The position numbers were made by a program, and so were the translations under genes. Positions 1 through 64,000 of a stretch of 64,000 nt of DNA are shown here, one piece after another. How positions within the stretch are numbered: the first letter of the stretch is position 1; each line of letters starts with the position of its first letter. The stretch comes from Escherichia phage dw-ec, in the sequence record OL739525.1; one strand, 5' to 3'. The notes beneath the pieces are model-generated. The model made no database searches. It saw only the letters and a program-made list of their open reading frames with translations, and had not been told where the DNA came from.

Positions 1-1
1 T

Positions 2-229
2 TCCCGTGAAGAGTTGATGACACAAGCTAGTGCAAAAATTCGCTCTTTACAAGAAACAGCGGTAGCACTTATAACACCTTTACAGTATGCTAAAGATTTA
101 GAAATGGCTACTGAAGACGAATTAGCTTATCTTAAAAATCTTCAAGTTTATGTAGTTAAACTAAATCGTGTTCCGCTTCAAAAAGACTATCCTTACGCTA
201 TAGATTGGCCTACATTACCGACAGAATAA
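2..229 (+). CDS. C-terminal fragment of a tail fibre assembly chaperone-like protein (5' end outside window)
   Basis: Reading frame is open to the left window edge; C-terminus ...VVKLNRVPLQKDYPYAIDWPTLPTE resembles the conserved C-terminal motif of caudoviral tail fibre assembly proteins; tentative. Confidence 0.4.
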   Translation, partial: SREELMTQASAKIRSLQETAVALITPLQYAKDLEMATEDELAYLKNLQVYVVKLNRVPLQKDYPYAIDWPTLPTE

Positions 230-238
230 GGGATCACT

Positions 239-574
239 ATGGAATTTCAAGAAGCATGGGGACTTGCAAAGGATGCAATAATCCCTTTAATCGGAGTCAT
301 CTGGTTCTTTTTCAAACAAAAAATGGATAAATTCGGCTCTGATCTTGAGGAAATGGAGGAGAAAAGTCGAGAGCTAGAGAAGAAGTTGGTCTTTGTTGAA
401 TCAACTTACGCAACTAAAGCCGAACTTACCCAGATGCTAAATCAAATTAACTCTACATTAATGGCAAATAACAACACCCTTGAGCAAAAAATTGAAAAGA
501 TTATGGACCTCAAGAATGCGACTATCCAAATGATGCTAGATGACATAGTTAAACGTACACAGAATAAGGGGTAA
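239..574 (+). CDS. hypothetical membrane-anchored coiled-coil protein
   Basis: ATG with AAGGG RBS; N-terminal hydrophobic helix (IIPLIGVIWFFF) followed by charged heptad-like sequence. Confidence 0.5.
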   Translation: MEFQEAWGLAKDAIIPLIGVIWFFFKQKMDKFGSDLEEMEEKSRELEKKLVFVESTYATKAELTQMLNQINSTLMANNNTLEQKIEKIMDLKNATIQMMLDDIVKRTQNKG

Positions 575-577
575 TTA

Positions 578-3500
578 ATGGCAACATTCCCAACATATCC
601 AGCAACGTCTCTCGAACAGGGCGTAGACCTGGTTATTTTCTCATCTAACCAACTCCATGATGTTATTAATGGAAGTGCTACAGAGAGTATTGAAACAGAA
701 TCAGGGTTGATACCAACCCTGAGAAAAGCCCTTGTTGACAACTTTTTCTTTAAAAGCCCATTGGATTGGGCGCAAGGCACAAACGAAACAGTTTTTAACC
801 AACTTCGTTATTTCCAGAATGGAGTATTGAGCGGTTATTACTATGCTCCTAACGCTACATTGGTTAACCCAATCCCTATGCAAGGGACTCCAGTAGGAGA
901 TAACAACTGGGTATTGTGGGGACTGAAAACAGAACAATTAGCAACAGAAGTCACCCCGTGGGTATACTCTGGTGCAACTGGTTATGAAACAGTAATTAGT
1001 CCTCCTTACATCTTTGATAGTGCTATTGTTACGATCAATGGTGTTATTCAGGTTCTGGGGGAAGCTTTCCGTATAGAAGACAGTAAGATCATCTTATCTG
1101 AACCTTTGGGACACGATCCTGCAACAGGACTGCCAAACAAGCTTTTTGCTTATATTGGTAAAATCGTAGCTTCAGCAGATACAGATCCTAATCTAGAGAA
1201 CCGTCTTGTTAGTTTAGAAACAAAAACGGAAGAACTAACAGAAAGCATGGATAAAGTCCCTCTGCAAACTATTGCTCGTAAGTATGGTTTGTTAGATGAT
1301 GAGGTGGCTTACGCAACAGCAGGTCAATCGTTAACAGGGATTAAAGCTCTGTACGATCCGGTAGCACAGTCTTCCTACACATTACCTCCTAACATCACAG
1401 GAACTTTAACATCCTTATCTGTTTCTGGAGTAATGACTTATTCTGGAGGATCTGTAGACCTTTCTGCACTGGCTGTTGAGCGTGGACAGTTTGTTCATTT
1501 GCCTACAAGCTTTGGTAATAACGTAACTCTGACAGCTAAAAATCAGACGATTGGACGTGGTGCTGGTCGTTATCGTTGGGCTGGAAGTTTACCAAAAAGT
1601 ATTTTGGCCTCTGATACATTGGAGACAAGCGGAGGATTAGGTCCAAATGCATGGGTTCTGACTAATACAGAAGGACTGTTAACCCCTCGTGGTGGAACAT
1701 ACAACGATCTATTCGATGTTGTCTACTTGTCAGAATTTGCTAACAATACAACTACCTATACCACACCAGAAGCAGCTTTCCAGGCGGCACTGTTAGCAGC
1801 AAAAGCTTCGAAAAGCAAGATTCTCGATGCTTACGGTTGCGACATGACTTTCACGACAAGCTCTTTTGATATTCAAGATATCACTTTGCGTGGTGGTGTG
1901 TTCCGTGGTCAACGCGACTATCGTGTGCAGAATGCTACAGTAGAAGGCACAACTTTCCGTAACTCTCGTGTTATGTATTGGGGTGGTGCTGTGCGCATGT
2001 TCGATTGTTTGTGGGACGGTGCTCCTCGCGCAGGTCAAGTTGGTAGCTTGGTATTCCAAGGCAACCCAATATCAGGTACTTTTGAAATTGATAATTGTAC
2101 TTTTAAAAACGGGTTATATGGTATTCTTCAACAAGGAACAGGGGAACCAGTAACACGCGGTGTCTTCCGTAACCTTACCTTCATGGACATGCAAGGTGAT
2201 GCAATAGAACTGAACGTCATCAATAAACATTATGACGATGGTTGTGTGATTGAGAATATTTACCTGTCTAATATCGATGGGACTAACGCTCCTATTCCTC
2301 TGTCCAACTGGGGTATCGGTATCGGTGTAGCTGGTAAAGGACCATATGGTTACGGAATCCCTGATGATCAATATTGTAAGAACATTACAATTCGTAACGT
2401 TTTTGCAAAACGTTGTCGTCAGATTGTCCACGTAGAAGTTGGTCGTAATATCTCTATCGAAAACATTCATGGCGATCCAGATCAAACCGTATCTGTTGGG
2501 ACAGGTTTGGCAACTGGCGCAGTTGTAATGTATGGAAGTAAAGACTTTACGATTGATGGTGTTTATGGAGAGCCTAAAACAGACGGTAGCACACTTGCAA
2601 GTAATATCCGTATGATTTACTTGGAGTGGGGAACTAACGCAGTTCTGGATGAAGAGGGTAATCCGGTAGTTCCGGCACAGGGCAGACCTTCAAACCCATG
2701 CTTTAACTATTCTGTTCGTAACGTTCACACCAAAACTGGGCGTGTTTTTGCGGGAGTTTCCGCTGGGCCAGGTTATGAAAACAGAGTTAGCTTTGAAAAT
2801 ATTCGTTGCGCTGCCTTGCAGTTGTTCGGTATAGCTTCTTGGCTTTCAATGTCTAACATCACCTGTAATATCTTCGATTGTGTTGGTCAACCTGAATCTG
2901 GTCCAGGGACATTTTATGATGGATTCTTCCGTAGAGAAAAATCTGTTCTTGAAATGGTTAACGTAAACTGTTACCCAGATGGCAAGACGATGGTTACTGG
3001 TCGTCCACAGTGGAGCCGTTGCCGTTACTCGGATATTCATCGTGTCAACTGTAATGTTGAAGCTAATATGTATACCAATATCGCAGGTGGTATTGGAGCT
3101 ATTGTAGGGACAACGGGCAAAGTTTATTACTTAGAGCCTAATCCTAGTCGAAACATTGATGGAATGCATTTCCCAACAGGGAAAGAGTTTGACAAAGGGG
3201 ATATGATAGTCAAGGCGGATAATACGTTCTTCCTTGTAACAACAAGTGGGGCATATATTCCAGATATCCCAGCTTTCGGTATTCGAGCTACACAGGCAGG
3301 AGATACCTTCCTGACACAGAACTTGACTCCTAACGGGACAGCAACAAATGCTTCTTGGTTGTATCATTACCCTCTGTCAGCAGGGACACGTATCCGTATT
3401 CCTGGCGCTGGTGTAGGTGGAGCAGATTTGGACACAGTTATTACTCGTGCACCTTATCAAGATAATGATACGTGGACTAACCCAGTTAAAATAGACATTG

Positions 3501-3631
3501 CAGATCCAATTGTAACGCCTACAAGTGCTGGAGTTAGAATTAAAACCATACCTAATGATTCCAGTAATGTTTCTGTAGGTAATACTGCGGTTATTCGCCC
3601 AACGCCAGTAGTAGATGTGCCAACAACCTAA
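578..3631 (+). CDS. tail spike / tail fibre protein with predicted right-handed beta-helix (possible depolymerase)
   Basis: 1017 aa ORF, ATG with AAGGGG RBS; long central region of Gly/Asn/Thr/Val-rich repeats typical of parallel beta-helix tailspikes; terminator hairpin immediately downstream. Confidence 0.75.
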   Translation: MATFPTYPATSLEQGVDLVIFSSNQLHDVINGSATESIETESGLIPTLRKALVDNFFFKSPLDWAQGTNETVFNQLRYFQNGVLSGYYYAPNATLVNPIPMQGTPVGDNNWVLWGLKTEQLATEVTPWVYSGATGYETVISPPYIFDSAIVTINGVIQVLGEAFRIEDSKIILSEPLGHDPATGLPNKLFAYIGKIVASADTDPNLENRLVSLETKTEELTESMDKVPLQTIARKYGLLDDEVAYATAGQSLTGIKALYDPVAQSSYTLPPNITGTLTSLSVSGVMTYSGGSVDLSALAVERGQFVHLPTSFGNNVTLTAKNQTIGRGAGRYRWAGSLPKSILASDTLETSGGLGPNAWVLTNTEGLLTPRGGTYNDLFDVVYLSEFANNTTTYTTPEAAFQAALLAAKASKSKILDAYGCDMTFTTSSFDIQDITLRGGVFRGQRDYRVQNATVEGTTFRNSRVMYWGGAVRMFDCLWDGAPRAGQVGSLVFQGNPISGTFEIDNCTFKNGLYGILQQGTGEPVTRGVFRNLTFMDMQGDAIELNVINKHYDDGCVIENIYLSNIDGTNAPIPLSNWGIGIGVAGKGPYGYGIPDDQYCKNITIRNVFAKRCRQIVHVEVGRNISIENIHGDPDQTVSVGTGLATGAVVMYGSKDFTIDGVYGEPKTDGSTLASNIRMIYLEWGTNAVLDEEGNPVVPAQGRPSNPCFNYSVRNVHTKTGRVFAGVSAGPGYENRVSFENIRCAALQLFGIASWLSMSNITCNIFDCVGQPESGPGTFYDGFFRREKSVLEMVNVNCYPDGKTMVTGRPQWSRCRYSDIHRVNCNVEANMYTNIAGGIGAIVGTTGKVYYLEPNPSRNIDGMHFPTGKEFDKGDMIVKADNTFFLVTTSGAYIPDIPAFGIRATQAGDTFLTQNLTPNGTATNASWLYHYPLSAGTRIRIPGAGVGGADLDTVITRAPYQDNDTWTNPVKIDIADPIVTPTSAGVRIKTIPNDSSNVSVGNTAVIRPTPVVDVPTT

Positions 3632-3637
3632 TGGAAT

Positions 3638-3660
3638 AGAGGGGGATTCCCCCTCTTCTT
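3638..3660 (+). terminator. rho-independent terminator
   Basis: GAGGGGG-att-CCCCCTC stem-loop followed by T-rich run, directly after stop of 578..3631. Confidence 0.6.
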
Positions 3661-3692
3661 CCAATAGAATGGTCTAATGATAGGAGAGATAA

Positions 3693-5717
3693 ATGAATTT
3701 AACAAGACCTAATAGTGCGATAGCCGATCTGGTAGAAGCTACTTATCGAAAACGTCGCAGCTTTGAGGCAGGTTTTACATTACGTAATTCCCGTGAAGTT
3801 TTGCTGTTAGCAGCAGAAGGGAATTATTACCAATGGAAAGGAACTTTTCCTAAAGTTGTTCCAGCAAACTCTACGCCAGCCACCACAGGTGGTATTTCTT
3901 CCCTTGCATGGCAAAGTGTTGGGACCGCTGATGATATAGCAATTATCAATGCCAAGTTTACGGCAATGCAGCAACAGATTGATGATCTGTCGGAAACAAT
4001 ACCTGAAGCTGGTAAATCGGCTTATCAGATCGCACTTGATAATGGTTTTGTTGGAACAGAAGCACAATGGCTTGCTTCTTTGAAAGGGGATACTGGTGCT
4101 CAACTTAATATTAAAGGATCATTAGCAAACACTAGTGAACTACCATCCACAGGTAACGTTGCAGGGGATGGTTATATCGTAGGTGATGTAATCTACGCTT
4201 GGGACGGTTCTGTTTGGAAACTTATTTCTTCTCTTGGGCCAGAAGGTAAATCAGCTTACGAGGTATGGTTGGCAGATGGTAATACAGGATCTGTTTATGA
4301 TTTTCTTACCTCTATAAAAGGTGATAAAGGTGATGTTGGTCCTACAGGGCCACAGGGAGCACCTGGTGTTAACGCCAACGGTTTTGATTATCGTGGGGAT
4401 TTGCCTTCTACAAGTAACTTACCACAACCAAACTCTGAAAACGTAAGTCAAGCTTATTCTATCAATGGTAATCTTTATGTCTCTAATGGGACAGCTTGGG
4501 TCAACATGGGTAATATTGTTGGTCCTCAAGGTCCACAAGGTGAGGCAGGTAAAGACGGTCTTGATGGAACAGATGGAGATGAAGGGAAATCTGCATATCA
4601 AAGTTGGCTGGATGCTGGTAATGAAGGGACAGAAGTAGATTTTATTGCCTCACTTAAAGGTCCAAAAGGAGACAAAGGTGATCAAGGAGAGCGAGGTCCA
4701 CAAGGTGAACTAGGTCCACAAGGACCAGTGGGTGCAACAGGATCAGGCTTAGATATTATCGGGGTTCTGAACAGTGAAGCTGAACTTCCTCCTACCGGAG
4801 AAGTAGGTGATGCATATAAAATTAATAATGATTTATATGTTTGGGTTCAAGATGCTACGGAATGGATGAATGTTGGCAGTCTTGGAGGAACATCAATTAC
4901 AGCTAAAGGTCATGTTCCGAACAGTGAAGCTCTCCCTGTTTATAATAACTATGGCGATGCCTACTTAACTGAAGACACTAGTAATCTTTACATCTATACC
5001 TACGATCAAGACACCAATTCCGCATCTTTTGTTGACATGGGAAGTATTAAAGGCGACAAAGGTGAAAAAGGGGATAAAGGAGATAAGGGTGATCCTGGAA
5101 CAAACGGAACCAACGGTACTGATGGGACCAACGGTAAGGACGGCGCACAGTGGTTTGTAGCAACAACTAATCCAGTTGCAGGAGACGGTGTTATCAATGA
5201 TTACGCCTTCAATACTACCACTGGAGCAGTGTTTAAGAAAACAGATTCTTCTACGTGGACGCTTATAGGCACTCTTCCTAGTATACCAGAAGCCCCTCAA
5301 GACGGCTTGACGTATGGTCGGTCTGATGGAAACTGGATCGAAATATCAGGATCAGATCCTACGGAAGCTATAACACCAACTAGAGTTACAGCAGGTTTCA
5401 TGGAACTTGAAACAACTGCTGCCAACTCTGGAGCATCTTGGACTCCTTCTGGAACTTCCAATATGTATGTTGTTACAGTAACTGATGCTCTGACAGTTGG
5501 AGCATGGCCTGGTGTCACTGGCTCTACAAAACCTAAAGCGTTTTCAGCAATGATTTATTTGATTCAAGATACAACGGGACACACGGTTACACTAGATGCG
5601 TCTTATGGAGCACTAAATGATACAGAAATAGCAACTGCTGCTAACGCAGTAACAATTTTGCAATTAACGTATCCTGGTGTGGGTGATATCGTGGACATGG
5701 TTGTTGTAACACGATAA
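3693..5717 (+). CDS. collagen-like tail fibre protein
   Basis: 674 aa; several Gly-X-Y runs (GPQGPQGEAGKDGLDGTDG, KGDKGEKGDKGDKGDPGTNGTNGTDG); three copies of a GKSAYxxWLxxG..GT..xFxxSLKG motif and four ~30-aa LPxxGxxGDAYxIxxDLYVW repeats. Confidence 0.8.
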   Translation: MNLTRPNSAIADLVEATYRKRRSFEAGFTLRNSREVLLLAAEGNYYQWKGTFPKVVPANSTPATTGGISSLAWQSVGTADDIAIINAKFTAMQQQIDDLSETIPEAGKSAYQIALDNGFVGTEAQWLASLKGDTGAQLNIKGSLANTSELPSTGNVAGDGYIVGDVIYAWDGSVWKLISSLGPEGKSAYEVWLADGNTGSVYDFLTSIKGDKGDVGPTGPQGAPGVNANGFDYRGDLPSTSNLPQPNSENVSQAYSINGNLYVSNGTAWVNMGNIVGPQGPQGEAGKDGLDGTDGDEGKSAYQSWLDAGNEGTEVDFIASLKGPKGDKGDQGERGPQGELGPQGPVGATGSGLDIIGVLNSEAELPPTGEVGDAYKINNDLYVWVQDATEWMNVGSLGGTSITAKGHVPNSEALPVYNNYGDAYLTEDTSNLYIYTYDQDTNSASFVDMGSIKGDKGEKGDKGDKGDPGTNGTNGTDGTNGKDGAQWFVATTNPVAGDGVINDYAFNTTTGAVFKKTDSSTWTLIGTLPSIPEAPQDGLTYGRSDGNWIEISGSDPTEAITPTRVTAGFMELETTAANSGASWTPSGTSNMYVVTVTDALTVGAWPGVTGSTKPKAFSAMIYLIQDTTGHTVTLDASYGALNDTEIATAANAVTILQLTYPGVGDIVDMVVVTR

Positions 5718-5721
5718 CAGA

Positions 5722-5746
5722 AGCCCCGAAAGGGGCTTTCTTTTTA
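5722..5746 (+). terminator. rho-independent terminator
   Basis: GCCCC-gaaa-GGGGC stem-loop (GNRA loop) followed by TTTCTTTTT. Confidence 0.7.
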
Positions 5747-5758
5747 TGGAGGGTTTAA

Positions 5759-8431
5759 ATGTTTCCAATTCCAATATTTACTATTATGACCAGCACTGGT
5801 GTCGTTCCTCTGCCAGCGGGTATTGTTAAAAAAGTAATCACTTTAGATTACCCAGATAATGCTGGTAATTCTAACAGCAGTTTAGCAATTTTGCTTAATG
5901 ATGGTAGATTGTTTACTCAAGGCGCAAACCTTTTTGGTGAGATTGCAGATGGAACTCGTAGTGCACGATTCAATAATTTCCACTTAGCTTCTACTGTAGT
6001 AGCGGATGTGTTTACCGCAGATCGTTGTTTTGTTATTAAAACTAACAGCGGGGGATGGCAATATTCAGGATTGACAGCAGGGTTGGTAGGATCTATAGCA
6101 GCAGGTGGTACGGATGCATGTGTAACTACTTGGACCAGCTTTCCATCTGTAATAACAGGGACTATCTCTTTAGCCAATCTTAAAGAGGTTAAAGGAGGGT
6201 ATAACAATACTCTTTGGTTAATGAATAGCGGTGTTCTTTATGGATCGGGTCAAAACACAGTAGGCAGTTTAGGTGCAAGCACTACTAACGAAGTTTCTAC
6301 TCCCCGTCAGATAACAAGTTCAGCAGTTGCTTTTGATGCAGGTTATAACCAATGCTCTTATGTCAACAATGCGGGAACCTTGCGTGTTTGTGGAGCTAGT
6401 AAAGGTTTAGCAGGTAATAATAACACAACAACCGCTTTTGTCAATGCCACGATATCCACTACTGAAACAGTGTATGTCAAAGATTACATCAATACAGTTT
6501 CCCAGACAATAGTTGTAGGAGATACCTCCGGTGGCGCGGGTACAGTAAACTACTTATATGTTAGATCTAATACAGAAACAACCTACACTAAACTGGACAC
6601 CTTTGCAGCAGGTTTCTCAACATGGAAATTTCCACCAAGCCGCCACTCTTTTTTCGTTGGGATCAATAATTCCTTGTGGGCTATTGGTAAGAACTACACT
6701 GCAAACTTAGGTTTGGGATATGATTCTGCGAGCGGAGATCCACTCCAAGTGGGAAAACCAGTTAAACCTGAAGGAGTGGGTTCCTGGGATATAAACAAGC
6801 TCACAAGCGTTCATACGTTGAATATGGATATTACTAACCAATTAGGTTATCAAGGAACCTTTTTCGTTTATAACGGGGATATGTATTATTCCGGTATTTG
6901 GAAAGATGGGAAAGCCTCGTATCTGTTCAATAGTGGTCTAAACTATAATAAATTCACACCAATAGCAAGCTCCGTGATTACGGGGGATGTTCTGGCAACT
7001 GGCTTAACTACAGATTCTTTAGGAATTTGTATTGTAGGTGGAACTAAACAGTTGACACATTCTGTTAGCCCAGAAGGAGGTAAACTTTTCAATATTAAAT
7101 ACACTTCTTCTGCCCCTGCAAACATGACAATATCATCTACTGGTTTAATGACTTTCCATGCAGAAGGTGGTTTTGATGCAGGTATGACAGCCTTAAACGC
7201 TGAAGGAACAACTTTATCAGATACCTCTGGAGGATATGCTTCAACATTGAGTGTTTACACCCCTAGCTTATCTGCGATGGATGTAGGAACAACACAAACA
7301 ATGGTAGCAGAAATAACGCCAACAGGAGCAGCAAGCTTACCTGGTATGGTTGTTGAGTATACAACTACAGATCCTAATGTTGCTACAGTAGATCCTACAA
7401 CTGGTGTAATAACTGGTGTTGGTGATGGTGGTTGTAGAATTGGTTGCACAGCTACATATCAAGGTGTTGTTACCGCTTCTGATAGTTCTTATTTAACGGT
7501 GAACGCTGTTGCGGGAAAGGAGTTAGCTCCATCTCCGAGTAGTAGTTTAACGGTTCTAAACGGATATTTCAACCACTCGGCAGATGGGGCAATTACGTTC
7601 CCAATTTTATCGGGTACTGTCACACCAGCTAACTTTGTAGTTAAGGTGGATGACGTTGTAATACCTTCAAATAAAGTAATATTTAGAAATAAAGCTTTCT
7701 CTACAGTGGATAGTTATCCAGCAGGAGAATATAGACTGGCTATTGAATTTGCAAGTGCTTCAGTAGTGAATAGTGTTGATGTGTCTATGGAAGCAAATCC
7801 AGATCTTTTAGAATTATGGGGCGGCAACAGAATTGGTTATTCTACAAGCCCAGCCTCACAATTCTTAAAAGGTTGTGCTAACTTAAGACGAATAACTTCT
7901 GATTGTTTTAGTAACACATCTTACACCGGAACATCTATAAGTGGTATCTTCTCTGGCTGTACAAGTTTGACAGCTATCCCTGAAGGATTATTCAGTGATG
8001 CTTTATTTCCTTCAATGACAACAATGTCAAGCACGTTTGAAGGTTGTACATCTTTAACATCTATTCCTTCAGATTTATTTAAAAATCTATCAAAAGTTAC
8101 AAGATATTCTTACACCTTTAAAGATTGCACCTCTCTTGCAGAAGTTCCAGCAGGAATGTTTGATAATATTCCAACGAAAGTGACCTCTTTAACAGCTACA
8201 TTCCAAGGTTGTTTAGCACTTACAGATTTTAATAAAATCTTTAATGACAACCCAGGGTTAACTGTTTGTGGTAAACGTGGAGCATTATCTTCTTTCTTTA
8301 GTGGATGCACAAATCTTACAGGAACAGGAACAACATTAACAAATACATTAGGCGGAGTAGCTAATAGTTACCTATTCAGGTATTGCACAAAACTTTCTGA
8401 TTATAACAATATTCCTTCGGGTTATAAATAA
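5759..8431 (+). CDS. tail fibre / adhesin with RCC1-like repeats, Big_2-like Ig domain and BspA-type leucine-rich repeats
   Basis: 890 aa; N-terminal G.N..G.LG repeats (RCC1-like); central segment resembling bacterial Ig-like group 2 domain (TQTMVAEITPTGAASLPGMVVEYTTTDPNVATVDPTTGVITGVGDGG); C-terminal repeats F.GCTSLT.IP..LF typical of LRR_5. Confidence 0.75.
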   Translation: MFPIPIFTIMTSTGVVPLPAGIVKKVITLDYPDNAGNSNSSLAILLNDGRLFTQGANLFGEIADGTRSARFNNFHLASTVVADVFTADRCFVIKTNSGGWQYSGLTAGLVGSIAAGGTDACVTTWTSFPSVITGTISLANLKEVKGGYNNTLWLMNSGVLYGSGQNTVGSLGASTTNEVSTPRQITSSAVAFDAGYNQCSYVNNAGTLRVCGASKGLAGNNNTTTAFVNATISTTETVYVKDYINTVSQTIVVGDTSGGAGTVNYLYVRSNTETTYTKLDTFAAGFSTWKFPPSRHSFFVGINNSLWAIGKNYTANLGLGYDSASGDPLQVGKPVKPEGVGSWDINKLTSVHTLNMDITNQLGYQGTFFVYNGDMYYSGIWKDGKASYLFNSGLNYNKFTPIASSVITGDVLATGLTTDSLGICIVGGTKQLTHSVSPEGGKLFNIKYTSSAPANMTISSTGLMTFHAEGGFDAGMTALNAEGTTLSDTSGGYASTLSVYTPSLSAMDVGTTQTMVAEITPTGAASLPGMVVEYTTTDPNVATVDPTTGVITGVGDGGCRIGCTATYQGVVTASDSSYLTVNAVAGKELAPSPSSSLTVLNGYFNHSADGAITFPILSGTVTPANFVVKVDDVVIPSNKVIFRNKAFSTVDSYPAGEYRLAIEFASASVVNSVDVSMEANPDLLELWGGNRIGYSTSPASQFLKGCANLRRITSDCFSNTSYTGTSISGIFSGCTSLTAIPEGLFSDALFPSMTTMSSTFEGCTSLTSIPSDLFKNLSKVTRYSYTFKDCTSLAEVPAGMFDNIPTKVTSLTATFQGCLALTDFNKIFNDNPGLTVCGKRGALSSFFSGCTNLTGTGTTLTNTLGGVANSYLFRYCTKLSDYNNIPSGYK

Positions 8432-8433
8432 GA

Positions 8434-8460
8434 AAAGGAGCCATTTGGCTCCTTTCTTTT
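8434..8460 (+). terminator. rho-independent terminator (possibly bidirectional)
   Basis: GGAGCC-attt-GGCTCC stem-loop followed by TTTCTTTT after stop of 5759..8431. Confidence 0.7.
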
Positions 8461-8497
8461 ATAAAGTTAACTCTTCCCATGTTCTTGTGCCGCTTCT

Positions 8498-8520
8498 GGG
8501 GGGCCCCCCCCCCCCCCCCC
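8498..8520. repeat. G6-C17 homopolymer tract
   Basis: GGGGGG followed by 17 consecutive C in the convergent intergenic gap between late and minus-strand blocks. Confidence 0.9.
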
Positions 8521-8535
8521 TATAGATCAATAAGA

Positions 8536-9423
8536 TCAGAATGGAATATCATCATCGAAGTCCATTGGAGGTTCTTCTTGATTACTTGGAGTTGGTTCTG
8601 GTTGTGGTTCAGGTTTTTTAACTTCTTTCTTCTCTTCTTTCTTAGGTTGTTCTGCGGAACCACGAATGGCAGCAGCAACTTTATCAGACAAAGCTAGAAC
8701 TTTACGAGCAGAGTCAATCAAATCTTCTACAGATACAGTCTTAATGGTATGGTCTTTACAAGCATTGAGGATAGCGTGACCAACAGATGCCCCAAGATCA
8801 TAATCATTAATGTCAACGCCACGAGATTCAGCAATTTCCGATTTCAGCGTGACAGTTGCAGATTGAACAACCCCAGCGATATCGAAAGCATCACCTTTAA
8901 CACCATTACGAATCAGTTCCAGTGCACCATTTACTGCGTGACCAGTTTCCAGACCTACAGTATCACGTTTTTTATAGGACTGCTTAGGAGCAGCATCGTT
9001 GGAACCTTTATTGCCAGAAGATTTGTTAGACTTCTGAACACCATCGGTAGACAATACTGTAATACGAGATTTTTTAGTATTGTAGTAAGTTTTACCGCCT
9101 TTATTATCAACGCGATCAATATCAATACTTACTTCTACACCTTTTTCAATAGTGATCCAATTATCACCTTCTTTGACTTGCAGGTTTTCATAACCTTCTT
9201 TCAGTTCAATGTCACCAAGAGAAATCCAAACACCTTTCTCATCTGGTTTAGCACCTTTCTCTTTCAGAACAAGAGAAGCTCGGTGAGTTGAAACAATCGT
9301 TTTTCCTTCCCAATGAAAAGTTTTAGGTTCAGCGAATTTATCCAGTTTAACGTAGTCTACGATACCAGTTGCATAAGTTACGGTTTTGCCTTTACGATCA
9401 GTTTCAGTATTAATTACGGACAT
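8536..9423 (-). CDS. putative ssDNA-binding protein carrying a host SSB-type C-terminal tip
   Basis: 295 aa, ATG with GAGGAG RBS; Lys/Pro/Glu-rich linker then C-terminal PPMDFDDDIPF, the same nine-residue tip as E. coli SSB; N-terminal domain not obviously E. coli-SSB-like. Confidence 0.55.
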   Translation of the reverse strand: MSVINTETDRKGKTVTYATGIVDYVKLDKFAEPKTFHWEGKTIVSTHRASLVLKEKGAKPDEKGVWISLGDIELKEGYENLQVKEGDNWITIEKGVEVSIDIDRVDNKGGKTYYNTKKSRITVLSTDGVQKSNKSSGNKGSNDAAPKQSYKKRDTVGLETGHAVNGALELIRNGVKGDAFDIAGVVQSATVTLKSEIAESRGVDINDYDLGASVGHAILNACKDHTIKTVSVEDLIDSARKVLALSDKVAAAIRGSAEQPKKEEKKEVKKPEPQPEPTPSNQEEPPMDFDDDIPF

Positions 9424-9439
9424 TATTATCTCCTCTACA

Positions 9440-9832
9440 TTACATTAATTTTGCACAGAAAGAGCGGAGTCTTTCCATATCATCTTGCTCTAACAGGTAT
9501 TTACCTTTACCTATTCCAACTCCAATTTCACCATTAGGGAAATGAACTATTTGCACTGGAAAACCTCCGAGTTTAATTGTGGCAGCTTTGCCTTCTTCGT
9601 CTATAACGTTTCGGATTGTATCTTGCAGTGAAATGAATTCTTTGTTTGTAACAGTGGTTTCAATTATTTCAGATGTTTCAACACGAGCAGTTAGCTTCTT
9701 GTTTCCACCTTGAATAACCAAAATTTGAAAATAAAAAGAGTTGTCAAGACCTACAACATTTTTCTCAACTAGTGTCAAACTGGTATAGTTTCCATAAACA
9801 GTTTCAACAGCTATCTTAGAACGTTCAGTCAT
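9440..9832 (-). CDS. hypothetical protein
   Basis: 130 aa ORF co-directional with replication block. Confidence 0.55.
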   Translation of the reverse strand: MTERSKIAVETVYGNYTSLTLVEKNVVGLDNSFYFQILVIQGGNKKLTARVETSEIIETTVTNKEFISLQDTIRNVIDEEGKAATIKLGGFPVQIVHFPNGEIGVGIGKGKYLLEQDDMERLRSFCAKLM

Positions 9833-9877
9833 TGAATGCTATCCTATCATAAAATGTTTAATATTGTCAAGCTTTAA

Positions 9878-10471
9878 TTACCAAGGAATATCCTCTTCTT
9901 CCAATCTGGTATCTACTTGAGGTGGACGTGGAACCTTAACCTCTTTCACAAAACGAAGATATGGGAAACGTGTAGCAATTTTAATAACGTGTTTGGCATC
10001 TTCTCTAACGTCTTTGTGCAAGAAGCAGATCCCTGTTTCCAAGGTTGTTTCAAAATCTTTAGAATAATAACAATCCTTCCCATCAAATGCAGCCTGGCAG
10101 ATGGACAGATCGAACTCATTTAGAAAGGTTGTCATTACGCTTGGTTCCATAATCATAAGGTTGCAAAGCTGACCATCACGTTCAAACTCAAAAACGTGTT
10201 TAAGACCAGTAACACCTTCATAATTGTCAGAAGCCTCTTTGTTTCCTAGTTTACGAATATTGGTTCCCATTAAAGCAGATGCAATTAATCCTTGTATTTG
10301 TTCTTCAGTCCGATGTGCAGGAAGGGATGTATAGAAATCAAGATCACGTCCAGCAATATCAAGAATACGCCAATCACGAACAGCACCGCCAGCCAAGACA
10401 GAATTAGGATCAGCGATCTTTAATACGGTAAGAATTTCTTTGGCAATATTGATTTGTTTTGATTTAGTCAT
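9878..10471 (-). CDS. nucleotidyltransferase-fold protein (pol-beta superfamily head domain-like) with acidic IPW C-terminus
   Basis: GGAVRDWRILDIAGRDLDFYT resembles the GGAVRD...DxD head motif of CCA-adding / poly(A) polymerase class II NTases; C-terminus EEEDIPW resembles SSB tip. Confidence 0.45.
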   Translation of the reverse strand: MTKSKQINIAKEILTVLKIADPNSVLAGGAVRDWRILDIAGRDLDFYTSLPAHRTEEQIQGLIASALMGTNIRKLGNKEASDNYEGVTGLKHVFEFERDGQLCNLMIMEPSVMTTFLNEFDLSICQAAFDGKDCYYSKDFETTLETGICFLHKDVREDAKHVIKIATRFPYLRFVKEVKVPRPPQVDTRLEEEDIPW

Positions 10472-10682
10472 TGATACGCTCCACAGTTACTTTTACAACA
10501 TCATCCATATTAATCTCATCCCCCAAGACCTCAATAACACCTTCCTCATAAAGTCGAGCACATTCTTCCCACACTTCAGCTTCCGTCATTCCACCTGCAA
10601 TCTTATTTGCAAGACCTTTAATAACATCTTCATTTTGTTCATCAACAAGAATTGAAACATTAAAGCTCACTAATTTACGCAT
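10464..10682 (-). CDS. hypothetical protein
   Basis: 72 aa acidic ORF, ATG preceded by GGAGAA. Confidence 0.5.
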   Translation of the reverse strand: MRKLVSFNVSILVDEQNEDVIKGLANKIAGGMTEAEVWEECARLYEEGVIEVLGDEINMDDVVKVTVERIND

Positions 10683-10692
10683 TGTTTTCTCC

Positions 10693-10860
10693 TTATACTT
10701 CTAAACGGAAAGTTTCTTTAGATACAAAATCGTATCCACCTTTTTCAAGCCAGTCATTGTAAACCTCATCGGCTTGAGACTCTATCATAAAATACCGAGT
10801 GGTAATTTCGTCTCCGACAATACGCACAATTTTATAGCAAATCATGATACCATTTCCCAT
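10693..10860 (-). CDS. hypothetical small protein (55 aa)
   Basis: Not in ORF track (<60 aa); ATG preceded by GGAGGA RBS, start overlaps upstream stop (TAATG), translated by hand without internal stops. Confidence 0.4.
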   Translation of the reverse strand: MGNGIMICYKIVRIVGDEITTRYFMIESQADEVYNDWLEKGGYDFVSKETFRLEV

Positions 10861-11051
10861 TAATCTTCCTCCAGATCAATTTCATTATAACAATGTATGC
10901 AGAAACCATCATTGTGCATATGTTGTTCATAAGACATATCTTTACCACAAGACCAACAACGGATATCCCCATCGTCCCATTCACGTTCTTCTTCACCTTC
11001 AAATTCATCTGGTAGGTAAGGCATACCAAAATAATCTAAATCGTAACTCAT
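10860..11051 (-). CDS. small zinc-ribbon protein
   Basis: Internal ATG at 11051 with AGGAGA RBS preferred over track start; CWSC...CIHC cysteine pairs. Confidence 0.5.
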   Translation of the reverse strand: MSYDLDYFGMPYLPDEFEGEEEREWDDGDIRCWSCGKDMSYEQHMHNDGFCIHCYNEIDLEED

Positions 11052-11100
11052 ATCTTCTCCTATAAAGGGGCAGAAGCCCCTTATAAAACAATACGTTAGA

Positions 11101-13698
11101 TCAATGACAGGATGCCCAAGAATTCCCCACATCATATCCAGCAGTAAGCTGAACATTAAGATTGTAAAATTCTCCAGCCTTAGTAACAGCTAAAGCAGCA
11201 AGTTCACCTGCCCGACTATAAGCTGTAAACCATCCACCTTTGGGAGATTCATGAATGTTAGCCCAAATTTGCCCTGTCTCTTTTTCCTTATTATGCTTCC
11301 ATTCTTCGACTTTAGCAAGGCATTCTTTATCAATTTTCTTTTGTTCTTCAGGATCGTCTACTTTCTTCCAACCTAATGATTCAGGTGAAAACCATTTGAA
11401 TTCTACAAGGTTACGAGAAACTTCAAGCTGGGCTTCATCGTGATATGCAATCATTTGTTGCACGAAGTCTTTATTCTTCCAGTCATCTTTAAAGAAGTCA
11501 ACACTTAGCCCTTCTTCTTCGATCATGTCATCATAAATAACCATTGCACGTTTAGCACAGATAACCCCACCGCTTTGGAACAGAGAGTTAAGAATCGCGT
11601 GAGCAGAACGAGTAGGAACCTTACGACCGTCAATACCCAAAACATATTGTTTACCAGTCTTAACCCAGAAATCATTTAAACGTTCTTTAAGACGCGCCAA
11701 TGGGAATGCAGCTTCCCAGAAAGCATCGAACACCAATTGACCTGTAAACTTGTCGCTACCAATTGTTTTAGCAACCTTGTCGGCTTGTGCACCATAGGTA
11801 ATACCATACTTAACAGATTTAGCAGGACTACGTTCAAATTTACGTCCAATAGTTTCAGTGATACGTTTTGCCATCATTGTGTGAACATCGTTAGGTTTCT
11901 CTAACAACAGAGCGTTACAATATTCGTGTGGCTCTGGCTCGTACCGCCAACAGTAGTGTGATTCAATTTTTGCTTCCAAAGAGTCGAAGTCGTAGCCAAT
12001 CTGGAAGTACTTAGGAACCTCTACACCAAACAAGTTACGCATCTCCCATCCAAACAAAGATGTGACACGAGGAATATTAGCTACAGACCTATGCTTCATA
12101 CGAGAGGTTGCAGCATCACATGTAGCTGCTGGGGTAGGAATACGACCATCCGCCCTTACTGCGGCTAAGAAACCTTTATCATATTCTTGATCTTCCTCAT
12201 CTTCTTCCCAATCAGCACCACCGCCTAAAATAGAGTTCCTACGATGCTTATACGTTAAGTATTCTACAATCTGTGTAGCATAAGGGAATTTCTCACCTAA
12301 AGCTTGCAGGTTAGGACAGATTTCTTTTTCCTGACCTTTGGTAAAACATGGGTTAGTCAATACTTTAAGACCGCGACCCTTACCTTTTGCTATACGCTCT
12401 TGAATCTTCCTCTCCAAGGTTTCCGGTGTGCACTCCAGATGATCACAACGATCCTGACAAAAATTAGAAGACAGAGTTTGCTCAACGTAAGCTCGAATAC
12501 CTTTCTGAAGTTCTTCCTCGCTCTTTTTAATCTTGGTGCCAGATTTAAGAGTCAAGTCTTTATCTTTATATTCAGACGGTACCCAACCTAATCCTACAAG
12601 CCAGTTTTTAATATGGGTAGTATCGTTCAATGTTGCAGGGATATTAGGATCACACAAAGGCTCATCTGCTGCAACTGGCAGTTTCCATTCTTTCCCCAAC
12701 ATCACTAACCACCAATCTCCATCCCTCTCTTCCAAATGACCATCATGTTTCTTAGCAAAATTGATCATATGGTTAGTTGGCTCTAAGTTCTTTTTAATTT
12801 GCAACTTAGGTGGAATAAAAGCCTTAAGATAACCTTTTGTTGCTGGTTTAGGTGGCAAAATAGGCTCAACGAGTAAACGAAGACGCTCCATTTCTGCATC
12901 CAAAAAAGCAAGGTTCTCTTCTGCTTGTTTCATGTTAAAAGCAAACCCACGGTGTTCCTGGCGTGTAATAATGTCTGCTACACGTTGTTCAAGTTCAAAT
13001 GGACCTTCCCATTTATCATAATCACCCCATTCTTCCATAAGGTAATTATATACGCTCGTATTGGCTTTGTTGTCATAGATACAGTAATAAAGCATATCCG
13101 CAGCAAAAGTCTTAAATCGATCTTCTTCTGGAATCTCTTTACGGAAATCTATTTTTACATCACCCCCTGCCTTTCGAGAAAGTGCTGCCAAGCTATGTCC
13201 TGATTTGCCCTCAATCTTTCGATCTGGGTTTAACACTTTACTCAAAATCAAGGAGTCAATAAGTTTTACCTTATTTTTGCCCCACGTATTATATTTAACA
13301 CTGTAATCTAAACCATAAAACAGTTTTGTAGCCAACCAGTCATAGTTGATACCGTTGTGAGCCACAGCTATTTCAACCAGATATTCAGGCTTATCTTTAA
13401 AATAACCTTCATGATTAATAAAGTCTGGGAAATCTTTTAGTTGAAAATGTGTGTAATCTTGCGCCACATACTCTTTAAGAACATATGTGTATTTACCATC
13501 TGACTCTTCATAAGAACGCCCATCAAAGATGTATTTAGGGCCATCGTGGAAAGCTACTATTTCTCCTGTTTCATGGTTCTCTAAGACAATACAGTGCATT
13601 TGAAATGTGTCTTTGAGACGATAAGGACTAGCTAAATAATCGATAGTGTCATTATTCAACAATCCGTTTGCTTCAATATCCCATGTAAACTTACTCAC
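11101..13698 (-). CDS. DNA polymerase, family A (T7 gene 5-like) with 3'-5' exonuclease domain
   Basis: 865 aa; N-terminus ...DIEANGLL and C-terminus ...NSWASCH parallel T7 DNA polymerase (DIEANALL ... NWAICH); GTG start overlapping upstream stop, AAGGAGG RBS. Confidence 0.9.
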   Translation of the reverse strand: MSKFTWDIEANGLLNNDTIDYLASPYRLKDTFQMHCIVLENHETGEIVAFHDGPKYIFDGRSYEESDGKYTYVLKEYVAQDYTHFQLKDFPDFINHEGYFKDKPEYLVEIAVAHNGINYDWLATKLFYGLDYSVKYNTWGKNKVKLIDSLILSKVLNPDRKIEGKSGHSLAALSRKAGGDVKIDFRKEIPEEDRFKTFAADMLYYCIYDNKANTSVYNYLMEEWGDYDKWEGPFELEQRVADIITRQEHRGFAFNMKQAEENLAFLDAEMERLRLLVEPILPPKPATKGYLKAFIPPKLQIKKNLEPTNHMINFAKKHDGHLEERDGDWWLVMLGKEWKLPVAADEPLCDPNIPATLNDTTHIKNWLVGLGWVPSEYKDKDLTLKSGTKIKKSEEELQKGIRAYVEQTLSSNFCQDRCDHLECTPETLERKIQERIAKGKGRGLKVLTNPCFTKGQEKEICPNLQALGEKFPYATQIVEYLTYKHRRNSILGGGADWEEDEEDQEYDKGFLAAVRADGRIPTPAATCDAATSRMKHRSVANIPRVTSLFGWEMRNLFGVEVPKYFQIGYDFDSLEAKIESHYCWRYEPEPHEYCNALLLEKPNDVHTMMAKRITETIGRKFERSPAKSVKYGITYGAQADKVAKTIGSDKFTGQLVFDAFWEAAFPLARLKERLNDFWVKTGKQYVLGIDGRKVPTRSAHAILNSLFQSGGVICAKRAMVIYDDMIEEEGLSVDFFKDDWKNKDFVQQMIAYHDEAQLEVSRNLVEFKWFSPESLGWKKVDDPEEQKKIDKECLAKVEEWKHNKEKETGQIWANIHESPKGGWFTAYSRAGELAALAVTKAGEFYNLNVQLTAGYDVGNSWASCH

Positions 13699-14492
13699 TA
13701 TTCCTCCTTTCTAATGTTCTCCAGAACCCACTGAAGTTCTTTTAAACTTAAACTTCTTACTCCCGCAGTTTTACTAGCTTCAGCTTTAAGTAACGGGTAA
13801 GCCTCAATGATACGCGTTTTAAGATCAGAAGTCAAGGCTTTTAAAAAATAGGTAGATGCTTCAGATAAAGAATCTTCTTCTGATAACACTTTACCTGCAC
13901 TTGCTCCCGCTCTCCTAACGGCTATATCGTAGTCTTTACTGTTACCTAATACGAATAGTCGATTCTCTCCTAAAACAACGGGAGAACGCTTCTCGTTGCG
14001 TTTAATCCATATCTGGAATACACAAGGAACATCCCAAGGTTCTCCATGAAGAATAAAAGATCCTTTTGGACATTCTTCTTCGTAAAAAAGATGCATGTGG
14101 GGATTTAGTTTGTGTGCAAAAAAGATTTTTTGAAATGTGCGAGGCAAGATAAAACAAATACCACCTTCGTTATCCAACATTTCAGCACAATGGTTAAAGA
14201 ACTTAATGGCAAGACTGGCATTTTTTCCAAACGGAGGATTACCGACAAAAGCAGTTACACTACCAACAGACTCAACAGATTGAGCTAAAAAATCTGCCTC
14301 AATACAATCTTCAAACTTAGGGTCAATATCAAAAGAAGTTATGTTTTTAAAACAAGAAGAGAAAGCTCCTTCTCCCGCAGATGGTTCTACGTAGTTAGCT
14401 TCCTCTCCAAAAATTTCTTTGATCTTATCACATAAGAACCCCGCATAAGCGGGGTTAGTGTAATATTGATCAAGTATGTTCAACTTGCTCAA
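13698..14492 (-). CDS. putative DNA methyltransferase (amino-MTase, NPPF motif)
   Basis: EPSAGEGAF (SAM-binding motif I-like) and VGNPPFG (motif IV); TTG start with AAGGAGG RBS. Confidence 0.55.
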   Translation of the reverse strand: MSKLNILDQYYTNPAYAGFLCDKIKEIFGEEANYVEPSAGEGAFSSCFKNITSFDIDPKFEDCIEADFLAQSVESVGSVTAFVGNPPFGKNASLAIKFFNHCAEMLDNEGGICFILPRTFQKIFFAHKLNPHMHLFYEEECPKGSFILHGEPWDVPCVFQIWIKRNEKRSPVVLGENRLFVLGNSKDYDIAVRRAGASAGKVLSEEDSLSEASTYFLKALTSDLKTRIIEAYPLLKAEASKTAGVRSLSLKELQWVLENIRKEE

Positions 14493-14501
14493 TAGTCCTC
14501 C

Positions 14502-14933
14502 TTAGTTGTTAGCGAACTCAATAGTGAGGTCAACTTTACCATCATCAGAAATAACCATGTTTTTAGTATTTTTAAAGATGATGTCTACTTTACCTTCACT
14601 TACACGACAGAATGCAACACCATCTGCAACTTTATCGATATAATATTTGTAAGAAAGAATACCCACTTTACTACGACCAGCACCTTTTGTGAAAGAAGGG
14701 CTTACATCGAAACGGAAACCTTTAGAAGAAACAACACGGTAAGAACGTCCAGTTGGGATATGTTCAATAACAGAAACATTGTTCTCAACAACTTTTACAG
14801 CAAACTCTTCAGGATGATCCTCAACAATCATATGTGGGATGGCAAATGCCAACGCTTGTTTGTGTTTAATAACACCAGCACCTAGAGCACCAGCAGCTTT
14901 AACTTTTGCATTCAGATCGATTGTCATACGCAT
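14502..14933 (-). CDS. hypothetical protein
   Basis: 143 aa; GAGGAGA RBS; preceded by promoter TTGACA-17-TATACT. Confidence 0.6.
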   Translation of the reverse strand: MRMTIDLNAKVKAAGALGAGVIKHKQALAFAIPHMIVEDHPEEFAVKVVENNVSVIEHIPTGRSYRVVSSKGFRFDVSPSFTKGAGRSKVGILSYKYYIDKVADGVAFCRVSEGKVDIIFKNTKNMVISDDGKVDLTIEFANN

Positions 14934-14966
14934 TTTTACTTCTCCTCTTGTTTGGTTGATGAGACA

Positions 14967-14995
14967 AGTATAAGTCCCTTCCGCAAAGTTGTCAA
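14967..14995 (-). promoter_or_regulatory. sigma70-like promoter (TTGACA-17-TATACT)
   Basis: On minus strand, perfect -35 and near-consensus -10 between primase terminator and 14502..14933. Confidence 0.5.
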
Positions 14996-15000
14996 CAGGT

Positions 15001-15027
15001 ATTTTTAATAAAAGGGCCGAAGCCCTT
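15001..15027 (-). terminator. rho-independent terminator
   Basis: AAGGGC-uucg-GCCCUU stem-loop (UUCG tetraloop) followed by U-rich tract on minus strand after primase-helicase stop. Confidence 0.65.
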
Positions 15028-16804
15028 AATAGTTGCTATCCGTAGGCAAATTAGCAGGATTGTTGAAATACTGCTCTTTGTCATGCAGAGTTGCAGTTCT
15101 AATGTCATAGTAAAACTGCCCTGCCGGACCAGTTTCCGAGAACTCACGGTTTTTTAGGATAAAGCAATGAGTCGTATTGCGTTCTACAGGGTCTTCAGCG
15201 GCTTTATCTCGTTCCAAAGCCAAGGTAATACCAGCACCTTTAGCCAAAAAACTACTACCCATTGCATCGTCCTCTGTTAAGTGTTCATTGCCACCATTAG
15301 CCGATTTCTTAACGTGTGAGATGACGATAATAGTTATAGCGTACTCTTTCATGATGCGCTTCAACCATGTTGCTAACTCTTCCTGGGCTTGAACATCCAT
15401 ACCAGAAAGCAAATCAGAATAAGGGTCGATAACAAGAATTGTTACTCCAAAATAGATGATCATCTCCAAAACTTTTTCTTTGATAGACTCCACATCTGCT
15501 CCACGATCATCACACACATAAAAACGTGGTGATCCATCTTCTCTTTCGTAAAAATCTAGGATTTTTTCTTTATTCTCTTCCAAGATTTGAAATTTCTCTT
15601 CCGGTGTTTTCCTGTGTAGAGGAATATGCAGGAACGAGGACAACAGGTTACGAGAATATTTCTTATAAGTTGCTTCCAAGGACAGAATACCCAAGGTATG
15701 TTCTGGGTGAGCAACAATAATATGTTTGGTGATCTCGTTCACCATCAAAGTTTTACCGATACTGGTCTTTGCCAGGATCACTGTAATCTCTTCCTCTACT
15801 AAACCACCACCCAGCATATTTGCAGCAACACGCATAAAAGGAGGCAAGGTAATCATCTTGGATTCCAAGCATTCTAATGCAGCTTCATACAAGACATTAG
15901 AAGCATAAACACCTGCTGGGGTGTATAGACGAGCACTCCAAAAAGCTTTTACGAAATCTTTTGCACGACCTTCTTCCAGATACTGATTGGCATCCTTAAG
16001 ATCCATCTGCATACGGTAGACTTTGTTACGGGGCAGCACCTTAACAATATTTTCAAATGCCTCATTACCTGCTTTGTCATTATCCATGCAAACAATAATC
16101 TTCTTAAATTTTTCAAAGAAAGGATATTGTGCCTGAACTTGTTTATACATACTGGTTTCACCAGTTGTGCCACTAACTACTGCTGGAAGTTCATATTTGT
16201 TGTCCAAGTTTTCAGACAACATTTGATAAGCTGCCAGAGCATCGTGTTCACCACCTGTAATTACCACAGTATGAGAACGGTCTGCAAAACGAATTTGTCC
16301 AAAAAGATCTACATCTTTACCTACTTGACCAATAGGTTTACTGAAATCTTTAGGATGGATACGACGCTTAAAACCAACCAATTCTTTACCGATGGTAGTT
16401 GGATATAAACAACTTTCTACTACCATCTGATCCCCTTCCTGACGGTATTCATAACGAACACCATAGAAAGATGAAACTTTTTCTTTAATGCCTCGATAAC
16501 CACGTGGGTTGGTTGATGTTTCTTGAACAATTTTACGATGAATCTGTTTATTAAATTCCGAACCCACAATCTCCTCCTCTTCTTCTAAAACTTCACCATT
16601 TTCTCGTAACCATTCTACGCTAGGAATAGTGTATTCACACGCAAAGCACTTAGCACCTTTATGCTCTCCATTAGAATCTAATCCATAAACCATCAGGTTA
16701 TTACGAGAGCGATCCTTGCCATTTTTCATGCAGCGCGGACAACCTGTATGCCCTTCCTTGCTAAGATCAACATCAAATCCATATTTAGTTATAATGTGCG
16801 ACAC
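15026..16804 (-). CDS. DNA primase/helicase (T7 gp4-like)
   Basis: 592 aa; N-terminal zinc-binding CPRC...CFAC, central TOPRIM-like region, C-terminal DnaB-family helicase with Walker A (AKTSIGKT); GTG start with AGGAGA RBS. Confidence 0.85.
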   Translation of the reverse strand: MSHIITKYGFDVDLSKEGHTGCPRCMKNGKDRSRNNLMVYGLDSNGEHKGAKCFACEYTIPSVEWLRENGEVLEEEEEIVGSEFNKQIHRKIVQETSTNPRGYRGIKEKVSSFYGVRYEYRQEGDQMVVESCLYPTTIGKELVGFKRRIHPKDFSKPIGQVGKDVDLFGQIRFADRSHTVVITGGEHDALAAYQMLSENLDNKYELPAVVSGTTGETSMYKQVQAQYPFFEKFKKIIVCMDNDKAGNEAFENIVKVLPRNKVYRMQMDLKDANQYLEEGRAKDFVKAFWSARLYTPAGVYASNVLYEAALECLESKMITLPPFMRVAANMLGGGLVEEEITVILAKTSIGKTLMVNEITKHIIVAHPEHTLGILSLEATYKKYSRNLLSSFLHIPLHRKTPEEKFQILEENKEKILDFYEREDGSPRFYVCDDRGADVESIKEKVLEMIIYFGVTILVIDPYSDLLSGMDVQAQEELATWLKRIMKEYAITIIVISHVKKSANGGNEHLTEDDAMGSSFLAKGAGITLALERDKAAEDPVERNTTHCFILKNREFSETGPAGQFYYDIRTATLHDKEQYFNNPANLPTDSNY

Positions 16805-16816
16805 TTTGTTCTCCTG

Positions 16817-17095
16817 TTAAAATGGTTCGTTAGTCTCCATCATATATTCTGCTTCTAGTTCTTCCATGTGCTTTCTAAATTGGAAAGCAATTTCTGCTAC
16901 AGTTACATTTAAATCTTTTTCAAAAACTTCTGTAGAGCCTTCGTAAAAACGAATACCGTCAATTAAAAGCCCTCCGTGGTAATCCCAATCACTTTCACGA
17001 GAAAGCGGGTTAGGCTCTTCATAATAGTAATCCACCTCCACGACTAAAGCTTTCCCGTTACGAGTGGTGTATTCAAAATCAAAAGTGTTAATCAT
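16817..17095 (-). CDS. hypothetical protein
   Basis: 92 aa ORF tightly packed between primase and glycosyltransferase genes. Confidence 0.55.
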   Translation of the reverse strand: MINTFDFEYTTRNGKALVVEVDYYYEEPNPLSRESDWDYHGGLLIDGIRFYEGSTEVFEKDLNVTVAEIAFQFRKHMEELEAEYMMETNEPF

Positions 17096-18039
17096 TATAG
17101 CTCCTCAAATAAAAGTCTACGACGCTCATTCAACACATCAATGTGATAATGAGTCCTGACATACTTAGCTAATGCTAATCCTTTCTCCATGCAAACATCG
17201 GGAGCACTTAATAAGTATTCCGTAATATCTTTCCACTCGGAAGGTGTTTCAGCAAAGAATAACAAATCTTTAAACTCTTGCGTATGATAATTCTCACGAG
17301 GAGAACAGATCAAAGGTAAACCCTTAGCACCTGCCTCAAGAATTTTAAGATTGCTTTTTGCATTATTAAACACGTTATCAATCAATGGCGCAAGACTGAT
17401 TTGATGACCATCGTAAGATTCCATGTAGTTGGCATATGGTCTTACACCTTCATAAACACAAGTTGGTGCTACATTTTCTCTGATTACAGACCATTCACGA
17501 CTACTTAAAACTTCAGAATCCCTACGAAAACCACATATTGTAAGATCTTTACCAAAATCGGGCAAGATAGCCAAATCTTGTTTATGTGTTTCACTTCCAG
17601 CCCAGACTAATGGAGTTTTGGAGTAGCGATCACGGGTCAACACAAATTGACCTTCATCGTAAGGAAGTCCATTAGGGATTATGTGCACATTATCATTGTA
17701 TTGTGAAAGTTCAACTTGCAAAGCAGGTGTCGTAGTTGTGACAAGATCGCTGTGCTCTAAAAACCATTTTAAATGTTCACGAATACCTGATTCAAAAATA
17801 CCTTCTAACATGTGTCCTTTTGGAATAACTAAAGAGTCATCCAAATCCATAACCATTTTAAAGCCTAGGTTTTTAAGGGCTAAAAAGCCCTGTTTACCTT
17901 TTGTTGGCACCCCGTTAAAAACGAAAACGTTGTGTTTAGGTTGTGAAGAGAACTGCCTTGAGTAAGGCAGCACTACCCTATGGAAATCGCAGACACTATA
18001 ATTGATTCCGTTACGATTGTCAAGAATTATTTGTCCCAT
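17095..18039 (-). CDS. putative glycosyltransferase (GT-B fold), paralog 1
   Basis: 314 aa; C-terminal SNLKILEAGAKGLPLICS resembles GT-B (GT4-like) E..G.P motif; tandem paralog of 18047..18994. Confidence 0.55.
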   Translation of the reverse strand: MGQIILDNRNGINYSVCDFHRVVLPYSRQFSSQPKHNVFVFNGVPTKGKQGFLALKNLGFKMVMDLDDSLVIPKGHMLEGIFESGIREHLKWFLEHSDLVTTTTPALQVELSQYNDNVHIIPNGLPYDEGQFVLTRDRYSKTPLVWAGSETHKQDLAILPDFGKDLTICGFRRDSEVLSSREWSVIRENVAPTCVYEGVRPYANYMESYDGHQISLAPLIDNVFNNAKSNLKILEAGAKGLPLICSPRENYHTQEFKDLLFFAETPSEWKDITEYLLSAPDVCMEKGLALAKYVRTHYHIDVLNERRRLLFEEL

Positions 18040-18046
18040 ACTTCAC

Positions 18047-18994
18047 CTACAAACTTTCAATAACCTGGCGTCGCAACTCGTTTGCATCTGCCAGATTATA
18101 ATGTGTTCGAACATGTTCCGCCAAGAACAAACCACGATCTTCCCGATAGTTTGGATTGCGAAGAAGCTTAACAATTTCGTAATGCCATTCTGCTTTATTC
18201 TCTGCGTAAGCAACAGCGCGAGCATCTACAGGGTTAAAATAAGGTAATACCTTAGAACAAACAATTGGAATACCTTTTGCTCCAGCTTCCAGGATTTTGA
18301 GATTACTTTTACAATTATTAAAATCATTATCTACCAAAGGAGCTATAGCAATAGCATGACTTTCGTAAACACTCATGTAATTATCTAAATCTTTTACAGC
18401 GGCTTTATATTTGGCATTTGGTAAATTTCTGCGAATCTTAATCCACTCTTGTCCCGTGATGCTTTGTGATGCTTCATATCCCGCAATAGTAAGAAGTTCA
18501 TCATCGAAAGTATTAGAGACTAGTCGTAAATCTGGTTCGTGACTAGCACCGCCAGCCCATACAACAGGGGTACCGGATGAACGATCATTTGACAAAGTGA
18601 ATTGTCCACTATCAAAAGGAAGTGCATTTCGGATCACAACAACATTCCTATTTAAGTGACGGATCTTATATGCCAAATATTCTGTAGTCACAATAACCAC
18701 ATCAGCAAGCTTAACCATAGCTACAATAGCATGAGTGTTTGACTCGTATAGACTTGCTAAATAATGTTCTGGATTAAGTTGGTAGAAATCATCTAAATCT
18801 ACAACAATCTTAACACCTTGACGTTTCAAAGATAAAACGTATTCTGCACCTTTAGAGTGGATACGGTTAAACACAACAACATCTTTCTTAGGTTGAAGAT
18901 TATGGTTGTTAAATGGCATAACAATACGATGATAGTCACAACCGCTGTGAGGTTTTGCATCAATTTTTAGTTTAGACCATTTTTTATTTGACAT
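18047..18994 (-). CDS. putative glycosyltransferase (GT-B fold), paralog 2
   Basis: 315 aa; shares CD(F/Y)HR(V/I)V(L/M)P N-terminal motif and SNLKILEAGAKG(L/I)P C-terminal motif with 17095..18039. Confidence 0.55.
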   Translation of the reverse strand: MSNKKWSKLKIDAKPHSGCDYHRIVMPFNNHNLQPKKDVVVFNRIHSKGAEYVLSLKRQGVKIVVDLDDFYQLNPEHYLASLYESNTHAIVAMVKLADVVIVTTEYLAYKIRHLNRNVVVIRNALPFDSGQFTLSNDRSSGTPVVWAGGASHEPDLRLVSNTFDDELLTIAGYEASQSITGQEWIKIRRNLPNAKYKAAVKDLDNYMSVYESHAIAIAPLVDNDFNNCKSNLKILEAGAKGIPIVCSKVLPYFNPVDARAVAYAENKAEWHYEIVKLLRNPNYREDRGLFLAEHVRTHYNLADANELRRQVIESL

Positions 18995-19667
18995 GTGCTA
19001 GTGCCTCCTCATAGGAAATTCGGATTTTCCCATTTTTAATATCCTCTAAAGATGCTTTATATTCTTCCCAGTTAATCCCGATAGCAGCTTCTTTCTCTTC
19101 TTTTGTCAGATTAGCAAAAGGCATAGGATTGTTTCCAAAAACATCGTCTGGGTGGATATAAGCCATGATACGAAGTGGACAAGGTGTTGCCTGAATACCA
19201 TGATTCAAACCAGCAGCTTGTAAACGGTGTCCCCATTCAGCATCTTCAAAACCATAACCATGAGTGTAAGGACGGAAATAACCCATCTTCTCAACAACGG
19301 CACGAGAATACATTGCAAATTGACACATTGCAAGTTCCCAGAGAATAACTTCTCCTTTGCTTCCAACAACTTTATCTTTGAAGTACTCCGGCATACCAAA
19401 GAAATCCCATCCTCCAGAGACAGCTTGATCTACAAAATATGTTTCCCATCCCTCCATGACTGGGTAGCAATCGTCGTCAAAAATAAACCAATAATCATAA
19501 CCTTCTTCATAAAACTGGTGCATAAGTTCATTCCTGGCATAAGCTACACCTTTACGGTCTGGATCGTTGAATACTCGAAAATCTGCACGTGGATCTGTTA
19601 CAAGGTAGTCTTTAAGTGGACGGACACCTACAGTGATAACACCCACTCCGATTTTAATATTTTCCAT
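18984..19667 (-). CDS. putative glycosyltransferase (GT-A fold, DxD)
   Basis: 227 aa; WFIFDDDCYP (DxD) and YGFEDAEWGHRL motifs typical of GT-A family 2-like enzymes. Confidence 0.6.
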   Translation of the reverse strand: MENIKIGVGVITVGVRPLKDYLVTDPRADFRVFNDPDRKGVAYARNELMHQFYEEGYDYWFIFDDDCYPVMEGWETYFVDQAVSGGWDFFGMPEYFKDKVVGSKGEVILWELAMCQFAMYSRAVVEKMGYFRPYTHGYGFEDAEWGHRLQAAGLNHGIQATPCPLRIMAYIHPDDVFGNNPMPFANLTKEEKEAAIGINWEEYKASLEDIKNGKIRISYEEALAHVK

Positions 19668-19675
19668 TTTCTCTC

Positions 19676-20239
19676 CTAAATAGTTTTACTGTGATCATGA
19701 CAGTGTAATAAATGATGTATAGACCGTTGAGGATTTGTTTGACCTAATCTGTAAATGTGAAACAGATACATTCCCCGCATCAATCCTAACCTCTTCCCTT
19801 TTTCATGTAAAGTGCGAGAGAAAATTAAGTCGAATTGGATAGATTTTTCTTCGAAAGGAATTTCATTCCACAAGGATTTTCTAAAAAGCAAAAAGAAACC
19901 TGCTAGAGGTGTTCCGAAAGGAACTTCTTCAACACTCACTTTATGATATTCTCTTGCAATCTTAGCATATTCTATATGGTTTAGAATATCTGGATCATCG
20001 TTAATTTGGTTAGAGAAAAGCTGATAACCACTGCCTAACCTGTTACAAGTTGCACCTATTACATCAAAAGGTGGGTTTGACATAACAAGCTCTTCAAGCA
20101 TAGATGGTTGATCAGGTAGGAGGAACATTGTATCGGTATCTCTTAAACACACCCAACTATCATCTGGAAGAACGGCAATGGCTTCATTGATAGCCTTGCC
20201 GATATTTCCTGTCAGATAGGGAGTAATATAATAAATCAT
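19676..20239 (-). CDS. putative glycosyltransferase-like protein (GT-A-like)
   Basis: 187 aa; CLRDTDTMF DxD-like motif; weaker than neighbours. Confidence 0.4.
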   Translation of the reverse strand: MIYYITPYLTGNIGKAINEAIAVLPDDSWVCLRDTDTMFLLPDQPSMLEELVMSNPPFDVIGATCNRLGSGYQLFSNQINDDPDILNHIEYAKIAREYHKVSVEEVPFGTPLAGFFLLFRKSLWNEIPFEEKSIQFDLIFSRTLHEKGKRLGLMRGMYLFHIYRLGQTNPQRSIHHLLHCHDHSKTI

Positions 20240-20255
20240 TCTCCCCTCCGTTATA

Positions 20256-20447
20256 TTAACTGTCGGCTACAATCCCGCGTTTAATCATTTCCTGTTGGAT
20301 TTGGATGACACGATCTCGTGCTTCCATGTATTCTTTAAAAGATTCTTGAAGATGGTCACGAGCTACGTCTCGTAGCTTAATCAGTTTGTCGTTTGTCACT
20401 TCTTGAAGAGAGATTTCGCCAGTTTCATTGGTCCCAAGCGTTTTCAT
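20256..20447 (-). CDS. hypothetical protein
   Basis: 63 aa ORF. Confidence 0.45.
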   Translation of the reverse strand: MKTLGTNETGEISLQEVTNDKLIKLRDVARDHLQESFKEYMEARDRVIQIQQEMIKRGIVADS

Positions 20448-20655
20448 TTACAACCTCCTTAATAGCTACTGCACAGTTCTTACAAATACATTGACCTTTG
20501 TTCTTAGAAATTTCAATGTAAGGTTCATTTTCGTTTTCTCCGCGTCGTGAGTCGTATATTACCGTATTGAAGCAGACAACGCAAATGTTTTTAATAACGA
20601 CATATTTTTGCACTTTCTGTTTAGTGCGAAAATTGACTTCAATGACTTCTCCCAT
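20425..20655 (-). CDS. small zinc-ribbon protein
   Basis: Internal ATG at 20655 with GGGGAG RBS; CVVC...CICKNC. Confidence 0.45.
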   Translation of the reverse strand: MGEVIEVNFRTKQKVQKYVVIKNICVVCFNTVIYDSRRGENENEPYIEISKNKGQCICKNCAVAIKEVVNENAWDQ

Positions 20656-20939
20656 CAGTGAATCTCCCCTAAAATGTTGTTTTGAGACATTACTGCGGAG
20701 CATTCTACAGCATCATGAGTCCTTGCAAAACGCTCCCACAACACAGCATCTACTTTAAGAACCATACAAGGATAAATACTGTCGTTGATCATGTCAATGC
20801 TATATTTATCTACATCCTTTTCACCTTCCATAAACAAAGTAGCATATGCTTCTAAATGCTTACGGGTGTAGTATACATCCTCTTCAGTAAGACCGACAAC
20901 CAGGTAACTTGCTACAACAACAGTATTATCTTCTTGCAT
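20655..20939 (-). CDS. hypothetical protein
   Basis: Internal ATG at 20939 with GGGGAG RBS chosen to avoid 62-nt overlap with upstream gene. Confidence 0.5.
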   Translation of the reverse strand: MQEDNTVVVASYLVVGLTEEDVYYTRKHLEAYATLFMEGEKDVDKYSIDMINDSIYPCMVLKVDAVLWERFARTHDAVECSAVMSQNNILGEIH

Positions 20940-20940
20940 T

Positions 20941-21462
20941 TTAACTCCCCTTTGGTAGATAGAAACCATGCACTTTATCTCGATAAACAAGACGCATATC
21001 ACGTTCCCAGTGTGTCCTTATATTCCGTTTCTTGAAGTATAGAGCACCTTTAGTAACATCTAAAACAGACCGCAATTCAGGAAAATGTTTCTCTAAATAA
21101 AGTAAACGCTCCGCTATTGCTTTTGCTTCCTGCCACTTATCTTTCTCTGTTACGTTAAAAGTTTTCGCATATGAGAATTGCCCTTTCTGGAACAAGACTC
21201 CTCTGACCGTGTTAGGGAAGTAGGTATCATTTCTTCTGTTGATTACCACATTCCCAACGGCATTCATTCCTTTTTTACCCAGACCTCGACCTTCTGCGTA
21301 AATTGCACAAGCTAATAGAATTTTATCATTATATTGCTTTGTACATTTGTGAACTACTTTAGCGGTTTTTACGTTTGCAGCTTCGGCTTTCGCCACAACA
21401 GGTGTAAATGTAAAAGCAGTTAAGGATAGTAACGCAACTGTTACAAAGTTTTTTATCAGCAA
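20941..21462 (-). CDS. secreted cell-wall hydrolase (SleB/CwlJ-like), candidate endolysin
   Basis: N-terminal signal peptide (MLIKNFVTVALLSLTAFTFTPVVAKA); ACAIYAEGRG...VVINRRND...FP..V..VLFQKGQFS resembles Hydrolase_2 (SleB) domain. Confidence 0.65.
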   Translation of the reverse strand: MLIKNFVTVALLSLTAFTFTPVVAKAEAANVKTAKVVHKCTKQYNDKILLACAIYAEGRGLGKKGMNAVGNVVINRRNDTYFPNTVRGVLFQKGQFSYAKTFNVTEKDKWQEAKAIAERLLYLEKHFPELRSVLDVTKGALYFKKRNIRTHWERDMRLVYRDKVHGFYLPKGS

Positions 21463-21494
21463 ATTTTGCCTCCTTTTTAAGTTAACGAATTTCT

Positions 21495-21523
21495 AGTATA
21501 ACACGATAGAGGCTTTATTGCAA
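21495..21523 (-). promoter_or_regulatory. sigma70-like promoter (TTGCAA-17-TATACT)
   Basis: On minus strand upstream of 20941..21462. Confidence 0.45.
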
Positions 21524-21543
21524 GAGGGGGATTTCTCCCCCTC
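21524..21543 (-). terminator. intergenic GC-rich stem-loop (putative terminator after terD-like gene)
   Basis: GAGGGGGA-tttc-TCCCCCTC perfect hairpin directly after stop of 21562..22164; U-tract weak. Confidence 0.4.
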
Positions 21544-21561
21544 AAAATCATTTGTTAATTA

Positions 21562-22164
21562 TTATGGACATTCATACCATTCTTTTTTACCACCGAAGGC
21601 CATCACCACATCGCAAATATCCAGACCGGCTTTACCTACACCATATGCTTTCAGCTTCCATTCCCCATCTTCACGAACCAAGGAAGCCACGTGGCAGATT
21701 GTGTTACCAGCTACTTCAGGAGCCAGGAAGTCAAAATCCAGAATTTCCACATTACGTTCGGAGTCAAAGATTTTAAGCATACCTTCAGAAGCATGACCAA
21801 AACGTTTCAGACCTGTATCATCATCAATGGTCAGAACAAAGGCAATCTCTTGTGCATCAGGAGAGATTTTAGCCAGAGTAATATCAATCTGCTCCATGCT
21901 GCCAGTCCCATCACGAACATCGTCACCAGCGAAGGTAGAACGTTCAGGATCAAACTTGTTAGCGTAGCAAACCAGATGACGTGCAGACAGCATTTCAGGA
22001 TTGCCAGCGGCATTATGACGACAAACCAGTGCACTTACATCCAGATCCAGTTTAGAATCAGATTTCCAAGAGAATTCCAGGCGCAGTTCTTTCAGAGCCG
22101 GAGCAACTTTCTTCAGGGAAATTTTTTCGCTAGAGCCTTTTTTCAGGGAAATTTTATCAGTCAT
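21562..22164 (-). CDS. terD: TerD-family protein
   Basis: 200 aa; motifs parallel E. coli/plasmid TerD: LDLDVSALV, TFAGDDVRDGTGSMEQIDITL, EIAFVLTIDD, REDGEWKLKAYGVG. Confidence 0.85.
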   Translation of the reverse strand: MTDKISLKKGSSEKISLKKVAPALKELRLEFSWKSDSKLDLDVSALVCRHNAAGNPEMLSARHLVCYANKFDPERSTFAGDDVRDGTGSMEQIDITLAKISPDAQEIAFVLTIDDDTGLKRFGHASEGMLKIFDSERNVEILDFDFLAPEVAGNTICHVASLVREDGEWKLKAYGVGKAGLDICDVVMAFGGKKEWYECP

Positions 22165-22179
22165 CTTTTGTCTCCTCTA

Positions 22180-22449
22180 TTATTTAAGTGTAATACCAGT
22201 TACAGTCAATTCTACTTCCAAAAGCTTAGATGTGTTTTGGATTGATACTAATTGTGCATGATGGTTTAGTTCTACAGCGGAATAATCATTCTCCCCATCG
22301 TCTACTTTTAAATAAACAATGATTTCACTAAGGTCTAAACCATTTTCGTCAAATGCATTTTCATAGACGAAAGTATCTCCTACATCCAAATCTTTAATGG
22401 TAAGGCATCGTTTATTTACTTTTTGCTCATCAATTTCGAAGTTTAACAC
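22180..22449 (-). CDS. hypothetical protein (paralog family with 23471..23749)
   Basis: 89 aa; shares DLDVG(D/A)TF...GLD...VE(L/V)T(G/N)ITLK with 23471..23749. Confidence 0.55.
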   Translation of the reverse strand: MLNFEIDEQKVNKRCLTIKDLDVGDTFVYENAFDENGLDLSEIIVYLKVDDGENDYSAVELNHHAQLVSIQNTSKLLEVELTVTGITLK

Positions 22450-22678
22450 TTCTTCCTCCTAATGTTATCTCCGGTTTGTATATACGAAGAATTATAGCAT
22501 TTTCATTTTCTTTGTCAACCCATTCTTCATAATCGGGCCATACATGAATCTCTACTCTACTTACAATATCTTCCATTCGCACAGTCCCAATGAAATACTC
22601 TTTGAGACTGCGCATAATGAAAGCTTCTCTCTCGCGCCAATAATTTTCTACGACTTGAGAGGCAAGCTCGTCGATCAT
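22430..22678 (-). CDS. hypothetical protein
   Basis: 82 aa ORF. Confidence 0.5.
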   Translation of the reverse strand: MIDELASQVVENYWREREAFIMRSLKEYFIGTVRMEDIVSRVEIHVWPDYEEWVDKENENAIILRIYKPEITLGGRSVKLRN

Positions 22679-23469
22679 TTTTTAGCACCTACTTTAACAA
22701 CCCACTCTCCGAACTCTTCAGATAAGAGTTTGTCATAAAGCTCTGAATCTGTCAAGTCTAAATCTTTAATGCCAATAAAACCAACATTATCATAAGCATT
22801 TGCCAGTTCTTTCAGGAAGCCAAACTTCTCATTACCAACGCCAACCATGAACCAATAAATAGGTTTATTCTTATTCTCTTCAATAAGACGACGAACAGCA
22901 CTAGGATCACCATTCTCACCATCCGTCTGGAAGAATACAACACCAGGGGTAACGTCAGCACCTGGTTCAGATACAGCTACAACTTTTTCACGCTCTACAG
23001 ACACTGTTTCAGTTTTACCAAGCAGACGATTAAAGAAGCCTTTCTTTGGAGCCTCCTCTTGTACCACTTGTTTAGTGGTAATATATTTGGTAACAGTGCC
23101 AAAATACTCATCGTAGATATCTGCCATTACAGGGGCGTAATTTGTTCCACCTCCGATACGAACATTACGCATACATTTACCAACATAGTCATCGTAAACG
23201 TCTGCTGTTGCTGGAGTAAGCTCTTGGGAACTCGTATTGAAGGCCCACATATCAATTTGTTGATTATCGTCGAACAGCATACCAAAAGGAAGCAGTTTAC
23301 CTACAAAATCACTCACTACCCCACTAGAATATAGACCATGCATACTACCAGAAATATCTAGAGCACATGCTACACGAAGAACAATCTTACCTTCATTCAG
23401 GTTCTTATTCTTTTTCAGAGAGAAAGCAAGGTTTTCTTGACGTTTTTTCAGGCTGATTTTCTCGGACAT
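22675..23469 (-). CDS. von Willebrand factor A (vWA) domain protein with TerD-like N-terminal leader (TerY/TerF-like)
   Basis: 264 aa; MIDAS motif ALDISGSMHG; N-terminus MSEKISLKK resembles TerD N-terminus; AGGAGA RBS. Confidence 0.65.
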   Translation of the reverse strand: MSEKISLKKRQENLAFSLKKNKNLNEGKIVLRVACALDISGSMHGLYSSGVVSDFVGKLLPFGMLFDDNQQIDMWAFNTSSQELTPATADVYDDYVGKCMRNVRIGGGTNYAPVMADIYDEYFGTVTKYITTKQVVQEEAPKKGFFNRLLGKTETVSVEREKVVAVSEPGADVTPGVVFFQTDGENGDPSAVRRLIEENKNKPIYWFMVGVGNEKFGFLKELANAYDNVGFIGIKDLDLTDSELYDKLLSEEFGEWVVKVGAKK

Positions 23470-23470
23470 A

Positions 23471-23749
23471 TTATTTCTCCTTCTTAAGTGTAATATTGGT
23501 AACTTCTAAATCTACTTCCACCATATTTGTATCTGGTGGGATGCAATGAGTATAGCCTCGTTGTGCTAGTGATCCATTAATACAAATCGCACTGTTTGTG
23601 GAATTTTTAATGAACACCAAGTTACGGTAGGTATCCAACCCTGCGTCTTCATAGGCATCATAATACATGAATGTGGCCCCTACATCAAGATCTTCGAAAG
23701 CAATAGGTAAATCCTGACTTTTTTCTTCTTGAATATTGAATCTAAACAC
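23471..23749 (-). CDS. hypothetical protein (paralog of 22180..22449)
   Basis: GTG start at 23749 with GAGGAGG RBS gives 93 aa matching paralog length; alternative track start 23815. Confidence 0.45.
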   Translation of the reverse strand: MFRFNIQEEKSQDLPIAFEDLDVGATFMYYDAYEDAGLDTYRNLVFIKNSTNSAICINGSLAQRGYTHCIPPDTNMVEVDLEVTNITLKKEK

Positions 23750-24305
23750 GCATACCTCCTCTACCAATTTTGAAGCCCAAATCGTAAGCTTCCTTAGTGA
23801 TCTTTTGTAACTCACTTATAGGAAGTGTTACAAGAGGATCATCTTCTTCAATTTCCATCTTGTCATCTTCTGTTTCAATGAGAGTATTATGCACTTTGTG
23901 ATAAGGGTTGTCAACACGTTTAAACTTATTCTTTTCTGTGCTGAAAAAACAATCTGGATCTTCTTCACCATCACCCCAACCTTGGTTAGGATCTCCGTCA
24001 GATTGTTCTGTAGGGATTTCACCTGTAAAGTACTCTTCCAGCACCATAGCGATACCGTCCCTTGGATTTGAGGAATGCATCAAATCACAAACCTTACTCC
24101 AATCCATAGCCCATTCAAATCGTTCACGAACACCATTTTCATCCTCCTTTCCAGAGAAAACACAACCATAACTATCATAGTTGCCATACATCTCTTCAAT
24201 AACAACACCGTCCTTCAAAAGAAAGAGGTAGCAAGGTGATCCGTCGAAAGAAGTAGAAAGGGCAGCTTTGCCCGATTCTTTGCACAAAAAGCTAAAACAA
24301 CCCAT
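23742..24305 (-). CDS. hypothetical acidic protein
   Basis: 187 aa ORF. Confidence 0.55.
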   Translation of the reverse strand: MGCFSFLCKESGKAALSTSFDGSPCYLFLLKDGVVIEEMYGNYDSYGCVFSGKEDENGVRERFEWAMDWSKVCDLMHSSNPRDGIAMVLEEYFTGEIPTEQSDGDPNQGWGDGEEDPDCFFSTEKNKFKRVDNPYHKVHNTLIETEDDKMEIEEDDPLVTLPISELQKITKEAYDLGFKIGRGGMRV

Positions 24306-24703
24306 TACAAACCCTCCTTCAGATTATCAAGAGCTACAGTGGTTTCACAAAATTCTCCATAAGCTTTATGATGTTCCAGAAAAGCTTCGGGTCCACCCCA
24401 GTCATTATCTTGTGTATTCCAGCCATCTATAAAAGCATCTTCAATGATTGTGATCAGTTCCTGTCGAGTCAACGTAATGGTATCAGGTTTCTGCGTAGTT
24501 TCCACACGGAACCCTGGTTCTTCATAAAAACCTTTAGTTATAATGGATTCTAACTCTTCTGCATCACAGAGGAAGTAGCCACAAAGATAACACCAACCGT
24601 CATCATCTTTCATTACTTCATAAACTTCACCACTTGCCAAATTAGTGAAAAGAGTAGGGTCTGTTACTGTAAGTTTTAAAAGAATACCTGTTGGATTATA
24701 CAT
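24305..24703 (-). CDS. hypothetical protein
   Basis: 132 aa ORF, RBS GGAGGAAG. Confidence 0.55.
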   Translation of the reverse strand: MYNPTGILLKLTVTDPTLFTNLASGEVYEVMKDDDGWCYLCGYFLCDAEELESIITKGFYEEPGFRVETTQKPDTITLTRQELITIIEDAFIDGWNTQDNDWGGPEAFLEHHKAYGEFCETTVALDNLKEGL

Positions 24704-24869
24704 CTTCTTCCTCCTCTAAAATATGGAACCCGTAATTACAATAATCCTGAAAGGTTTCGTGTGCAAGATCTTCTATATCCTCTTGAGACATATCATCTTC
24801 AATTTCGATATCCACAACCTCATTGCATCCACACCAAGCAGTTTCAATATTCACTCGTAGTATTTTCAT
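24696..24869 (-). CDS. hypothetical small acidic protein (57 aa)
   Basis: Not in ORF track; ATG with GGAGGAGGAG RBS, start overlaps upstream stop (TAATG); hand-translated without stops. Confidence 0.35.
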   Translation of the reverse strand: MKILRVNIETAWCGCNEVVDIEIEDDMSQEDIEDLAHETFQDYCNYGFHILEEEEDV

Positions 24870-25066
24870 TACTCCTCCTCCTCATTGAAGTCAATATCTG
24901 CAAGGAGTTCGAATTTACGGAAGTTACGACAACCTTCATAAATATAACAATCACGACAAACTGCTAGAACACTTGGGGGATATATACCTCCCATCGGCGC
25001 GAATCGTTTTTCGTCATCATAACGGACACCAATGTCCTCATCAATTATATAGATACGGATTCTCAT
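24869..25066 (-). CDS. hypothetical Cys-containing protein
   Basis: 65 aa ORF (CRDC...C). Confidence 0.45.
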   Translation of the reverse strand: MRIRIYIIDEDIGVRYDDEKRFAPMGGIYPPSVLAVCRDCYIYEGCRNFRKFELLADIDFNEEEE

Positions 25067-26175
25067 TTACCAAGCCCTCGTTTCACAGCAGCTACCATCC
25101 CGTCTTCCAGAGATTGAACTTCATTAATATAATCAACACGAGCAGCACGGGCTTCCGTATTGATGCGGTTAGTTTCTTCCAACATCTTAACCAAGTTTTC
25201 CTGATCGTGACGCAGAGTTTCAATATCCAACACTTGACGGTTAGCCAGTGCTGCTGCTTCGATCTGATTCTGTGTGGCAAGATCGCTACCCAGTTTAATT
25301 GCCAGGTTAAATTCATCAAGAACGTTATTCTGCGTCTCTGCTGCTTTCATTTGACGTAAGCTCTCGATATACATTGAGAAGTTAGCAGAGTAAGCAGGAA
25401 TAACATTATTTACTATGTTACGCGCAGATCGCATTAAGCTTGCAGAAACTTTTTGCATACCTTGTACACGCGGTCCCATTTGGACACACAGTAGGCGCAA
25501 TGCTTTTAAATCTGCAATACGAATCTCCAGAAGATCCAAAGTATCTCGGATCACTTGTCGCTGTTCTACTGCATCTTCTGGAAGAGCAGCCAAAGCTTGT
25601 TCTTCTTTTTCATAGGTTGCTGTTAGAAGCTGCATATCTCGGTTCAAACTTGCAGCATATTGTCCAATAGCTTGATGTAGCTTTTCAAGATATACCAAGG
25701 AATCTTCTTCTTTGCGAATATCCATTTGAAGGTTCTTTACCAACTCTTCAATACGGTTATTAACATTATCAAACTCCCCGAACAGGTCTTCTTTCATACC
25801 CATAACTTTTTTAATGAGTTTAGTAATACCCTTGCTTTGTTTAATAGAGTTTGGATCAAGTTGTTTTGCCTGTTTAATCAAAGCTGTAAGTCGTTCACTC
25901 ATCTGATCGCCTTGATTACTACGTTGATGTTTTAACACCTCGGCATTCAAGGAACGCAAGGTTGTTCCTGCCTCTGCCCCAATCTCTTCAATCTCTTGTC
26001 GGGTCATAGAAGGCAAAACTGGAACTTCTTGCGGTGCCGCTGGTGCATAAACAGGACTGGCATCTAACACGCTTGGAGCGAATACAGATTTACTTGCATC
26101 TGTTGTTGCAGCGAATACACTCATTTCAGACTTCTTCTGACCACCAGTAGCTGCTTTTAAAAATGGACTTGTCAT
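25063..26175 (-). CDS. TelA-like (toxic anion resistance family) protein
   Basis: 370 aa, largely helical; LDPNS and DIETL segments resemble TelA/KlaA family; genomic context with TerD/TerC; needs HMM confirmation. Confidence 0.5.
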   Translation of the reverse strand: MTSPFLKAATGGQKKSEMSVFAATTDASKSVFAPSVLDASPVYAPAAPQEVPVLPSMTRQEIEEIGAEAGTTLRSLNAEVLKHQRSNQGDQMSERLTALIKQAKQLDPNSIKQSKGITKLIKKVMGMKEDLFGEFDNVNNRIEELVKNLQMDIRKEEDSLVYLEKLHQAIGQYAASLNRDMQLLTATYEKEEQALAALPEDAVEQRQVIRDTLDLLEIRIADLKALRLLCVQMGPRVQGMQKVSASLMRSARNIVNNVIPAYSANFSMYIESLRQMKAAETQNNVLDEFNLAIKLGSDLATQNQIEAAALANRQVLDIETLRHDQENLVKMLEETNRINTEARAARVDYINEVQSLEDGMVAAVKRGLGK

Positions 26176-26762
26176 TCTTCATTCTCCTCTTCTGCATCTC
26201 TTATATATGGTGAAACACCGTACTCTTTAGCTACTTTAACCCAATCATCCCATTTATACAACCATAATTTTCCTTCAGTTCCTTCTTTATCTGATTTCAA
26301 CCACATGTTAGGTTGCTTGCCTGGGTACATGCGATTAGGTTTACGATTATAACCTCTAACACATCTTGTCGCAAACCTATCTACCAGAACAAGAACATAT
26401 TTATACTCGTGGTTCAACGGCTCTTTGGAAGTGGCTTTAGGATTAGCCCCTAACTCTGCTGCCAGTTTTTGCCAATGAGCACCGTGCCTACTAAACTTAC
26501 CCATACAACCATCAATAGCGTGAGCAATTTCGTGCTTCATTGTATCCACGATCATATCTCTTGTAGAGTTCTTATGCAAGTGCCAATTTACAACAACAAT
26601 TTTATCTCGGTAGTTGCACCAACCGAAAGAGTTATTCACTTTGTTTCTAACACAAGCTTTATATCCTGCTTCACGTAACATGTTGTAGTAAACAGGAAAA
26701 TCTTCTTTTATTTCCTGCATCACTTCCCACCACAAGAGTTGCAAGTCTCTCTCGGTATGCAT
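26172..26762 (-). CDS. SprT-like zinc metallopeptidase-domain protein
   Basis: 196 aa; HEIAHAID (HExxH) within SprT-like context. Confidence 0.5.
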   Translation of the reverse strand: MHTERDLQLLWWEVMQEIKEDFPVYYNMLREAGYKACVRNKVNNSFGWCNYRDKIVVVNWHLHKNSTRDMIVDTMKHEIAHAIDGCMGKFSRHGAHWQKLAAELGANPKATSKEPLNHEYKYVLVLVDRFATRCVRGYNRKPNRMYPGKQPNMWLKSDKEGTEGKLWLYKWDDWVKVAKEYGVSPYIRDAEEENEE

Positions 26763-26764
26763 AC

Positions 26765-27358
26765 TTACACCTTAAAAGCGAAATGCGTGGTCGTGGCTTC
26801 AAAATCAGGGCCAGATAAACTTGCACTGAAATCTGAAATATTTGTAATTAAAAAGCTTTTATGCATACCTAACACAGCCACGCTTTCAATATCTTCTACT
26901 AACATTTCAATCATGTTAGAAACATGGCTGAACGTATAGTTTTGTTTTTTGATGGTGTAGAAAGAAAGACTCTCACCTGCTGTATAAGATACTTCTTCAA
27001 AATCTTTAATCGTATACTGTGTCCCATCAGTAAAGAAAATGGTAGCTTTATTAGTAGCACGTTTCTTGTTTTTTGGTCCTTTTTTACGTTTACTGCGAGT
27101 AGGCAAACCGTTTGGAAATACCGTAGCTACAAATTCTTCAGGAGAAACCTCCTTACCGAAATCATAACCGTAAGAAACAGCGTCTATAAACTCGTCGTCT
27201 TCATTTTTAAAATAATGAAAATAGGGCCAATTTGAGAGATTATCGAGCATCTTATGCTCATCCACAGCAGAGAACGTATCCCTCAAAGCACGTGTGATTT
27301 GCAAAGCATTAGGCAAACTTTTAACACCTGTAATGGAAGTACGGATAGAAATTGTCAT
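26765..27358 (-). CDS. hypothetical protein
   Basis: 197 aa ORF. Confidence 0.55.
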   Translation of the reverse strand: MTISIRTSITGVKSLPNALQITRALRDTFSAVDEHKMLDNLSNWPYFHYFKNEDDEFIDAVSYGYDFGKEVSPEEFVATVFPNGLPTRSKRKKGPKNKKRATNKATIFFTDGTQYTIKDFEEVSYTAGESLSFYTIKKQNYTFSHVSNMIEMLVEDIESVAVLGMHKSFLITNISDFSASLSGPDFEATTTHFAFKV

Positions 27359-27372
27359 TGTTTTTCTCCTTA

Positions 27373-27810
27373 TTAACGTCGCTTGCTACGAGATGAACTC
27401 TTTTTACTTAAAGGGCTATTGTAAGATTTACGAGTTGTATAGCTACTATTTGTTTTAAAAGTTTGTCTCGGCTTTTCATAAGTTTTTATCTCTTGTTTAG
27501 GCTTACCATAAAAATTAGTTTTCGGTTTAGGTGTATTATAATGCTTATTAATAATCGTTCTGTTATCGTTATAATCCCCACTGCTACGATTACTACCGCC
27601 ACTCATCATATGCCCTAACAACATACCTGTAGCAAACTCACCAACACCGCTACTACTAGAACCGCCACCATTGTTGATAATAGTTGTATCTCCGTCAGAT
27701 CCTTGTTGAGCGTATTGTTGAGGAGGTTGTTGGTATTGTGCAGGATTTGTTTCATCCTCGCAAGCTGTTAAAAAGATACAACCAATTAAAATCAGGGCTA
27801 GTTTTTTCAT
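27373..27810 (-). CDS. lipoprotein (candidate superinfection-exclusion protein)
   Basis: Internal ATG at 27810 with GAGGAA RBS; lipobox MKKLALILIGCIFLTAC; Gly/Ser-rich middle, basic tail. Confidence 0.55.
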   Translation of the reverse strand: MKKLALILIGCIFLTACEDETNPAQYQQPPQQYAQQGSDGDTTIINNGGGSSSSGVGEFATGMLLGHMMSGGSNRSSGDYNDNRTIINKHYNTPKPKTNFYGKPKQEIKTYEKPRQTFKTNSSYTTRKSYNSPLSKKSSSRSKRR

Positions 27811-27997
27811 ATTTGCTTTCCTCGTTTTGGCTATTAATACATCTGTGTTTGAAATCTCCAGAGAAGCAATAAAGTTGCTCTCCATCTCGGTATAAACTCA
27901 CTTTACTGCCGTTGATTACGCTTGTCAATACAAAAATTACAACAAACAACCCTATTGCAAAACAGATATTTTCAAACACAACCAACAAGTATTTCAT
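27752..27997 (-). CDS. hypothetical membrane protein
   Basis: 81 aa; one N-terminal TM helix; C-terminal part overlaps lipoprotein gene start so 3' extent uncertain. Confidence 0.4.
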   Translation of the reverse strand: MKYLLVVFENICFAIGLFVVIFVLTSVINGSKVSLYRDGEQLYCFSGDFKHRCINSQNEESKYEKTSPDFNWLYLFNSLRG

Positions 27998-28344
27998 TTT
28001 AAAAATACCTCATCATCAGTTTCATTATCCCAGAAGAACAAATCCCAACCATTCGGATCATTCCATTTGGCTGCTGGAGAAGTCCATATTTGTTCAATAT
28101 CAATATTCAAAACTTCACCGTTTCGTTTTGAAACAGCTTTAGTTAATTCCCAACGAGATACAGGCTCTACTTCTCCTGAACCACTTCCACAACAAGCTAC
28201 CACATTAGGAGGCAAATTAATCGGATCTTTGGTCACAATCATAACGCTTACCCCAGGGTAAACTTTTGAAAGATAATCTGAAATGTAATCCACATCACCA
28301 GGTAAATCCCAAACAAGTTCTTGAATTTCATCAAAATTATTCAT
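27994..28344 (-). CDS. hypothetical acidic protein
   Basis: 116 aa ORF downstream of terC terminator. Confidence 0.55.
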   Translation of the reverse strand: MNNFDEIQELVWDLPGDVDYISDYLSKVYPGVSVMIVTKDPINLPPNVVACCGSGSGEVEPVSRWELTKAVSKRNGEVLNIDIEQIWTSPAAKWNDPNGWDLFFWDNETDDEVFLK

Positions 28345-28361
28345 AAGTCTCTCCTATAAAA

Positions 28362-28384
28362 TAGCCTCCCGAAGGAGGCTCATC
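28362..28384 (-). terminator. rho-independent terminator
   Basis: GCCUCC-uucg-GGAGGC stem-loop with U-rich tail on minus strand after terC-like gene. Confidence 0.6.
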
Positions 28385-28386
28385 TA

Positions 28387-29361
28387 TTAAATAGCAGCTT
28401 CTTCTTTTTCAGGGAAGATAAAGCTTGCAATAACACCAAGAGCTAATGTGCCTAGAACAATCATCAGACTTACGTTAGGGGAAATATCATGCGGGAGGAA
28501 TGACCACTTGGCATGAAGTGTTTCACCGAACGGGTGGTACATAAGTTTAGCACCAACAAACACCAGAACCACAGCAACAGCTTTCTCTAAGTGAACCAGA
28601 TATTTCACAGCTACACTCAACACAAAGAAAAGTGCACGTAAACCAAGAACAGCCATCAGCATTGCAGAATAAACTAGCAGAGGTTCTTGTGTCACACCGA
28701 TCACAGCCGGAACTGAATCAAAAGAGAAGACAATATCTGTAAGCTCAATAACAAACACACAAAGAAGAGCAGGAGTTGCATATTTAATACCATTCTTAAT
28801 GGTGATGAACTTTTCACCATCCAGTGCATTGTGCACAGGCAGAACTTTACCTACTAAACGAACAGCCCAATGCTTAGAGTAATCAATATCCTCTTCTTCG
28901 TCACCACCTTTGATGATAGCCACGGCAGACCAAGCTACAATCAAACCGAACAACACTTGGACCGACCAATGAAGGTTAAACAAAGCGGTCCCTGCTGCAA
29001 CAAAAATACCTCGGAAGACAATGGCTCCTGCAATCCCCCAAAGTAGAATCTTATGTTGGAGATGTGTGCTCTTAATTCCAAAGCTTGCAAAAATCGCCAT
29101 GAACACCATCAGGTTATCTACAGAAAGACTCTTTTCCAACACATAGCCACTTAGGAAAAGCGCGGCAAACTCTTTACCATGTTCTACCCAAATGAATGCG
29201 TAATATCCTAAAGCTAAAGCAATCCAAAAAACAGACCAAAGCAAAGCAGATTTAATTCCAATTTCTTTATTCTCTTTATGACCAAAGAAATCGATACCAA
29301 TAGACAATGCCAAAATACCAACTAAAACAACTACATCAATAATTGGGAAACCGAGTTGCAT
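28387..29361 (-). CDS. terC: TerC-family integral membrane protein
   Basis: 324 aa multi-pass membrane protein; SLSVDNLMVF and ELTDIVFSFDSVPAVIGVTQEP motifs typical of TerC/Alx family. Confidence 0.8.
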   Translation of the reverse strand: MQLGFPIIDVVVLVGILALSIGIDFFGHKENKEIGIKSALLWSVFWIALALGYYAFIWVEHGKEFAALFLSGYVLEKSLSVDNLMVFMAIFASFGIKSTHLQHKILLWGIAGAIVFRGIFVAAGTALFNLHWSVQVLFGLIVAWSAVAIIKGGDEEEDIDYSKHWAVRLVGKVLPVHNALDGEKFITIKNGIKYATPALLCVFVIELTDIVFSFDSVPAVIGVTQEPLLVYSAMLMAVLGLRALFFVLSVAVKYLVHLEKAVAVVLVFVGAKLMYHPFGETLHAKWSFLPHDISPNVSLMIVLGTLALGVIASFIFPEKEEAAI

Positions 29362-29378
29362 TCTTTTCTCCTCTCTTT

Positions 29379-29437
29379 GCGGGGAACTATTCCCCGCTTC
29401 ATGTGATATATCTTACTCTTTTTAAGAACTATGTCAA
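29379..29437 (-). promoter_or_regulatory. promoter-leader cassette on minus strand (TTGACA-16-TAAGAT + GCGGGGAA-tag-TTCCCCGC stem-loop) driving terC
   Basis: Same -35/-10/hairpin/AAAGAGAGG leader architecture as the plus-strand early cassettes, here upstream of 28387..29361. Confidence 0.6.
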
Positions 29438-29440
29438 CAC

Positions 29441-29662
29441 TTATTTTGTTGAATGAGAGGAAAAGATTCCTCGTAATACCGCCAGAATAAACGAAACACA
29501 AACCACGGTCCAGAAGGTTACTGGGACAGTGATATCTGCATGACCCATAACTTCAGCAACATAGTTGTAAGCCAGCAACAGTAACCAAGCTGGAATCAAA
29601 CTAAGCATAAAAGCAATAACAAAAAAGCTTACCACTGCAACAATACCTGCAAAAACACCCAT
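29441..29662 (-). CDS. small membrane protein (2 TM helices)
   Basis: 73 aa hydrophobic ORF. Confidence 0.5.
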   Translation of the reverse strand: MGVFAGIVAVVSFFVIAFMLSLIPAWLLLLAYNYVAEVMGHADITVPVTFWTVVCVSFILAVLRGIFSSHSTK

Positions 29663-29674
29663 ACTAATCTCCTC

Positions 29675-30148
29675 TTAAAGTTTATAAATAGTCACATCGT
29701 GACCTGTTTTTACTAAAGTTTCTTCAATCATCACTTGGATGATAGCCCAATTACCTCCAGCATATCCAGCGCCAATCATAGGTAAGCCGATCTTACATTT
29801 TTGGTCACGGAGAAGCAAATCATTAGCCATAGCTATTAGTGCATCGTAAAGTGCATCATAGTCCAACTGACGACCTTTAGCATTGTATCCATAACGGTAT
29901 TGCCCGTATAGATTATATACCAAAGGGTCTGATTGTTCGTCTGGCACCCCTAAACTAAAACAACCTAGTTTACTTTGATCACCAGCCATTGTGTCTAAGT
30001 CTGCTGCATATGCGTAAGGAAATGCTTGTTTGATTTGTGGGGCAATACCTGCCCCCATATTACACATACAGTTGCAACAATGAGCAATAACAGTTACTTC
30101 ACCTGCTTTAGCGGCATCAATAAGATTACCTCTTTTCATTTTAAGCAT
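29675..30148 (-). CDS. macro domain-like protein (ADP-ribose processing)
   Basis: Internal ATG at 30148 with AAGGAG RBS; G.LIDA...VIAHCCNCMCNMGAGIA and later IGLPMIGAGYAGG resemble macro-domain Gly-rich loops. Confidence 0.5.
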   Translation of the reverse strand: MLKMKRGNLIDAAKAGEVTVIAHCCNCMCNMGAGIAPQIKQAFPYAYAADLDTMAGDQSKLGCFSLGVPDEQSDPLVYNLYGQYRYGYNAKGRQLDYDALYDALIAMANDLLLRDQKCKIGLPMIGAGYAGGNWAIIQVMIEETLVKTGHDVTIYKL

Positions 30149-30161
30149 TTTTAGCTCCTTA

Positions 30162-30989
30162 TTACAGAATGTGTTGTTTTGTGTAACGATCCAAGAATTC
30201 AAAGTTTTCAGCATACTTTGAAATTCGGTTGTAACCTTCTCCCAAACATCCAAAGAAAAGTTGCTCTACATAGTAATGTGGCAATTGGCTAAGAATGATT
30301 TTGAAGTCTTCATGATTTTGGCCCATAAGATACTTAATAGGACGAACAAGACACTGTGCATCACGTTCTTCATTAATCATTTTAACAAACGCTTCTGGTG
30401 TATTAATGTAGTTAAAATTCAGTTTAGCTTCGGTATCTGCTTGATTACCTTCGTATTTTGCAAAATACAAGAAGTAAACATCATTTTTAACTTGATTTTC
30501 ATCAAGGATCTCAATCAGTTTGTCTTCATGCGTTCCAGTGATATTTACATCATCAATGAATACAAGCTTCTTATCACCCCAGAATTCTTTGTTGCAGTAG
30601 AATGTATCCCCATCAATAAGTTTCTTACGACTAGCTTTATCCAAGAAACCATAATCGTTGATATAGCTAACTTTACGATGAATAATGTCCAGTTCTGCTG
30701 AACGACCTTGATCATATTGTGATTGCAACATATTAAAATAATTAATAAAATGATCTGTCATCATTGTTGCAGCATTATGCACATGGTTATAAGGAGAAGG
30801 AATGATAACAAATTGTTCCCCAATATGTTTCATTGCCACTTGAGCAAAAAACTGAAGTGCCAATTCTTTACCCATACGACGCGCAGCTTGGTTACTACCA
30901 AATTTCAATTTTGAATAATCTTGGATATCAAAAGTAGCAGTTTCCAGGTCATCAAATTTATTTGCAAAAATTTGAGTTTGATTACGCAT
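30162..30989 (-). CDS. phosphoribosyltransferase-like protein (type I PRTase PRPP motif)
   Basis: 275 aa; LVFIDDVNITGTH matches hhhhDDhxxTGxT PRPP-binding loop; GAGGAGA RBS. Confidence 0.55.
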   Translation of the reverse strand: MRNQTQIFANKFDDLETATFDIQDYSKLKFGSNQAARRMGKELALQFFAQVAMKHIGEQFVIIPSPYNHVHNAATMMTDHFINYFNMLQSQYDQGRSAELDIIHRKVSYINDYGFLDKASRKKLIDGDTFYCNKEFWGDKKLVFIDDVNITGTHEDKLIEILDENQVKNDVYFLYFAKYEGNQADTEAKLNFNYINTPEAFVKMINEERDAQCLVRPIKYLMGQNHEDFKIILSQLPHYYVEQLFFGCLGEGYNRISKYAENFEFLDRYTKQHIL

Positions 30990-31638
30990 TTACAATTTCT
31001 CCTCTTTTAAGTTTCTCTAGTAAGTCGTTAGGGTTCTTAATATGACAGAAGTTAAATCCTAAGTCAACACATTTTCCATCATATTCTTCACTATCACCTA
31101 CATGCAACACTTCGTGCCCTAACAGAGGGATCGGAGAATACGTGAGCGTGCGAGCAAAGAATCGCGGATCTGGTTTACAAAGTAAAGCTTCATCCGAGAA
31201 ATGGGTGAACTCAAAACAATTCCAACTATCAAACTTACAAGCACGACGCAGGATATCCCCTGATATGAAGTTGGTATTGCTCTTAATACTCAAATCATAA
31301 CGCCCCGAAAGATACAGCAAGTACATCGGCAGATCCACGGCTACGTGTGGTGGAAACTTAAGGAACCACTGTTCACACTCGAAACGAAGCTTTGCAGACT
31401 TCCAAGGCGTTATCCCAAGTTCAGAACCAAGTCTTTCCCAGGCGTATGCTGCACACTCGGCTTTGCCTTGAAGTGCTGCATTATCCAGTTCCTTTTTGAT
31501 CTTTTTATAAGCTGCTCTTGCTTCCACTTCCGTAATATCTCCATATTTTGCGATAGTCCAGGCTCGCATGTCTGCGTAATTGGAGTTTGCTGTGATCAGT
31601 GTGTTCCATACATCAAAAGAGATATGTTTAATAGTCAT
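30982..31638 (-). CDS. HAD-superfamily hydrolase
   Basis: 218 aa; motif I FDVWNTLI and motif IV-like HVGDSEEYD. Confidence 0.55.
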   Translation of the reverse strand: MTIKHISFDVWNTLITANSNYADMRAWTIAKYGDITEVEARAAYKKIKKELDNAALQGKAECAAYAWERLGSELGITPWKSAKLRFECEQWFLKFPPHVAVDLPMYLLYLSGRYDLSIKSNTNFISGDILRRACKFDSWNCFEFTHFSDEALLCKPDPRFFARTLTYSPIPLLGHEVLHVGDSEEYDGKCVDLGFNFCHIKNPNDLLEKLKRGEIVNA

Positions 31639-31639
31639 A

Positions 31640-32245
31640 TTAAGCCCACCATGCGTCTAAGTTAAGATTACTGTCCACTACCACTTGTTCTATGTGGTAG
31701 CCTTTTATCTGTATCCCACTATTCAAGAGCATATCATACGCTTCATTGAAACGCAACTTATCTTCTGCGGAATATAAGCGAGCATTATAAAATCGGTAAT
31801 CAACTTCTTCAGCATTAGAAGAAATACGGAAGAAGTTTGTTTCTACTTCGGGATCACTTGCTGAAGTCTTAATGTGAACTTCTCCGTAATTTTCTTTACT
31901 TAGATCCATGAAAAGAACACAGGCAACATGTTTAAACATTCGTTCCAGCTTGTAACGAACAACATTGAAACCTGCATTCTCAAGTTTTTCTACACACTGC
32001 AACATTAAAGTAGTGTCGAGATCGCTTTGATACTTTGTTAACATACGATCACGTTGAGACTTTGTATCCCGATGTAAATCAATTGTTGTGCATTTGGCAC
32101 CAATAATCTTAGCTGCTTTCATCAACTCTTCAGAACTAACGTTAGATAAAGTAAGATGAAAATGGGCTTTCCACACTTTTTTAGCAGGGACACCAAAAGA
32201 TTTATCCCCACTATTCGGCATGTTGACTACTACACTATGTTGCAT
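31640..32245 (-). CDS. 2H phosphoesterase-family protein (LigT/CPDase-like)
   Basis: 201 aa; two H-x-T motifs (HLTL, HIKT) ~95 residues apart. Confidence 0.45.
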   Translation of the reverse strand: MQHSVVVNMPNSGDKSFGVPAKKVWKAHFHLTLSNVSSEELMKAAKIIGAKCTTIDLHRDTKSQRDRMLTKYQSDLDTTLMLQCVEKLENAGFNVVRYKLERMFKHVACVLFMDLSKENYGEVHIKTSASDPEVETNFFRISSNAEEVDYRFYNARLYSAEDKLRFNEAYDMLLNSGIQIKGYHIEQVVVDSNLNLDAWWA

Positions 32246-32260
32246 TACTTATCTCCTCAC

Positions 32261-32452
32261 TTAAAATGGAAGTCTTTGAAGTTCATCTCCTCCGATATCA
32301 AGTAATTTAGCAACATCTCGATCAGAAAGCAACTCTTTTCTTTGTAAAATATCCACAAGGGTTGCAAGAATATCCTTAACGTCCCGATCACTGTTCTTCA
32401 AAAGTTCTCCTGCCGTCCCTACTCTATCTCCTACAGCAAAATATGTAACCAT
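32261..32452 (-). CDS. hypothetical small protein
   Basis: Internal ATG at 32452 with AGGAGG RBS. Confidence 0.45.
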   Translation of the reverse strand: MVTYFAVGDRVGTAGELLKNSDRDVKDILATLVDILQRKELLSDRDVAKLLDIGGDELQRLPF

Positions 32453-32465
32453 AAAACCTCCTAAG

Positions 32466-32936
32466 TTAATCTGATTGCCAACCACTTGCCGTTTTGGTCC
32501 ATAATCTTTGATTATCTGACCCTCTGAAAGGTTTTGTAGTTGGATTGTTTATTTCATACTTTCCGTCTACAATAATGTCAACAAGATTTTTAATATACAA
32601 AGGCACTTCCTCAAAAGTATATCCTGTATACACCATTATATCTTTGCTTGACCCATAAACGTCTCTAACCTTTTCTATAAGGTTTTTAACATTGTAAATA
32701 TTCTGCGGATCTAATGGCTCTCCTCCTAAAATTGTTAAACCTTTTACAAACGGTCTTGACAAATCTTTTAAAACTTGCTCTACATTTTCGTGAGTGAACG
32801 GTTTCCCATAAGAATAAGACCAGGCTTTTTGGTTAAAACAGCCACGACAACCGTGGCTACAACCACTAACCCAGAGGGAGCACCTAACTCCCTCACCATT
32901 AATAAGATCTACAGGTTCATATCCTGCAAAATTCAA
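32466..32936 (-). CDS. nrdG: anaerobic ribonucleotide reductase activating protein (radical SAM)
   Basis: 156 aa; CSHGCRGC radical-SAM cysteine cluster; TTG start overlapping nrdD stop. Confidence 0.85.
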   Translation of the reverse strand: MNFAGYEPVDLINGEGVRCSLWVSGCSHGCRGCFNQKAWSYSYGKPFTHENVEQVLKDLSRPFVKGLTILGGEPLDPQNIYNVKNLIEKVRDVYGSSKDIMVYTGYTFEEVPLYIKNLVDIIVDGKYEINNPTTKPFRGSDNQRLWTKTASGWQSD

Positions 32937-34747
32937 AGATGTTTCTCCCTTTGCAAAACTTCCTGCATTTTACCTTTGTTGTAAGGCCGTGAATTAGGGG
33001 CAGAAAGATACCCTGATACACGTCTAACTACAGAAATAGTTTCTTCTTCATGGTTGCCACAATCAGGACACTCAAACCCTTTAGCCGTTGCCTTAAATTC
33101 TCCATGAAAACCACACTTAAAGCATTGATCCACGGGCTGATTAATACCAAAATAGTGAATATGTTCATAAGCGTAGTCTACTAAAGTCTCCAAAGCTTCT
33201 AAGTTATTCTTTAAGTTTGGTGTTTCGACATAACTTATGTTACCACCATTGCTAATCTGTGCAAAACCTGCTTCATAATCCCATTTTTCAAAAGGATTTG
33301 TTACCAACCATACAGGTTGGTGAAAAGAGTTGGTAAGATAGTCTCTTTCTACCAAACCTGGGTATTTTTCATTTAAAGCTGTTGCAAACTTATAACACAA
33401 GGATTCTGCTGGAGTTCCATAGAGACTAAACGCCAACTTAGATCGTTCTTTAAACACAGCACACACATCTTTCATATGTTGCAGAATGCTTTTACCAAGT
33501 TCCTTTTTATCTTTTTCTTCTGGATAAAGGATTTCCAAAGCTTCGGCAAGACCTACATAACCAATACTAATAGAAGCATAACCACCTTCAAACAAAACAC
33601 CAATTTCATCATTGGCATTTAAACGCGCTAAAGCCCCTTCCATGAAAAGAATAGGGTTTTCAGATGCTTTGGTATGTCTGATACGGTTTACACGTAACAT
33701 GTGAGCATCGTAGGCTATCTCCATATGTTTATTAAGAAGATCGGTGAAAGATTCTCCTTTACTTCTCGCTTCCGCAGCGATCAGAGGTAAGTTGATAGAA
33801 ACTACTCCAAGGTTGAATCGTCCATCGTATTTTTCTCCTTGTTCGGTGGCATAGTACGACAAAAAGGAACGACAACCCATACTCGTAACAGTGCCATCTG
33901 CTGATCCCGTAACTTCTTTGTTCAAAGGAACAGAAATAAAATCTGGATAAATACGATCAGCACAACATGCCAAAGCTTGTTGCTTAAGGTCATAGTTAGG
34001 ATCACTAGGTTTCATGTTAACACCTTCTTGTAAAAAGAAAATAACTTTAGGGAATACAGGTGTTACATGATCTTTGCCTAGACCGTTACTATGAACTTTA
34101 AGATAGTTAGCTGTGATCATTCTGCCAAAAACAGAGGTATCCAGACCCATACTGATTGTAATAAAAGGAGATTGTCCATTAACACTCATTAAAGTATTAA
34201 CCTGATACAAGAGAGTTTGCATAGCATCATATACATCTTGTTCGGTCATTTCTAGTGCTTCTTTCCTTGCATAACAACCGTAGCGACGTTTGGTTATCTC
34301 CATGTTTTTAAGGAAACTAGCTTCAACATAAGGACTAAGACCTTTATCAATGTGCGCACACGTCTGACCTCCATACTGACTGGAGGCAACAGCTTGGATG
34401 ATTTGAGTTAGCACTGTGGTAGCTACCCCAATAGATTTTGGTTTTTCTATCTGTGCGGCTCCGATCTTAAAGCCATTCTCTAACATATCTTGATAATTAA
34501 CAAGACAACAGTTTGTAAGAGGAGAGAGTAGATAATCTAAGTCGTGAATATGTCCAAAACCTTCTGTATGCCATTCTGACAAGTTTTTTGGCAGTATCTG
34601 TGTCATTGCCATATGTTTGCTTAAAATCCCCGCCAAGAGATCCCTATGCGTGTTAACGAGGTGGGAAGGTTTGTTTGCATTCTCTCTAGTGTATGTTTCT
34701 GAAGTGCGATCTAAAAAAGAAAAAACATCTTGGTACAAATCTTTCAT
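32933..34747 (-). CDS. nrdD: anaerobic ribonucleoside-triphosphate reductase (class III)
   Basis: 604 aa; C-terminal zinc ribbon (CFKCG...CPDCG) and glycyl-radical motif RRVSGYL. Confidence 0.9.
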   Translation of the reverse strand: MKDLYQDVFSFLDRTSETYTRENANKPSHLVNTHRDLLAGILSKHMAMTQILPKNLSEWHTEGFGHIHDLDYLLSPLTNCCLVNYQDMLENGFKIGAAQIEKPKSIGVATTVLTQIIQAVASSQYGGQTCAHIDKGLSPYVEASFLKNMEITKRRYGCYARKEALEMTEQDVYDAMQTLLYQVNTLMSVNGQSPFITISMGLDTSVFGRMITANYLKVHSNGLGKDHVTPVFPKVIFFLQEGVNMKPSDPNYDLKQQALACCADRIYPDFISVPLNKEVTGSADGTVTSMGCRSFLSYYATEQGEKYDGRFNLGVVSINLPLIAAEARSKGESFTDLLNKHMEIAYDAHMLRVNRIRHTKASENPILFMEGALARLNANDEIGVLFEGGYASISIGYVGLAEALEILYPEEKDKKELGKSILQHMKDVCAVFKERSKLAFSLYGTPAESLCYKFATALNEKYPGLVERDYLTNSFHQPVWLVTNPFEKWDYEAGFAQISNGGNISYVETPNLKNNLEALETLVDYAYEHIHYFGINQPVDQCFKCGFHGEFKATAKGFECPDCGNHEEETISVVRRVSGYLSAPNSRPYNKGKMQEVLQREKHL

Positions 34748-34847
34748 TATTAATCCTTATTTTGTGAGTAGAACTATTATTCTACCTCTTCCAACCGAAA
34801 AAAGCTTTGAGGAAAATCAAAAAAGGCGCAAAGTGCGCCTTTAAGTT

Positions 34848-36194
34848 TTATCGTTTGGAGAGGAATTGTCTTCCCATGATCTTACCGTTCTTTACAGCGG
34901 TCCCATCGTGTCCATTATAATCCCAAGTTCCATCAATGTTACGCAAGAAGCTATCACGAACAGTGTAGGCTTTACCGTTCTCTACTTTACTTTCTTCCAC
35001 AATGATTGCCATAACAAGCTTATTTTCAATTTCGGTAGTAACCGATTCTTTAATACCCTCTGTAACTTCACGATCATATTGGATATAAACTCGCTCCTCG
35101 GTCACTTGCACGTCTACCACATTTTTAAATGTGTATGTCTGCTGTGTAGTGTAAAGGACACGAACGACACTCTTCTTACCTACTGGCGGCTTCTGACGAC
35201 GCTTGCGGTAACGTGGAGACGGGTTAAGTTGAATATAACCTACAATATCTGACCCATCTCCAGAGTGGCTCCAATAAAACGTCTCTGCCAAACCTTTTCC
35301 TTTGTCCCCATTTCGAAAAAGGATATTAACAGGACCATCACAAGGGCGTCTACCTCCGATGTGGGCTTGGTATTTTGCTGTTCTTGGGAGAACAAAATAT
35401 TCTTCAATCTGCCATTCACTGTCGTATTTCTCCCATTCGAAGTGGTTGGCTTTGCATACTTCTAAAACACCATTTTTGTAACGGACTTGAACAAAGTCCT
35501 CACAAGGTTGAATACCTGTATTAGGAATATAGGTAGGCTCTGTGTCTTCTGGTTCAAAAGTCTCTTTTTGTTGTTCTACATCTTCCACTTTTCTTACATG
35601 CTTAGTATAAAACATATCTTTAAACTCCTGTGCTTCAACCTCAACTGCAAATTCATGTTCTCTAACAGCCGGAGGCACAAGGCTTCCACACTCAAGATGT
35701 AGAGCATCCAGACCTGCCATTTTATCGTAAAAGATAACTTTTCGATACTTCTTACCGTCTTCTGGAATAGCAGGGTCTACTCGTTTAAGACGGGAAGCAT
35801 CGTTTTTAGTCCAAAAACTCTTCCCTGTTGTATTATTGAAAGTAGTAATCATTTCTCCAATTTCTTCTTCAGAAAGGTTACTAGTGTCTGTGTAAACATC
35901 TTCAATTTTTAGCATTTTAGTTTTCTTAAAAATTAAATCTAGCATTGCATCTCCTGTAAAACGTAGTTCATTATCTCCTACTGTCGGCTCTCCAGAAAAT
36001 TCATCAGTCCCGACTGTGTGACAGATGTATGGAAAATTTGTGCAACCGTGTAAAAGAGCATATTGTCCTGTAAGTTTAGGATCTGTCTCTTTAGTCCAAC
36101 CATATGCAATCTCAATAGCTTTGCAAAGCCTATCGAACAAGCCCCGATTGTTTGCCGCTGTTACCAAATCTTGCTTATGTGCATATACATTCAT
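34848..36194 (-). CDS. hypothetical protein
   Basis: 448 aa ORF with GGAGG RBS; no motif recognised. Confidence 0.6.
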   Translation of the reverse strand: MNVYAHKQDLVTAANNRGLFDRLCKAIEIAYGWTKETDPKLTGQYALLHGCTNFPYICHTVGTDEFSGEPTVGDNELRFTGDAMLDLIFKKTKMLKIEDVYTDTSNLSEEEIGEMITTFNNTTGKSFWTKNDASRLKRVDPAIPEDGKKYRKVIFYDKMAGLDALHLECGSLVPPAVREHEFAVEVEAQEFKDMFYTKHVRKVEDVEQQKETFEPEDTEPTYIPNTGIQPCEDFVQVRYKNGVLEVCKANHFEWEKYDSEWQIEEYFVLPRTAKYQAHIGGRRPCDGPVNILFRNGDKGKGLAETFYWSHSGDGSDIVGYIQLNPSPRYRKRRQKPPVGKKSVVRVLYTTQQTYTFKNVVDVQVTEERVYIQYDREVTEGIKESVTTEIENKLVMAIIVEESKVENGKAYTVRDSFLRNIDGTWDYNGHDGTAVKNGKIMGRQFLSKR

Positions 36195-36745
36195 AATAAT
36201 CCTCCCCGTTTTATTGCAATAGATGCCCTAGGCTCTGCGATACCAGTGGCGTATAAATATGGATGACCTTGTGGAGAAGTTCTCATCCCAAACGAACCTA
36301 ATTCTAACCCATACATATCTTCCACGTCAAGACCAATATCTGTCTCTATGATTTGAGTTTGAACTTTGTAATACGTCCAAAAGAAATAGCGCATAGTTTC
36401 GGCATATTCTTTGACGGACGCTCCTGGATAAAACTCAATAATTTCCAACTTTAAGAAAATGTTAAAATGAGCATCATCCAACTCTTCTTCTGTTCGGTAG
36501 CAAGGTGTTAGAGCCATATAAGGATGATCTGTTGAAAATTCAAACCCATCTTTCTCCATCTGGAGGAAAGACTGCTCTGCACTGGCTACGTAGAACTTAC
36601 CATTAGGATGCCCCAAGGGGCGATCCTCTTTACCTTCTGGTAATGTATATGCAAGGATATCCGCATCTACAAGATAAGGGACTTCCAACATCTCCGCAAA
36701 TCGCCCGTAGTAATCAATAGCTTGAGCAATAACAGCTACGTTCAT
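36191..36745 (-). CDS. hypothetical protein
   Basis: 184 aa ORF, AGGAGGAAG RBS. Confidence 0.55.
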   Translation of the reverse strand: MNVAVIAQAIDYYGRFAEMLEVPYLVDADILAYTLPEGKEDRPLGHPNGKFYVASAEQSFLQMEKDGFEFSTDHPYMALTPCYRTEEELDDAHFNIFLKLEIIEFYPGASVKEYAETMRYFFWTYYKVQTQIIETDIGLDVEDMYGLELGSFGMRTSPQGHPYLYATGIAEPRASIAIKRGGLL

Positions 36746-36993
36746 GATCTTCCTCCTGTGCGGAAAGCGCGTTTAGTAATGTTGGACATAATGATTAAGT
36801 CTTGTAAAGTCATATCTGGGAACTGTTGTTCTAAAACTCCCTCAACAGCACCTATAATATCTGATAATTCAACAAGTTGCATTATTTTGCAATCCTGTTC
36901 AACAGCATCAAAAAGTTCTTCTACTTCCTCTTTAATCTTTTCTATGCTGCCATAAGGTTGTTTCTTAATGTCTGTTATGTGATACCCTGCCAT
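36742..36993 (-). CDS. hypothetical protein
   Basis: 83 aa ORF. Confidence 0.5.
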   Translation of the reverse strand: MAGYHITDIKKQPYGSIEKIKEEVEELFDAVEQDCKIMQLVELSDIIGAVEGVLEQQFPDMTLQDLIIMSNITKRAFRTGGRS

Positions 36994-38586
36994 TTAACGA
37001 TCCTCTCTGATTTGATTAATCTTACGAGCAAGGGCAGCTATAAGCTTATCTTCTTCAGACACAGGAGCCGTGCTCTTACCTAAACGATGCATGTCTAAAA
37101 TCTCTTGAACAGTTCGGTTCCATTGTAGACATTTAATACAACGTGTATGTGCAACATACAGAAGATTTCGTTCTGATTCTTCAAGACCTACCCACTCACC
37201 CTTCTTATCATAATTAGAAGGAAAGTCATTTGCAACAATAACCTGATCCCATTCCAAACCTTTTGATTTGTGGGCTGTAGTTAAAGTAACTTTAGCCGTT
37301 GGAGAGTTACGGTGCATACGTAAAGTGTATGCAATATTATTAGCTTTACCAGAAACAACAATGTTTAAAAGTCGTTTTGCATCAGGATCTGATTCTGCAC
37401 ACTCTACAAATTCTTCCCAAGAAGTGTAAGGGAGAACTGTCTCATGCTTAACTTTGTCCAAATCACCTCTACGTAAAGCATTAACACTATCAACCATAGA
37501 AATGAAATCTTTGGTATCTACGTTAATAATAATCTCTTCTCCGTTAGCGATTCGGTCCATAGCTTCGAGCAACAGAGTCAAATTTTTACGGAAAATAATG
37601 GTGTAAGGTTTACTATAATCTACCACATCAGAATGAAAACTTCCAGTGACAGTATCATAACCTTTGCCTACCAGCGGATGCTTCAGAGGTGAGCGATCAG
37701 AAAGGATCGCATTAGCAATGTCCGCAACTTTAGGACCAAAGCGAAAACAAGCTGTCAGAGGCAACTCAACCCCATATGTAGCCGTTTGCTTCATCATGTT
37801 CTGGCTTCCACGGAACTGATAAATACTCTGAAATTCATCACCCACAACAACAATACGTTTAGCTGATTTAGCATTGCGAAGGATAGACAGGAATGCAGGG
37901 TTAACATCCTGGAATTCATCTCCAAAAATAATATCGTATCCTAAGTCTTCTTTGCTCAATTCAAAGAGTTTCACATAGGTGTCATGAGTCATAATGGTTT
38001 CTGATTTAGGATCAATACGCTCACGCCAAAGTTGCTTCGCATATTTAACAACTTCGTTAATAAGTTTTTGTTCGTTGATGTTCTTACGTTTAAGATCTGA
38101 CATATGCACTTTAGGAAAATGTTTATGTCCGATATGTTCATCGTCAGAAAACTCATATTTAGCTAAAGTTTGTTTTACCATTAACCCGATCATTGCACGA
38201 GTCAGTAGCACTTTACCATTCTTATCAATCAAGTTCTGAATCTTGAATTTTTTGGCAATCTCACTACCAGTTCCAGCTACGTTAACATATTGACCTTCTG
38301 GACGAGACAATTTGTGTCGAAGGTTTTGTGGAAGACGCTGGTAACAGATTGAATGTAGCGTTCGGCACATAACGTTAGGCGGCATTTTACGTCGAGCTTC
38401 CTCTGCCATACTCTTGTTAAAGGCCAAGTATAGAATACTATCATTTGTGCCATTAGCCAACATATACAGTGTTGACGTTTTACCTGATCCAGATTTAGCT
38501 TGAATTGTAACGAAACGATTTTCTTTATACCCGCTTTCAATAGCGTATTGTTCCTCGGTAGGTGTAAAACTCAATTGTGTAGACAC
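36994..38586 (-). CDS. superfamily 1 DNA helicase (UvrD/RecD-like)
   Basis: 530 aa; Walker A AKSGSGKT, VVVGDEFQSIYQFRG, C-terminal TAHKSKGLEWDQVIV; GTG start with GAGGAG RBS. Confidence 0.8.
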   Translation of the reverse strand: MSTQLSFTPTEEQYAIESGYKENRFVTIQAKSGSGKTSTLYMLANGTNDSILYLAFNKSMAEEARRKMPPNVMCRTLHSICYQRLPQNLRHKLSRPEGQYVNVAGTGSEIAKKFKIQNLIDKNGKVLLTRAMIGLMVKQTLAKYEFSDDEHIGHKHFPKVHMSDLKRKNINEQKLINEVVKYAKQLWRERIDPKSETIMTHDTYVKLFELSKEDLGYDIIFGDEFQDVNPAFLSILRNAKSAKRIVVVGDEFQSIYQFRGSQNMMKQTATYGVELPLTACFRFGPKVADIANAILSDRSPLKHPLVGKGYDTVTGSFHSDVVDYSKPYTIIFRKNLTLLLEAMDRIANGEEIIINVDTKDFISMVDSVNALRRGDLDKVKHETVLPYTSWEEFVECAESDPDAKRLLNIVVSGKANNIAYTLRMHRNSPTAKVTLTTAHKSKGLEWDQVIVANDFPSNYDKKGEWVGLEESERNLLYVAHTRCIKCLQWNRTVQEILDMHRLGKSTAPVSEEDKLIAALARKINQIREDR

Positions 38587-38600
38587 GTATTTCTCCTCTC

Positions 38601-39110
38601 TTAATAAAAACTCTTGACAATCCTCATCATTTCCTTAGCTCTGCTGGCATAAGGTTCTTTTAGATTAGGTGGCAAATGTGCATTAATGTACCCCATTTGT
38701 TTTTCCCATGTCCACTTATCTTTAAATCTTGGCATGGTGTCTCCTGCTAAACTGTTTTCTTTTCGTGTTTGAATAATCCAATTACATGGAAAATGCACAC
38801 CACCTTTACGGAAGGGAATATAATGTCCCAATGTGAATGCCTTATTATTCTTTAAACGTCCAGCTAAATTAAGATTAACAATAAGACTACGAAACACGTA
38901 GTATTGATAAAGATTGTCAACAGTATATACAGAGTAGTATGCTCTAAGTGCATTATCTCTACTAAGATTACCAACATCCAAACTGCACCAGTTTAAATTA
39001 CTTGGATCGTAGTTGTGATTATCAATCCATTCTTCTCTTTCCTCAAATTCTGCATTAACAGCAGACTGCCCTGCTGTAGATACAAAAAGAGAATTTGCAT
39101 CAAAGAACAT
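38601..39110 (-). CDS. hypothetical protein
   Basis: ATG at 39110 with GGGGGAG RBS preferred over GTG at 39116. Confidence 0.55.
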   Translation of the reverse strand: MFFDANSLFVSTAGQSAVNAEFEEREEWIDNHNYDPSNLNWCSLDVGNLSRDNALRAYYSVYTVDNLYQYYVFRSLIVNLNLAGRLKNNKAFTLGHYIPFRKGGVHFPCNWIIQTRKENSLAGDTMPRFKDKWTWEKQMGYINAHLPPNLKEPYASRAKEMMRIVKSFY

Positions 39111-39123
39111 ACTCACTCCCCCT

Positions 39124-39477
39124 TTAGTTTACATCGTTTAGAGCATTACCAATCTTTAAGATAATAGCATCATTAAGAGCGTCTTCTCCATTAAGGCCAG
39201 AGAAAGCAGGAGTAACGAAAGTTACCATATAATAATGGTCTTCTTGTAGGATTGCGATAACGCCGTCTAGTTTAACATCTCCTGTGAAACGAAAAACTTT
39301 CAACTTTTGTTCTAAAGGAAGATCTCCTTCAACATTTAAAACCATATCTCCGACACCAAACTTTTCTGCCCCGATGTAGATGTAAGCTTGGTCCTCTTTT
39401 TTATGGTAATACAATGTTGCTTGTTTGTCTTGTAGTGTTGTGATACCAAACACATCCACATCAATAATATTTTTCAA
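39124..39477 (-). CDS. hypothetical protein
   Basis: TTG start at 39477 directly after GGAGGAG, overlapping upstream stop; track start 39534 would overlap upstream gene by 61 nt. Confidence 0.4.
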   Translation of the reverse strand: MKNIIDVDVFGITTLQDKQATLYYHKKEDQAYIYIGAEKFGVGDMVLNVEGDLPLEQKLKVFRFTGDVKLDGVIAILQEDHYYMVTFVTPAFSGLNGEDALNDAIILKIGNALNDVN

Positions 39478-39842
39478 AAATTCTCCTCCCAAATCCAATA
39501 ATTGTCTACATAAGTAGGATGCCTTTTGTCCCACTCTTTTCTAGCCCAAGCTACGGCTGCTACCAATACATCTCCATGACAAGGTTGAGGTGAGCAGAAG
39601 CAAACTAAATCTTTCCCTTCTAACTCTAATAAATCTTCAAGAGTGATCTTACCACAACGAATTTGCTCCCACAACCACTCTTTATACCTTTGTATAGTTG
39701 ATCCTCGTGGCTCATCATCTTTTAACTTAAAAGGGTTTGCAAACTTAGAGGCTTTTAGTCCCATGTGTGGCATTGCTCTACCAATATAAACAGCACCTTC
39801 TGGGATTGTTTTGCCTAAATGGTAAAAGTTTAATACCTTCAT
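39474..39842 (-). CDS. DUF4326-like protein
   Basis: 122 aa; GAVYIGR...ANPF...GKDLVCFCSPQPCHGDVL resembles DUF4326. Confidence 0.5.
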   Translation of the reverse strand: MKVLNFYHLGKTIPEGAVYIGRAMPHMGLKASKFANPFKLKDDEPRGSTIQRYKEWLWEQIRCGKITLEDLLELEGKDLVCFCSPQPCHGDVLVAAVAWARKEWDKRHPTYVDNYWIWEENF

Positions 39843-39843
39843 A

Positions 39844-40206
39844 TTAACCTAAACACATACGTGCGATCAGACCCTGGATGAGTTTATCTGCTTCTTCCCG
39901 ATCATAGTCGGTATCTTCTATACCACCATCTTCGTCACGATAAACTTTACCTTCCAGGTACCCAGCATCGATCAAACCAATAATCAAATCGAACTGCCAG
40001 CAAGAGTTACCGAAAGGGCGTTTTCCACTGAAACTATCTTCTTCTTCCCAAAGTGTAGAGAGTAGTCGTCTGAAATATTCACGCACAGTAACAGTGCCAA
40101 GATCATCGTCTTCAAAAACAACATCTAAAGCATCTGGTTCAGCTTTCTCTACAACAGGCACATAACGTTGACCATTAATAACAACATCTACGATTGTTTC
40201 TCTCAT
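39844..40206 (-). CDS. hypothetical acidic protein
   Basis: 120 aa ORF. Confidence 0.55.
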   Translation of the reverse strand: MRETIVDVVINGQRYVPVVEKAEPDALDVVFEDDDLGTVTVREYFRRLLSTLWEEEDSFSGKRPFGNSCWQFDLIIGLIDAGYLEGKVYRDEDGGIEDTDYDREEADKLIQGLIARMCLG

Positions 40207-40565
40207 TTTTCCTCCTTTTTGTATTCAATGAACATATCTGCATAGTAAGCTTTACGTTCTTCAAATTTAGCAGGGTTTACCACAATGAACAACACCTTTC
40301 TATTGTCTTGTGGTTCTTTGACTGTAATATATAAATCTTTTGTGCAATAGAAACCTGTGGCTTTGTAAGCGTCACCCCAATTATCCACTCCACGATCTAT
40401 ACGATCAAACTTGCAGTTATACTTTTTATCATCCACCTGGTAGACAGCTTCACCACCATACCAAGTGAAGAATTGGCTACCTTCCACCCCAATCTTGAAA
40501 CCATCACGGGCTGCTGTAGCATTGGTGGCAATCATCAACATCAGGACACAAAGTAGCCTTTTCAT
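40203..40565 (-). CDS. secreted/periplasmic protein
   Basis: Signal peptide MKRLLCVLMLMIATNATAA. Confidence 0.6.
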   Translation of the reverse strand: MKRLLCVLMLMIATNATAARDGFKIGVEGSQFFTWYGGEAVYQVDDKKYNCKFDRIDRGVDNWGDAYKATGFYCTKDLYITVKEPQDNRKVLFIVVNPAKFEERKAYYADMFIEYKKEEK

Positions 40566-40871
40566 TTAGAATTCCTCTTCAGTCTTCTGTCGGTTTTTGA
40601 AGAATACTACGTCATATACCTCTCCGTAACCATCATTCACACAGAACATAATAAAACGATCATCTTCTGCTGTTGGTGCGCGATGTTCAAGTTCAAAACT
40701 TTCAATAAAACCGCGTGAATTTACGTAGTAGATTTCATCCTCACCAGAGAACATCCAATCCCTGTCTATCAGATGGAAAGCTAAACTCACAGGCGACAAC
40801 TCATCCTTCACAGAATCATTGTACAGCATGTGGGCTGCAACTGCCAAACTTAAAGTCGTATTGTGCCGCAT
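40566..40871 (-). CDS. hypothetical protein, tandem paralog A
   Basis: 101 aa; aligns with 40871..41179 (LSLAV..H..Y...VKD...ELE.RAP..DD..IM..VN.G.GE...VVF). Confidence 0.6.
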   Translation of the reverse strand: MRHNTTLSLAVAAHMLYNDSVKDELSPVSLAFHLIDRDWMFSGEDEIYYVNSRGFIESFELEHRAPTAEDDRFIMFCVNDGYGEVYDVVFFKNRQKTEEEF

Positions 40872-41179
40872 TACATCTCCTCGTCGGACTTCAAGGCTTT
40901 AGAGAATACTACATTAAACGTTTCACCGCAACCATTATTAACATAATACATGATGTAATTATCATCTTCGTCTACAGGCGCACGATACTCCAATTCATAA
41001 CTATACAAATTAGAATTACTTGTGCAACCTTGTGGATACCAAAAGTAAAGTTCACCACAAGATTCTACCCACTTAAGACCAGTCCGATCTTCAAATACTA
41101 ATGTAGATGGATTTTCTGAATCTTTTACAGCTTCTTCGTAATACTGGTGCACCGTAACTGCTAATGATAATGTACTCAT
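40871..41179 (-). CDS. hypothetical protein, tandem paralog B
   Basis: ATG at 41179 (track used GTG at 41182); paralog of 40566..40871. Confidence 0.6.
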   Translation of the reverse strand: MSTLSLAVTVHQYYEEAVKDSENPSTLVFEDRTGLKWVESCGELYFWYPQGCTSNSNLYSYELEYRAPVDEDDNYIMYYVNNGCGETFNVVFSKALKSDEEM

Positions 41180-41352
41180 CACGCCTCCAAATAGTGTTTA
41201 CAAATGACAAAACGCCATGTTTGTTTGTAATAGTCTCTTTTTTCAAGAGCCTCTTTGTAAGAGGGTATACGTTGCGACAGAAGCATCCATTCACAATCTG
41301 CACCCATTCTTCCATAAAGCGCGTAACGGATGTTACTTTGTTTATCTCCCAT
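41179..41352 (-). CDS. hypothetical small protein (57 aa)
   Basis: Not in ORF track; ATG with AAGGAGG RBS; stop overlaps downstream start (TGATG); preferred over track ORF 41091..41315. Confidence 0.4.
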   Translation of the reverse strand: MGDKQSNIRYALYGRMGADCEWMLLSQRIPSYKEALEKRDYYKQTWRFVICKHYLEA

Positions 41353-41395
41353 AAACGCCTCCTTAATCTTGTTTACAAGTATACCCTCTAATTAG

Positions 41396-41593
41396 TTACA
41401 CTTTTTCCCAAGTACCAAAAGCACAGGAAGGGTAGATTCCAACTTGAGGGTTTCCGTTATCATCTTTGAAAGTAAAACTGTTGTTGTCTTTATCAAGAAC
41501 TGTAGAATAAATCTTACCAACAGTAACGCAGTTGGAAGCTTGACCCAGTTCAGTGAGAGTAAGACATTTCATTTTCTGTTTCTTTGTAGCCAT
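41396..41593 (-). CDS. hypothetical protein
   Basis: 65 aa ORF. Confidence 0.45.
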   Translation of the reverse strand: MATKKQKMKCLTLTELGQASNCVTVGKIYSTVLDKDNNSFTFKDDNGNPQVGIYPSCAFGTWEKV

Positions 41594-41675
41594 TTATAAA
41601 ATCTCCTTAGTAAGTGAATCTTTATTCTACACAAAGAGCTTTGCACATGTCAAGTAACTCTTTGTCAGATTAGTC

Positions 41676-41945
41676 TTAATGATTAATGATGTTGATGACA
41701 ATCTTAGTTTCAACCTTAGCCCAACAGTAATCTGCTTCATTAAAACGACTAGTCACAATGTATTCTCCTGCACGAGAACCTGTTAAGCACACTGCACCTG
41801 TATCTGTAGCTAAGTAGTAGTCCCGTTCTTGTTCACTTACTTCTGAATCGTAGTAGTAGAAAACAGACATAGGTTCAATTTCAGATAAACGGTATAACTT
41901 TGGAACAGGGGATTTCTCGATAAACTCAACAGAAGTTTTACTCAT
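41676..41945 (-). CDS. hypothetical protein
   Basis: 89 aa ORF. Confidence 0.5.
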   Translation of the reverse strand: MSKTSVEFIEKSPVPKLYRLSEIEPMSVFYYYDSEVSEQERDYYLATDTGAVCLTGSRAGEYIVTSRFNEADYCWAKVETKIVINIINH

Positions 41946-42178
41946 TTGTTTTCTCCTAGATCTAAACTAATTAAGAAGTCACGAAGGATGATCATTTGTT
42001 CTGTAGACAATGATAATACACCTTCTCCATAAATATCACCAGACCATTCAGCAGTTAGATCTAGTGTACCAGTACCAGGAAACCAATCAACAGTGATCTG
42101 ATTACCATTAGAGTCAGGTAGTATTTCACTGACTAACATAACACACTCTCCTATTATTGTTCTTGATCTTACGATCAT
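41942..42178 (-). CDS. hypothetical protein
   Basis: 78 aa ORF, start overlaps upstream stop. Confidence 0.5.
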   Translation of the reverse strand: MIVRSRTIIGECVMLVSEILPDSNGNQITVDWFPGTGTLDLTAEWSGDIYGEGVLSLSTEQMIILRDFLISLDLGENK

Positions 42179-42634
42179 CTACCGATAAGAACAAGTACTT
42201 AAATCTCTGTTCTTCGAACATCTAACGATAGAGATTAATCTATTACATAATCTATACTCGCTATCGCTCGACCCTTCGGGGTTAGGGTAGCATATTTTTT
42301 GAAAAAAGTCAACACTTATTTTTTTGGTAAGTAGATAAATCAATTGTTCACCTGCTTCTGGTGCATATAGTGCTTTAGTATCGAAGTCAAAGAAGTGAGT
42401 GACTCCTGTTACTTTGGATGCATGAATAGATAATCGTGCAAGCTTAAGCAGATTATCCATTTCCGCAATCTTTGCACGAAATACTGCACGTGTAGCGTCA
42501 AAAGCTGCATGTGGCATGTATTTACGATTTAGACTACTACGTTTAAATTTACGATAATCTGCAATGATCCTGTTACGTTCTTTGTTCAAGTGCTTTACCA
42601 GTGCAGTATATACATGTGGTTCTTTGTTAGCCAT
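42179..42634 (-). CDS. hypothetical basic protein
   Basis: ATG at 42634 with GAGGAG RBS. Confidence 0.5.
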   Translation of the reverse strand: MANKEPHVYTALVKHLNKERNRIIADYRKFKRSSLNRKYMPHAAFDATRAVFRAKIAEMDNLLKLARLSIHASKVTGVTHFFDFDTKALYAPEAGEQLIYLLTKKISVDFFQKICYPNPEGSSDSEYRLCNRLISIVRCSKNRDLSTCSYR

Positions 42635-42839
42635 TGTTAATCTCCTCTTCATATGTTGGTAGTGCATGGTATGCGATCACAGGTGCCAAGTCAAAATAAA
42701 AATGACCATTGATAACAGCTATCGTGCCATTGCGTGTTTTGTTAACTTCACAGAATCCCTTCTTGCCGTTTGCCATGATTACAAGCCACTCTCCGATAGG
42801 AACATCCTCGGTACCAGATACTTTAATCCATCCACTCAC
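42627..42839 (-). CDS. hypothetical protein
   Basis: 70 aa ORF. Confidence 0.45.
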   Translation of the reverse strand: MSGWIKVSGTEDVPIGEWLVIMANGKKGFCEVNKTRNGTIAVINGHFYFDLAPVIAYHALPTYEEEINNG

Positions 42840-43096
42840 TTTACTTCCCCTTTGTAATCGGACACTATGCCAGGTCTTACTTTTGCCTTAAGATGTTTCA
42901 ACTCTGCCATAGGAGTTGCCACTTGTATAAGGTTAATAATTTCAACCTCGTAGATAGTATACTCATAACCCGCATACTTCCCGATGGAATGCAGGTATTT
43001 GATAGCATGTTCAGGTGAATCTGCTTCAACATACCCCAAATCTTTTGTAGTGCGGCCTTCACAGTCGCCTTCTGTAGTTACGTGATAAAGTGTCAT
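42836..43096 (-). CDS. hypothetical protein
   Basis: 86 aa ORF; start overlaps upstream stop. Confidence 0.5.
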   Translation of the reverse strand: MTLYHVTTEGDCEGRTTKDLGYVEADSPEHAIKYLHSIGKYAGYEYTIYEVEIINLIQVATPMAELKHLKAKVRPGIVSDYKGEVK

Positions 43097-43242
43097 AAAA
43101 CCTCCTCATAGTAAGGTAAAGCCTTGATCAGTTGTTCTGAAGTGCCATTTTGCACCCACGTAACACCCTTGTCAAGAGAAACATACCCTTTCTTATCGAT
43201 AAATTTACGAAGACAACCAGTGAACTTGTTTTTGTAGATCAT
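43093..43242 (-). CDS. hypothetical small protein (49 aa)
   Basis: Not in ORF track; ATG overlaps upstream stop (ATGA), AGGAAAG RBS; hand-translated. Confidence 0.35.
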   Translation of the reverse strand: MIYKNKFTGCLRKFIDKKGYVSLDKGVTWVQNGTSEQLIKALPYYEEVL

Positions 43243-43673
43243 TTCTTCTTTCCTTTCTTTAATTTGTTGTGACCTTTACCCTTATAAAGCTTGTGATTAC
43301 GAGCAGACGGGTTATTTTGGTTCTCCAGTCGGCTAACAGGTGTATTCCAAAGGTTTCCTGCTACAAAAGATGCTGCCACAAGTTCTTCCAGGTATACAAA
43401 ATCCAAAGCAGGTATCTTTGTTTCCCTCATCTCGTGTTCTACATTAGACAACACACCTTCTTCCTTACTGTCTTCTTTTTCAATTACAGACCAACCCTCT
43501 TCCTGCCAAGCTTCCCCTCTGAACCAAGTTTCCATGTTATAACCTTGTTCGTCGAGAATAACACCATCTCGCATTTCAAACCATTCGCCACCACAAAAAT
43601 GGCGGTGCTCAACACGTCTACCTTCCTTCATTGCTTCTTTAGCTTCGGGCCAAGTCAGTTTGATGTTTTGCAT
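43239..43673 (-). CDS. DUF2829-like protein (possible Tad2-type signal-nucleotide sponge), first gene of minus-strand operon
   Basis: 144 aa; N-terminus LTWPEAKEAMKEGRRVEHRHF..GEWFEM fits the [FW]xEAxxAxKxGxxVxR pattern of DUF2829; Lys-rich C-terminal tail; AAGGAGAA RBS. Confidence 0.45.
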   Translation of the reverse strand: MQNIKLTWPEAKEAMKEGRRVEHRHFCGGEWFEMRDGVILDEQGYNMETWFRGEAWQEEGWSVIEKEDSKEEGVLSNVEHEMRETKIPALDFVYLEELVAASFVAGNLWNTPVSRLENQNNPSARNHKLYKGKGHNKLKKGKKK

Positions 43674-43700
43674 TTGTTTTCTCCTTTTGTTTGGTAGGAG

Positions 43701-43763
43701 TTGATCTTAACAAGATTAAAAAGTATGTCAATACTTGATCTGAAATTATTTTCAGGTATCATG
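43701..43763. promoter_or_regulatory. divergent promoter hub between minus-strand and plus-strand early operons
   Basis: Plus strand: TTGATC-16-TATCAT (43735..43762) and TTGATC-17-TATGTC; minus strand: TTGACA-16-TAAGAT (rc of 43704..43731); small ATCTT-aac-AAGAT hairpin. Confidence 0.5.
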
Positions 43764-43787
43764 TATGAACATTAACAAGAGAGGTAG

Positions 43788-44081
43788 ATGATGAACATTA
43801 CTTTAGCAACTAAGAATATTTCTGAAACAATTAACGGTTTTGGTGTGATTGTAGCCTTGCACGGTAACAATGAGAAATGGTTGGCTTCTTTTGAAGAGGA
43901 TCGTCAACACAACATTATTTTAGATGCTCCTATAAAAGTTATGCATATCGTTGGTGAAAGCAAAGTGCTTACTTCCTCCCGTTCAAAAGAACAAATTACA
44001 AATGAATTAGTAAAACTGCTTGACAATGTTCTTAACATGTTTGATAATGCACCCATCGACACAAAACGTGTCTTAATGTGA
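43788..44081 (+). CDS. hypothetical protein
   Basis: 97 aa ORF, first gene of plus early operon. Confidence 0.6.
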   Translation: MMNITLATKNISETINGFGVIVALHGNNEKWLASFEEDRQHNIILDAPIKVMHIVGESKVLTSSRSKEQITNELVKLLDNVLNMFDNAPIDTKRVLM

Positions 44082-44093
44082 AAGGAGAATATA

Positions 44094-44585
44094 ATGGCTT
44101 ACCCTGATTACATTGACGAACGTGCTATGGGTTTCTTCCGTAACTTCTTGGTTGGTCGTTCTCACGGAGACAACGGTTCCAGTTATAAAACAAGCTGGGA
44201 TAGTCAGTGTGGCGCTAAGGCTACCAAAACTTTGAAAATGCCAGGTCGTCCGTTGTGCGCGTATTGTGGTAATGAAGCTTTAGCTCTTCAACCTGGTATT
44301 GAACATGGTGATTATACTATTAAAGGTTACACTTGTGTCTGCAAAGGTGCAATGGACGAGGCGGATTGGGTGAAAGAAAAAGCAGAGATGGAGGAACGTC
44401 ATAAACGAGAAGCTTATGAAATGGAAAAACGTATGCCTGTTCCAGATTTGCAAGTTAAGAAAGATATTGTTGCGAAAATGATGGAAAAAGTCCAGAAAGC
44501 AGAGACGGAAGAAGACCTAAATCGTGCACTGGAAAACTTACGTAATTTTAAAGAAGAAAAAGAGTTGCGTGAGATTATGTGGTAA
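44094..44585 (+). CDS. hypothetical Cys-rich protein
   Basis: 163 aa; AAGGAGAA RBS; C..C...C.C cluster. Confidence 0.6.
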   Translation: MAYPDYIDERAMGFFRNFLVGRSHGDNGSSYKTSWDSQCGAKATKTLKMPGRPLCAYCGNEALALQPGIEHGDYTIKGYTCVCKGAMDEADWVKEKAEMEERHKREAYEMEKRMPVPDLQVKKDIVAKMMEKVQKAETEEDLNRALENLRNFKEEKELREIMW

Positions 44586-44622
44586 GGTATACTATTTCCA
44601 TCAATTAAGAGAGGAGAACCAA

Positions 44623-44910
44623 ATGTATTATTCACAAGACGAAGTAGCAAACATTAAACTGGCAGTTGGCGATCTTATTGTGTCACCTAACTACTATTGG
44701 GATAACACAGACTTGGTTGAAGTAGTAACCTATGTTGGAGTTGAAGGTATTGTGCTCTACACACTAGGTGGAGGTGTTGTTGGGGAAATGGAACGTTATA
44801 CGACAACGAAGAAACTGGTAAGCTCTTATCACATGTTTTTACACCAAGGTTCGGAAGAGTATACAGCTTTCTTGTTGAAATTAGATGCAGATCGGGAGAA
44901 GGCACGATGA
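44623..44910 (+). CDS. hypothetical protein
   Basis: ATG at 44623 with GAGAGGAGAA RBS (track start 44524 rejected). Confidence 0.55.
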   Translation: MYYSQDEVANIKLAVGDLIVSPNYYWDNTDLVEVVTYVGVEGIVLYTLGGGVVGEMERYTTTKKLVSSYHMFLHQGSEEYTAFLLKLDADREKAR

Positions 44911-45263
44911 AAATTGTACACGATGAAATTCAAATAGAAGAAAGTGACCTGATGGATTTGGATGCAGCTTTGGGGAAGGTAATCTATGCAGGAATTAAAG
45001 CCTTCCGTGAGAAGGCAAACAATAGCACGTTTGTCATGATCCCCACTAAACTGATGCGTGTTTTGTATCCAAATAGAAGTGCGCCGTATACAGATGAAGA
45101 AGAGGAGACAGGTAGAAGAGAGTGGTTAAATATTTTAGAAAAGATGGAGAATGCTTTTATTGATAGTGGTAATCCAGAAATCGTGTATGCTGAAGATCAA
45201 AGGAAGGCACGGTTAGAGGGCCGTCTTTTATTCGCTAGTTATTTTGATAATCTTTGGAGCTAA
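44907..45263 (+). CDS. hypothetical protein
   Basis: 118 aa ORF. Confidence 0.55.
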   Translation: MKIVHDEIQIEESDLMDLDAALGKVIYAGIKAFREKANNSTFVMIPTKLMRVLYPNRSAPYTDEEEETGRREWLNILEKMENAFIDSGNPEIVYAEDQRKARLEGRLLFASYFDNLWS

Positions 45264-45265
45264 AT

Positions 45266-45442
45266 ATGTCTGAATTCTTCACAATGGCTTTCTTAGGGAT
45301 CTATCTGATTATTAGTGCTGTTGGCTTAATCATGTCTCTAATAGAGGAAATGGGAATTAAGTGGAATTGTGCATTCGGTATAGCTCTTATGCTCACTCCA
45401 GTTTGGATTTACATTTGCAAATCGGTTGAACTAATTGGTTAA
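45266..45442 (+). CDS. small membrane protein
   Basis: ATG at 45266 with GGAG RBS; two hydrophobic helices. Confidence 0.5.
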   Translation: MSEFFTMAFLGIYLIISAVGLIMSLIEEMGIKWNCAFGIALMLTPVWIYICKSVELIG

Positions 45443-45452
45443 TGGAGGTAAT

Positions 45453-45791
45453 ATGTTTAGTAAAGAAATGAGAGAGGTAATCGCTACTCTGGTAGTTGAT
45501 CATGGTGTTGAAGTTGAGCGTCACGTTTGGAAAGATGAGCCTCCTTTCTTTGATTTGGCATCACGAGCTAAAAGTCACATGAATCTCCTTGAAGATGATA
45601 AGGATTTTATTCTGCGTATGCGTTATGATCGAGAGTTTAGAATTCCTCTTGACACAAATCCTGATGATGTAGTATTGTGGTTGGCAGAGCATTTCGCATT
45701 TAACGCTCTACATGGAAGAAGTTTTGGTAATGAACGTTGGGATACCATTTGTCGTAAACATAATATTGAACCAGAATACGGGAGTATGTAA
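45453..45791 (+). CDS. hypothetical protein
   Basis: ATG at 45453 after GGAGGT. Confidence 0.55.
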   Translation: MFSKEMREVIATLVVDHGVEVERHVWKDEPPFFDLASRAKSHMNLLEDDKDFILRMRYDREFRIPLDTNPDDVVLWLAEHFAFNALHGRSFGNERWDTICRKHNIEPEYGSM

Positions 45792-46042
45792 TGTTAAGCG
45801 TTAAGCCTAAGATGATCAGTGAAGACCAGAAAGATTTCATTTACAAGTGTGGACGAATCTGGAGAGAGTATACCAAGGGTAACGAGGTCGTGGTGGTTAC
45901 TGAACACCAGATTGAAATCTCTGATCTTTTCGGTGATTATTTGCAAGTGATCAAATTAGGCATTGACAGAGGTTTGGTGCAGGTGTTAACATTATCCCAA
46001 GTTGAAGCAGAACACTTAGACAAAATCATTGTCGAGTTCTAA
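45791..46042 (+). CDS. hypothetical protein
   Basis: 83 aa ORF. Confidence 0.55.
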   Translation: MLSVKPKMISEDQKDFIYKCGRIWREYTKGNEVVVVTEHQIEISDLFGDYLQVIKLGIDRGLVQVLTLSQVEAEHLDKIIVEF

Positions 46043-46055
46043 GAGGAGAAAGAAT

Positions 46056-46220
46056 ATGATCTCTTTAGAATCAATAGCTTTTAAGAAAGGGTATACCGCA
46101 GGGTTCAAGTTTGGTATGTTTAATAAAGTAAATCCGTACTGTCCAATGACACACAAAAAGGAATTCGAAGAATGGGAAGATGGATTTTCTAAAGGCTACC
46201 AGGCAAAGGGTTGGTTGTAA
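46056..46220 (+). CDS. hypothetical protein
   Basis: ATG at 46056 with AAGAGGAGAA RBS. Confidence 0.5.
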   Translation: MISLESIAFKKGYTAGFKFGMFNKVNPYCPMTHKKEFEEWEDGFSKGYQAKGWL

Positions 46221-46229
46221 GGAGAGAAT

Positions 46230-46394
46230 ATGATTTTAAACTTCATCATCAATTTGTGTTTGACATTGGGACTACTTTGTGCAATAGTATCCCCTCTGGT
46301 TGGTGAATATTGTTCTGAACTGGCGATGTTTATAGTTCTTGGTGCGGCTATTGTTAATATGTTTGTCGCTGCGATTTGTATGTTGTGGGAATAG
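46230..46394 (+). CDS. small membrane protein (54 aa)
   Basis: Not in ORF track; ATG after GGAGAGAA; two hydrophobic segments. Confidence 0.4.
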   Translation: MILNFIINLCLTLGLLCAIVSPLVGEYCSELAMFIVLGAAIVNMFVAAICMLWE

Positions 46395-46405
46395 GAGGGA
46401 AGTTT

Positions 46406-46762
46406 ATGAAAAAACTAATCTTAGCCACATTGCTGGCTACCGTAAGCTTCACCACTTACGCTCAAAAATTTGTAGCAGTTAAAACGGATATTGGTAAAGA
46501 TGTTGTGATCACAGGCAACAAGTTTTACTATACATCTGGAAATGGTATTCTAGAAGAGTGCAAAGATGTTGAGGCATATACAGGAAAAGAAGATAACACG
46601 GAACGTCCTTTTTATTCGATTATAGCTACTTGCAAAAATGAAATAGTAGCTATTAAACAATACAAAGATGCCCCTGGAGGAGAATACTTATTAGTCAAGA
46701 ATATTAAGAGTGAAAAAACTGCAAAGTTTACAGTAATTATTTTAAAAGGAGAAACGTTCTAA
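46406..46762 (+). CDS. secreted protein
   Basis: ATG at 46406 with AGGAGGGA RBS; signal peptide MKKLILATLLATVSFTTYA. Confidence 0.6.
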   Translation: MKKLILATLLATVSFTTYAQKFVAVKTDIGKDVVITGNKFYYTSGNGILEECKDVEAYTGKEDNTERPFYSIIATCKNEIVAIKQYKDAPGGEYLLVKNIKSEKTAKFTVIILKGETF

Positions 46763-47901
46763 TGAAATACACTATTTTTGGAGATGTAGCTGTTGTAAAT
46801 AAGGAATATGGCGTTGAAGCTAATAAACTTCCTGCTGGAGTTTGGGTTGTCAACTGCGATCCGCACGGTAACTACTCTTTAGTGCGTGGCGAAAGTTTCT
46901 CTCTTCCGAACACTCTTTATGGGGAAACTAAAGATCGCGCCGCACATGTTATTAAAACATTTGCTCGTCGTAGTAAAGAAGGTAAAAATACTGGGGTGTT
47001 ACTGACAGGGACAAAGGGCAGTGGTAAGACGATGTTAGCTAAACTGATTAGCATGTCCCTAATGTCCACAGAAGGTTTAGGTATTCCAACCATTTTGGTG
47101 ACACAGCCTTACACAGATGCTGGATTCTTAGAATTTATGAGTAAAATTACAGATCGTGCTGTTGTTTTATTTGACGAGTTTGATAAAGTGTACGCTAAGA
47201 AAGAAGATCAGGAAGCACTGTTGACCTTGTTGGATGGAACAGGAAGTGGGAATAAACTTTACATCCTCACTAAAAATAGTGGCTATATCTCGGAATATTT
47301 TGTAAACCGTCCTAGTCGTATCTATTACAGTTTCAATTACGATAAACTGTCTAGTGAAACTATGTTAGATTACTTGGATAAGAACTTGGTAAATAAAAAG
47401 CACGTAGATAACTTCCAACGTTTATGGGATGTTAGCACAGAGTTGTCTTTCGATGTTATTCAAGGTATTGTAGAAGAATTGAATTTCTATCCAAAAATGA
47501 CTTTTAAAGAATGTCTTGAAATGATGGGTATTTCTTTAGGGAACGATGCTAAATGGAATGTGGCTTCTATCGTAGCTAATGGCAAAACCTTGAAGGTGAA
47601 TTGGATCAATAACTGGCACGACTTCACCCCTACTAAGTTTTTGTCGGGTGCTTGTTCCCTGAACATCTATCTACAAAGTTTGAAAGATGATGAAGTGGAA
47701 GCAATGGAAACCAACAGTTATGTTATCCTGGATGAAGATGGTGATCCACATATTGATCTATGTGCAACGGCTGATGGTCTAACTTGTGATCTGATTGAAG
47801 GTGGTAAGATTCTGGTTATGAGCACTACACCAGGAAACACTCTGCGAGTGGTGCTGGAGCCTGTAACACAACGTTCCACCACACTGGGTAGCGTGTTCTA
47901 A
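46762..47901 (+). CDS. AAA+ ATPase
   Basis: 379 aa; Walker A GTKGSGKT and Walker B VVLFDEFDK. Confidence 0.7.
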   Translation: MKYTIFGDVAVVNKEYGVEANKLPAGVWVVNCDPHGNYSLVRGESFSLPNTLYGETKDRAAHVIKTFARRSKEGKNTGVLLTGTKGSGKTMLAKLISMSLMSTEGLGIPTILVTQPYTDAGFLEFMSKITDRAVVLFDEFDKVYAKKEDQEALLTLLDGTGSGNKLYILTKNSGYISEYFVNRPSRIYYSFNYDKLSSETMLDYLDKNLVNKKHVDNFQRLWDVSTELSFDVIQGIVEELNFYPKMTFKECLEMMGISLGNDAKWNVASIVANGKTLKVNWINNWHDFTPTKFLSGACSLNIYLQSLKDDEVEAMETNSYVILDEDGDPHIDLCATADGLTCDLIEGGKILVMSTTPGNTLRVVLEPVTQRSTTLGSVF

Positions 47902-47917
47902 TAATTTGAGATTTATT

Positions 47918-47945
47918 AAACCCGCTTCGGCGGGTTTTGTTATAT
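47918..47945 (+). terminator. rho-independent terminator
   Basis: AACCCGC-ttcg-GCGGGTT followed by TTGTTAT. Confidence 0.65.
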
Positions 47946-47975
47946 TGGTTTTAGTTTAATAGAGAGGATCGTTAG

Positions 47976-49202
47976 GTGAGACGTAAATCAATAGAAGAAT
48001 ATATGGAAGAGTGCGCACCGATAGCGACTGAGAGGGGGATCATCATCCTCGGCACGTATGGAGAGGATAAGGGAAGTAAGACTAAAATGATCCTACGGGG
48101 AAGAGATTGCAATCATGAGTGGAATACCACGACTTTTAACCATTTTAAAAGGGGTAGTGGTTGTCCTGTTTGTGCAAAAGAAATGGAAAGTAGAGGTAAA
48201 GCTAAAAAGAAAAACTTAGAAACCTGTCTTATAGAGTGTCAACCTTTAGCACAGGAAAGAGATATTGAGATTATTGGGGTTGTGAAACCTTTTAAAGGTG
48301 TACGGACTAAAATGATCAACCGTTGTAAAGTTTGTTATCATGAATGGAATACTTGCAGTATTGCCAATTTCAAGAGAGGTTCGGGATGCCCGAAATGCAA
48401 AGCTGAGAAAATAGGAGAATTAGGCAAGTGTGCGGTTATCCCAGACGATCAGCACATACAAGATTTCATGAATACTGGCGCTTTCCAACCAGGAACCATC
48501 TTCATCAATACAGGGGAACGTACTGGAAAGAGCGACAGTATTTGGTGTATAAAATGTCCTATTTGCTCATACGACGAATATGTACAAGCTGGAGTATGTG
48601 ATGGTAAGTTTTATTCTACAAGGGGCAGTCTTAAAAACGGGAGTCTCGCTTGTCGTTGTTCTACACGTTATGTGTTTAGCGATCAGCAGTTAACATACCG
48701 CATGAGAAAGGAGTTGCAGAAAAAAGATTTGATTTTTATCGAATGGGTAGGCAAACCGTCTGTAAGATTAGGTAAGTTTAAATATGGATGTAAGAAACAT
48801 GGGGTACAAATAGGACGTGCCAGTAGTTTGTTAAATCATGGCACTGGTTGTCCGCAATGTGCTAACCAGACACAACAACAATGTTACATTAACCACATTC
48901 ATGATGAACAAGGTATTCTCTGTGCTTTGAAATTTGGAATTGCCAATAATAGTGATCGCCGTATCAAAGAACAAAATAGTCGTAATGTGTTTACTATGAA
49001 ACAGGTCCAAGTGTGGCACTTCCCTACTGCGAAGCAGTGCAAAGATGCAGAGAAGCGTTGTAAGCGTGTCCTTCACACGGAAGCAGTGAGCAAATATGCT
49101 ATGCCAGATGGCTACACAGAGACAGTGGAGTTATCTTGCATGGCATCAATACAAAACATTTATAAACTTTATGGTGGAACATTACAGGAGGAAACATGTT
49201 AG
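47976..49202 (+). CDS. zinc-ribbon repeat protein, possible GIY-YIG-like nuclease
   Basis: 408 aa, GTG start; repeated C.HEWNT...F.RGSGCP.C modules; C-terminal GILCALKFGIANNSDRRIKEQN weakly GIY-YIG-like. Confidence 0.5.
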   Translation: MRRKSIEEYMEECAPIATERGIIILGTYGEDKGSKTKMILRGRDCNHEWNTTTFNHFKRGSGCPVCAKEMESRGKAKKKNLETCLIECQPLAQERDIEIIGVVKPFKGVRTKMINRCKVCYHEWNTCSIANFKRGSGCPKCKAEKIGELGKCAVIPDDQHIQDFMNTGAFQPGTIFINTGERTGKSDSIWCIKCPICSYDEYVQAGVCDGKFYSTRGSLKNGSLACRCSTRYVFSDQQLTYRMRKELQKKDLIFIEWVGKPSVRLGKFKYGCKKHGVQIGRASSLLNHGTGCPQCANQTQQQCYINHIHDEQGILCALKFGIANNSDRRIKEQNSRNVFTMKQVQVWHFPTAKQCKDAEKRCKRVLHTEAVSKYAMPDGYTETVELSCMASIQNIYKLYGGTLQEETC

Positions 49203-49561
49203 TTGACGTTCAAATTATGCGCAACGAAAGAATGGACTTCTTTGAAGCAGTAGAGAAACATCTGATCAGATGGGACTATGAATTTGTTCCTGCTGGATGT
49301 GGACCAGTAGAGCATTTAGCGGAAGACGACGATGTATACATGATCATTCGTCAAGTGTACCAGACAGACCAGTGTGAAGAAACTCCCGAACTGATTTTGT
49401 TTGAGTGTAAAGATCTTGCAAAATATTTTGACTATGGTGGAAAAGAGGGTCATAATCTCTCCAGATACAATAAACGTCTACTTATCTTAGACTACATGCG
49501 GAACAATAAACACAAACTCATCGACGCAGACGCAGTTTATGGCTACTGGTGGATGGACTAA
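49196..49561 (+). CDS. hypothetical protein
   Basis: 121 aa ORF. Confidence 0.55.
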   Translation: MLVDVQIMRNERMDFFEAVEKHLIRWDYEFVPAGCGPVEHLAEDDDVYMIIRQVYQTDQCEETPELILFECKDLAKYFDYGGKEGHNLSRYNKRLLILDYMRNNKHKLIDADAVYGYWWMD

Positions 49562-49574
49562 CAAAGGAGAAATT

Positions 49575-49763
49575 ATGGCACGTTTAGCAGATCATGAAAT
49601 CTTTAAACCTATTCTGAACCATTATAATGAACTTAAAGCAGTGTTGGATTGTTATAAAGAGGATGAAGAACGCTTGGAAGTCAATCTTAAGATAGTTCTG
49701 ATGAAAGCTTTTCAAGACGGGCAAGCTGAAGTCTTAAGAGGTATGAAAAATGCGAATAACTGA
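49575..49763 (+). CDS. hypothetical protein
   Basis: ATG at 49575 with AAGGAGA RBS. Confidence 0.5.
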   Translation: MARLADHEIFKPILNHYNELKAVLDCYKEDEERLEVNLKIVLMKAFQDGQAEVLRGMKNANN

Positions 49764-50283
49764 TGAATATGTATTCTTCTTTTCACATAAAGATGTGTTT
49801 AGCAATTGGTACATTGCACCATTCACAGAGACGGAACCAGGGTACAGTGAGACTTTCTGTTGTGTAGAGCAATACATGATGTGGCGTAAGGCTTTGCTGT
49901 TCAAGGATCAGGTAATCGCAGCAGCTATCCTTGATCACTCAATGAAGCGAGACGACGAGAAGGGACAGGCATACTACAAGCGTATGGGTCGAGCGGTGTC
50001 TGGTTTTAATAATGACATGTGGGAAGAGTACCGAGAGCGTATCGTAATGCGAGGCTTATGCTTGAAGTATACACAGAACCCTGATCTTTACTCTGACTTG
50101 CGACTGTACCAATTCAAAACGTTCGTTGAGGCGAGTCCTTATGATAAGGTTTACGGAATTGGAATGGGTATGTACGAACCAGGGGTGCTTAATCCTGCCA
50201 ACTGGAAAGGGCAGAATCTTTTAGGTAAATATCATAATAAACTGATCGAAATACTTTTCCCAGACAAAATACCGCAAAGATGA
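49750..50283 (+). CDS. NADAR-domain protein (YbiA-like)
   Basis: 177 aa; FFFSHKDVFSNWY, CVEQYMMWRKALLF and KYTQNPDL..L segments fit the NADAR/DUF1768 fold family. Confidence 0.6.
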   Translation: MRITDEYVFFFSHKDVFSNWYIAPFTETEPGYSETFCCVEQYMMWRKALLFKDQVIAAAILDHSMKRDDEKGQAYYKRMGRAVSGFNNDMWEEYRERIVMRGLCLKYTQNPDLYSDLRLYQFKTFVEASPYDKVYGIGMGMYEPGVLNPANWKGQNLLGKYHNKLIEILFPDKIPQR

Positions 50284-50535
50284 TATTTGTGATATTTTAA
50301 CTTTTTTCATTTTTAGAACAAAGGTGTCACTTTGTAGCACAGAAATAAGGCTCCTACAGCACCGTAGAGAGCCTGTTATTTTGTCCTATACAAACCCTTA
50401 TCTTTTTCAGTTTGCATCACTAAGATTCGATCTAAGTGGGTTCCTGAAGGTCTACTAATAAGATTAAAGGTTATATCAAATTCCCACTATCCATTATCTC
50501 AAAAATCCCTCAAATTATTTAAACTTTTTAAGAAT

Positions 50536-50720
50536 TTACAAAAGTGAAAGTTGAAAACCAAAATTTAAAGTTTAGGAAAATTATCTTAAAATGTTAGATA
50601 CAAAACAAAACTCAAAAGTCAAGGAAAATTTTAAAAATTTTGCGCGCCCACAGTATTTAAAGTTTTTTTGCTTTTACAAAAATGAAAGTACAAAAGCAAA
50701 ATTTAAAGTTTACAAAAATT
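50536..50720. repeat. AT-rich direct repeats (two ~47-bp copies plus partial copies)
   Basis: 50536..50582 and 50674..50720 about 83% identical (TTACAAAA.TGAAAGT...AAAATTTAAAGTTTA..AAAATT); ATTTAAAGTTT occurs three times. Confidence 0.7.
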
Positions 50721-50731
50721 TTTATGCAGGT

Positions 50732-50752
50732 GAGAATGAGAAGAGTTCTCAT
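50732..50752. promoter_or_regulatory. palindromic operator-like site (ATGAGAA-gag-TTCTCAT)
   Basis: Perfect 7-bp inverted repeat; same half-site family as the Fur-box-like elements. Confidence 0.4.
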
Positions 50753-50762
50753 ATGGAAATGC

Positions 50763-50783
50763 AAATGATAATGATTCGCATTT
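50763..50783. promoter_or_regulatory. Fur-box-like element
   Basis: AAATGATAATGATTCGCATTT, partial match to GATAATGATAATCATTATC. Confidence 0.4.
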
Positions 50784-50820
50784 AAGTTTATAAATGAGAT
50801 TGATTCTTATTTAATAAGGT

Positions 50821-50850
50821 AAATGATAATCATTCTCATTTAGAGAATGA
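50821..50850. promoter_or_regulatory. Fur-box-like element with TCATTCTC-attta-GAGAATGA palindrome
   Basis: AATGATAATCATTCTC matches 15 of 16 positions of the Fur-box core AATGATAATCATTATC. Confidence 0.5.
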
Positions 50851-51098
50851 CGCGCAGGGGCGGTGTTTGTCTCGCGCTCCCGTGTCCCCTCGCCATGTAA
50901 TAAGAATAACAGATCCAGCCAGGAAAGCAAGCGATTATTTTATCTTTACATTTCTTTACAAATATATAGCGCCCAGCCTACCGGCGATCAACCTTCCAAC
51001 CAGCGCCCTGGTATGTTAGCCCCGCCTTTACGCCGTGGGGTGGCGCTTCCTCTTCTGTATGTAAAACAGTATAAGCCCGATCCCTGGGCTTGTCAAGA

Positions 51099-51365
51099 TT
51101 ATTTTTTGTTTTCTTGCCAGGATAGGACACCTAACCAAAAATACATATCGCCCCGCGCCCCTGGTGGTATCTTGCTTTCCCCGCCGCCACTGCAAGCCCA
51201 TAGATAACCATTTGCGAACGTATCAAAATGATCTATCTCTTCCACCTTATGATCGCCCAGGTTGAGAACGGTTTCAACCTTTAAGCCCGTTGCGCTTGCT
51301 ACCTGGTGCACCGTGCCGCCTTGCCAGCCCAATGAGTGCATAAGGTGTAATGTAGTAGTTGTCAT
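51099..51365 (-). CDS. hypothetical protein in GC-rich island
   Basis: 88 aa ORF with protein-like composition; surrounding 50860..51560 noticeably GC-richer than the rest of the window. Confidence 0.4.
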   Translation of the reverse strand: MTTTTLHLMHSLGWQGGTVHQVASATGLKVETVLNLGDHKVEEIDHFDTFANGYLWACSGGGESKIPPGARGDMYFWLGVLSWQENKK

Positions 51366-51474
51366 GGTGTCGCCCTTTCTTTGTTGTGCGCCCTGGTTGG
51401 CGCGGTAGAAAGATGATAGCCTTTTCCTTTATATATAGCAAGCAAAAAGAAAATAAAAAAGATTGAAAAAGTGG

Positions 51475-51503
51475 TTGACGTTCCTCACCTGGTAGCGTAG
51501 TAT
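51475..51503 (+). promoter_or_regulatory. sigma70-like promoter (TTGACG-17-TAGTAT)
   Basis: Upstream of 51639..51836. Confidence 0.4.
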
Positions 51504-51638
51504 TCATCTTGTCGAGGGGGGCGCGGCACAACGACAATAAAAAACAGGAGGGCGCAATGTAGGACGGGCAAAGGTGAGGATCTCCATAATCCACCGTCAA
51601 CCAACAAAAAACATCATTCATCACCTGGAGTTAAAATC

Positions 51639-51836
51639 ATGGCAACATTGCACATAGTAGCGAAAGCAGGACAAATCAGCGTCGTGGTAAACGGTTTTAC
51701 TGAGTTCAGTCATCCCCAGGATGATCATGAAACGGTTTTATCTTTCATTGATTCACTGTTAGAAATGGGAGTAATTACAGAAGACCAGCACGCTACAAAA
51801 TGCAAACGCGTTAATCAGATTGCAGGAATAGAATAA
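51639..51836 (+). CDS. hypothetical protein
   Basis: 65 aa ORF. Confidence 0.5.
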   Translation: MATLHIVAKAGQISVVVNGFTEFSHPQDDHETVLSFIDSLLEMGVITEDQHATKCKRVNQIAGIE

Positions 51837-51842
51837 AAAGTA

Positions 51843-51904
51843 TTGACAACAACCAACAACCTGATAAGATGTATCACATAGGGCGGCGGAATGGTCCACC
51901 GCTC
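51843..51904 (+). promoter_or_regulatory. promoter-leader cassette P1 (TTGACA-16-TAAGAT + leader stem-loop)
   Basis: -35 51843..51848, -10 51865..51870, then GTATCACATAGGGCGGCGGAATGGTCCACCGCTC hairpin and AGAAGAGAG leader. Confidence 0.7.
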
Positions 51905-51927
51905 ACAACAGAAGAGAGATTATAATC

Positions 51928-52200
51928 ATGGCATCATATAGCGCAACAATGATCGTAGCTGGCACCACTGGTAAACCTATGAGCGGTGGCGGATCTTTCG
52001 CAAATATCAACATTGACGGGCGTTTATCCCTGGACGCAGCGATCACCGTGGCGCGGGAAACATTTAAGAAAGAATGTAAATTCAATAAACAAGATTATCT
52101 CGGTTTTGCTATTGAAAAAACCGCGCGTTTTGTTGATTATAAAAGCCCAAAAATGGTTGATACTACACTAAAAGCGCAAGATGTAGCGTTTTTGCTTTAA
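51928..52200 (+). CDS. hypothetical early protein
   Basis: 90 aa ORF downstream of P1. Confidence 0.55.
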   Translation: MASYSATMIVAGTTGKPMSGGGSFANINIDGRLSLDAAITVARETFKKECKFNKQDYLGFAIEKTARFVDYKSPKMVDTTLKAQDVAFLL

Positions 52201-52203
52201 GGC

Positions 52204-52259
52204 TTGACATTAACGAATAATTTGTTAATATGTTACATAAAGCGGGAATAGTTCCCGCT
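52204..52259 (+). promoter_or_regulatory. promoter-leader cassette P2
   Basis: TTGACA, TAATAT, hairpin GCGGGAA-tag-TTCCCGC. Confidence 0.65.
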
Positions 52260-52276
52260 ATTTGTAAGGTGGTAGA

Positions 52277-52534
52277 ATGTTTTACATCAAATTAAAAGGT
52301 CACGTGATCGCGTTCAAAGATAACGCTTTTTACAGATTAGCAAAATATGCGTTAATACATCCCCACTATGTTTATATAAGGGGGCGTGATGAAATAAATA
52401 TCTTTGATCAAACAACATGCGAAAACATCGAGATCCGCAAGGTTGGCGTACGTGATTATCGTACATCTTTCTACCCTTGCAAGGATTCAGCAAGTCTTTT
52501 CAAAGTATGCCAATTGTTGAAAAAAGGTGGTTAA
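52277..52534 (+). CDS. hypothetical early protein
   Basis: 85 aa ORF. Confidence 0.55.
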   Translation: MFYIKLKGHVIAFKDNAFYRLAKYALIHPHYVYIRGRDEINIFDQTTCENIEIRKVGVRDYRTSFYPCKDSASLFKVCQLLKKGG

Positions 52535-52535
52535 T

Positions 52536-53093
52536 ATGGGCCGCGAATATGTGATCCAGTCTTGGGTAAAACATGAAGCAGATGATCCGCGCATCATTCC
52601 CGATCATCTTATCGATGAATCCACGGGATATAGCGGTGAGCAAATAGGTAACAGATTAGCACGTAGTAACGGCAACGTAAAAGCGCGTTATGTGCGCCCT
52701 GGTTGGCTGGCAAATGGTAATGCTGATTTATCCAGTGCGGAAGATGCGAGCGACGGCGCGAAAGATAATCCTTTGTACAAAGTTGATCCGGCTTTTCGTG
52801 TCCTGGATGAATACCCCAGCAAGATAGCGGCGCTCGATCAGGCCCTGGAAAGTAAGCGCATCACCTGGACCGCTTACAACATGGCAAAAAACGTACTTGA
52901 TGGTAAATTGATTCAAGCTGAAAGAAAATTAGCCAAAATTGCAGCCATAGCCCAGGAGGAAGACGAGGAGACAACGGAAGAGGAAGAGTACGAAGAGATC
53001 CCGCCGTTGTTGTGTGTTGATGCTTTTCCTGATTATCAGCCGACAGAGGAAGAAAAAAGGATCGCACTAGAAAACTTTGAAAATAGTCTTTGA
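52536..53093 (+). CDS. hypothetical early protein with acidic C-terminal region
   Basis: ATG at 52536 after AGGTGG; E-rich segment. Confidence 0.55.
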   Translation: MGREYVIQSWVKHEADDPRIIPDHLIDESTGYSGEQIGNRLARSNGNVKARYVRPGWLANGNADLSSAEDASDGAKDNPLYKVDPAFRVLDEYPSKIAALDQALESKRITWTAYNMAKNVLDGKLIQAERKLAKIAAIAQEEDEETTEEEEYEEIPPLLCVDAFPDYQPTEEEKRIALENFENSL

Positions 53094-53148
53094 CATATCG
53101 CCGCCACTGGCATAATATTTACCACGTAGGGCGGCAATGGTGCCGCTC
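53090..53148 (+). promoter_or_regulatory. promoter-leader cassette P3
   Basis: TTGACA-17-TAATAT, hairpin GCGGCA-atgg-TGCCGC. Confidence 0.65.
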
Positions 53149-53175
53149 ATAGTAAAATTATGCAAGAGGTTTGCA

Positions 53176-53271
53176 ATGATTAATAAAGAAAATAGCTTGA
53201 CGGTTGGAACGATTAACGCTATCATTTTCGCCGTTCCATTTTGGGTTGTAGTAGCGGCTATTATTTTCTAA
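53176..53271 (+). CDS. small hydrophobic peptide (31 aa)
   Basis: Not in ORF track; ATG after AAGAGG; MINKENSLTVGTINAIIFAVPFWVVVAAIIF; lies between cassettes P3 and P4. Confidence 0.35.
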   Translation: MINKENSLTVGTINAIIFAVPFWVVVAAIIF

Positions 53272-53280
53272 AAAATATTC

Positions 53281-53341
53281 TTGACAACGTTTTTTAATCT
53301 GATAAGATGTATCACATAGGGCGGCGGAATACTTCCCCGCC
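53281..53341 (+). promoter_or_regulatory. promoter-leader cassette P4
   Basis: TTGACA-16-TAAGAT, GTATCACATAGGGCGGCGGAATACTTCCCCGCC. Confidence 0.65.
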
Positions 53342-53362
53342 AAAACAAAAAAGGGTAACACA

Positions 53363-53725
53363 ATGAGCAAGCAAATCAGTACTATCATGTTTAATCTGGT
53401 ATCTTTCCGCGATGATATGAAAAATTTACCACGTGAAACGGTTGATATTCATGTTTCAGCTTATCGCGCCCTTATTGACATGTTACCGCTAAAACGTGAT
53501 CAACATGCCGCTAATATGATGCTTAATGCTATGCTTAAAAAGATGATTCAAACGGATCTCACCCTGGCATATGAGTATCAAGGGCGCTTATATGCAACTT
53601 ACAACAAAGCGGTACCTGGTTTGGGAAGTACCGAAGAGTTGCACGGCTTAAACCTGGATCAAAACACTTGGGATAGTATGCGCCGCGTTATGGTATGGGC
53701 CGAAAGCGGTAAAATTTACGAATAA
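53363..53725 (+). CDS. hypothetical early protein
   Basis: 120 aa ORF. Confidence 0.55.
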   Translation: MSKQISTIMFNLVSFRDDMKNLPRETVDIHVSAYRALIDMLPLKRDQHAANMMLNAMLKKMIQTDLTLAYEYQGRLYATYNKAVPGLGSTEELHGLNLDQNTWDSMRRVMVWAESGKIYE

Positions 53726-53731
53726 AAACGG

Positions 53732-53788
53732 TTGACACTGTTTAAACTTCTGGTATAGTTTATCACGTAGGGCGGCAATGGTGCCGCC
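53732..53788 (+). promoter_or_regulatory. promoter-leader cassette P5
   Basis: TTGACA-16-TATAGT, hairpin GGCGGCA-atgg-TGCCGCC. Confidence 0.65.
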
Positions 53789-53808
53789 AACAATAAAAGG
53801 TTAACATC

Positions 53809-53988
53809 ATGGCTATCATTGCAAAAACTGAGATTATAGGTTTAGATTCGATCCTCCTGGCTTATGAGGAAACTTTAAAAATGTATATAGTGACCTATGG
53901 TGATTATGTGCGTGAATACGAATACATTGATCTTGCTTTCGAATGTTACATTCGCCAGGTCAATAAAGCCTATAACGATTATCGTTAA
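53809..53988 (+). CDS. hypothetical early protein (59 aa)
   Basis: Not in ORF track; starts MAI like neighbouring cassette genes; hand-translated. Confidence 0.45.
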   Translation: MAIIAKTEIIGLDSILLAYEETLKMYIVTYGDYVREYEYIDLAFECYIRQVNKAYNDYR

Positions 53989-54007
53989 AAGTTTTAGTCT
54001 TATACTA

Positions 54008-54060
54008 TTGACAATGAGTGATAGTATAAGCATAATAACTTTTATCGGGAATACTTCCCA
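54008..54060 (+). promoter_or_regulatory. promoter-leader cassette P6
   Basis: TTGACA-17-CATAAT, hairpin GGGAA-tac-TTCCC. Confidence 0.6.
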
Positions 54061-54085
54061 CTAACCAAAAAGAGAGAGTGACACC

Positions 54086-54451
54086 ATGGCTATTAATATC
54101 AATGTTTCCGCTTATGCTACCCTGGCTAACACGGCTAAAATTGAATTATCCAGCATTGAGGCGGTGCATATTAGCGCCCGTCGCTGGTTTCAACGGTCCT
54201 ACGGTAACACATATTTTTCTTTAATGGTTGACGTTGAGATCGGCGGTAAACTGATCGAGGTGGTTAACGTTCCGTTTCAATATGGCTATGGTGATCATTT
54301 TGATACCGTCGCCCTGGAAGAATTTAGCAAGGTTATCAACCTTGAGGGCAAGGAATTTTCACGCGGCGCGTATCTTTCCCGTTTTTGCCGTGACAATGGG
54401 ATCACTGTATACAGTCATGCAAGCGATGTAAAACGTAAAAAAGATTTATAA
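54086..54451 (+). CDS. hypothetical early protein
   Basis: 121 aa ORF. Confidence 0.55.
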   Translation: MAININVSAYATLANTAKIELSSIEAVHISARRWFQRSYGNTYFSLMVDVEIGGKLIEVVNVPFQYGYGDHFDTVALEEFSKVINLEGKEFSRGAYLSRFCRDNGITVYSHASDVKRKKDL

Positions 54452-54456
54452 AAGCA

Positions 54457-54517
54457 TTGACAGCACGAATAAAAAGAGTAAACTGTATTACATAGAGAGC
54501 GGGAATAGTTCCCGCCT
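54457..54517 (+). promoter_or_regulatory. promoter-leader cassette P7
   Basis: TTGACA-16-TAAACT, GTATTACATAGAGAGCGGGAATAGTTCCCGCC. Confidence 0.65.
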
Positions 54518-54539
54518 CATTCAAAGAGAGATTATCATC

Positions 54540-54779
54540 ATGGCTATTACTAAAACTTACAACGGTCACAAAAACAAAACTCACTGGAATGTAAGCCTTT
54601 GGATTAATAACGATGAATCGTTATACCGGTTGGCCCAAGATTTTATTAACGCTAATGCTAATCGTAATGATGCGGCGCGGGATATGATGCTTTTTCTGGA
54701 ACAAACTGGACAAGATAAAACGCCAGACGGTTTCAAATATAGCACTACTGCGATCCGTGCCGCGATGGTTGGAATGTAA
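54540..54779 (+). CDS. hypothetical early protein
   Basis: 79 aa ORF. Confidence 0.55.
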   Translation: MAITKTYNGHKNKTHWNVSLWINNDESLYRLAQDFINANANRNDAARDMMLFLEQTGQDKTPDGFKYSTTAIRAAMVGM

Positions 54780-54788
54780 TAAAAACAG

Positions 54789-54849
54789 TTGACAACGTTT
54801 AAAATTAGTGTAAGATGTATCACATAGGGCGGGAAGTGGTTTCCCGCCA
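54789..54849 (+). promoter_or_regulatory. promoter-leader cassette P8
   Basis: TTGACA-16-TAAGAT, hairpin GGCGGGAA-gtggt-TTCCCGCC. Confidence 0.65.
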
Positions 54850-54869
54850 AAACAGAGAGATTAAAGATT

Positions 54870-55097
54870 ATGGCTATCAATATTGTTCGCGTATCCGGCA
54901 CCGTTGGCACTTCCCAGGTCATTGCAGTTGTAACAAACAAAAAGATTAATGATGTATGTGAGATCTTGAATAAGTGGGCTGTTGCTAATTTTGGGGAATA
55001 TGCAAGCGTCGAGTACATCGAATCCTACCAGGTGCCAACCATCAGCCTAACCGATCTCAACGTTGATCGCCTGTTATGCCTGGATGAATTAATCTGA
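54870..55097 (+). CDS. hypothetical early protein
   Basis: 75 aa ORF. Confidence 0.55.
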   Translation: MAINIVRVSGTVGTSQVIAVVTNKKINDVCEILNKWAVANFGEYASVEYIESYQVPTISLTDLNVDRLLCLDELI

Positions 55098-55106
55098 AAA
55101 AGATTG

Positions 55107-55164
55107 TTGACACGGGAAAGAAAAAGAGTAAACTGTATTACGTAGGGCGGCAATAGTGCCGCTC
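55107..55164 (+). promoter_or_regulatory. promoter-leader cassette P9
   Basis: TTGACA-16-TAAACT, hairpin GCGGCA-atag-TGCCGC. Confidence 0.65.
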
Positions 55165-55187
55165 ACAACAGAAGAGAGATTATCACG

Positions 55188-55400
55188 ATGGCTAATATCC
55201 GCACACTGTTAAAAAATGCAAGTCAAGTTTTATTTTCTGATCACGATCATTTTAATAAAGATATTACAGGCGTGAAGAATATCAAAGATGTAAAAAGTGT
55301 TATGGGTATATATTGCAATGTTAAACGTGTTGGAACGTTCGGTGATAAAGTATTGTATCAATCAGGTGATTACAATTTTACTTTGACGATTATTTCATAA
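55188..55400 (+). CDS. hypothetical early protein
   Basis: 70 aa ORF. Confidence 0.55.
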   Translation: MANIRTLLKNASQVLFSDHDHFNKDITGVKNIKDVKSVMGIYCNVKRVGTFGDKVLYQSGDYNFTLTIIS

Positions 55401-55406
55401 AACCGC

Positions 55407-55468
55407 TTGCAATACTGCAAAAATAAAGTAAACTGTATTACATCAAGGCGGCGGAATGGTCCACCGCC
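55407..55468 (+). promoter_or_regulatory. promoter-leader cassette P10
   Basis: TTGCAA-16-TAAACT, hairpin GGCGGCGGAATGGTCCACCGCC. Confidence 0.6.
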
Positions 55469-55492
55469 TAACAAAGAGAAGAGGAAAACATC

Positions 55493-55660
55493 ATGATCAC
55501 TTTCGCTACCCGTGAAGCCGCTCGCAACGTTGCCCGTAAAGTTAACGCCGCCAACCTGGGCGCTACGTTTAAAGCACCTGTAAAAGATGAATCAGGAAAA
55601 TGGATCTTCCCTGGTCTGCGTCACGCTGATAAGCTAGGCACTTTAAGCCTTAAAAAATAA
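55493..55660 (+). CDS. hypothetical early protein (55 aa)
   Basis: Not in ORF track; MITFATREAARNVARKV...; shares MITFA start with 55735..55956. Confidence 0.45.
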   Translation: MITFATREAARNVARKVNAANLGATFKAPVKDESGKWIFPGLRHADKLGTLSLKK

Positions 55661-55663
55661 TCG

Positions 55664-55701
55664 TTGACTTTTCGTTATAGCGCCCATTATAAGGCGCTAT
55701 A
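55664..55701 (+). promoter_or_regulatory. promoter-like element P11 with distinct hairpin
   Basis: TTGACT then AGCGCC-cattataa-GGCGCT hairpin overlapping the -10 region. Confidence 0.4.
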
Positions 55702-55734
55702 GAGAAGAGAAACCACTACTAACAAGGAAACATC

Positions 55735-55956
55735 ATGATCACTTTCGCTATTGTCGCCGTTGTTGCTGGTCAGGTTTACGTAAACGATACATTCACCACA
55801 GAAGACAAGGCCGCAGGAGACATAACCGCCGTTTACAATGAGTGCAAGGCAGTAGAAAGAATGTTAGCGCCTTGTATGCTAATGAGTGAACGCCAGGACG
55901 GGATAACAGTATTTACTAACATTGAAACAGGGTACCAAATGGTAGTAACAAAATAA
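55735..55956 (+). CDS. hypothetical early protein
   Basis: 73 aa ORF. Confidence 0.5.
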   Translation: MITFAIVAVVAGQVYVNDTFTTEDKAAGDITAVYNECKAVERMLAPCMLMSERQDGITVFTNIETGYQMVVTK

Positions 55957-55959
55957 AGC

Positions 55960-56018
55960 TTGACACGGATTTAATTTTCAGTAAACTGTTACACGTAGAG
56001 CGGGAATAGTTCCCGCTC
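55960..56018 (+). promoter_or_regulatory. promoter-leader cassette P12
   Basis: TTGACA-17-TAAACT, hairpin GCGGGAA-tag-TTCCCGC. Confidence 0.65.
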
Positions 56019-56035
56019 AAAAAGAGAGAAAGACC

Positions 56036-56389
56036 ATGAAAGCACAAAATGCAATTAAAGAGTACATCCTTGCCGCTATCGATTTTAATGATTACGGTAT
56101 TACAACCGAAAAAGAGAAGATCGCGGAATTGATGCGCCGTTTTAATTCCGAGTACTGGTACCCTGATAACCAATCACGTTTTAATTATAGTATTGTTAAA
56201 GCACTTGCATCATGGTTACAAGGTTTGCCATCAGATATCAATATCGCTTTCGAATATTGGGAAATTGATCGCCTGTTAACATCCTGGGGATACATTAAAG
56301 AGAATAGCAGCGATGATAAAATCCAACGAGAAAGGGAAAATTATTGGCTTTATATTGCAGGCGTGATCCTTGCTTGCTCTTATGAATGA
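56036..56389 (+). CDS. hypothetical early protein
   Basis: 117 aa ORF. Confidence 0.55.
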   Translation: MKAQNAIKEYILAAIDFNDYGITTEKEKIAELMRRFNSEYWYPDNQSRFNYSIVKALASWLQGLPSDINIAFEYWEIDRLLTSWGYIKENSSDDKIQRERENYWLYIAGVILACSYE

Positions 56390-56395
56390 TAAACC

Positions 56396-56449
56396 TTGAC
56401 AATTTTACAAAACAGTTTAAATTAATAATATAGCGGCAATGGTACCGCT
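56396..56449 (+). promoter_or_regulatory. promoter-leader cassette P13
   Basis: TTGACA, AT-rich -10 region, hairpin GCGGCA-atgg-TACCGC (one mismatch). Confidence 0.5.
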
Positions 56450-56468
56450 CATATAAAGAGGAAACAAA

Positions 56469-56615
56469 ATGAATACATCTAATCGCGCAGAAAAAATTCA
56501 ATCTTCCAAGATCCGCAAGGCCTGGAATGAGGAAGTGATCCGCAAAGGCGACAAGCGCAATAAAACAAAGCGCGGGAAGAGTGACAAATATAATTGGATG
56601 GATTTAGAGAATTAA
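56469..56615 (+). CDS. small basic protein (48 aa)
   Basis: Not in ORF track; ATG after AAGAGGAAA; Lys/Arg-rich. Confidence 0.4.
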   Translation: MNTSNRAEKIQSSKIRKAWNEEVIRKGDKRNKTKRGKSDKYNWMDLEN

Positions 56616-56621
56616 CATAAC

Positions 56622-56650
56622 AAGGGCGCACCAAGCGCCCTTTCTTTTTA
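56622..56650 (+). terminator. rho-independent terminator
   Basis: GGGCGC-accaa-GCGCCC followed by TTTCTTTTT; near-identical copies at 61964 and 62529. Confidence 0.7.
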
Positions 56651-56670
56651 CATGTAGAGGATAAACAAAA

Positions 56671-56856
56671 ATGACTTTAAACGAGCTTAAAACAGCGTAC
56701 AGCGCAACATTAAAAATAGCCGTGCGTTACCGTGACGAATACGGTTTTATTGCGCAGGGCGTGATCCTGGGCTTTTCTGACGATGGTTTGATCTATGTTG
56801 ATGCACATTATAACAAGGTTAAACCGGAAAACGTTATTAGCATAAAATATCTTTAA
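56671..56856 (+). CDS. hypothetical early protein
   Basis: 61 aa ORF. Confidence 0.5.
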   Translation: MTLNELKTAYSATLKIAVRYRDEYGFIAQGVILGFSDDGLIYVDAHYNKVKPENVISIKYL

Positions 56857-56862
56857 AAACGG

Positions 56863-56922
56863 TTGACACCATAACCGGACCTGTTAAACTGTATTACATC
56901 AGGCGGGGAATAGTTCCCCACC
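56863..56922 (+). promoter_or_regulatory. promoter-leader cassette P14
   Basis: TTGACA-16-TAAACT, hairpin GGGGAA-tag-TTCCCC. Confidence 0.65.
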
Positions 56923-56941
56923 ATACAAAAAGGTAAATATT

Positions 56942-57148
56942 ATGATCACCGCAAAACAAGAAAAAATCATTATCGACGTTGCAGCCGTTGCCGCTATCGC
57001 TATTATTGGATCTTATTATGATACCCGTTTCCCGTCGGCTATGCATGAGGTCGCCGCCGTTGCATCAGTTGGCGTACTGTTTTACGTTGGTAAACGCTAT
57101 TTATCACCAATGATTAACAAGCTGACACCGTGGAAAAATAAAGGTTGA
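56942..57148 (+). CDS. small membrane protein
   Basis: 68 aa; hydrophobic segment IIIDVAAVAAIAIIG. Confidence 0.5.
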   Translation: MITAKQEKIIIDVAAVAAIAIIGSYYDTRFPSAMHEVAAVASVGVLFYVGKRYLSPMINKLTPWKNKG

Positions 57149-57201
57149 TCCTGTTTTACATTGTGTTATAGTTATCGTGTAGGGCGGCAATGGTGCCGCG
57201 C
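57145..57201 (+). promoter_or_regulatory. promoter-leader cassette P15
   Basis: TTGATC-16-TATAGT, hairpin GCGGCA-atgg-TGCCGC. Confidence 0.55.
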
Positions 57202-57219
57202 CCCTTTGAGGATGCAATC

Positions 57220-57504
57220 ATGAGTAAAGCTAACACCGTGCTAATGTTTTCCCTGATTAATGATCTCGCTTACTTGTCCAACATGACGCAGGAGGGTAAC
57301 ACATTAACGGCAACATTCACCAATAAGCTTGACCGAGTGATCATCATCTCACTGAAAACAGTTAGTAAAGGCTTTTACTCGTTAGCTTATCATTGGATCA
57401 CCGATACCGATGAGACAAGCCAGGACTATAGCGCCCCTTTCCCTGAATCAATGGCACGGGAGATCATCGCCGCCGTTATAAATGATGGTTTGTTTACTGC
57501 ATAA
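57220..57504 (+). CDS. hypothetical early protein
   Basis: ATG at 57220 after GAGGA; track start 57190 lies inside the leader hairpin. Confidence 0.5.
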   Translation: MSKANTVLMFSLINDLAYLSNMTQEGNTLTATFTNKLDRVIIISLKTVSKGFYSLAYHWITDTDETSQDYSAPFPESMAREIIAAVINDGLFTA

Positions 57505-57521
57505 ATAATTTAGAAAAAGGC

Positions 57522-57578
57522 TTGCAATCATTTTGAGATAGTGTATATTTAATTCATAGGGCGGCGGGAATAGTTCCC
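57522..57578 (+). promoter_or_regulatory. promoter-leader cassette P16
   Basis: TTGCAA, TATATT, hairpin GGGAA-tag-TTCCC. Confidence 0.55.
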
Positions 57579-57601
57579 AAAGCAAACGAGAGGATTACAC
57601 G

Positions 57602-57721
57602 ATGAGCAAGTACACAGTAGAATACACGGTAGAAAATCCGGCAGTATCCGAAGGTAAAAAGATGACATTTGCCATCAGTATAATCGCTTTCGTTGTCACT
57701 ATCTTATCAATCATCTTATAA
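57602..57721 (+). CDS. small membrane peptide (39 aa)
   Basis: Not in ORF track; ATG after GAGAGGA; C-terminal TM helix FAISIIAFVVTILSIIL. Confidence 0.35.
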   Translation: MSKYTVEYTVENPAVSEGKKMTFAISIIAFVVTILSIIL

Positions 57722-57731
57722 GGTGCACACC

Positions 57732-57893
57732 ATGAAAACAACAGACATTATCAAAGAGATCGCCCTTGCCGCTGGCGTTGAAGTCGAGGAAGTGATCGCG
57801 CTCAATCTTACAGAAAACGATCTGCGCAACTATGAAGCGGAAAGCGTGAAAGCAAGCGGCGCGGTCCTGGTATATGATCCGGCTAACAAGTAA
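57732..57893 (+). CDS. hypothetical early protein
   Basis: ATG at 57732 after AAGGTG. Confidence 0.45.
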   Translation: MKTTDIIKEIALAAGVEVEEVIALNLTENDLRNYEAESVKASGAVLVYDPANK

Positions 57894-57902
57894 GGGGATA
57901 AC

Positions 57903-58013
57903 ATGAATCCGAAAGATATGCAAGCATGGAAAGGGTACGACGATCTAAGCGCCTTGCGCAATAAGTCAAGCCGTAACCTTAGACGGTTGGAAGCAAAGAA
58001 AAAGAAAAAATAG
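57903..58013 (+). CDS. small basic protein (36 aa)
   Basis: Not in ORF track; ATG after AAGGGGA; Lys-rich tail. Confidence 0.3.
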   Translation: MNPKDMQAWKGYDDLSALRNKSSRNLRRLEAKKKKK

Positions 58014-58014
58014 T

Positions 58015-58071
58015 TTGACAAGTCCGCCTAGTCTGATAATATGTATCTTGTAGGGCGGCAATGGTGCCGCT
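58015..58071 (+). promoter_or_regulatory. promoter-leader cassette P17
   Basis: TTGACA-16-TAATAT, hairpin GCGGCA-atgg-TGCCGC. Confidence 0.65.
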
Positions 58072-58091
58072 CACAAGAAGAGAGAAAAATC

Positions 58092-58376
58092 ATGAAAATC
58101 ACAAAAAGCCTAACTAATTATGCAGCACGTCGCGGATTATGTTTAACCGTTGAAAACTTAGGGAAAGAAGACTTTTTGTGTTTTTGGGAGCTTGAAAATG
58201 ATTGCGAGTGGATGTTTTCTTATTCTATCTGCGAAGATCAAAACGGTTGTTTGTTAACCTGGCGCGGTAATATCTATTTACCGGAAGAAATTAAAGAAGA
58301 GTTACCAGGTACGATCATGACAGAGAGACAGCTTAAGGAAATGATTAATTTTGTAGGGCAAAACATTAAAAAATAA
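58092..58376 (+). CDS. hypothetical early protein
   Basis: ATG at 58092 (track start 58041 overlaps the leader hairpin). Confidence 0.5.
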   Translation: MKITKSLTNYAARRGLCLTVENLGKEDFLCFWELENDCEWMFSYSICEDQNGCLLTWRGNIYLPEEIKEELPGTIMTERQLKEMINFVGQNIKK

Positions 58377-58377
58377 T

Positions 58378-58440
58378 TTGACAGCACGCAAATAACGTAG
58401 TAAAGTTTATTACATAGAGCGGCGGAATGGTCCACCGCTC
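58378..58440 (+). promoter_or_regulatory. promoter-leader cassette P18
   Basis: TTGACA-17-TAAAGT, hairpin GCGGCGGAATGGTCCACCGC. Confidence 0.65.
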
Positions 58441-58461
58441 ACAACAGAAGAGAAACAAATC

Positions 58462-58632
58462 ATGATCCCGACTATGTTTTATGTATCGCGCAAAGGTCAC
58501 AATATTTTTTGGTCTGAAGATTTAAATGAAGCTATGACGTTTGCCCGTGATCGTGTTGCTATCGGTGGCGTTAACATCACCGTAACCGATGAAAACGGCA
58601 TTGAATACTATAACGGCGACAATGAAGAGTAA
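58462..58632 (+). CDS. hypothetical early protein (56 aa)
   Basis: Not in ORF track; hand-translated without stops. Confidence 0.45.
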   Translation: MIPTMFYVSRKGHNIFWSEDLNEAMTFARDRVAIGGVNITVTDENGIEYYNGDNEE

Positions 58633-58639
58633 TCAACAA

Positions 58640-58657
58640 GGCGGGATTAATCCCGCC
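58640..58657 (+). other. intergenic stem-loop (GGCGGGAT-ta-ATCCCGCC)
   Basis: Perfect 8-bp stem between two small genes; no U-tract. Confidence 0.5.
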
Positions 58658-58676
58658 TGTATTAAAGGGCAATATA

Positions 58677-58814
58677 ATGAAAACTTTCAACGCAACAGCC
58701 TCGACAATTGGTTATATTATTACAGTACAAGCCGTTGACCTGGTAGCGGCAGCAAACAAGATTAAAAAAATGATCCCAACAGGCAGCGAATTTTCCGTTT
58801 GGGAAGTAAAATAA
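58677..58814 (+). CDS. hypothetical early protein (45 aa)
   Basis: Not in ORF track; hand-translated. Confidence 0.4.
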   Translation: MKTFNATASTIGYIITVQAVDLVAAANKIKKMIPTGSEFSVWEVK

Positions 58815-58817
58815 AGC

Positions 58818-58880
58818 TTGACAATAATTTGTTATCTAGTAAAGTGTATTACGTAGGGCGGGGCAATGGTGCAACGCCCA
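58818..58880 (+). promoter_or_regulatory. promoter-leader cassette P19
   Basis: TTGACA-16-TAAAGT, GTATTACGTAGGGCGGGGCAATGGTGCAACGCCC. Confidence 0.6.
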
Positions 58881-58897
58881 TTAATGAGGGTAGAATC

Positions 58898-59002
58898 ATG
58901 TTAGAGAAAATTTTCACGGTTGCAGTGGTTGGCCTGGCGTTATCGGTTGGAGTAGTTGCAACTATGGCTAATATGATCCTATCTTCCCACGGTATCGGTT
59001 AA
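58898..59002 (+). CDS. small membrane peptide (34 aa)
   Basis: ATG at 58898 after GAGGGTAGAA; MLEKIFTVAVVGLALSVGVVATMANMILSSHGIG. Confidence 0.35.
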   Translation: MLEKIFTVAVVGLALSVGVVATMANMILSSHGIG

Positions 59003-59003
59003 G

Positions 59004-59228
59004 GTGAAACAAATGATCACGAACAAAACAGGCAAAACGGAATTTTTACGCGGCTTACAAGTTGGTAAGCCTGAGATCTGGCATTGCACGAAGTCCGCGC
59101 ATAATGAAATGAAAGATTTTACCGCTACTTTACAACGTGTTAAAATATCTATCACACAGAAAAAAGCCTTGTTAGTAGTAGAAAACGAGATCCCGCAAAC
59201 TATTATTATTGTCGAGCGTACAGCATGA
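59004..59228 (+). CDS. hypothetical early protein
   Basis: 74 aa ORF. Confidence 0.5.
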   Translation: MKQMITNKTGKTEFLRGLQVGKPEIWHCTKSAHNEMKDFTATLQRVKISITQKKALLVVENEIPQTIIIVERTA

Positions 59229-59611
59229 AAACAGAAATCATTATTGAAATCATCAACGGCTATAAAGAAGCCTTTATTTTTGCTGAATCAGCAAGGGATC
59301 ATGAAGGTAATTTTATTGATAACTTAGACGATTATGATTTTTCTCCTAGCGCGGATCAACGGATCGCCCAGGATGTAACAGCCTTTATTAATGCTAATCT
59401 TGCCGCTATCTCTGAGGCAATGAGCGACGGCGCAACAGCCAACCAGATCGGGAATGATTTACATTTTACCCGTAACGGTCACGGCGTAGGCTTTTGGGAT
59501 CGCCCTGAAATATACACCACTAACACGGCGAACCGCCTAACCAATGCAGCTAAGTTTATGCCGAACGTGTCGGCTTACATTGGTGAAGATAATTTGATTT
59601 ATATTGAATAA
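59225..59611 (+). CDS. hypothetical early protein
   Basis: 128 aa ORF. Confidence 0.55.
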   Translation: MKTEIIIEIINGYKEAFIFAESARDHEGNFIDNLDDYDFSPSADQRIAQDVTAFINANLAAISEAMSDGATANQIGNDLHFTRNGHGVGFWDRPEIYTTNTANRLTNAAKFMPNVSAYIGEDNLIYIE

Positions 59612-59617
59612 AAAGTA

Positions 59618-59675
59618 TTGACACAGATCGCCAGTGTGATAATATTTACCACGTAGGGCGGCAATGGTGCCGCTC
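59618..59675 (+). promoter_or_regulatory. promoter-leader cassette P20
   Basis: TTGACA-16-TAATAT, hairpin GCGGCA-atgg-TGCCGC. Confidence 0.65.
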
Positions 59676-59694
59676 ACTGTAAAAGGTAAACATT

Positions 59695-59886
59695 ATGAAA
59701 ACTATCACCTATCTGGAATCGAATAACATGTTTTTTGCGCCCGTTGATGAAATCATCGAAGCATTAAACAACGAGGAAGGGATCAATGGTTTATCTTATA
59801 GCCAACTTTTAGGAATGGTTGCAGCAAATGCAGAGCTTGCTTACTATGTTGAAAATTTTGATGAAGCTGTAATCTTTACAAAATAA
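59695..59886 (+). CDS. hypothetical early protein
   Basis: 63 aa ORF. Confidence 0.5.
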   Translation: MKTITYLESNNMFFAPVDEIIEALNNEEGINGLSYSQLLGMVAANAELAYYVENFDEAVIFTK

Positions 59887-59889
59887 TCC

Positions 59890-59946
59890 TTGATCTAATC
59901 TCTTAAATAACTTATATTTAATGCGTAGGGCGGCAATGGTGCCGCC
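59890..59946 (+). promoter_or_regulatory. promoter-leader cassette P21
   Basis: TTGATC-17-TATATT, hairpin GGCGGCA-atgg-TGCCGCC. Confidence 0.55.
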
Positions 59947-59964
59947 GATAATGAGGAAAGTAAA

Positions 59965-60264
59965 ATGGAAACTATCGCTATTGTTACCGTAGAAAAACTG
60001 GTTGTTGGTGATGTATTCGCGTTAATGGTGCCTAACAGCAGCAAGCTGGGCGCTTATGAAGTAATGGATCATAAAAATGAATCATTTGGCGACGGTTGCA
60101 CAATGGCGGTAAAATCTTTAAAGGATGGAATCATCCGTCAAGCTAATTGGCACAAAGGAAATCAAGTCGGATTAATATCAGCTAATTTCTTGCCAGAAGA
60201 GCAAACGTTAGACCAACTGTCAGGCGGTAAGACGTTAGCCGAACTACTGGAAACAGCGATCTAA
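59965..60264 (+). CDS. hypothetical early protein
   Basis: 99 aa ORF. Confidence 0.55.
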   Translation: METIAIVTVEKLVVGDVFALMVPNSSKLGAYEVMDHKNESFGDGCTMAVKSLKDGIIRQANWHKGNQVGLISANFLPEEQTLDQLSGGKTLAELLETAI

Positions 60265-60272
60265 TCAACAAA

Positions 60273-60288
60273 GGGGCGGCAACGCCCC
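60273..60288 (+). other. intergenic stem-loop (GGGGCG-gcaa-CGCCCC)
   Basis: 6-bp GC stem with GNRA-type loop, no U-tract. Confidence 0.5.
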
Positions 60289-60308
60289 ACGTCAGAAAGG
60301 AAAAGATT

Positions 60309-60545
60309 ATGAGTATTGCAACAGTATTAAACGCCGTTAAAACCGCTGAATCATCCGGCTTACATGTTGAGCTTATAGATCAACCAGGTGGCGATCTCCT
60401 GGTCCAGGTTTACCCGCCGAAAGTAGGGGATGATTATTATTGGTGCTATTCCGATACGTTCGAACAAGTAGACACGAAAGCGATCACGGCTTTTATTTTA
60501 AAAGCTATTGAAGAAAATAATTTTCATTATAACATCAATCAATAA
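60309..60545 (+). CDS. hypothetical early protein
   Basis: 78 aa ORF. Confidence 0.5.
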   Translation: MSIATVLNAVKTAESSGLHVELIDQPGGDLLVQVYPPKVGDDYYWCYSDTFEQVDTKAITAFILKAIEENNFHYNINQ

Positions 60546-60554
60546 ACCATAAGC

Positions 60555-60570
60555 GGGGCGGTAACGCCCC
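60555..60570 (+). other. intergenic stem-loop (GGGGCG-gtaa-CGCCCC)
   Basis: Same stem as 60273 with a different GNRA loop. Confidence 0.5.
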
Positions 60571-60600
60571 ATTAAACGCAATAGGAAGAGGCTAGAAAGC

Positions 60601-60885
60601 ATGAAAAAGATGATCGCAGTAGTTGCCCTGGTTGTTGGTATTAACGCGCCTGTAATGGCGAAAGAGTTGCCAGAATCCATCACGTTAACCGATATTAACG
60701 CAGTGAACCGGATCGGCGTTAATTATCGCCTATGCCTTGCCGCTAAAACTTTCCAGGACGGCACAACAGAGTACTACGGATTCGAGGGTGTCCGGTGCGG
60801 TGAGCTTGCACGCGACCTTAAGGAAGATCCAGACCTTGAGGCCATACCGATGACCGTAAACGGTAAAGCCCAGGTAAACCGCTAA
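60601..60885 (+). CDS. secreted/periplasmic protein
   Basis: Signal peptide MKKMIAVVALVVGINAPVMA. Confidence 0.55.
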   Translation: MKKMIAVVALVVGINAPVMAKELPESITLTDINAVNRIGVNYRLCLAAKTFQDGTTEYYGFEGVRCGELARDLKEDPDLEAIPMTVNGKAQVNR

Positions 60886-60887
60886 CC

Positions 60888-61022
60888 ATGAGAAAGGTAA
60901 TCATCACAATGGGGATCGTAGTAGCAACGCTGGCGCTTATCCCCTTCCTGGTTGAATATGTGCTGATTAATGTTGTCCTGGTAGTCAGTGACCTATTGGA
61001 AACGGTTGGCAACTGGTTTTAA
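60888..61022 (+). CDS. small membrane peptide (44 aa)
   Basis: Not in ORF track; ATG after GAGAAAGG; two hydrophobic segments. Confidence 0.35.
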   Translation: MRKVIITMGIVVATLALIPFLVEYVLINVVLVVSDLLETVGNWF

Positions 61023-61197
61023 GATAAATAAACAGGGCTTGCTTTTGTCCTGTTTTTTGTTATGCTTATTGAACGGGCGGCACCTGGGAGCAGGGGAAGA
61101 TAATCACCGGAAGACCCCGCTATATATTGATAGCTAACATCTATCAAACAACAAAACATCAAAGGAATAAACTATCAAATCTTTACAATCCCACCTA

Positions 61198-61254
61198 TTG
61201 ACACCGGATCACGCTTACATTATTATTTATCACGTAGGGCGGGAATGTTTCCCA
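61198..61254 (+). promoter_or_regulatory. promoter-leader cassette P22
   Basis: TTGACA-17-TATTAT, hairpin GGGAA-tgt-TTCCC. Confidence 0.6.
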
Positions 61255-61274
61255 CCTGATTTAGGAGTCATATC

Positions 61275-61508
61275 ATGATCGAACAAATTAAAAGCACTAC
61301 ACCAAATGTTAACGGTAATGTTTCTCACTTTATCGGGGATAATGAAAGAGGTACACCGTACGCCGCCGTAACCGTTCAACCTAACGGGGATTATTGGTTT
61401 ACCGTGTACGGATCTTACTCTTTTGGACGTTCGGCACATGATAAGATCTTGCAAGTGGTTAAGCCTACTGGGAAGAATATCACAGCAGAAAAATTTTATA
61501 AAAAATAA
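61275..61508 (+). CDS. hypothetical early protein
   Basis: 77 aa ORF. Confidence 0.5.
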   Translation: MIEQIKSTTPNVNGNVSHFIGDNERGTPYAAVTVQPNGDYWFTVYGSYSFGRSAHDKILQVVKPTGKNITAEKFYKK

Positions 61509-61569
61509 CTTGCTTTATAGCTCCTGTTAACTTATAGTTATTGCGTAGGGCGAGCAATACAGCAAGCCC
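61509..61569 (+). promoter_or_regulatory. promoter-leader cassette P23 (divergent variant)
   Basis: TTGCTT, TATAGT, then TTGCGTAGGGCGAGCAATACAGCAAGCCC with alternative pairing. Confidence 0.45.
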
Positions 61570-61586
61570 ACAAAGAGGAAAATAAA

Positions 61587-61955
61587 ATGAGCAAATCAGC
61601 AATTAAAGCACTTGAAAAAGCACAAGAAGTGATCGCAACGTCAACCACTGGCGCAAATATTAATTTGGTCGCTTATCTGGAAGATGAAACTATCCGTAAA
61701 AATTGGCGTAATGCTGATTTACTGGCTTGCTTATTGATTAATAGTGTCGCTAATGCTTTCCAGTGTGAAACAGCCGAGAGCCTGGAGGAAAACTTGTTTG
61801 ATAATATGGATCAAGCCATTGAAACCTATATACAATCAAACTTGGATAGCTGGAACAGTAAAACATGGCCCGACAATTTACGCGATACAACTGATCAACT
61901 GATCCGCCTTGCCGTGATGGTTGAACGCGATAACGTTTACAACAGCACAAAGTAA
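61587..61955 (+). CDS. hypothetical early protein
   Basis: 122 aa ORF. Confidence 0.55.
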   Translation: MSKSAIKALEKAQEVIATSTTGANINLVAYLEDETIRKNWRNADLLACLLINSVANAFQCETAESLEENLFDNMDQAIETYIQSNLDSWNSKTWPDNLRDTTDQLIRLAVMVERDNVYNSTK

Positions 61956-61963
61956 GATTATAC

Positions 61964-61990
61964 AAGGGGCGCACTAAGCGCCCTTTAACG
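61964..61990 (+). terminator. rho-independent terminator
   Basis: GGGGCGC-actaa-GCGCCCC followed by TTTAACG. Confidence 0.55.
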
Positions 61991-62011
61991 TAAAGAAATG
62001 TAAATAATGCG

Positions 62012-62050
62012 CTATCCCCTATTGACAGGGGATCGGCGTTATATTATATT
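62012..62050 (+). promoter_or_regulatory. promoter P24 with -35 embedded in a palindrome
   Basis: TCCCCT-attgac-AGGGGA hairpin contains TTGACA (62022..62027); 17 nt later TATATT. Confidence 0.45.
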
Positions 62051-62095
62051 TAACTCACTGGCAGCAAACAACGAAACGAAACAAAGGATAACACT

Positions 62096-62515
62096 ATGAA
62101 CATTAAATCAAATAATCCAGCTTACTCCTTCGATAACGCTTTTTGTCACGGTAGCGCCGCCAAAGGCTTCGAAATCGATGGTAAATTGGTTATCGTGAAC
62201 GTTGACGGGGAAGAGGTTGCAGTGTATCCGGTAAACGATGTTAAAAGCCGTTTACAATGCCGTATGGATGTTACCGCATATCAGCTTGATCCGATCCGTG
62301 TAGTTGCCCTGGTATTAGAGGAAGAGATCAAAGCAATGCATCACAGTAATAAGTTTATTGGTGACGCGCAGGATAATATGAACGTTTGCCGCCATAAAGT
62401 TAATGAAGCACTGAAAGAATGCGGTTTTAAGGATCTGATGATCAAACGTGATGAAAAATTCCGCTTTCGTAATGACCTGGCAAACCGGATCTACTCAATC
62501 TATGAAGCGTTATAA
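62096..62515 (+). CDS. hypothetical early protein
   Basis: 139 aa ORF, last gene before the non-coding A+C-rich region. Confidence 0.55.
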   Translation: MNIKSNNPAYSFDNAFCHGSAAKGFEIDGKLVIVNVDGEEVAVYPVNDVKSRLQCRMDVTAYQLDPIRVVALVLEEEIKAMHHSNKFIGDAQDNMNVCRHKVNEALKECGFKDLMIKRDEKFRFRNDLANRIYSIYEAL

Positions 62516-62528
62516 TTGACAACAAAAC

Positions 62529-62556
62529 AAGGGCGCACCAAGCGCCCTTTCTTTTT
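62529..62556 (+). terminator. rho-independent terminator
   Basis: GGGCGC-accaa-GCGCCC followed by TTTCTTTTT; identical core to 56622. Confidence 0.7.
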
Positions 62557-63130
62557 GCCCGAACAATGTTGATAGCTTTCGCCTATGAAAAACCGACACA
62601 GAACAAAATTGAATAAATCGCGGTATCGAGCTAATCAACCATTAAACGAATAACCATACCTCCCAGGGTAACAGGCTGTTAGAGAGCCATTTATAGCGGT
62701 TAAAATCGATCAACAACCAACAACAAACCATCAAAAACACCCTTCTACCTCCTTTCTAGTGCAATGATAACCATTATCATCTACCCATGATTATCTATGC
62801 AATATAAGCGCATAATTATAATGTTGATAATAGTTCGCAACAACTAACCAACAAACAACATAAAACAATAAGCAAACTAATCATAATCAAAGGAATAATA
62901 GCAAGATGATTGATAACGACAAACAATCAAACCATGATGAATACTAAGCAAAATAACGATAACACGACAAAACAACCAACTAACGAACAATAACAAACGA
63001 AACCATTAAAATAATAACTATTGCCATAATAGTGACTGAATGAAATCATTACAAAACGAATCATTCACAGGATCATCATTAGCACGCTATGCCGGACACA
63101 TAGCGAGCTAATAATAAGCCAACTACACCC
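62557..63130 (+). other. ORF-free, strongly A+C-skewed non-coding region
   Basis: No ORF of 60 aa or more in any frame from 62516 to the window end; plus strand dominated by A and C with CAA/AAC-type triplet runs. Confidence 0.7.
62765..62779. promoter_or_regulatory. palindrome TGATAA-cca-TTATCA
   Basis: Inverted repeat of Fur-box-like hexamers. Confidence 0.4.
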
Positions 63131-63138
63131 CAACAATC

Positions 63139-63206
63139 ATAACCATCGGTGATGGTTATTTCTTGTTACTGCGTAGCTTGCAATAATTGCAAGCGTAATG
63201 ACGCTT
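63139..63206. repeat. cluster of three distinct palindromes
   Basis: ATAACCATC-ggt-GATGGTTAT (63139..63159), CTTGCAAT-a-ATTGCAAG (63177..63193), AAGCGT-aatg-ACGCTT (63191..63206). Confidence 0.7.
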
Positions 63207-63590
63207 ACACTTATTGCGCTGGCTTATTATTAGCATTATATGTAATTACCAAGATCATAACATTAGCGCAATAACAATAATCATTGTAATGGTTACAATA
63301 TGAAATCATTAGCAGGATGAATAATTGCACGTAGCAACATGAGCGAATAGCGACAGGTTGCATAGTGTGCACATAATAGAATAAAAGTCAATAATTTTGG
63401 GGGCGAAATGTTACCGCCACGGGCGGGAATGTTGAGCACTAAGAAAAGAGATAAACCTTAATCATGGGGGCGTAAATATCCGCAGGATTGCCAACGGCGA
63501 TCCGGTAGGATGTTGAGCATCTTCTCTTAAACGTAAATAAAATCAGAAAATTCTTGATTTATTCTGGTTTTTATGTTAATAAACGTTTAA

Positions 63591-63610
63591 ATAATAATCA
63601 TTCTCATATG
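63591..63610. promoter_or_regulatory. Fur-box-like element
   Basis: ATAATAATCATTCTCATATG; shares ATAATCATTCTCAT core with 50826..50839. Confidence 0.45.
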
Positions 63611-63766
63611 AATAATAGTCCGTCTGTCATGAGCGGCATTAGTTGACATTGTTCCGTCATATGATGAAGTTGCCAAACCATTGATAAATAAGCGTTTGTG
63701 TGATTTATAATCAAGTGGCCCACCTTGTCGCTATGTTGGCATAAGCCTTGCATAAGTCATTGAATA

Positions 63767-63789
63767 CGAATGATAATTATTCTCATTCG
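63767..63789. promoter_or_regulatory. Fur-box-like palindromic element
   Basis: CGAATGA-taattattc-TCATTCG. Confidence 0.45.
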
Positions 63790-63895
63790 CATGATATTTG
63801 GGAATTGTCGCTGCGTGGACCTGACGGCCCGAAAATTCGCGTTAGGTTAAACACCCAAGCAGACGCCGCAATATCAGCACCGACAGGAAACACAA

Positions 63896-64000
63896 AGACA
63901 CCGACAACTTTCTTGTCACATGTGTACTTCGTTCAGTTTCGAATGTTCGGGTGTTTATGCAATCGTAAGCCCTACCGTGACAAGAAAGTTGTCGGTGTCT
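63896..64000. repeat. 24-bp perfect inverted repeat (arms 63896..63919 and 63977..64000) flanking a 57-nt spacer
   Basis: AGACACCGACAACTTTCTTGTCAC and its exact reverse complement; right arm touches the window edge. Confidence 0.8.

Follow-up and report, generated by a model that had tools for sequence, protein, structure and literature searches.

Between the larger genes of one phage gene array lie several very short open reading frames (ORFs), and the question is whether these are genes and, if so, what their products might do. The window analysed here, a stretch of 64,000 nucleotides of Escherichia phage dw-ec (OL739525.1), belongs to a Phapecoctavirus (a phAPEC8-like E. coli myophage), with 97.8% identity to BI-EHEC over the region. 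An earlier note had listed six mini-ORFs, four of them encoding peptides with a single predicted transmembrane helix (here m1 to m4) and two encoding small basic proteins (b1 and b2), and all six are present with an ATG start (Table 1). To judge from conservation and context, they are almost certainly real small genes. The best explanation of the whole, which we consider probable, is that of genuine tiny genes belonging to an accessory, presumably early array, with a proposed role at the envelope.

Array layout and earlier annotation

The array comprises about 19 repeated units, each formed by a sigma-70-like promoter, a GC hairpin and a ribosome-binding site; by promoter consensus, it is presumably sigma-70-driven and hence early. 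A literature search for ribosome profiling, proteomics or transcriptome studies of this phage group found none. m1, m2, m3 and b1 are the first cistrons after a promoter-hairpin unit, while b2 and m4 are downstream cistrons of such units. The first ATG of m1, m2 and m3 lies 19-30 nt past the hairpin (30 nt in the case of m1), a spacing that matches that of 15 larger genes, and reading of the sequence places b1 likewise after its hairpin. The RNA folds of the m1 and m3 units reach -18.2 and -17.6 kcal/mol, respectively (z -3.1 in both), and the hairpin of the m2 unit is weak (-7.8 kcal/mol, z -0.7). Typical intergenic spacers measure 71-97 nt, and all six oversized gaps (198-389 nt) between 53 and 61.3 kb are occupied by these SD-led mini-ORFs together with one further ORF of 45 aa. 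SD motifs (AGAGG, GAGAGG, GAGGG, AAGAGG or AAGGGG) are found 6-9 nt 5' of five of the six mini-ORF starts; m4 lacks a good SD.

Table 1. Coordinates of the mini-ORFs and associated features in the window.
Feature	Position	Strand	Description
m1 promoter-hairpin unit	53090..53148	+	TTGACA, 17 nt, TAATAT, hairpin GGGCGGCAATGGTGCCGCTC
m1	53176..53271	+	31-aa peptide MINKENSLTVGTINAIIFAVPFWVVVAAIIF; SD AGAGG
b1 promoter-hairpin unit	56396..56449	+	TTGACA, 16 nt, TAAATT, hairpin AGCGGCAATGGTACCGCT
b1	56469..56615	+	48-aa basic protein, T7 gene 1.1 family; Pfam PF08200, PHROG 2490
Terminator-like element	56622..56650	+	Intrinsic-terminator-like hairpin and T-run (AAGGGCGCACCAAGCGCCCTT TCTTTTT), immediately 3' of b1
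m2 promoter-hairpin unit	57522..57583	+	TTGCAA, 16 nt, TATATT, weak hairpin; precedes m2, 53-aa gene and b2
m2	57602..57721	+	39-aa peptide, predicted tail-anchored, first cistron; SD GAGAGG; PHROG 10979 'membrane protein'
53-aa gene	57732..57893	+	Between m2 and b2; PHROG 35944
b2	57903..58013	+	36-aa basic peptide, third cistron of m2 unit; SD AAGGGG; PHROG 31652
Further ORF	58677..58814		45 aa, gap-filling
m3 promoter-hairpin unit	58818..58879	+	TTGACA, 16 nt, TAAAGT, then hairpin
m3	58898..59002	+	34-aa predicted membrane peptide, first cistron of three-gene unit; SD GAGGG; PHROG 14631
Two genes 3' of m3	59013..59611	+	71 aa (PHROG 5988) and 128 aa (PHROG 1915), same unit
94-aa gene	60601..60885	+	Directly 5' of m4; signal-peptide-like N-terminus MKKMIAVVALVVGINAPVMA
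m4	60888..61022	+	44-aa hydrophobic peptide, followed by terminator; PHROG 16005
Terminator-like element	61030..61062	+	Intrinsic-terminator-like hairpin and T-run, 3' of m4

The description of these ORFs as unannotated is true only of the 60-aa ORF track, since identical or near-identical coding sequences (CDSs) are annotated in GenBank relatives and five of the six match a PHROG family. Both DE16 and tuntematon carry such CDSs of 96, 147 and 120 bp, the first of which, also annotated in KKP 3954, is m1; tuntematon has in addition a 111-bp CDS, and the 114-bp CDS of DE16 is m4 called seven codons shorter. The Phapecoctavirus CDSs of these three phages are 93-100% identical to the ORFs of the window. 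Annotation of the mini-ORFs among relatives is nonetheless patchy, and of 34 annotated records sampled, 17 (phAPEC8 among them) lack a CDS for m3. For rV5, Table S3 of Kropinski et al. 2013 (PMC3606486) gives ORF170/gp165 and ORF173/gp168 the entry 'membrane protein, 1 TMD', and a further gene appears there under Phage_1_1. The first is a direct homologue of m4 (61% identity) with the same neighbour, the 94-aa gene followed by m4, and the second a direct homologue of m3 (50%), followed by the 71-aa gene as in the window and annotated 12 codons longer than m3. Apart from such start calls, these copies do not differ in kind from the ORFs of the window. The mini-ORFs are ordinary and already catalogued: public phage records contain identical or related copies under the label of hypothetical or membrane protein.

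The predicted membrane peptides

A single hydrophobic segment of 17-19 residues is found in each of m1-m4; its Kyte-Doolittle mean is 2.3-2.7 and its summed Hessa insertion energy is negative, in agreement with the one helix per peptide proposed earlier. The length of each predicted helix suffices to cross the inner membrane. In their diverged homologues the insertion energy is also negative, except for the m2 copy of PMBT28 (+0.95). From the position of the helix at the extreme C-terminus, m1 and m2 are predicted to be tail-anchored, with a cytoplasmic N-terminus. m1, the sole gene of its transcription unit, is hydrophilic at its N-terminus (MINKENSLTVGT), and its hydrophobic helix reaches the C-terminal residue. 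It is uninterrupted in seven relatives (lowest identity 70%, in phi92; dN/dS 0.2-0.5) and is matched by tblastn in 107 phage records, with no match in PHROG or Pfam. In m2, 20 hydrophilic N-terminal residues with a conserved motif precede a variable C-terminal helix. Its homologues in Justusliebigvirus (36-38% identity) and in the unrelated Salmonella phage PMBT28 (51%) are also 39 aa long, the invariant residues are M1, V6, Y8, N12, P13, A14, G18 and I28, and dN/dS is about 0.27-0.29 with saturated dS.

m3 shows the inverse arrangement: its variable helix (residues 5-21) comes first, and the C-terminal part, ATM(A/S)NMILSS(H/N)GIG, is nearly invariant. It occurs in 150 phage records spanning Stephanstirmvirinae and Vequintavirinae, shares 50-53% identity and 17 invariant columns with its counterparts in rV5 and Murica (dN/dS 0.24-0.30, dS >1), and is adjacent to the 71-aa gene in both. 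m4 starts 2 nt past the stop codon of the 94-aa gene (TAAccATG), which makes translational coupling to that gene probable. The pair is retained in rV5 as gp166-gp165, and the replacement of M8 by L in gp165 favours the 44-aa start of m4 over the 37-aa start called in DE16. m4 is present in 74 phage records (dN/dS 0.32 at dS 0.88), and its 29 protein clusters are, every one, phage-derived or unnamed. The 94-aa protein has two conserved cysteines and an AF2 model with a pLDDT of 78, for which a fold search of the PDB gave no structural match below E 0.09.

According to the proposed mechanism, unmodified host RNA polymerase would transcribe the genes early in infection, and m1-m4 would insert into the inner membrane, where they would bind envelope proteins of the host (or of the phage) as small partners. 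Contact would be made through the conserved segment, soluble or interfacial, with the variable helix serving mainly as an anchor, and b1 and b2 would be soluble basic peptides with putative partners. We infer that m1-m4 may thereby modulate the host envelope, as non-essential accessories of host takeover or superinfection exclusion. Pfam, NCBIfam, the PDB, large protein searches and the structure model of the 94-aa neighbour gave no functional clue, and no result singled out a target among the host division, transport or defence proteins suggested in the earlier note.

With 31-44 aa, one helix and few charges, m1-m4 resemble small membrane toxins. The hydrophobic peptides could accordingly be membrane-damaging effectors of the type I toxin or pinholin-like kind, which depolarise or permeabilise the inner membrane to stop host metabolism, and the strong consensus promoters that precede them would suit such a function. 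We regard this as unlikely, because Pfam and NCBIfam hold no toxin, holin or other family match, no lysis gene is found among the annotated neighbours, and the m2 N-terminal motif and the m3 C-terminal part are conserved outside the helix core, which points to specific contacts and not to bulk membrane activity.

A working analogy for the binding-partner role of m1-m4 comes from small early membrane proteins of T4, a virulent E. coli myophage: Imm and Sp, which act in superinfection exclusion, and Ac, which is linked to acriflavine sensitivity. These are short, with one or two helices, non-essential and envelope-acting. m1-m4 are shorter and likened to them by analogy only, no similarity having been found and Pfam giving no match at E up to 1. 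Their size class, single helix and short conserved soluble segments are also traits of AcrZ and MgtS, which are host-encoded and unrelated in sequence to the phage peptides. T4 Ac is thought to act on AcrAB-TolC (PMC13250531), and AcrZ and MgtS are small membrane proteins of bacteria whose role is to modulate larger ones (reviewed in PMC12648545).

The basic proteins and the coding status of the set

The two proteins reported as small and basic are so, with 14 K/R against 7 D/E in b1 and 12 K/R against 4 D/E in b2. For b1, membership of the T7 gp1.1 family is the better description: it matches Pfam PF08200 (Phage_1_1) with an E of 4.9e-13 and 49.8 bits (cut-off 21), and is small and very basic like the rest of that family, for which the PDB holds no structure. 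Its homologues occur in 131 phage records, one of them from Autographiviridae, and it is uninterrupted in relatives at 58-61% identity. In the T7-like phD2B, tblastn places a b1 homologue directly 3' of the RNA polymerase gene, the position of gene 1.1. Unlike T7 gene 1.1, b1 forms a unit of its own, complete with promoter and terminator, and the phage that carries it is a 150-kb myophage; the homologous stretches of relatives have no annotated phage RNA polymerase gene. b2 is a basic peptide confined to Phapecoctavirus (58 records, by name nearly all of this genus), and the case for it is weaker than for the other mini-ORFs. Its frame is retained in WPEC2 and PsgM04F, where the C-terminus varies.

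For the set as a whole, the conservation in relatives that the earlier note had proposed as a check was found: start, frame and length are retained down to 40-60% amino acid identity (4-10 relatives compared per mini-ORF), dN/dS is about 0.2-0.3 for m1-m4 at dS from 0.3 to >1, the codon-usage score is highest in the claimed frame in all six, and each ORF has homologues in 58-150 phage records. An alternative is that some of them or even all, most plausibly b2 and m4, are chance open frames in spacers, kept by conserved regulatory DNA. b2 is almost invariant among relatives, with too few differences for dN/dS, and its lysine-rich tail is encoded by an A-rich stretch immediately 5' of the -35 box of the next promoter; m4, besides its missing SD, has a codon score of about 0 that barely exceeds that of an alternative frame; many annotators left the ORFs uncalled; and a control with decoy ORFs in other frames, several of which likewise remain uninterrupted in relatives, did not discriminate at the available divergence. 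Against this stand the 40-60% identical homologues of m1-m4 and b1, which share start and length with them where synonymous sites are saturated, the dN/dS of m1-m4, the hydrophobicity preserved across substitutions, the filling of every oversized gap, the curated Pfam family matched by b1 and the conserved pairing of m4 with its upstream gene, which together make the chance reading very unlikely. It is scarcely credible that m2 and m3 are leader peptides whose act of translation regulates or couples the downstream genes, even though both come first in three-gene units, ending 10 nt 5' of the next start, and the SD and start of m1 can pair in a small hairpin that hints at translational control, since 17 residues of m3 are invariant across two subfamilies at dS >1, the m2 motif is invariant across three phage groups, m1 and b1 are alone in their units and the downstream genes have SD sites of their own.

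Possible exchange of promoter-gene modules

As genuine small genes, the mini-ORFs would be exchanged among relatives as whole promoter-plus-gene modules, which their patchy distribution fits. A parallel is offered by PeSL, the promoter-stem-loop units that flank orphan genes in T4-type phages (PMC2839356, PMC4122927). The likeness lies in short orphan genes, each after a strong sigma-70-like promoter, a GC-rich stem-loop and an SD, and in a gene order that varies between relatives; the position of the stem-loop 3' of the -10 box corresponds to one described PeSL subclass. The window phage differs in belonging to another subfamily and having another consensus, and its units are predicted from the sequence. 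Module order also differs between the window phage and ESCO9, which is consistent with shuffling.

Repeated promoter-hairpin units and the evidence for coding

The small ORFs of the presumed early region lie in an array built from a repeated unit, composed of a sigma-70-like promoter, a GC-rich hairpin and a Shine-Dalgarno (SD) sequence. This unit recurs at least 19 times between 51.8 and 61.3 kb (18 copies by pattern and the one at 56396 by eye; window positions 51843-61260), with the layout TTGACA, 16-17 nt, TAnnnT, CAyrTAGG, hairpin, SD and ATG. The hairpins, GGGCGGCAATGGTGCCGCyC and variants of it, have predicted folds of -8 to -18 kcal/mol, and would form the 5' end of each early mRNA. 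They are not a catalogued RNA, because Rfam gave no family match across the whole window. PeSLs have been defined as repeated intergenic sequences that combine a sigma-70-like promoter, a stem-loop and an SD beside orphan genes (PMC2839356), and the array, which has all of these elements, resembles in architecture the PeSL-plus-orphan-gene units of T4-type phages described there. The order and content of the genes between units vary among relatives, differences that are in line with recombination between units and lend this possibility indirect support.

Within this array, all six mini-ORFs of the earlier note, four hydrophobic (m1 to m4) and two basic (b1 and b2), are present with an ATG start. 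The ribosome-binding sites claimed for the hydrophobic ones were recovered for m1 to m3, as an SD 6-9 nt upstream, but not for m4, which has none; b1 and b2 also have such an SD. The starts of m1, m2 and m3 are the first SD-led ATG 19-30 nt past the hairpin, as in 15 larger genes, and b1 is placed after its hairpin likewise.

Small ORFs, their neighbours and example units in the window, with conservation and census counts (phage records with a tblastn match)
Feature	Coordinates	Length	Kept in relatives	Lowest identity	Records
m1, hydrophobic	53176..53271	31 aa	start, frame and length in 7 relatives	70% (phi92)	107
b1, basic	56469..56615	48 aa	intact in Stephanstirmvirinae and Vequintavirinae phage A73	58-61%	131
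m2, hydrophobic	57602..57721	39 aa	39-aa length in Justusliebigvirus	36-38% (alignment)	63
b2, basic	57903..58013	36 aa			58
m3, hydrophobic	58898..59002	34 aa	start, frame and length in 9 relatives	50-53% (rV5, Murica)	150
m4, hydrophobic	60888..61022	44 aa	start, frame and length in 6 relatives	61% (rV5 gp165)	74
Genes after m3	59013..59611	71 and 128 aa
Gene before m4	60601..60885	94 aa
Unit, plus-strand array	53090-53148
Unit, plus-strand array	58015-58072
Unit, plus-strand array	59618-59675
Further array gene	53809-53988	<60 aa	annotated
Further array gene	55493-55660	<60 aa	annotated
Further array gene	57732-57893	<60 aa	annotated
Further array gene	58462-58632	<60 aa	annotated
Further array gene	58677-58814	45 aa	annotated
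Upstream hydrophobic mini-ORF	48115-48219	34 aa
Upstream hydrophobic mini-ORF	48601-48693	30 aa

Spacers in the array ordinarily measure 71-97 nt, and all six oversized gaps (198-389 nt) between 53 and 61.3 kb hold the mini-ORFs, together with a 45-aa ORF that fills the remainder of the gap before m3. Once the mini-ORFs are counted, the spacers before promoter-led genes become 78-97 nt and the others are short junctions or terminators, with the exception of 61023-61274 after m4, which remains long. The 45-aa ORF is one of five array genes below 60 aa that are absent from the earlier note, all annotated in relatives, and two SD-led hydrophobic mini-ORFs lie in large gaps further upstream.

Comparison with relatives bears out the conservation that the earlier note had proposed as a check, since start, frame and length are kept at lowest identities of 36-70% in the five other than b2. 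When m1-m4 are set against their diverged copies, dS ranges from 0.3 to above 1 and dN/dS is 0.2-0.3. The mini-ORFs are small and conserved, SD-led in all cases but m4, and purifying selection is seen in m1-m4. When codon usage is scored as log-odds derived from the long genes of the window, the score peaks in the claimed frame for all six, with a value of only about 0 for m4 and values below those of neighbouring genes for m2 and b2. The low score of m4 would be expected if the mini-ORFs, mainly b2 and m4, were chance open frames. Some decoy short ORFs are also open in relatives, a control that does not discriminate, as too few of them have diverged counterparts at the nucleotide level. Four independent lines of sequence evidence (repeated unit, gap filling, comparison and codon usage) indicate that the mini-ORFs are more than chance.

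Hydrophobic and basic peptides

The single transmembrane helix predicted earlier for each of m1-m4 was found again as one segment of 17-19 residues with a Kyte-Doolittle mean of 2.3-2.7 (KD19), whose summed Hessa energy of -0.7 to -3.5 kcal/mol is negative, as it is in most diverged homologues. All four are thus predicted to be peptides of at most 50 aa with one insertable hydrophobic segment of at least 17 residues.

The m1 peptide has a hydrophilic N-terminus of 12 residues and a predicted helix that reaches the last residue. It is the sole gene of its promoter unit, and in ESCO9 it stands at another place in the gene order. An alternative start at ATG 53137 was rejected, as it lies inside the hairpin, has no SD and is missing from Justusliebigvirus relatives. 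The predicted fold of 53157-53180 pairs the m1 start codon within a further small hairpin (AUUAUGCAA / UUGCAAUGAU), the loop of which exposes the SD; this arrangement may modulate translation. The m2 peptide carries a hydrophilic N-terminus of 20 residues followed by a C-terminal predicted helix. Its invariant positions across three phage groups are M1, V6, Y8, N12, P13, A14, G18 and I28, so that the soluble part holds every one except I28 and the helix is freely variable. Among 1.84 billion representative proteins, m2 has three matches, namely a close relative, a frameshifted variant and a repetitive artefact. The frameshift in this metagenomic variant falls past residue 20 and removes the helix, and may stem from an error in sequencing or reflect a natural knockout.

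The opposite pattern to m2 is seen in m3, where the helix core varies and ATM(A/S)NMILSS(H/N)GIG is all but invariant. The 71-aa gene always comes next after m3, a pair also present in rV5 and Murica, and in the window the 128-aa gene comes after these as well. When taken as a TTG-extended frame of 67 aa, m3 found only 12 clusters in a large protein search, all phage or unnamed. In m4, the motif LVVSDL is invariant, and the ATG lies two bases past the stop of the upstream 94-aa gene (TAAccATG), whose product begins with a signal-peptide-like N-terminus and carries two conserved cysteines; this pair is kept in rV5 as gp166-gp165. Position 8 in rV5 is L and not M, so that the 44-aa start of m4 is conserved and the 37-aa start called in DE16 is not. 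Searched with m4 and with the 94-aa protein, a large protein database returned only close phage relatives, without product names. AF2 models the 94-aa protein as a three-stranded sheet and a helix (pLDDT 78), for which Foldseek gave no match below E 0.09 in the PDB. Readthrough or fusion of m3 and m4 with their neighbours is ruled out by their differing frames.

The description of b1 and b2 as small basic proteins holds, with 14 K/R against 7 D/E in b1 and 12 K/R against 4 D/E in b2. In addition, b1 belongs to Pfam PF08200 (Phage_1_1, T7 gp1.1), with 49.8 bits against a cut-off of 21, E 4.9e-13 and a match spanning positions 2-40 of the 40-position profile. Whereas gene 1.1 directly follows the RNA polymerase gene in T7-like genomes, a position that is no trait of the Pfam model, b1 stands alone within the small-gene array, under a promoter unit of its own and followed by an intrinsic-terminator-like hairpin. 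The T7-like phage phD2B has its b1 homologue immediately behind the RNA polymerase gene, the classical place of gene 1.1. No match to b1 was found among PDB sequences, and a literature search found no published function for T7 gene 1.1. Phage SKA64 lists this 48-aa gp1.1-like gene as 'TDP-4-keto-6-deoxy-D-glucose transaminase', probably a mis-annotation (the NCBIfam match scores 16 bits, far below its cut-off of 375). The b2 peptide, nearly invariant, comes from records of which nearly all are named as Phapecoctavirus. An A-rich stretch immediately before the next -35 box encodes its KKKKK tail, and its C-terminus differs in KKP 3954 and PsgM04F. It is probably a gene, the least certain of the six.

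Putative functions

Profile searches with the six ORFs and nine neighbours gave no Pfam or NCBIfam match except PF08200 for b1, and only families of "unknown function" in PHROG; among 5.8 billion and 1.84 billion proteins, the searches retrieved close phage relatives only. A literature search found no expression data for early genes of Phapecoctavirus or Vequintavirus. All mini-ORFs lie behind sigma-70-like promoters, amid small orphan genes, and would be transcribed early by the host RNA polymerase. The m1-m4 peptides would then insert into the inner membrane through their predicted helices and may act via conserved segments outside them, namely the cytoplasmic N-terminus of m2, the C-terminal part of m3 and LVVSDL of m4. 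They could thereby bind envelope proteins as small partners, on the model of T4 Imm, Sp and Ac or of bacterial AcrZ, with accessory roles in host takeover or exclusion.

Membrane-damaging peptides without a specific target are an unlikely alternative, since the conserved segments of m2 and m3 outside the helix core point to specific contacts. Pfam and NCBIfam gave no match to type I toxins (Hok/Gef, Ibs, Ldr, TisB and others) at E up to 1 or 0.1. As to an overlapping antisense RNA that would repress translation, the promoter-consensus scan has a minus-strand match at 53287-53260, which mirrors the -35 box of the next plus-strand promoter. The setting of the mini-ORFs does not fit a lysis cassette, in which holin, antiholin and spanin genes stand beside an endolysin and are expressed late, as no lysin was annotated or detected among the neighbours; no Pfam match indicated homology to the superinfection-exclusion proteins Imm and Sp of T4. 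Leader peptides, an unlikely alternative, would fit the position of m2 and m3 as first genes of their units, and would not fit m1 and b1, each of which is alone in its unit.

Under the preferred reading as envelope-directed binding partners, the conserved pairing suggests that m3 with the 71-aa gene, and the putatively secreted 94-aa protein with m4, each work as a unit. It is improbable, yet conceivable, that m3 with its 71-aa and 128-aa partners and the 94-aa protein with m4 represent two undescribed early envelope-directed systems common to Stephanstirmvirinae and Vequintavirinae. Such systems might serve superinfection exclusion or counter-defence, for instance, with the peptide of less than 45 aa as membrane anchor or target-binding subunit. 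Small early membrane peptides of virulent phages are a plausible source of host-envelope modulators, with m2, m3 and the 94-aa/m4 pair as conserved and clearly delimited candidates. The mini-ORFs have no feature in these data that would be unusual beside the many orphan small genes of large coliphages.

Annotation, distribution and genomic setting

The earlier note had called the mini-ORFs unannotated, which is correct with respect to the ORF track with its 60-aa threshold, but not with respect to the CDSs of DE16 and tuntematon, PHROG (five of the six) and Table S3 of the rV5 paper. DE16 and tuntematon have CDSs of 96, 147 and 120 bp, the last named "membrane protein" in tuntematon; a 114-bp CDS in DE16 is a shortened call of m4, and tuntematon has one of 111 bp. 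The PHROG matches (10979, 14631, 16005, 2490 and 31652; E 1e-15 to 1e-28) cover the whole profile in four of five cases, b1 covering positions 2-46 of 47 in PHROG 2490, and m1 has no match. In Table S3 (PMC3606486), the entry "membrane protein, 1 TMD" is given for ORF170 (44 aa) and for ORF173 (46 aa), and PF08200 for ORF189; by coordinates and locus tags, ORF170 is the homologue of m4 and ORF173 that of m3. Since the mini-ORFs fall in catalogued uncharacterised phage families, one of them a named Pfam family, they are already known.

Among the sampled rows, a CDS for m3 is absent from 17 of 34 annotated records, phAPEC8 included, and one for m1 from 12 of 28. In between a third and a half of the sampled related records, gene callers miss these conserved genes of less than 50 aa, start calls are inconsistent and a few relatives carry implausible product names, so the value is a modest one of annotation quality and a defined candidate list for small-protein study. 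The 70-aa gene at 55188-55400 is named 'phosphoribosylpyrophosphate synthetase' in several records, probably a mis-annotation.

The census counts come from tblastn against 50,697 phage records, annotated or not. Several Vequintavirus genomes (FV3, slur12, ime) carry m3 homologues at 94-97% identity, and the unrelated 48-kb Salmonella phage PMBT28 has an m2 homologue of the same length at 51%. The region 53000-61200 matches Escherichia phage BI-EHEC over its full length at 97.8% identity and other Phapecoctavirus genomes (DE16, Mt1B1_P17, tuntematon) at 96-97%; the window therefore derives from a phAPEC8-like 150-kb E. coli myophage. More distant nucleotide matches are found in Justusliebigvirus (phi92, PD06, ESCO9; about 82-88%) and, for parts of the region only, in Vequintavirinae (rV5, Murica, FFH2; about 77-80%). 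Records named as Campylobacter, Acinetobacter, Pseudomonas and Klebsiella phages also match, three of the checked ones at 96-98% identity (Campylobacter phage B15, 96.1%; Acinetobacter phage ABPW7, 98.2%; Klebsiella phage ZCKP1, 95.9%), and their host labels may be unreliable.

The GC skew changes sign near 44 kb, from where plus-strand genes run onward. After the 139-aa gene 62096..62515, about 1.5 kb (62516-64000) hold no convincing ORF on either strand, and the rV5 paper remarks on a 'non-coding', ORF-free stretch after rV5's own 139-aa gene, gp159 (PMC3606486). Finally, a 1.35-kb segment of low coding density between plus-strand genes (50284-51638) contains a 29-bp tandem repeat of 2.9 copies (50763-50847), and the 88-aa minus-strand ORF at 51099-51365 equals in length a minus-strand 267-bp CDS at the edge of the DE16 stretch.

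Follow-up and report, generated by a model that had tools for sequence, protein, structure and literature searches.

The window analysed here, i.e., the whole 64,000-nucleotide stretch of Escherichia phage dw-ec (OL739525.1), is 93-98% identical to Phapecoctavirus genomes and comes from a phage of that genus (phAPEC8-like, genome of about 150 kb). Near its right end, an A/C-rich tract sits in a 1.3 kb intergenic gap that ends at a 329-bp direct terminal repeat; the tract lies 116-960 bp inward from the left edge of that repeat. In a phAPEC8-like (Phapecoctavirus) genome, this gap makes up the subterminal non-coding region on the right-hand side. The equivalent gap carries no annotation in the phAPEC8 record, and we found no published function for it in the literature. 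The features of the region are as follows, with the strand given where one was assigned.

62529-62549: bidirectional intrinsic terminator with an 8-bp GC-rich stem, found by the terminator scan
62557-63135, + strand: A/C-skewed, G-poor tract containing the operator/promoter block and the spacer
62760-62784: Fur-box-like operator 1, two overlapping hits 6 bp apart that match the Fur 19-bp consensus string, GATAATGATAATCATTATC, at 15/19 and 14/19
62787-62835, + strand (rightward): promoter-like element, ATGATT, 18 nt, CATAAT (62811-62816), TATAAT (62817-62822)
62836-63070, + strand: structure-free G-poor spacer (A 53%, C 20%, G 10%, T 17%)
63078-63234: conserved multi-hairpin core, made up of hairpin A, long-range stem B and inner hairpins between the arms of B
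63080-63091 with 63099-63110: hairpin A of the core
63107-63121 with 63220-63234: long-range stem B of the core
63139-63159: hairpin HP2, the first palindrome, 9-bp stem and 3-nt loop
63176-63194: palindrome P3, GCTTGCAA-N3-TTGCAAGC, 9-bp arms around one base
63193-63206: short hairpin P4, AGCGT AATG ACGCT, 5-bp arms and 4-nt loop
63283-63299: hairpin in the variable zone, 7-bp stem and 3-nt loop
63368-63519, + strand: promoter-like site (TGCACA-16-AATAAT at 63368-63395) and two tandem modules
63516-63844: direct terminal repeat, 329 bp, its right edge being the physical end of the virion DNA
63587-63605: Fur-box-like site inside the repeat, 14/19, 3' of an invariant -35-like CTTGATTT
63766-63790: Fur-box-like site about 60 bp before the right end, 14/19 and 15/19, overlapping, 6 bp apart
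63845-64000: Oxford Nanopore adapter and barcode, an assembly artefact of 156 non-phage bases

On the left, the terminator closes the upstream gene (62096-62515, a homologue of phAPEC8 gp17); the same terminator is annotated in phAPEC8 and Schickermooser, and GGGCGCAC.AAGCGCCC is invariant among the three aligned genera. Pfam searches of the flanking small proteins (gp16-gp21 homologues) yielded no domains and no DNA-binding candidate, and a tRNA/tmRNA scan found none. On the right, the start and end of the Schickermooser record map exactly to window positions 63516 and 63844, the published terminal repeat of that phage being 328 bp, and a Nanopore adapter is fused at 63844, where the phage DNA ends. 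AGCA..TCT follows both edges of the repeat, and the edge motifs TGTTGAGC and TCGCGTTA are kept across lineages. A packaging or terminus region was among the candidate functions originally proposed, and the location next to this repeat and physical DNA end fits it.

The sequence beyond 63844 was matched by no phage record. There, AdapterY in reverse complement covers 63844-63892 with a single mismatch and a single gap, barcode 01 is matched at 24/24 positions in reverse complement (63891-63914) and 19/19 forward (63982-64000), and the Y-top adapter matches at 20 of 22 positions within the artefact (oligo sequences as printed in PMC4678842 and PMC11533379). The right end of the OL739525.1 assembly thus carries untrimmed Nanopore adapter, and the 24-nt perfect inverted repeat at 63896-64000 is barcode 01 in two orientations, not a phage feature. 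Rfam, searched with the whole window at gathering score and with 50000-64000 at E <= 1, gave only a microRNA model on this barcode inverted repeat.

The gap has no conserved ORF. The original prediction of an ORF-free right end holds, as the longest ORF on either strand within 62516-64000 (the last 156 bases of which are adapter) is 53 aa. In relatives of at most 86% identity, stops or frameshifts interrupt every mini-ORF in the gap: none of the nine tested stays open in all relatives compared, and the eight of at least 30 aa already fail in the Wec group (86% identical). The predicted dominance of A and C on the plus strand was likewise borne out. The composition of 62557-63135 is A254 C132 G72 T121 (A+C = 0.667), and, among all 600-nt windows of the stretch, A+C peaks in the one that begins at 62551 (0.66 vs a mean of 0.512, sd 0.032), with a GC skew of about -0.3 and an AT skew of about +0.3 in the tract. 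Runs of CAA-type triplets had been singled out as well. They are present (CAACAACCAACAACAAACCA at 62711-62730, plus four other A/C-only runs of at least 10 nt), but they only marginally exceed what composition alone would give, with 71 bases in A/C-only runs where shuffles give 38.6 +/- 18 (P = 0.04). In the Justusliebigvirus and Klebsiella-phage lineages, the CAA runs are not conserved, and G-poverty alone is common to all.

These data bear on the idea that an abundant A/C-rich RNA uses AAN/ARN repeats to titrate Hfq. Formally, an AAC repeat does consist of ARN triplets, and the tract would be single-stranded as RNA. Nevertheless, (ARN)n runs of at least 4 are not enriched (2 vs 1.4 expected, P = 0.43), the CAA runs are missing from other genera, and there is no known transcript; we consider Hfq titration highly improbable.

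As + strand RNA, the spacer is essentially unfolded (MFE -11.6 kcal/mol for 231 nt, z = -0.39). Positions 62836-63070 align poorly between genera, and it is possible to ask whether the A/C part has any sequence-specific function, or consists of decayed leader/gene remnants or of neutral spacer keeping cis elements apart. Between genera only composition and length are shared, the runs barely go beyond composition, and A/C-only runs of at least 14 nt are common on the + strand across the window (15, vs 3 G/T-only runs), where the copies that we read directly are intergenic, between small genes. In addition, 62838-62947 resembles the phage's units of leader, Shine-Dalgarno sequence and ATG, followed by only 13 codons. 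This 13-codon ORF with its Shine-Dalgarno sequence (62906-62947) lies in a region that is unchanged in phAPEC8, ECO340P1 and two Wec phages and lost in arall and phi1_175008. In contrast, G-poverty on the same strand persists in every lineage despite the turnover (G 8-15%, A+C 0.53-0.66), which argues for selection on composition; the spacer also keeps a length of 500-660 nt, with one 959-nt exception, and members of the genus share 86-99% identity over the tract, with few indels. A tract free of sequence-specific function is, in our view, improbable.

The TGATAA-N3-TTATCA site of the original prediction is indeed there, as the palindrome ATGATAACCATTATCAT (62764-62780), and it is part of operator 1. 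Our scan for Fur boxes was run with the E. coli ent-fep locus as a positive control, in which bona fide Fur sites scored 13-16/19. The gap returned 7 Fur-like hits vs 0.18 expected, with scores of 14-15/19 in the gap, 16/19 at window position 50819 and up to 17/19 in the gaps of relatives; the gap sites reach the score level of proven E. coli Fur boxes, which suggests that Fur may bind them. Pairs of overlapping hits 6 bp apart occur at 62760/62766, 63766/63772, 50761/50767 and 50819/50825. Fur boxes have been described in terms of the 19-bp form, GATAAT hexamer arrays and the spacing of overlapping sites (PMC2189734), and the 6-bp overlap agrees with the hexamer-array/overlapping-site rule given there. 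The same sites could instead serve a phage-encoded protein of similar specificity. A BLAST search of a Fur-like 36-mer against E. coli genomes retrieved weak, uninformative matches only, and a literature search on Fur boxes in phages of this kind found nothing relevant.

Operator 1 is kept at the same position in all 11 aligned lineages. A second Fur-like box position, 3' of the -10 element, is degenerate in dw-ec (13/19) and scores 15-16/19 in the Justusliebigvirus and Klebsiella lineages. Between both boxes, all lineages have a (T)GCATAAT or TATAAT -10-like element that faces the A/C tract. The generic promoter scan did not flag the 62787-62835 element, so its promoter activity is something that we infer. 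That scan produced 16 weak consensus matches vs 10.3 +/- 3.4 expected for such AT-rich DNA, with both strands represented and a total that does not clearly exceed chance; the promoter-like elements that recur across lineages, and all neighbouring genes, are on the + strand. Within the repeat, the equivalent of 63587-63605 scores 16-17/19 in Justusliebigvirus, TCTTGATTT is invariant in the alignment of three genera, and the equivalent of 63766-63790 is GATAATGATAATTATTCTC (17/19) in the Wec179 group and GATAATGATAATCATTCGC (17/19) in L032. The terminal region thus totals three Fur-grade sites and one degenerate box position, and since two of the Fur-grade sites are inside the repeat, they are present at both genome ends. 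Elsewhere in the window, a second conserved ORF-poor region (50284-51638) combines an AT-rich tract with two direct repeats of 72 nt and a tandem set of four operators (50735-50842).

To the right of the spacer lies the multi-hairpin core, whose consensus fold was generated by RNAalifold on 22 sequences. Compensatory double changes occur at 13 pairs, 97-99% of cells are paired (22-52% in slid controls), and none of 500 shuffles reaches this level. Whichever strand is folded, and whether as RNA or DNA, z-scores lie between -7.3 and -10.3 (-10.3 and -8.7 with DNA parameters). The core occurs once in the window, as the covariance model, R1, detects no second copy. An upstream copy of CGAGCTAAT (62624-62635) was considered as a pairing partner of hairpin A and rejected because the pairing shows no covariation.

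The original prediction placed three different perfect palindromes here. Two are perfect and far beyond chance, and the third, P4, is short, with arms of 5 bp. Exhaustive enumeration gave five stem/loop entries with stems of at least 7 bp within 63130-63210, vs 0.06 expected, all five deriving from the palindromes at 63139-63159 and 63176-63194. In HP2, 6/9 pairs covary, and the stem is swapped in other lineages, e.g., for ATTACTATT/AATAGTAAT and GTGACTATT/AATAGTCAC. The arms of P3, by comparison, are invariant in every member, and such invariance amid covarying neighbours suggests sequence-specific recognition. P4 may alternatively be part of an extended hairpin (63180-63217), and Justusliebigvirus has a longer hairpin at its position. 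A terminator scan flagged HP2 as an intrinsic terminator, which we rejected due to its AT-rich stem and to the U-run being missing in several lineages. The 19-base P3 pattern was also found at 5 loci in bacterial genomes and several in metagenomes; these are rejected by the covariance model as chance matches.

Covariation and very low folding energies of this kind raise the possibility that the region encodes a structured non-coding RNA acting in trans (for regulation or as a packaging RNA), with expression that would follow host iron status. The start of a + strand transcript would lie near 62825, at the promoter flanked by Fur boxes, or else at a promoter-like site some 20 nt 5' of hairpin A, and the transcript would have an unstructured A/C-rich 5' part followed by a 160-nt folded domain. 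The conserved -10-like element between two Fur-like boxes facing the tract, the promoter-like sites that four lineages have around positions -150 to -137 relative to the core anchor and the essentially unfolded tract would all suit such a transcript. Alternatively, the RNA could be leftward (- strand). About five one-sided changes in the core are all A.C on the + strand, i.e., G.T/G.U on the - strand, so the intermediates are G.U-compatible on the - strand, whose consensus energy is also lower (-56 to -59 vs -47 to -49 kcal/mol). However, this wobble-favoured strand is opposite to the recurrent promoter-like elements and the neighbouring genes. Furthermore, there is no Rfam match even at E = 1, the fold is followed by no terminator on either strand (HP2 lacking its U-run in several lineages), and the A/C sequence, being unconserved between genera, cannot be a base-pairing regulator; our literature search found no transcriptome study of these phages. 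Taken together, we regard a trans-acting RNA as possible but somewhat unlikely. Given the A.C one-sided changes and the plus-strand orientation of the recurrent promoter-like elements and the neighbouring genes, single-stranded DNA fits the core better than + strand RNA does.

Between the core and the repeat, the hairpin at 63283-63299 is replaced in other lineages by different hairpins built on TTAGC at the same position. The hexamer ATTAGC/GCTAAT occurs 6 times in 1 kb here vs 0.72 per kb window-wide. The tandem modules (63392-63458 and 63459-63519) each end in ATGTTGAGCA, the second abutting the repeat, and relatives have one or two such modules. A 13-mer, GGGCGGGAATGTT, is common to the modules and to a motif copy at 61234-61249, which lies after a sigma-70-like promoter at 61198-61226.

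A replication origin had also been proposed. Such an origin, sole or one of several, could account for a conserved gap of this size that lacks ORFs and contains inverted repeats and recurring ATTAGC motifs. Hairpins and repeats would load an initiator or primosome, transcription from the adjacent promoter would activate it, and the - strand hairpins could act as single-strand initiation signals for a leftward fork. The equivalent gap of coliphage rV5 has several GT(A/G)AAC(A/T)(G/A)T-type repeats and coincides with an AT/GC-skew change listed in a search for an origin, although the authors ascribed all listed skew changes to transcription-direction switches (PMC3606486). In dw-ec, the A/C tract itself accounts for the local skew change. 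Moreover, the gap contains no exact DnaA box, near-matches are not enriched (78 vs 87.9 expected window-wide), the ATTAGC hexamers are dispersed with no tandem iteron array, and region 50284-51638 looks at least as origin-like. An origin in the gap thus received no positive support, and we consider it quite improbable.

The elements described above stand in the same order in every Stephanstirmvirinae lineage sampled: a terminator, a rightward -10 element with a Fur-box-like operator on each side, a G-poor structure-free spacer of 500-660 nt, a multi-hairpin core of about 160 nt, variable hairpins, and then the repeat with more Fur-like boxes. The reading that we prefer, although only tentatively, is that the gap is a cis-acting DNA region for genome-end processing and packaging, similar to the concatemer junction of T7. 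In replicating concatemers, the region would be the left flank of the junction. The recognition or processing site would consist of the core, the palindrome P3 and the surrounding ATTAGC repeats, about 280-440 bp from the cut site, and terminase would cut between TGTTG and AGCA and between GCGTTA and AGCA. The hairpins would form on DNA that is transiently single-stranded during repeat duplication (compare the T7 hairpin intermediate). The A/C tract would serve as a G-poor, structure-free spacer conserved in composition and length and not in sequence, placed 3' of a rightward promoter-like element bracketed by Fur-type operators, and transcription toward the junction, or Rho-dependent arrest on the C>G untranslated RNA, may open or insulate the core.

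In favour of this packaging role, we count the location at the genome end, the shared layout, the covariation, the fold z-scores, the invariant P3 arms and the ATTAGC density, as well as the absence of a conserved ORF and of an Rfam family, the T7 precedent and the rV5 gap. Several points weigh against it. The core is 280-440 bp off the cut site, and terminase binding to it is a proposal drawn from sequence. Covariation of the G.U type is a classic RNA signature, the strand bias rests on about five events, and template switching can yield compensatory changes in DNA inverted repeats without structural selection. We know of no role for Fur-type operators in packaging, and the T7 analogy is architectural, with no sequence homology.

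A broader reading, which we put forward as speculative and unlikely, is that a virulent coliphage family connects both its genome end and another non-coding locus to the host iron regulon, with the core as a new RNA or single-stranded-DNA packaging element. If so, the Fur-like sites would place transcription through the end-processing region, as well as transcription from the terminal repeat, under the control of iron status; alternatively, accumulating genome copies would titrate Fur, and host iron uptake would be derepressed. Either case raises the unexpected possibility of a strictly lytic phage reading or manipulating the host iron regulator.

The phAPEC8-, phi92- and rV5-like phages are noted for their broad host range (PMC6969025), and their gene-free terminal regions (1.3-2.6 kb) have so far been blank or labelled "non-coding". 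The anatomy reported here gives the end positions exactly, together with the motifs at the cut sites, the covarying multi-hairpin, the palindrome of invariant sequence and the Fur-type operators; it makes packaging and end formation in the subfamily directly testable and defines the positions to preserve when such genomes are engineered or rebooted.

Several known systems invite comparison with this region. In the terminal repeat of phage T5, a non-coding region rich in repeats and palindromes has been linked to the point at which first-step DNA transfer stops. In both phages, a stretch of kilobase scale close to a genome end lacks ORFs and contains numerous direct and inverted repeats. In T5, however, the region is inside a 10-kb repeat and tied to two-step injection, whereas the dw-ec repeat is 329 bp and nothing suggests two-step transfer. 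The pRNA of phi29 belongs to protein-primed podoviruses and makes defined loop-loop contacts. It resembles the core in being a fold of about 120-170 nt beside a genome end, with a closing helix and a three-way junction, and differs in that there is no homology and no Rfam match, the dw-ec element being known as a predicted fold.

The Fur-like sites recall E. coli Fur boxes in that hits overlap at an offset of 6 bp, which is also the case in fepD-entS and fepB-entC; in contrast, the putative dw-ec sites are in a virulent phage, near the genome end and inside the terminal repeat. Closer to dw-ec is coliphage rV5 (Vequintavirus), for which Kropinski et al. 2013 show a "non-coding" box and give no function (PMC3606486). 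It has a 2.6-kb ORF-free gap after a 91%-identical homologue of the same upstream gene; the gap starts G-poor and contains Fur-like boxes as well as hairpins that a long-range stem encloses. On the other hand, the core covariance model R1 finds no match in rV5, the GT(A/G)AAC(A/T)(G/A)T-type repeats are several in rV5 and none in dw-ec, and rV5 has the genes that follow its gap on the opposite strand.

The T7/T3 junction combines a terminal repeat, pac signals, a subterminal hairpin intermediate and the promoter phiOR reading toward the junction. There is no sequence similarity between the two systems, and dw-ec is a 150 kb myovirus that uses host RNA polymerase. Its non-coding stretch is twice as long and has Fur-type operators, and its fold is a branched multi-hairpin of about 160 nt, of putative role, as opposed to one hairpin. 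Nevertheless, dw-ec shares with T7 a short direct terminal repeat (329 bp and 160 bp, respectively), a non-coding stretch immediately inward of the right-hand repeat with hairpin-capable inverted repeats, promoter-like elements aimed at the junction, and the need for repeat duplication when concatemers are cut. At the concatemer junction, phages of the T7 type have to duplicate the repeat, and it is there that a hairpin intermediate has been found (PMC4281155, citing Chung & Hinkle 1990).

The matches of all relatives end at window position 63844 (...GAAAATTCGCGTTA). From there, 63844-63892 aligns to the Nanopore Y adapter in reverse complement (1 mismatch, 1 gap), and after it come the reverse complement of barcode 01 (24/24), the Y-top adapter (20/22), CCTACCGTGAC, and barcode 01 forward (oligonucleotides printed in PMC4678842 and PMC11533379). 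Positions 63845-64000 consist of Oxford Nanopore adapter and barcode 01 left untrimmed, joined to another adapter/barcode that faces the other way (a read-to-read junction); the assembly behind the window lacked adapter trimming. A "perfect 24-nt inverted repeat" and a weak mir-1305 Rfam match in this stretch were rejected as artefacts of the adapter/barcode sequence. Elsewhere in the window, 17 consecutive C at 8504-8520 are either a true homopolymer or a long-read homopolymer error. Because adapters ligate to DNA ends, 63844 is a physical DNA end. The record of phage Schickermooser, whose terminal repeat was reported as 328 bp (PMC6563267), has its last base at window 63844, its first base at the equivalent of 63516, and an identical 329 bases at both ends; the BI-EHEC and Mt1B1_P17 records share this layout. 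From these record ends and the adapter position, a direct terminal repeat can be delimited, and the gene-free gap is therefore non-coding DNA directly inside the right-hand repeat:

62096-62515, + strand, equivalent of phAPEC8 gp17, with an annotated terminator next after it
far side of the gap, + strand, phAPEC8 gp18, per the phAPEC8 annotation
63516-63844, direct terminal repeat of 329 bp, from the Schickermooser record ends and the adapter fusion at 63844

The packaging or terminus candidate of the original prediction is thereby supported as to location, as the gap adjoins both the repeat and the physical end. In relatives, AGCA..TCT follows both repeat edges (TGTTG/AGCAtCTTCTC and GCGTTA/AGCACTTCTTAC, slash at the edge), and all sampled lineages keep TGTTGAGC and TCGCGTTA as edge motifs. 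Our preferred, though tentative, reading is that the gap could be a cis-acting region serving genome-end formation, since its position at a physical end, kept element order, base-pairing constraint, invariant palindrome and repeated hexamers would all fit such a role.

A megablast search with positions 62400-64000 matched 86 phage records, most 93-98% identical; with few exceptions they belong to the phAPEC8-like Escherichia phages (genus Phapecoctavirus, Stephanstirmvirinae, ~150 kb). Among the MG0656xx records, several labelled "Campylobacter phage", one Acinetobacter and one Pseudomonas are near-identical to these coliphages across the region; probably the labels are wrong or the isolates are contaminants. 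In the phAPEC8 record, the region is a 1.5-kb gap without annotation between gp17 and gp18. The longest ORF in 62516-64000 has 53 aa, as the claim of an ORF-free region would have it, and every mini-ORF is broken in relatives of 86% identity or less. The extent of about 1.5 kb stands in that there is no conserved ORF, but the final 156 bases are non-phage DNA. The reported A+C skew was also found (62557-63135: A254 C132 G72 T121; A+C = 0.667), and 600-nt windows of the A/C tract are the most A+C-rich in the entire 64 kb (0.66 vs 0.512 +/- 0.032). As for the CAA-type runs, the quoted CAACAACCAACAACAAACC is present, but A/C-only runs lie only marginally above composition (P = 0.04) and are not shared across the lineages with a gap; the + strand has 15 similar runs elsewhere in the window, and the copies read directly are sited between small genes. 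An Hfq sponge, proposed on account of these runs, is highly improbable.

Gaps of 1.3-1.8 kb lie at the equivalent place in the Wec179 group, in Justusliebigvirus (arall, Paula, ALITA, ECGD1, KKP_3264), in the unclassified Klebsiella phages phi1_175008, KP13-26 and KP2025, and in four more metagenomic lineages. The element order in all of them is terminator, spacer, core (a multi-hairpin element, 63078-63234 in the window), 240-390 nt, TGTTGAGC, 330-480 nt, TCGCGTTA. The spacer measures 500-660 nt (959 nt in one lineage) and its + strand is G-poor in every lineage (G 8-15%, C 16-23%), with an A+C of only 0.53-0.66 and poor alignment between genera. As composition is kept while the sequence aligns poorly, the shared trait is G-poverty together with length. 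That the A/C part alone is a neutral spacer or decayed leader is unlikely: such a reading would sit well with the poor alignment, but the G-poverty of the same strand persists through complete sequence turnover. Modelled as RNA of the + strand, the spacer has almost no structure (-11.6 kcal/mol for 231 nt). Untranslated, unfolded RNA with C>G is a plausible substrate of Rho-dependent termination, which might plausibly act on RNA of this tract.

The core was aligned across 17, then 22 distinct sequences, and the consensus fold was identical on either strand:

63080-63091 with 63099-63110, hairpin A
63107-63121 with 63220-63234, stem B, a long-range stem of 15 bp
63139-63159, hairpin HP2, inside stem B
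63176-63194, palindrome P3, inside stem B
inside stem B, a short or extended hairpin

The three palindromes originally noted, 63139-63159 (9+3+9), 63176-63194 (9+1+9) and 63193-63206 (5+4+5), are all present, and long perfect stems in 63130-63210 are ~80x commoner than in Markov shuffles. Compensatory double changes were seen in 13 pairs, with 97-99% of alignment cells paired; 0/500 shuffles did as well, and pairing fell to 22-52% when the partners were shifted by 1-3 columns. The HP2 stem is wholly replaced in some lineages (ATTACTATT/AATAGTAAT, GTGACTATT/AATAGTCAC), and the P3 arms never vary. Between closely related Justusliebigvirus genomes (arall vs Paula, and others), the HP2 loop (63148-63150) is GGT in some genomes and ACC, exactly the reverse complement, in others, with GCC and GGC also found, which looks like flip-flop inversion of the loop or exchange between phages. 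The core occurs once in the window, and whichever strand is folded, and whether RNA or DNA parameters are used, its fold is 7-10 standard deviations better than those of shuffled sequences. It is absent from rV5, where a covariance model built on it gave no match, and from bacterial genomes, and it matched no Rfam family. One-sided changes arose independently about five times, each giving A.C on the + strand (G.U or G.T when read on the - strand) and none the opposite, a weak lean towards the - strand as the folded one. Covariation that passes through wobble intermediates is typical of RNA, and the element might thus be a structured non-coding RNA; we consider this somewhat unlikely, because the favoured strand, which appears untranscribed, is opposite to every neighbouring gene and every promoter-like element recurring across lineages, and no terminator lies 3' of the fold.

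Between core and repeat there are further hairpins, differing by lineage, as well as a 60-67-nt module that ends in ATGTTGAGCA and is present once or twice. The first module is a potential second cut site, located ~64 bp before the edge of the repeat. An alignment of close relatives shows the copy number varying between one and two (window 63392-63519). The same relatives also differ at window 63340-63350, through a 13-nt indel and a replaced hairpin around 63320-63370. The hexamer ATTAGC/GCTAAT occurs 6 times in 62516-63515 vs 0.72 per kb window-wide. The module shares GGGCGGGAATGTT with a 16-mer, GTAGGGCGG(C/G)AATG(G/T)T, which corresponds to the "PHIRE promoter" annotation of phAPEC8 and has 8 exact copies, all on the + strand within 53126-61249. 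The single copy checked (61234-61249) lies 3' of a sigma-70-like promoter, TTGACA-17-TATTAT (61198-61226), and the 16-mer could form a 5' hairpin on transcripts. A partial copy at 63418-63433 places the motif core in the module adjoining the left edge of the repeat. A replication origin, another candidate of the original prediction, is quite unlikely: an exact DnaA box is absent from the gap, without enrichment.

The E. coli Fur (ferric uptake regulator) box consensus is GATAATGATAATCATTATC. Scanning with it at 14/19 or better gave 7 overlapping matches in 5 places of the gap vs 0.18 expected, and 20 in the entire window vs 3.6 expected. A 27-kb stretch with the E. coli ent-fep genes served as positive control: all matches of 15/19 or better (15-16/19) fell in the fepD-entS and fepB-entC intergenic regions, which Fur is known to control, and the fepA-fes region scored 13/19. 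The TGATAA-N3-TTATCA site does exist (ATGATAACCATTATCAT, 62764-62780) and is, by its sequence, a Fur-box look-alike and member of a conserved set. The consensus scan gave as the clearest sites in gap and repeat:

62760-62784, Fur-like site
63587-63605, Fur-like site
63766-63790, Fur-like site

A box ~58 nt right of the first is degenerate in this phage (13/19); the equivalent sites of relatives, this box included, reach up to 17/19 at fixed positions, namely two boxes ~60 nt apart at the spacer start, one ~70-150 nt into the repeat, and one or two ~60 nt before the right end. This phage also shows the arrangement reported for Fur in which overlapping sites are offset by 6 bp (PMC2189734). In every lineage a -10-like element on the + strand, TGCATAAT or CATAAT then TATAAT (window 62811-62822), lies between the two left boxes and has a weak -35 upstream; the boxes thus flank a promoter-like element facing the A/C tract. 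The candidate binder would be either Fur or a phage protein. Shortly 3' of this element, a 13-codon ORF (MIDNDKQSNHDEY, 62906-62947, + strand) has a good Shine-Dalgarno, AAAGGAA, and a CAA-rich leader; its region is identical in phAPEC8, ECO340P1 and the Wec179 group and lost in the other genera compared. A second ORF-poor region, 50284-51638, conserved in 147 phage records, contains a directly repeated 72-nt sequence (50511-50582 and 50649-50720, 138 nt apart), an AT-rich tract, four palindromic tandem Fur-like operators 29 bp apart (50735-50842, best 16/19) and then, at 50850-51100, a GC-rich block; this region may be another non-coding locus under Fur control or the replication origin. Predicted Fur-type operators of this lytic phage are seen at the genome end, inside the terminal repeat and in four tandem copies.

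PMC4281155 explains that the cutting of concatemers in T7-type phages requires duplication of the terminal repeat, and it describes a hairpin intermediate near the junction (citing Chung & Hinkle 1990). If the gap serves genome-end formation, the core would, by analogy, be a recognition and processing structure and the G-poor tract a spacer or insulator, and the promoter flanked by Fur-like boxes would supply transcription toward the junction or be kept from doing so.

Our literature search found no paper on this region in Stephanstirmvirinae, and no transcriptome or Fur-box report for these phages. The rV5 genome paper draws a "non-coding" box without ORFs and proposes no function for it (PMC3606486). 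In rV5 (NC_011041), this 2.6-kb gene-free region (3921-6524) likewise comes after a homologue (91% identical) of the same upstream gene, starts G-poor, and has hairpins closed by a long-range stem (GGCAACTATG/CATAGTTGCC), an HP2-like hairpin and Fur-like boxes (~5401-5560). It additionally has several GT(A/G)AAC(A/T)(G/A)T-type repeats (~4900-5060), and its layout is analogous to that of our gap without detectable homology in sequence. The gap would thus be a terminal cis region of a direct-terminal-repeat phage, a known kind, in which the branched, covarying hairpin element and the predicted host-type Fur operators are the two features not expected.

Follow-up and report, generated by a model that had tools for sequence, protein, structure and literature searches.

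Fur operators of the E. coli chromosome, among them those of ryhB, fhuA and fepD-entS, follow a 19-bp GATAATGATAATCATTATC type that is built from GATAAT hexamers, and they overlap the -35/-10 region of the promoter that they regulate. On phage DNA, Fur boxes are to our knowledge known only as ordinary cargo-gene operators in temperate phages; a Fur box lies, for example, ahead of the prophage cargo gene stx1. Sites for other host factors occur in phage packaging regions as well, namely the IHF sites in lambda cosB. For the cis-acting injection-stop signal of the lytic phage T5, we know of no mechanism that has been established since the 1980s. Prophage cargo of the sitABCD type on lambdoid coliphages carries single Fur operators at the promoters of iron-related cargo genes (PMC6969025). 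The T5 iss region, which corresponds to 'Repeat Region 3' in the long terminal repeat, contains palindromes and DRC repeats to which Davison assigned no function, and Fur is absent from that paper (bioRxiv 10.1101/866236). A literature search for Fur sites in lytic phages or their termini, in T5 or in Phapecoctavirus returned nothing relevant.

Here we analyze Fur-box-like elements close to the end of a virulent phage genome. The window, a stretch of 64,000 nucleotides from Escherichia phage dw-ec (record OL739525.1), represents the right-hand 64 kb of the genome of a Phapecoctavirus (phAPEC8-like) phage of E. coli and is collinear with positions 86,881-151,425 of the complete genome of phage BI-EHEC. 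phAPEC8-like phages are myophages of ~150 kb that belong to the subfamily Stephanstirmvirinae. For the last 1.5 kb of the window, 72 matching phage records were found, almost exclusively Phapecoctavirus and with identities of 90-98%; a plasmid origin was rejected, as the plasmid collection gave no match. The following features define the genome end:

63516..63843, no strand: direct terminal repeat of 328 bp, right-end copy, defined by the BI-EHEC ends and by record boundaries; it holds both boxes.
63516..63560, no strand: conserved block at the left repeat edge, AGCAnnTTCTCTTAAACGTAAATAAAATCAGAAAAnTCTTGATTT, nearly invariant in a six-sequence alignment.
63826..63843, no strand: conserved block at the right repeat edge, GGCCnnAAAATTCGCGTT, which ends at the physical genome end; AAAATTCGCGTT is invariant in the alignment.
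63399-63439 and 63466-63519, plus strand: two copies of GGGGGCG-(GC hairpin)-ATGTTGAGCA, recognized by sequence reading and as repeat family D12.
63845..64000, no strand: sequencing artefact, consisting of an Oxford Nanopore PCR-barcoding adapter, primer tail and barcode 01, followed by part of a sequencing adapter and by the barcode once more in inverted orientation.

The repeat is identical at both ends of the linear genome and has fixed boundaries: Positions 1-328 and 151098-151425 of BI-EHEC are 100% identical and both align to 63516-63843, and ten distinct phage records begin or end precisely at the repeat boundaries, several of them carrying it twice, once at each end. For phage Schickermooser, a terminal repeat of 328 bp has also been published (PMC6563267). 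While only the right-end copy is contained in this window, the location of box A and box B inside a direct terminal repeat implies that each virion DNA carries them at both ends. Similarity to every phage record ends at 63843/63844, and the sequence beyond is not phage DNA: Positions 63845-63867 are the exact reverse complement of the start of the Oxford Nanopore barcode adapter (23 nt), 63868-63890 match the PCR primer tail noisily, and 63891-63914 are the exact reverse complement of barcode 01 (24 nt), after which a sequencing-adapter fragment and barcode flank (noisy matches) and barcode 01 in the opposite orientation extend up to 64000. As nanopore adapters are ligated to DNA ends, this ligation-type adapter independently marks 63843 as a physical terminus, so that the repeat boundary coincides with the end of the DNA. 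In practical terms, an untrimmed nanopore adapter is flagged at the end of the assembly and the physical genome terminus of the phage is fixed. The earlier note had read the boxes at both of its loci as each preceding a GC-rich structured segment. This does not hold at the present locus, which lies inside the terminal repeat: The GC-rich stretch is composed of the natural right end of the repeat (63795-63843) and the adapter, and the apparent structure downstream of the boxes is the inverted pair of barcode 01 copies.

The left-edge block (63516-63560) is a candidate end-processing signal, and both repeat edges (63516-63560 and 63826-63843) are better candidates than the boxes for recognition by terminase. 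The second copy of the GGGGGCG..ATGTTGAGCA element ends across the left repeat boundary (ATGTTG|AGCA), and distant relatives have a single copy that ends at the same boundary; the element is a candidate cleavage or recognition signal for making the terminal repeat. Further to the left, positions 62516-63260 comprise ~750 bases of A-rich non-coding DNA with CAACAACCAACAAC-type runs after a terminator at 62529-62549. This stretch contains no ORF of more than 45 aa and is ~95% identical to relatives whose terminal repeat is merely 70% identical; its conservation could be due to a packaging site, an origin or a long RNA. Small protein genes were rejected for the terminal non-coding region as a whole, as 62516-63843 holds no ORF of more than 53 aa.

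Likeness to Fur operators was scored with a symmetric 19-bp matrix that was derived from ten E. coli K-12 Fur-regulated promoter regions only (fepA-fes, fepD-entS, fepB-entC, fhuA, fur, fiu, tonB, cirA, ryhB and fecI). On this matrix, which started from the textbook consensus, was symmetrized and hence favours consensus-like palindromes, the training operators reach 12.4-18.6 bits (8.3-16.0 bits leave-one-out) and the phage boxes 13-19 bits. The terminal region holds the following sites:

63589..63609, plus strand: box A, a Fur-box-like 21-mer, AAATAATAATCATTCTCATAT, 74-94 bases from the left repeat edge.
63767..63789, plus strand: box B, CGAATGATAATTATTCTCATTCG, a pair of Fur 19-mers that overlap with an offset of six bases; its distance from the right genome end is 55-77 bases.
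62760..62784, plus strand: further Fur-matrix site, TGCAATGATAACCATTATCATCTAC, 15.0 bits, located in terminal non-coding DNA, with the repeat following 0.75 kb downstream.
63222..63240, plus strand: further Fur-matrix site, GCTTATTATTAGCATTATA, 14.3 bits (12.0 bits in distant relatives).

Both elements of the repeat are present as the earlier note had described them, ATAATAATCATTCTCAT at 63591-63607 and the CGAATGA-N9-TCATTCG palindrome at 63767-63789, about 12.8 kb from a cluster at 50732-50841 that is hereafter called locus 1. Box A scores 13.2 bits (match at 63587), and its 17-mer ATAATAATCATTCTCAT is identical to the Fur operator of E. coli ryhB, with 15 nt being identical to the fhuA operator. 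The flanks around this identity are unrelated, which indicates convergence and not transfer; acquisition of a host promoter fragment is ruled out because the identity to ryhB and fhuA ends at the box. Box B yields two matches of 15.0 and 16.7 bits (at 63766 and 63772), which overlap at a distance of six bases like those of genuine Fur operators, and its ATTCTCATTCGCA is common to the ryhB operator. Thus, in their agreement with the 19-bp consensus and the GATAAT hexamer array the boxes equal proven operators.

Conservation was assessed in distant relatives, the proposed 'Wecvirus' group (phiWec179, phiWec188 and PsgM04F), which are ~70% identical across the repeat. In box A, GAATAATAATCATTCTCAT is invariant in these phages while its flanks diverge. 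Box B takes the form CGAATGATAATGATAATTATTCTCATT with one added GATAAT hexamer; the 19-mer GATAATGATAATTATTCTC within it agrees with the Fur consensus at 17/19 positions and scores 20.9 bits, and the outer CGAATGA..TCATTCG symmetry is gone. An insertion of exactly this hexamer fits Fur sites that are organized as hexamer arrays and thereby argues against a rigid palindrome-specific protein. The upstream site TGCAATGATAACCATTATCATCTAC is likewise identical in the distant relatives, which constitutes a weak footprint because the whole surrounding region is ~95% conserved.

The number of sites by far exceeds expectation. In the window, 15 matrix matches of at least 12 bits compare with 1.5 ± 1.3 in Markov resamplings; the 328-bp repeat alone holds 3 matches, with 0.02 expected (P<0.001, dinucleotide shuffles); and in the local non-coding stretches of both loci the number of matches and the top score are each significant at P<0.001 in dinucleotide shuffles. 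Throughout the BI-EHEC genome, 14/17 matches of at least 12 bits fall either into one of the repeat copies or into the final 13 kb. Independently of the matrix, ATAATCATTCTCAT with up to two mismatches occurs 8 times in the window (1.24 expected), a count that was reached in 0/100 shuffles, and a search for the 7-1-7 Fur pattern that allowed up to three mismatches gave 22 instances where 7.8 are expected, a loose count that is inflated by promoter-like sites of the TGATAAGATGTATCA type. The latter sequence recurs at 51862 and 53300 (51843-51876 and 53300-53314), and its first copy is preceded by TTGACA at a distance of 16 bases (TTGACA-16-TG-TAAGAT), which resembles an ordinary early promoter. 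Taken together, the motif is non-random, conserved and, as far as its sequence goes, indistinguishable from strong E. coli Fur operators.

In consensus scans, promoter-like sites around the repeat were no commoner than in shuffles, and no sigma-70 promoter that overlaps the repeat boxes is conserved between the two phage groups. In the absence of such a promoter the defining architecture of a classical Fur operator is not found there, and a model of occlusion by an operator placed over a promoter was rejected for these boxes. Records that are not cut at the terminus continue past the repeat as ...CGCGTTA|AGCACTTC, with the first gene beyond the repeat beginning 285 bases on. The proposal of the earlier note that a shared regulator controls two units therefore stands in part: A single element family, Fur-box-like and conserved by the evidence of matrix, shuffles and relatives, recurs at both loci, which makes one common DNA-binding factor, most plausibly host Fur, a reasonable inference; the control of two units finds no support in a repeat without a conserved sigma-70 promoter over its boxes and with the next gene beginning only 285 bases past its end. 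The genes that flank both loci are small and without assigned function, except for a NADAR-domain protein upstream of locus 1 (49750-50283, Pfam E = 7e-34), whose homologue carries the label 'GTP cyclohydrolase II' in some GenBank records, an apparent mis-annotation. A search of the phage for a Fur homologue by tblastn gave nothing below E = 3, and a phage-encoded Fur was rejected on this basis. The window has no Rfam match at gathering level, with 50650-51250 and 62400-63850 yielding chance-level matches only; neither a tRNA nor a known RNA family was found.

Locus 1 lies in an 815-bp gap between the NADAR-domain gene and a lone minus-strand ORF and comprises the following features:

50732-50750, 50763-50783, 50792-50812 and 50821-50841, plus strand: four boxes of the same family as box A and box B, with centres ~30 bases apart.
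50842..51100, minus strand: conserved GC-rich non-coding segment beside the boxes, 70-76% nucleotide identity in Stephanstirmvirinae and Vequintavirinae.
51096-51068, minus strand: P1, a sigma-70-type promoter with conserved hexamers that reads toward the boxes.
50930-50903, minus strand: P2, a second promoter of this type, also with conserved hexamers and reading toward the boxes.

The boxes score 13.9, 14.5/13.3 and 19.1 bits, with the third (50792-50812) remaining below 9.5. The last box, which does not vary between two phage subfamilies, is conserved, together with ~230 nt of GC-rich DNA to its right, in phi92-like, rV5-like, Seunavirus and Certrevirus phages. Within this DNA, the -35 and -10 hexamers of P1 and P2 are kept and their spacers vary. 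Only a weak TTTACA-17-GAGAAT sequence overlaps the first box. The GC-rich segment has no Rfam match; a single pair covaries clearly and one hairpin varies in its loop, and covariation for a consensus RNA structure is weak only. The segment might represent a small RNA gene or an origin that is activated (primed) by transcription. To the left of the boxes, positions 50440-50740 have 26% GC and carry imperfect tandem repeats (aaagtttaGGaaaatt / aaatttaaagtttacaaaaatt), which in combination with the tandem promoters give locus 1 an origin-like appearance. The minus-strand ORF 51099-51365 was rejected as a conserved partner of the boxes, since the ORFs at that position in 4MG and PVP-SE1 are unrelated. 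Between locus 1 and the repeat boxes, the longest common stretches measure 19-21 nt and comprise boxes only, which led us to reject a larger repeat or a mobile element common to both. The objection raised in advance by the earlier note, that the copies might belong to a larger dispersed repeat, consequently applies only insofar as box A and box B reside in a terminal repeat that is present twice per virion DNA; this repeat is not common to locus 1.

The same boxes occur in T5-like, rV5-like, Seunavirus and Certrevirus phages. The box cluster of locus 1 is 81-87% identical to T5-like phages over 55-62 nt (BLAST), and Kenya-K37, EC100 and T5 contain arrays of the same 21-bp palindromes, in which several sites reach up to 18 bits on the Fur matrix. 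In T5, the array at 9550-9720 consists of six palindromes and is located inside the annotated injection stop signal (9140-10149) near DnaA boxes; a further site of 16 bits is found at 228-252, 228 bases from the left end and inside the dmp gene. A tblastx comparison of T5 1-9200, from the first-step-transfer region, with the BI-EHEC genome gave no match, and an early protein common to T5 and this phage was rejected within these first 9.2 kb. Beyond reference phages, the exact 19-mer AATGA(G/T)AATCATTCTCATT was found in at least 120 viral contigs of IMG/VR (L028-L147), a count that is not an unbiased survey because the pattern was picked from the phage variant (TGAGAAT/ATTCTCA); ~109 of these contigs lack similarity to the reference phages compared. 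In contigs L061 and L037 the box directly follows a TTGACA-17-TATAAT promoter, and in L119 three perfect copies exactly 30 bases apart are situated upstream of two consensus promoters. The first 170 bases of the rV5-like phage bov22_2, in a record whose position 1 is not confirmed as a physical end, show weak Fur-like boxes of 10-12 bits, which are followed by ~1.3 kb more of non-coding DNA.

Against this background, we think it probable that host Fur binds these sites, be it for blocking transcription or for being titrated. The reading that we prefer, with a confidence that falls slightly short of even, is that box A and box B are conserved binding sites of host Fur that serve as an iron-dependent block to transcription, the latter function being a guess. 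In an iron-replete cell, Fe2+-Fur dimers would occupy the boxes, probably in a cooperative manner at locus 1 where the box centres are about three helical turns apart. Bound Fur would then block transcription that crosses the genome end or a concatemer junction in the repeat, as well as transcription from P1 and P2 at locus 1, and scarcity of iron would lift the block. Recognition by Fur is suggested by the scores on a matrix from E. coli alone, the enrichment, the identity to ryhB and fhuA, the footprint in relatives and the presence of the boxes in unrelated phage families. The positions of the boxes, which lie off promoters in the repeat and downstream of strong promoters at locus 1 and in several other phages, make a roadblock the most likely mode of action. 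Speaking against such a block, no promoter that overlaps or clearly reads into the repeat boxes is conserved, and it is hard to see what a strictly lytic phage would gain from a brake that depends on iron; modification of the phage DNA, if present, might also hinder Fur from binding. Alternatively, the boxes might act as a Fur decoy that titrates Fur, derepresses host iron uptake and RyhB and thereby supplies the phage with iron. Derepression of the Fur regulon by multicopy Fur boxes is the principle of the Fur titration assay, and each replicating genome brings along about a dozen strong sites; these are arrays of the high-affinity type in non-coding DNA without an overlapping promoter, as also in the untranslated DNA of T5, and 14 strong sites are clustered in the terminal 13 kb and both repeat copies. 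Neither conserved positions in the terminal repeat nor a fixed spacing beside conserved promoters would however be needed for titration, and we regard it as a quite unlikely purpose of the boxes.

The likeness to Fur operators could also be incidental if the boxes were operators of a phage-encoded DNA-binding protein. Palindromic 21-mers with conserved outer AAATG..CATTT arms and ~30-base spacing, placed in early-gene and terminal regions that are full of small unassigned genes, would suit such a protein, which would nevertheless have to recognize boxes that match E. coli operators as well as or better than these operators match each other and that tolerate the insertion of a GATAAT hexamer. 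Moreover, the motif is common to phage families without a detected common early protein (for T5, the first 9.2 kb were compared) and to viral contigs of which most are unrelated to these phages; we therefore judge this explanation unlikely. Terminase or the replication or ejection machinery might also read the boxes as cis signals in end formation, packaging, DNA entry or replication, a role that is suggested by analogy with the homologous arrays in the T5 injection stop signal, by the placement inside the terminal repeat at 55-94 bases from either end and by the origin-like order of tandem promoters, boxes and AT-rich repeats at locus 1. Furthermore, an exact box is found within 320 bases of a contig end in 14/39 whole contigs (3.7 expected), an enrichment that may stem from terminal repeats or merely from assemblies breaking at repeats. 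Since other phages have the same box internally and immediately behind ordinary promoters, and since the repeat-edge blocks and the GGGGGCG..ATGTTGAGCA element are better terminase candidates, we consider this role decidedly doubtful. Chance AT-rich palindromes or -10-like sequences without specific function might be expected in an AT-rich phage (~39% GC), in which TGATAAT resembles an extended -10 and weak consensus matches elsewhere, e.g. TGATAAGATGTATCA, look like early promoters. The local dinucleotide shuffles (P<0.001) and boxes that stay invariant between diverging flanks effectively refute this explanation, to which we attach a negligible probability.

On a broader scale, Fur-box arrays might be a widespread and hitherto overlooked cis-element of the ends and early control regions of virulent phages by which host Fur or iron status gates an early step (DNA entry, transcription across termini or origin firing), or by which the phage titrates Fur. 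This generalization, which we propose as a long shot from sequence comparison, would cover the terminal repeat of phAPEC8-like phages, the locus-1 element of rV5-like and phi92-like phages and the injection-stop palindromes of T5. If it is true that lytic phages read the iron status of their host or manipulate its Fur regulon, the reading of iron status would matter for infection in the gut and for phage therapy where iron is limiting. Beyond this, the presence of the same arrays in the injection-stop region offers a concrete and cheap experiment on the T5 question.

Compared with the known systems, the phage boxes are closest in sequence to the Fur operators of E. coli: They are of the same 19-bp type with GATAAT hexamers, and their scores equal or exceed those of the chromosomal operators. 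In contrast to these, the repeat boxes lie over no conserved promoter and beside no iron gene, and they are part of the terminal repeat of a virulent phage. The T5 iss arrays share the 21-bp palindromes (AAATGAGAATCATTATCATTT and similar), the spacing of ~30-35 bases and the setting in untranslated terminal-repeat DNA. However, T5 has a repeat of ~10 kb with the array ~500-670 bases inside its inner boundary beside DnaA boxes and DRD repeats, whereas the repeat of the present phage measures 328 bp and contains two single boxes, with the array of locus 1 being 12.8 kb away from the end. The location typical of T5, that is a stop of first-step transfer in a ~10 kb repeat with DnaA-box inverted repeats, is thus not reproduced here; no DnaA boxes were seen beside the phage boxes on reading the sequence, and we know of no two-step DNA transfer in this phage group. 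With the Fur boxes of prophage cargo genes, the present boxes have in common that host Fur sites reside on phage DNA. Those are single operators at promoters in temperate phages, while here multiple sites occur in a virulent phage with no linked iron gene or identified promoter. The IHF sites in lambda cosB, finally, involve a different protein and a different motif, and they correspond to the boxes described here in that the site of a host DNA-binding protein, in our case a putative one, is conserved in a cis-acting region at the genome end.
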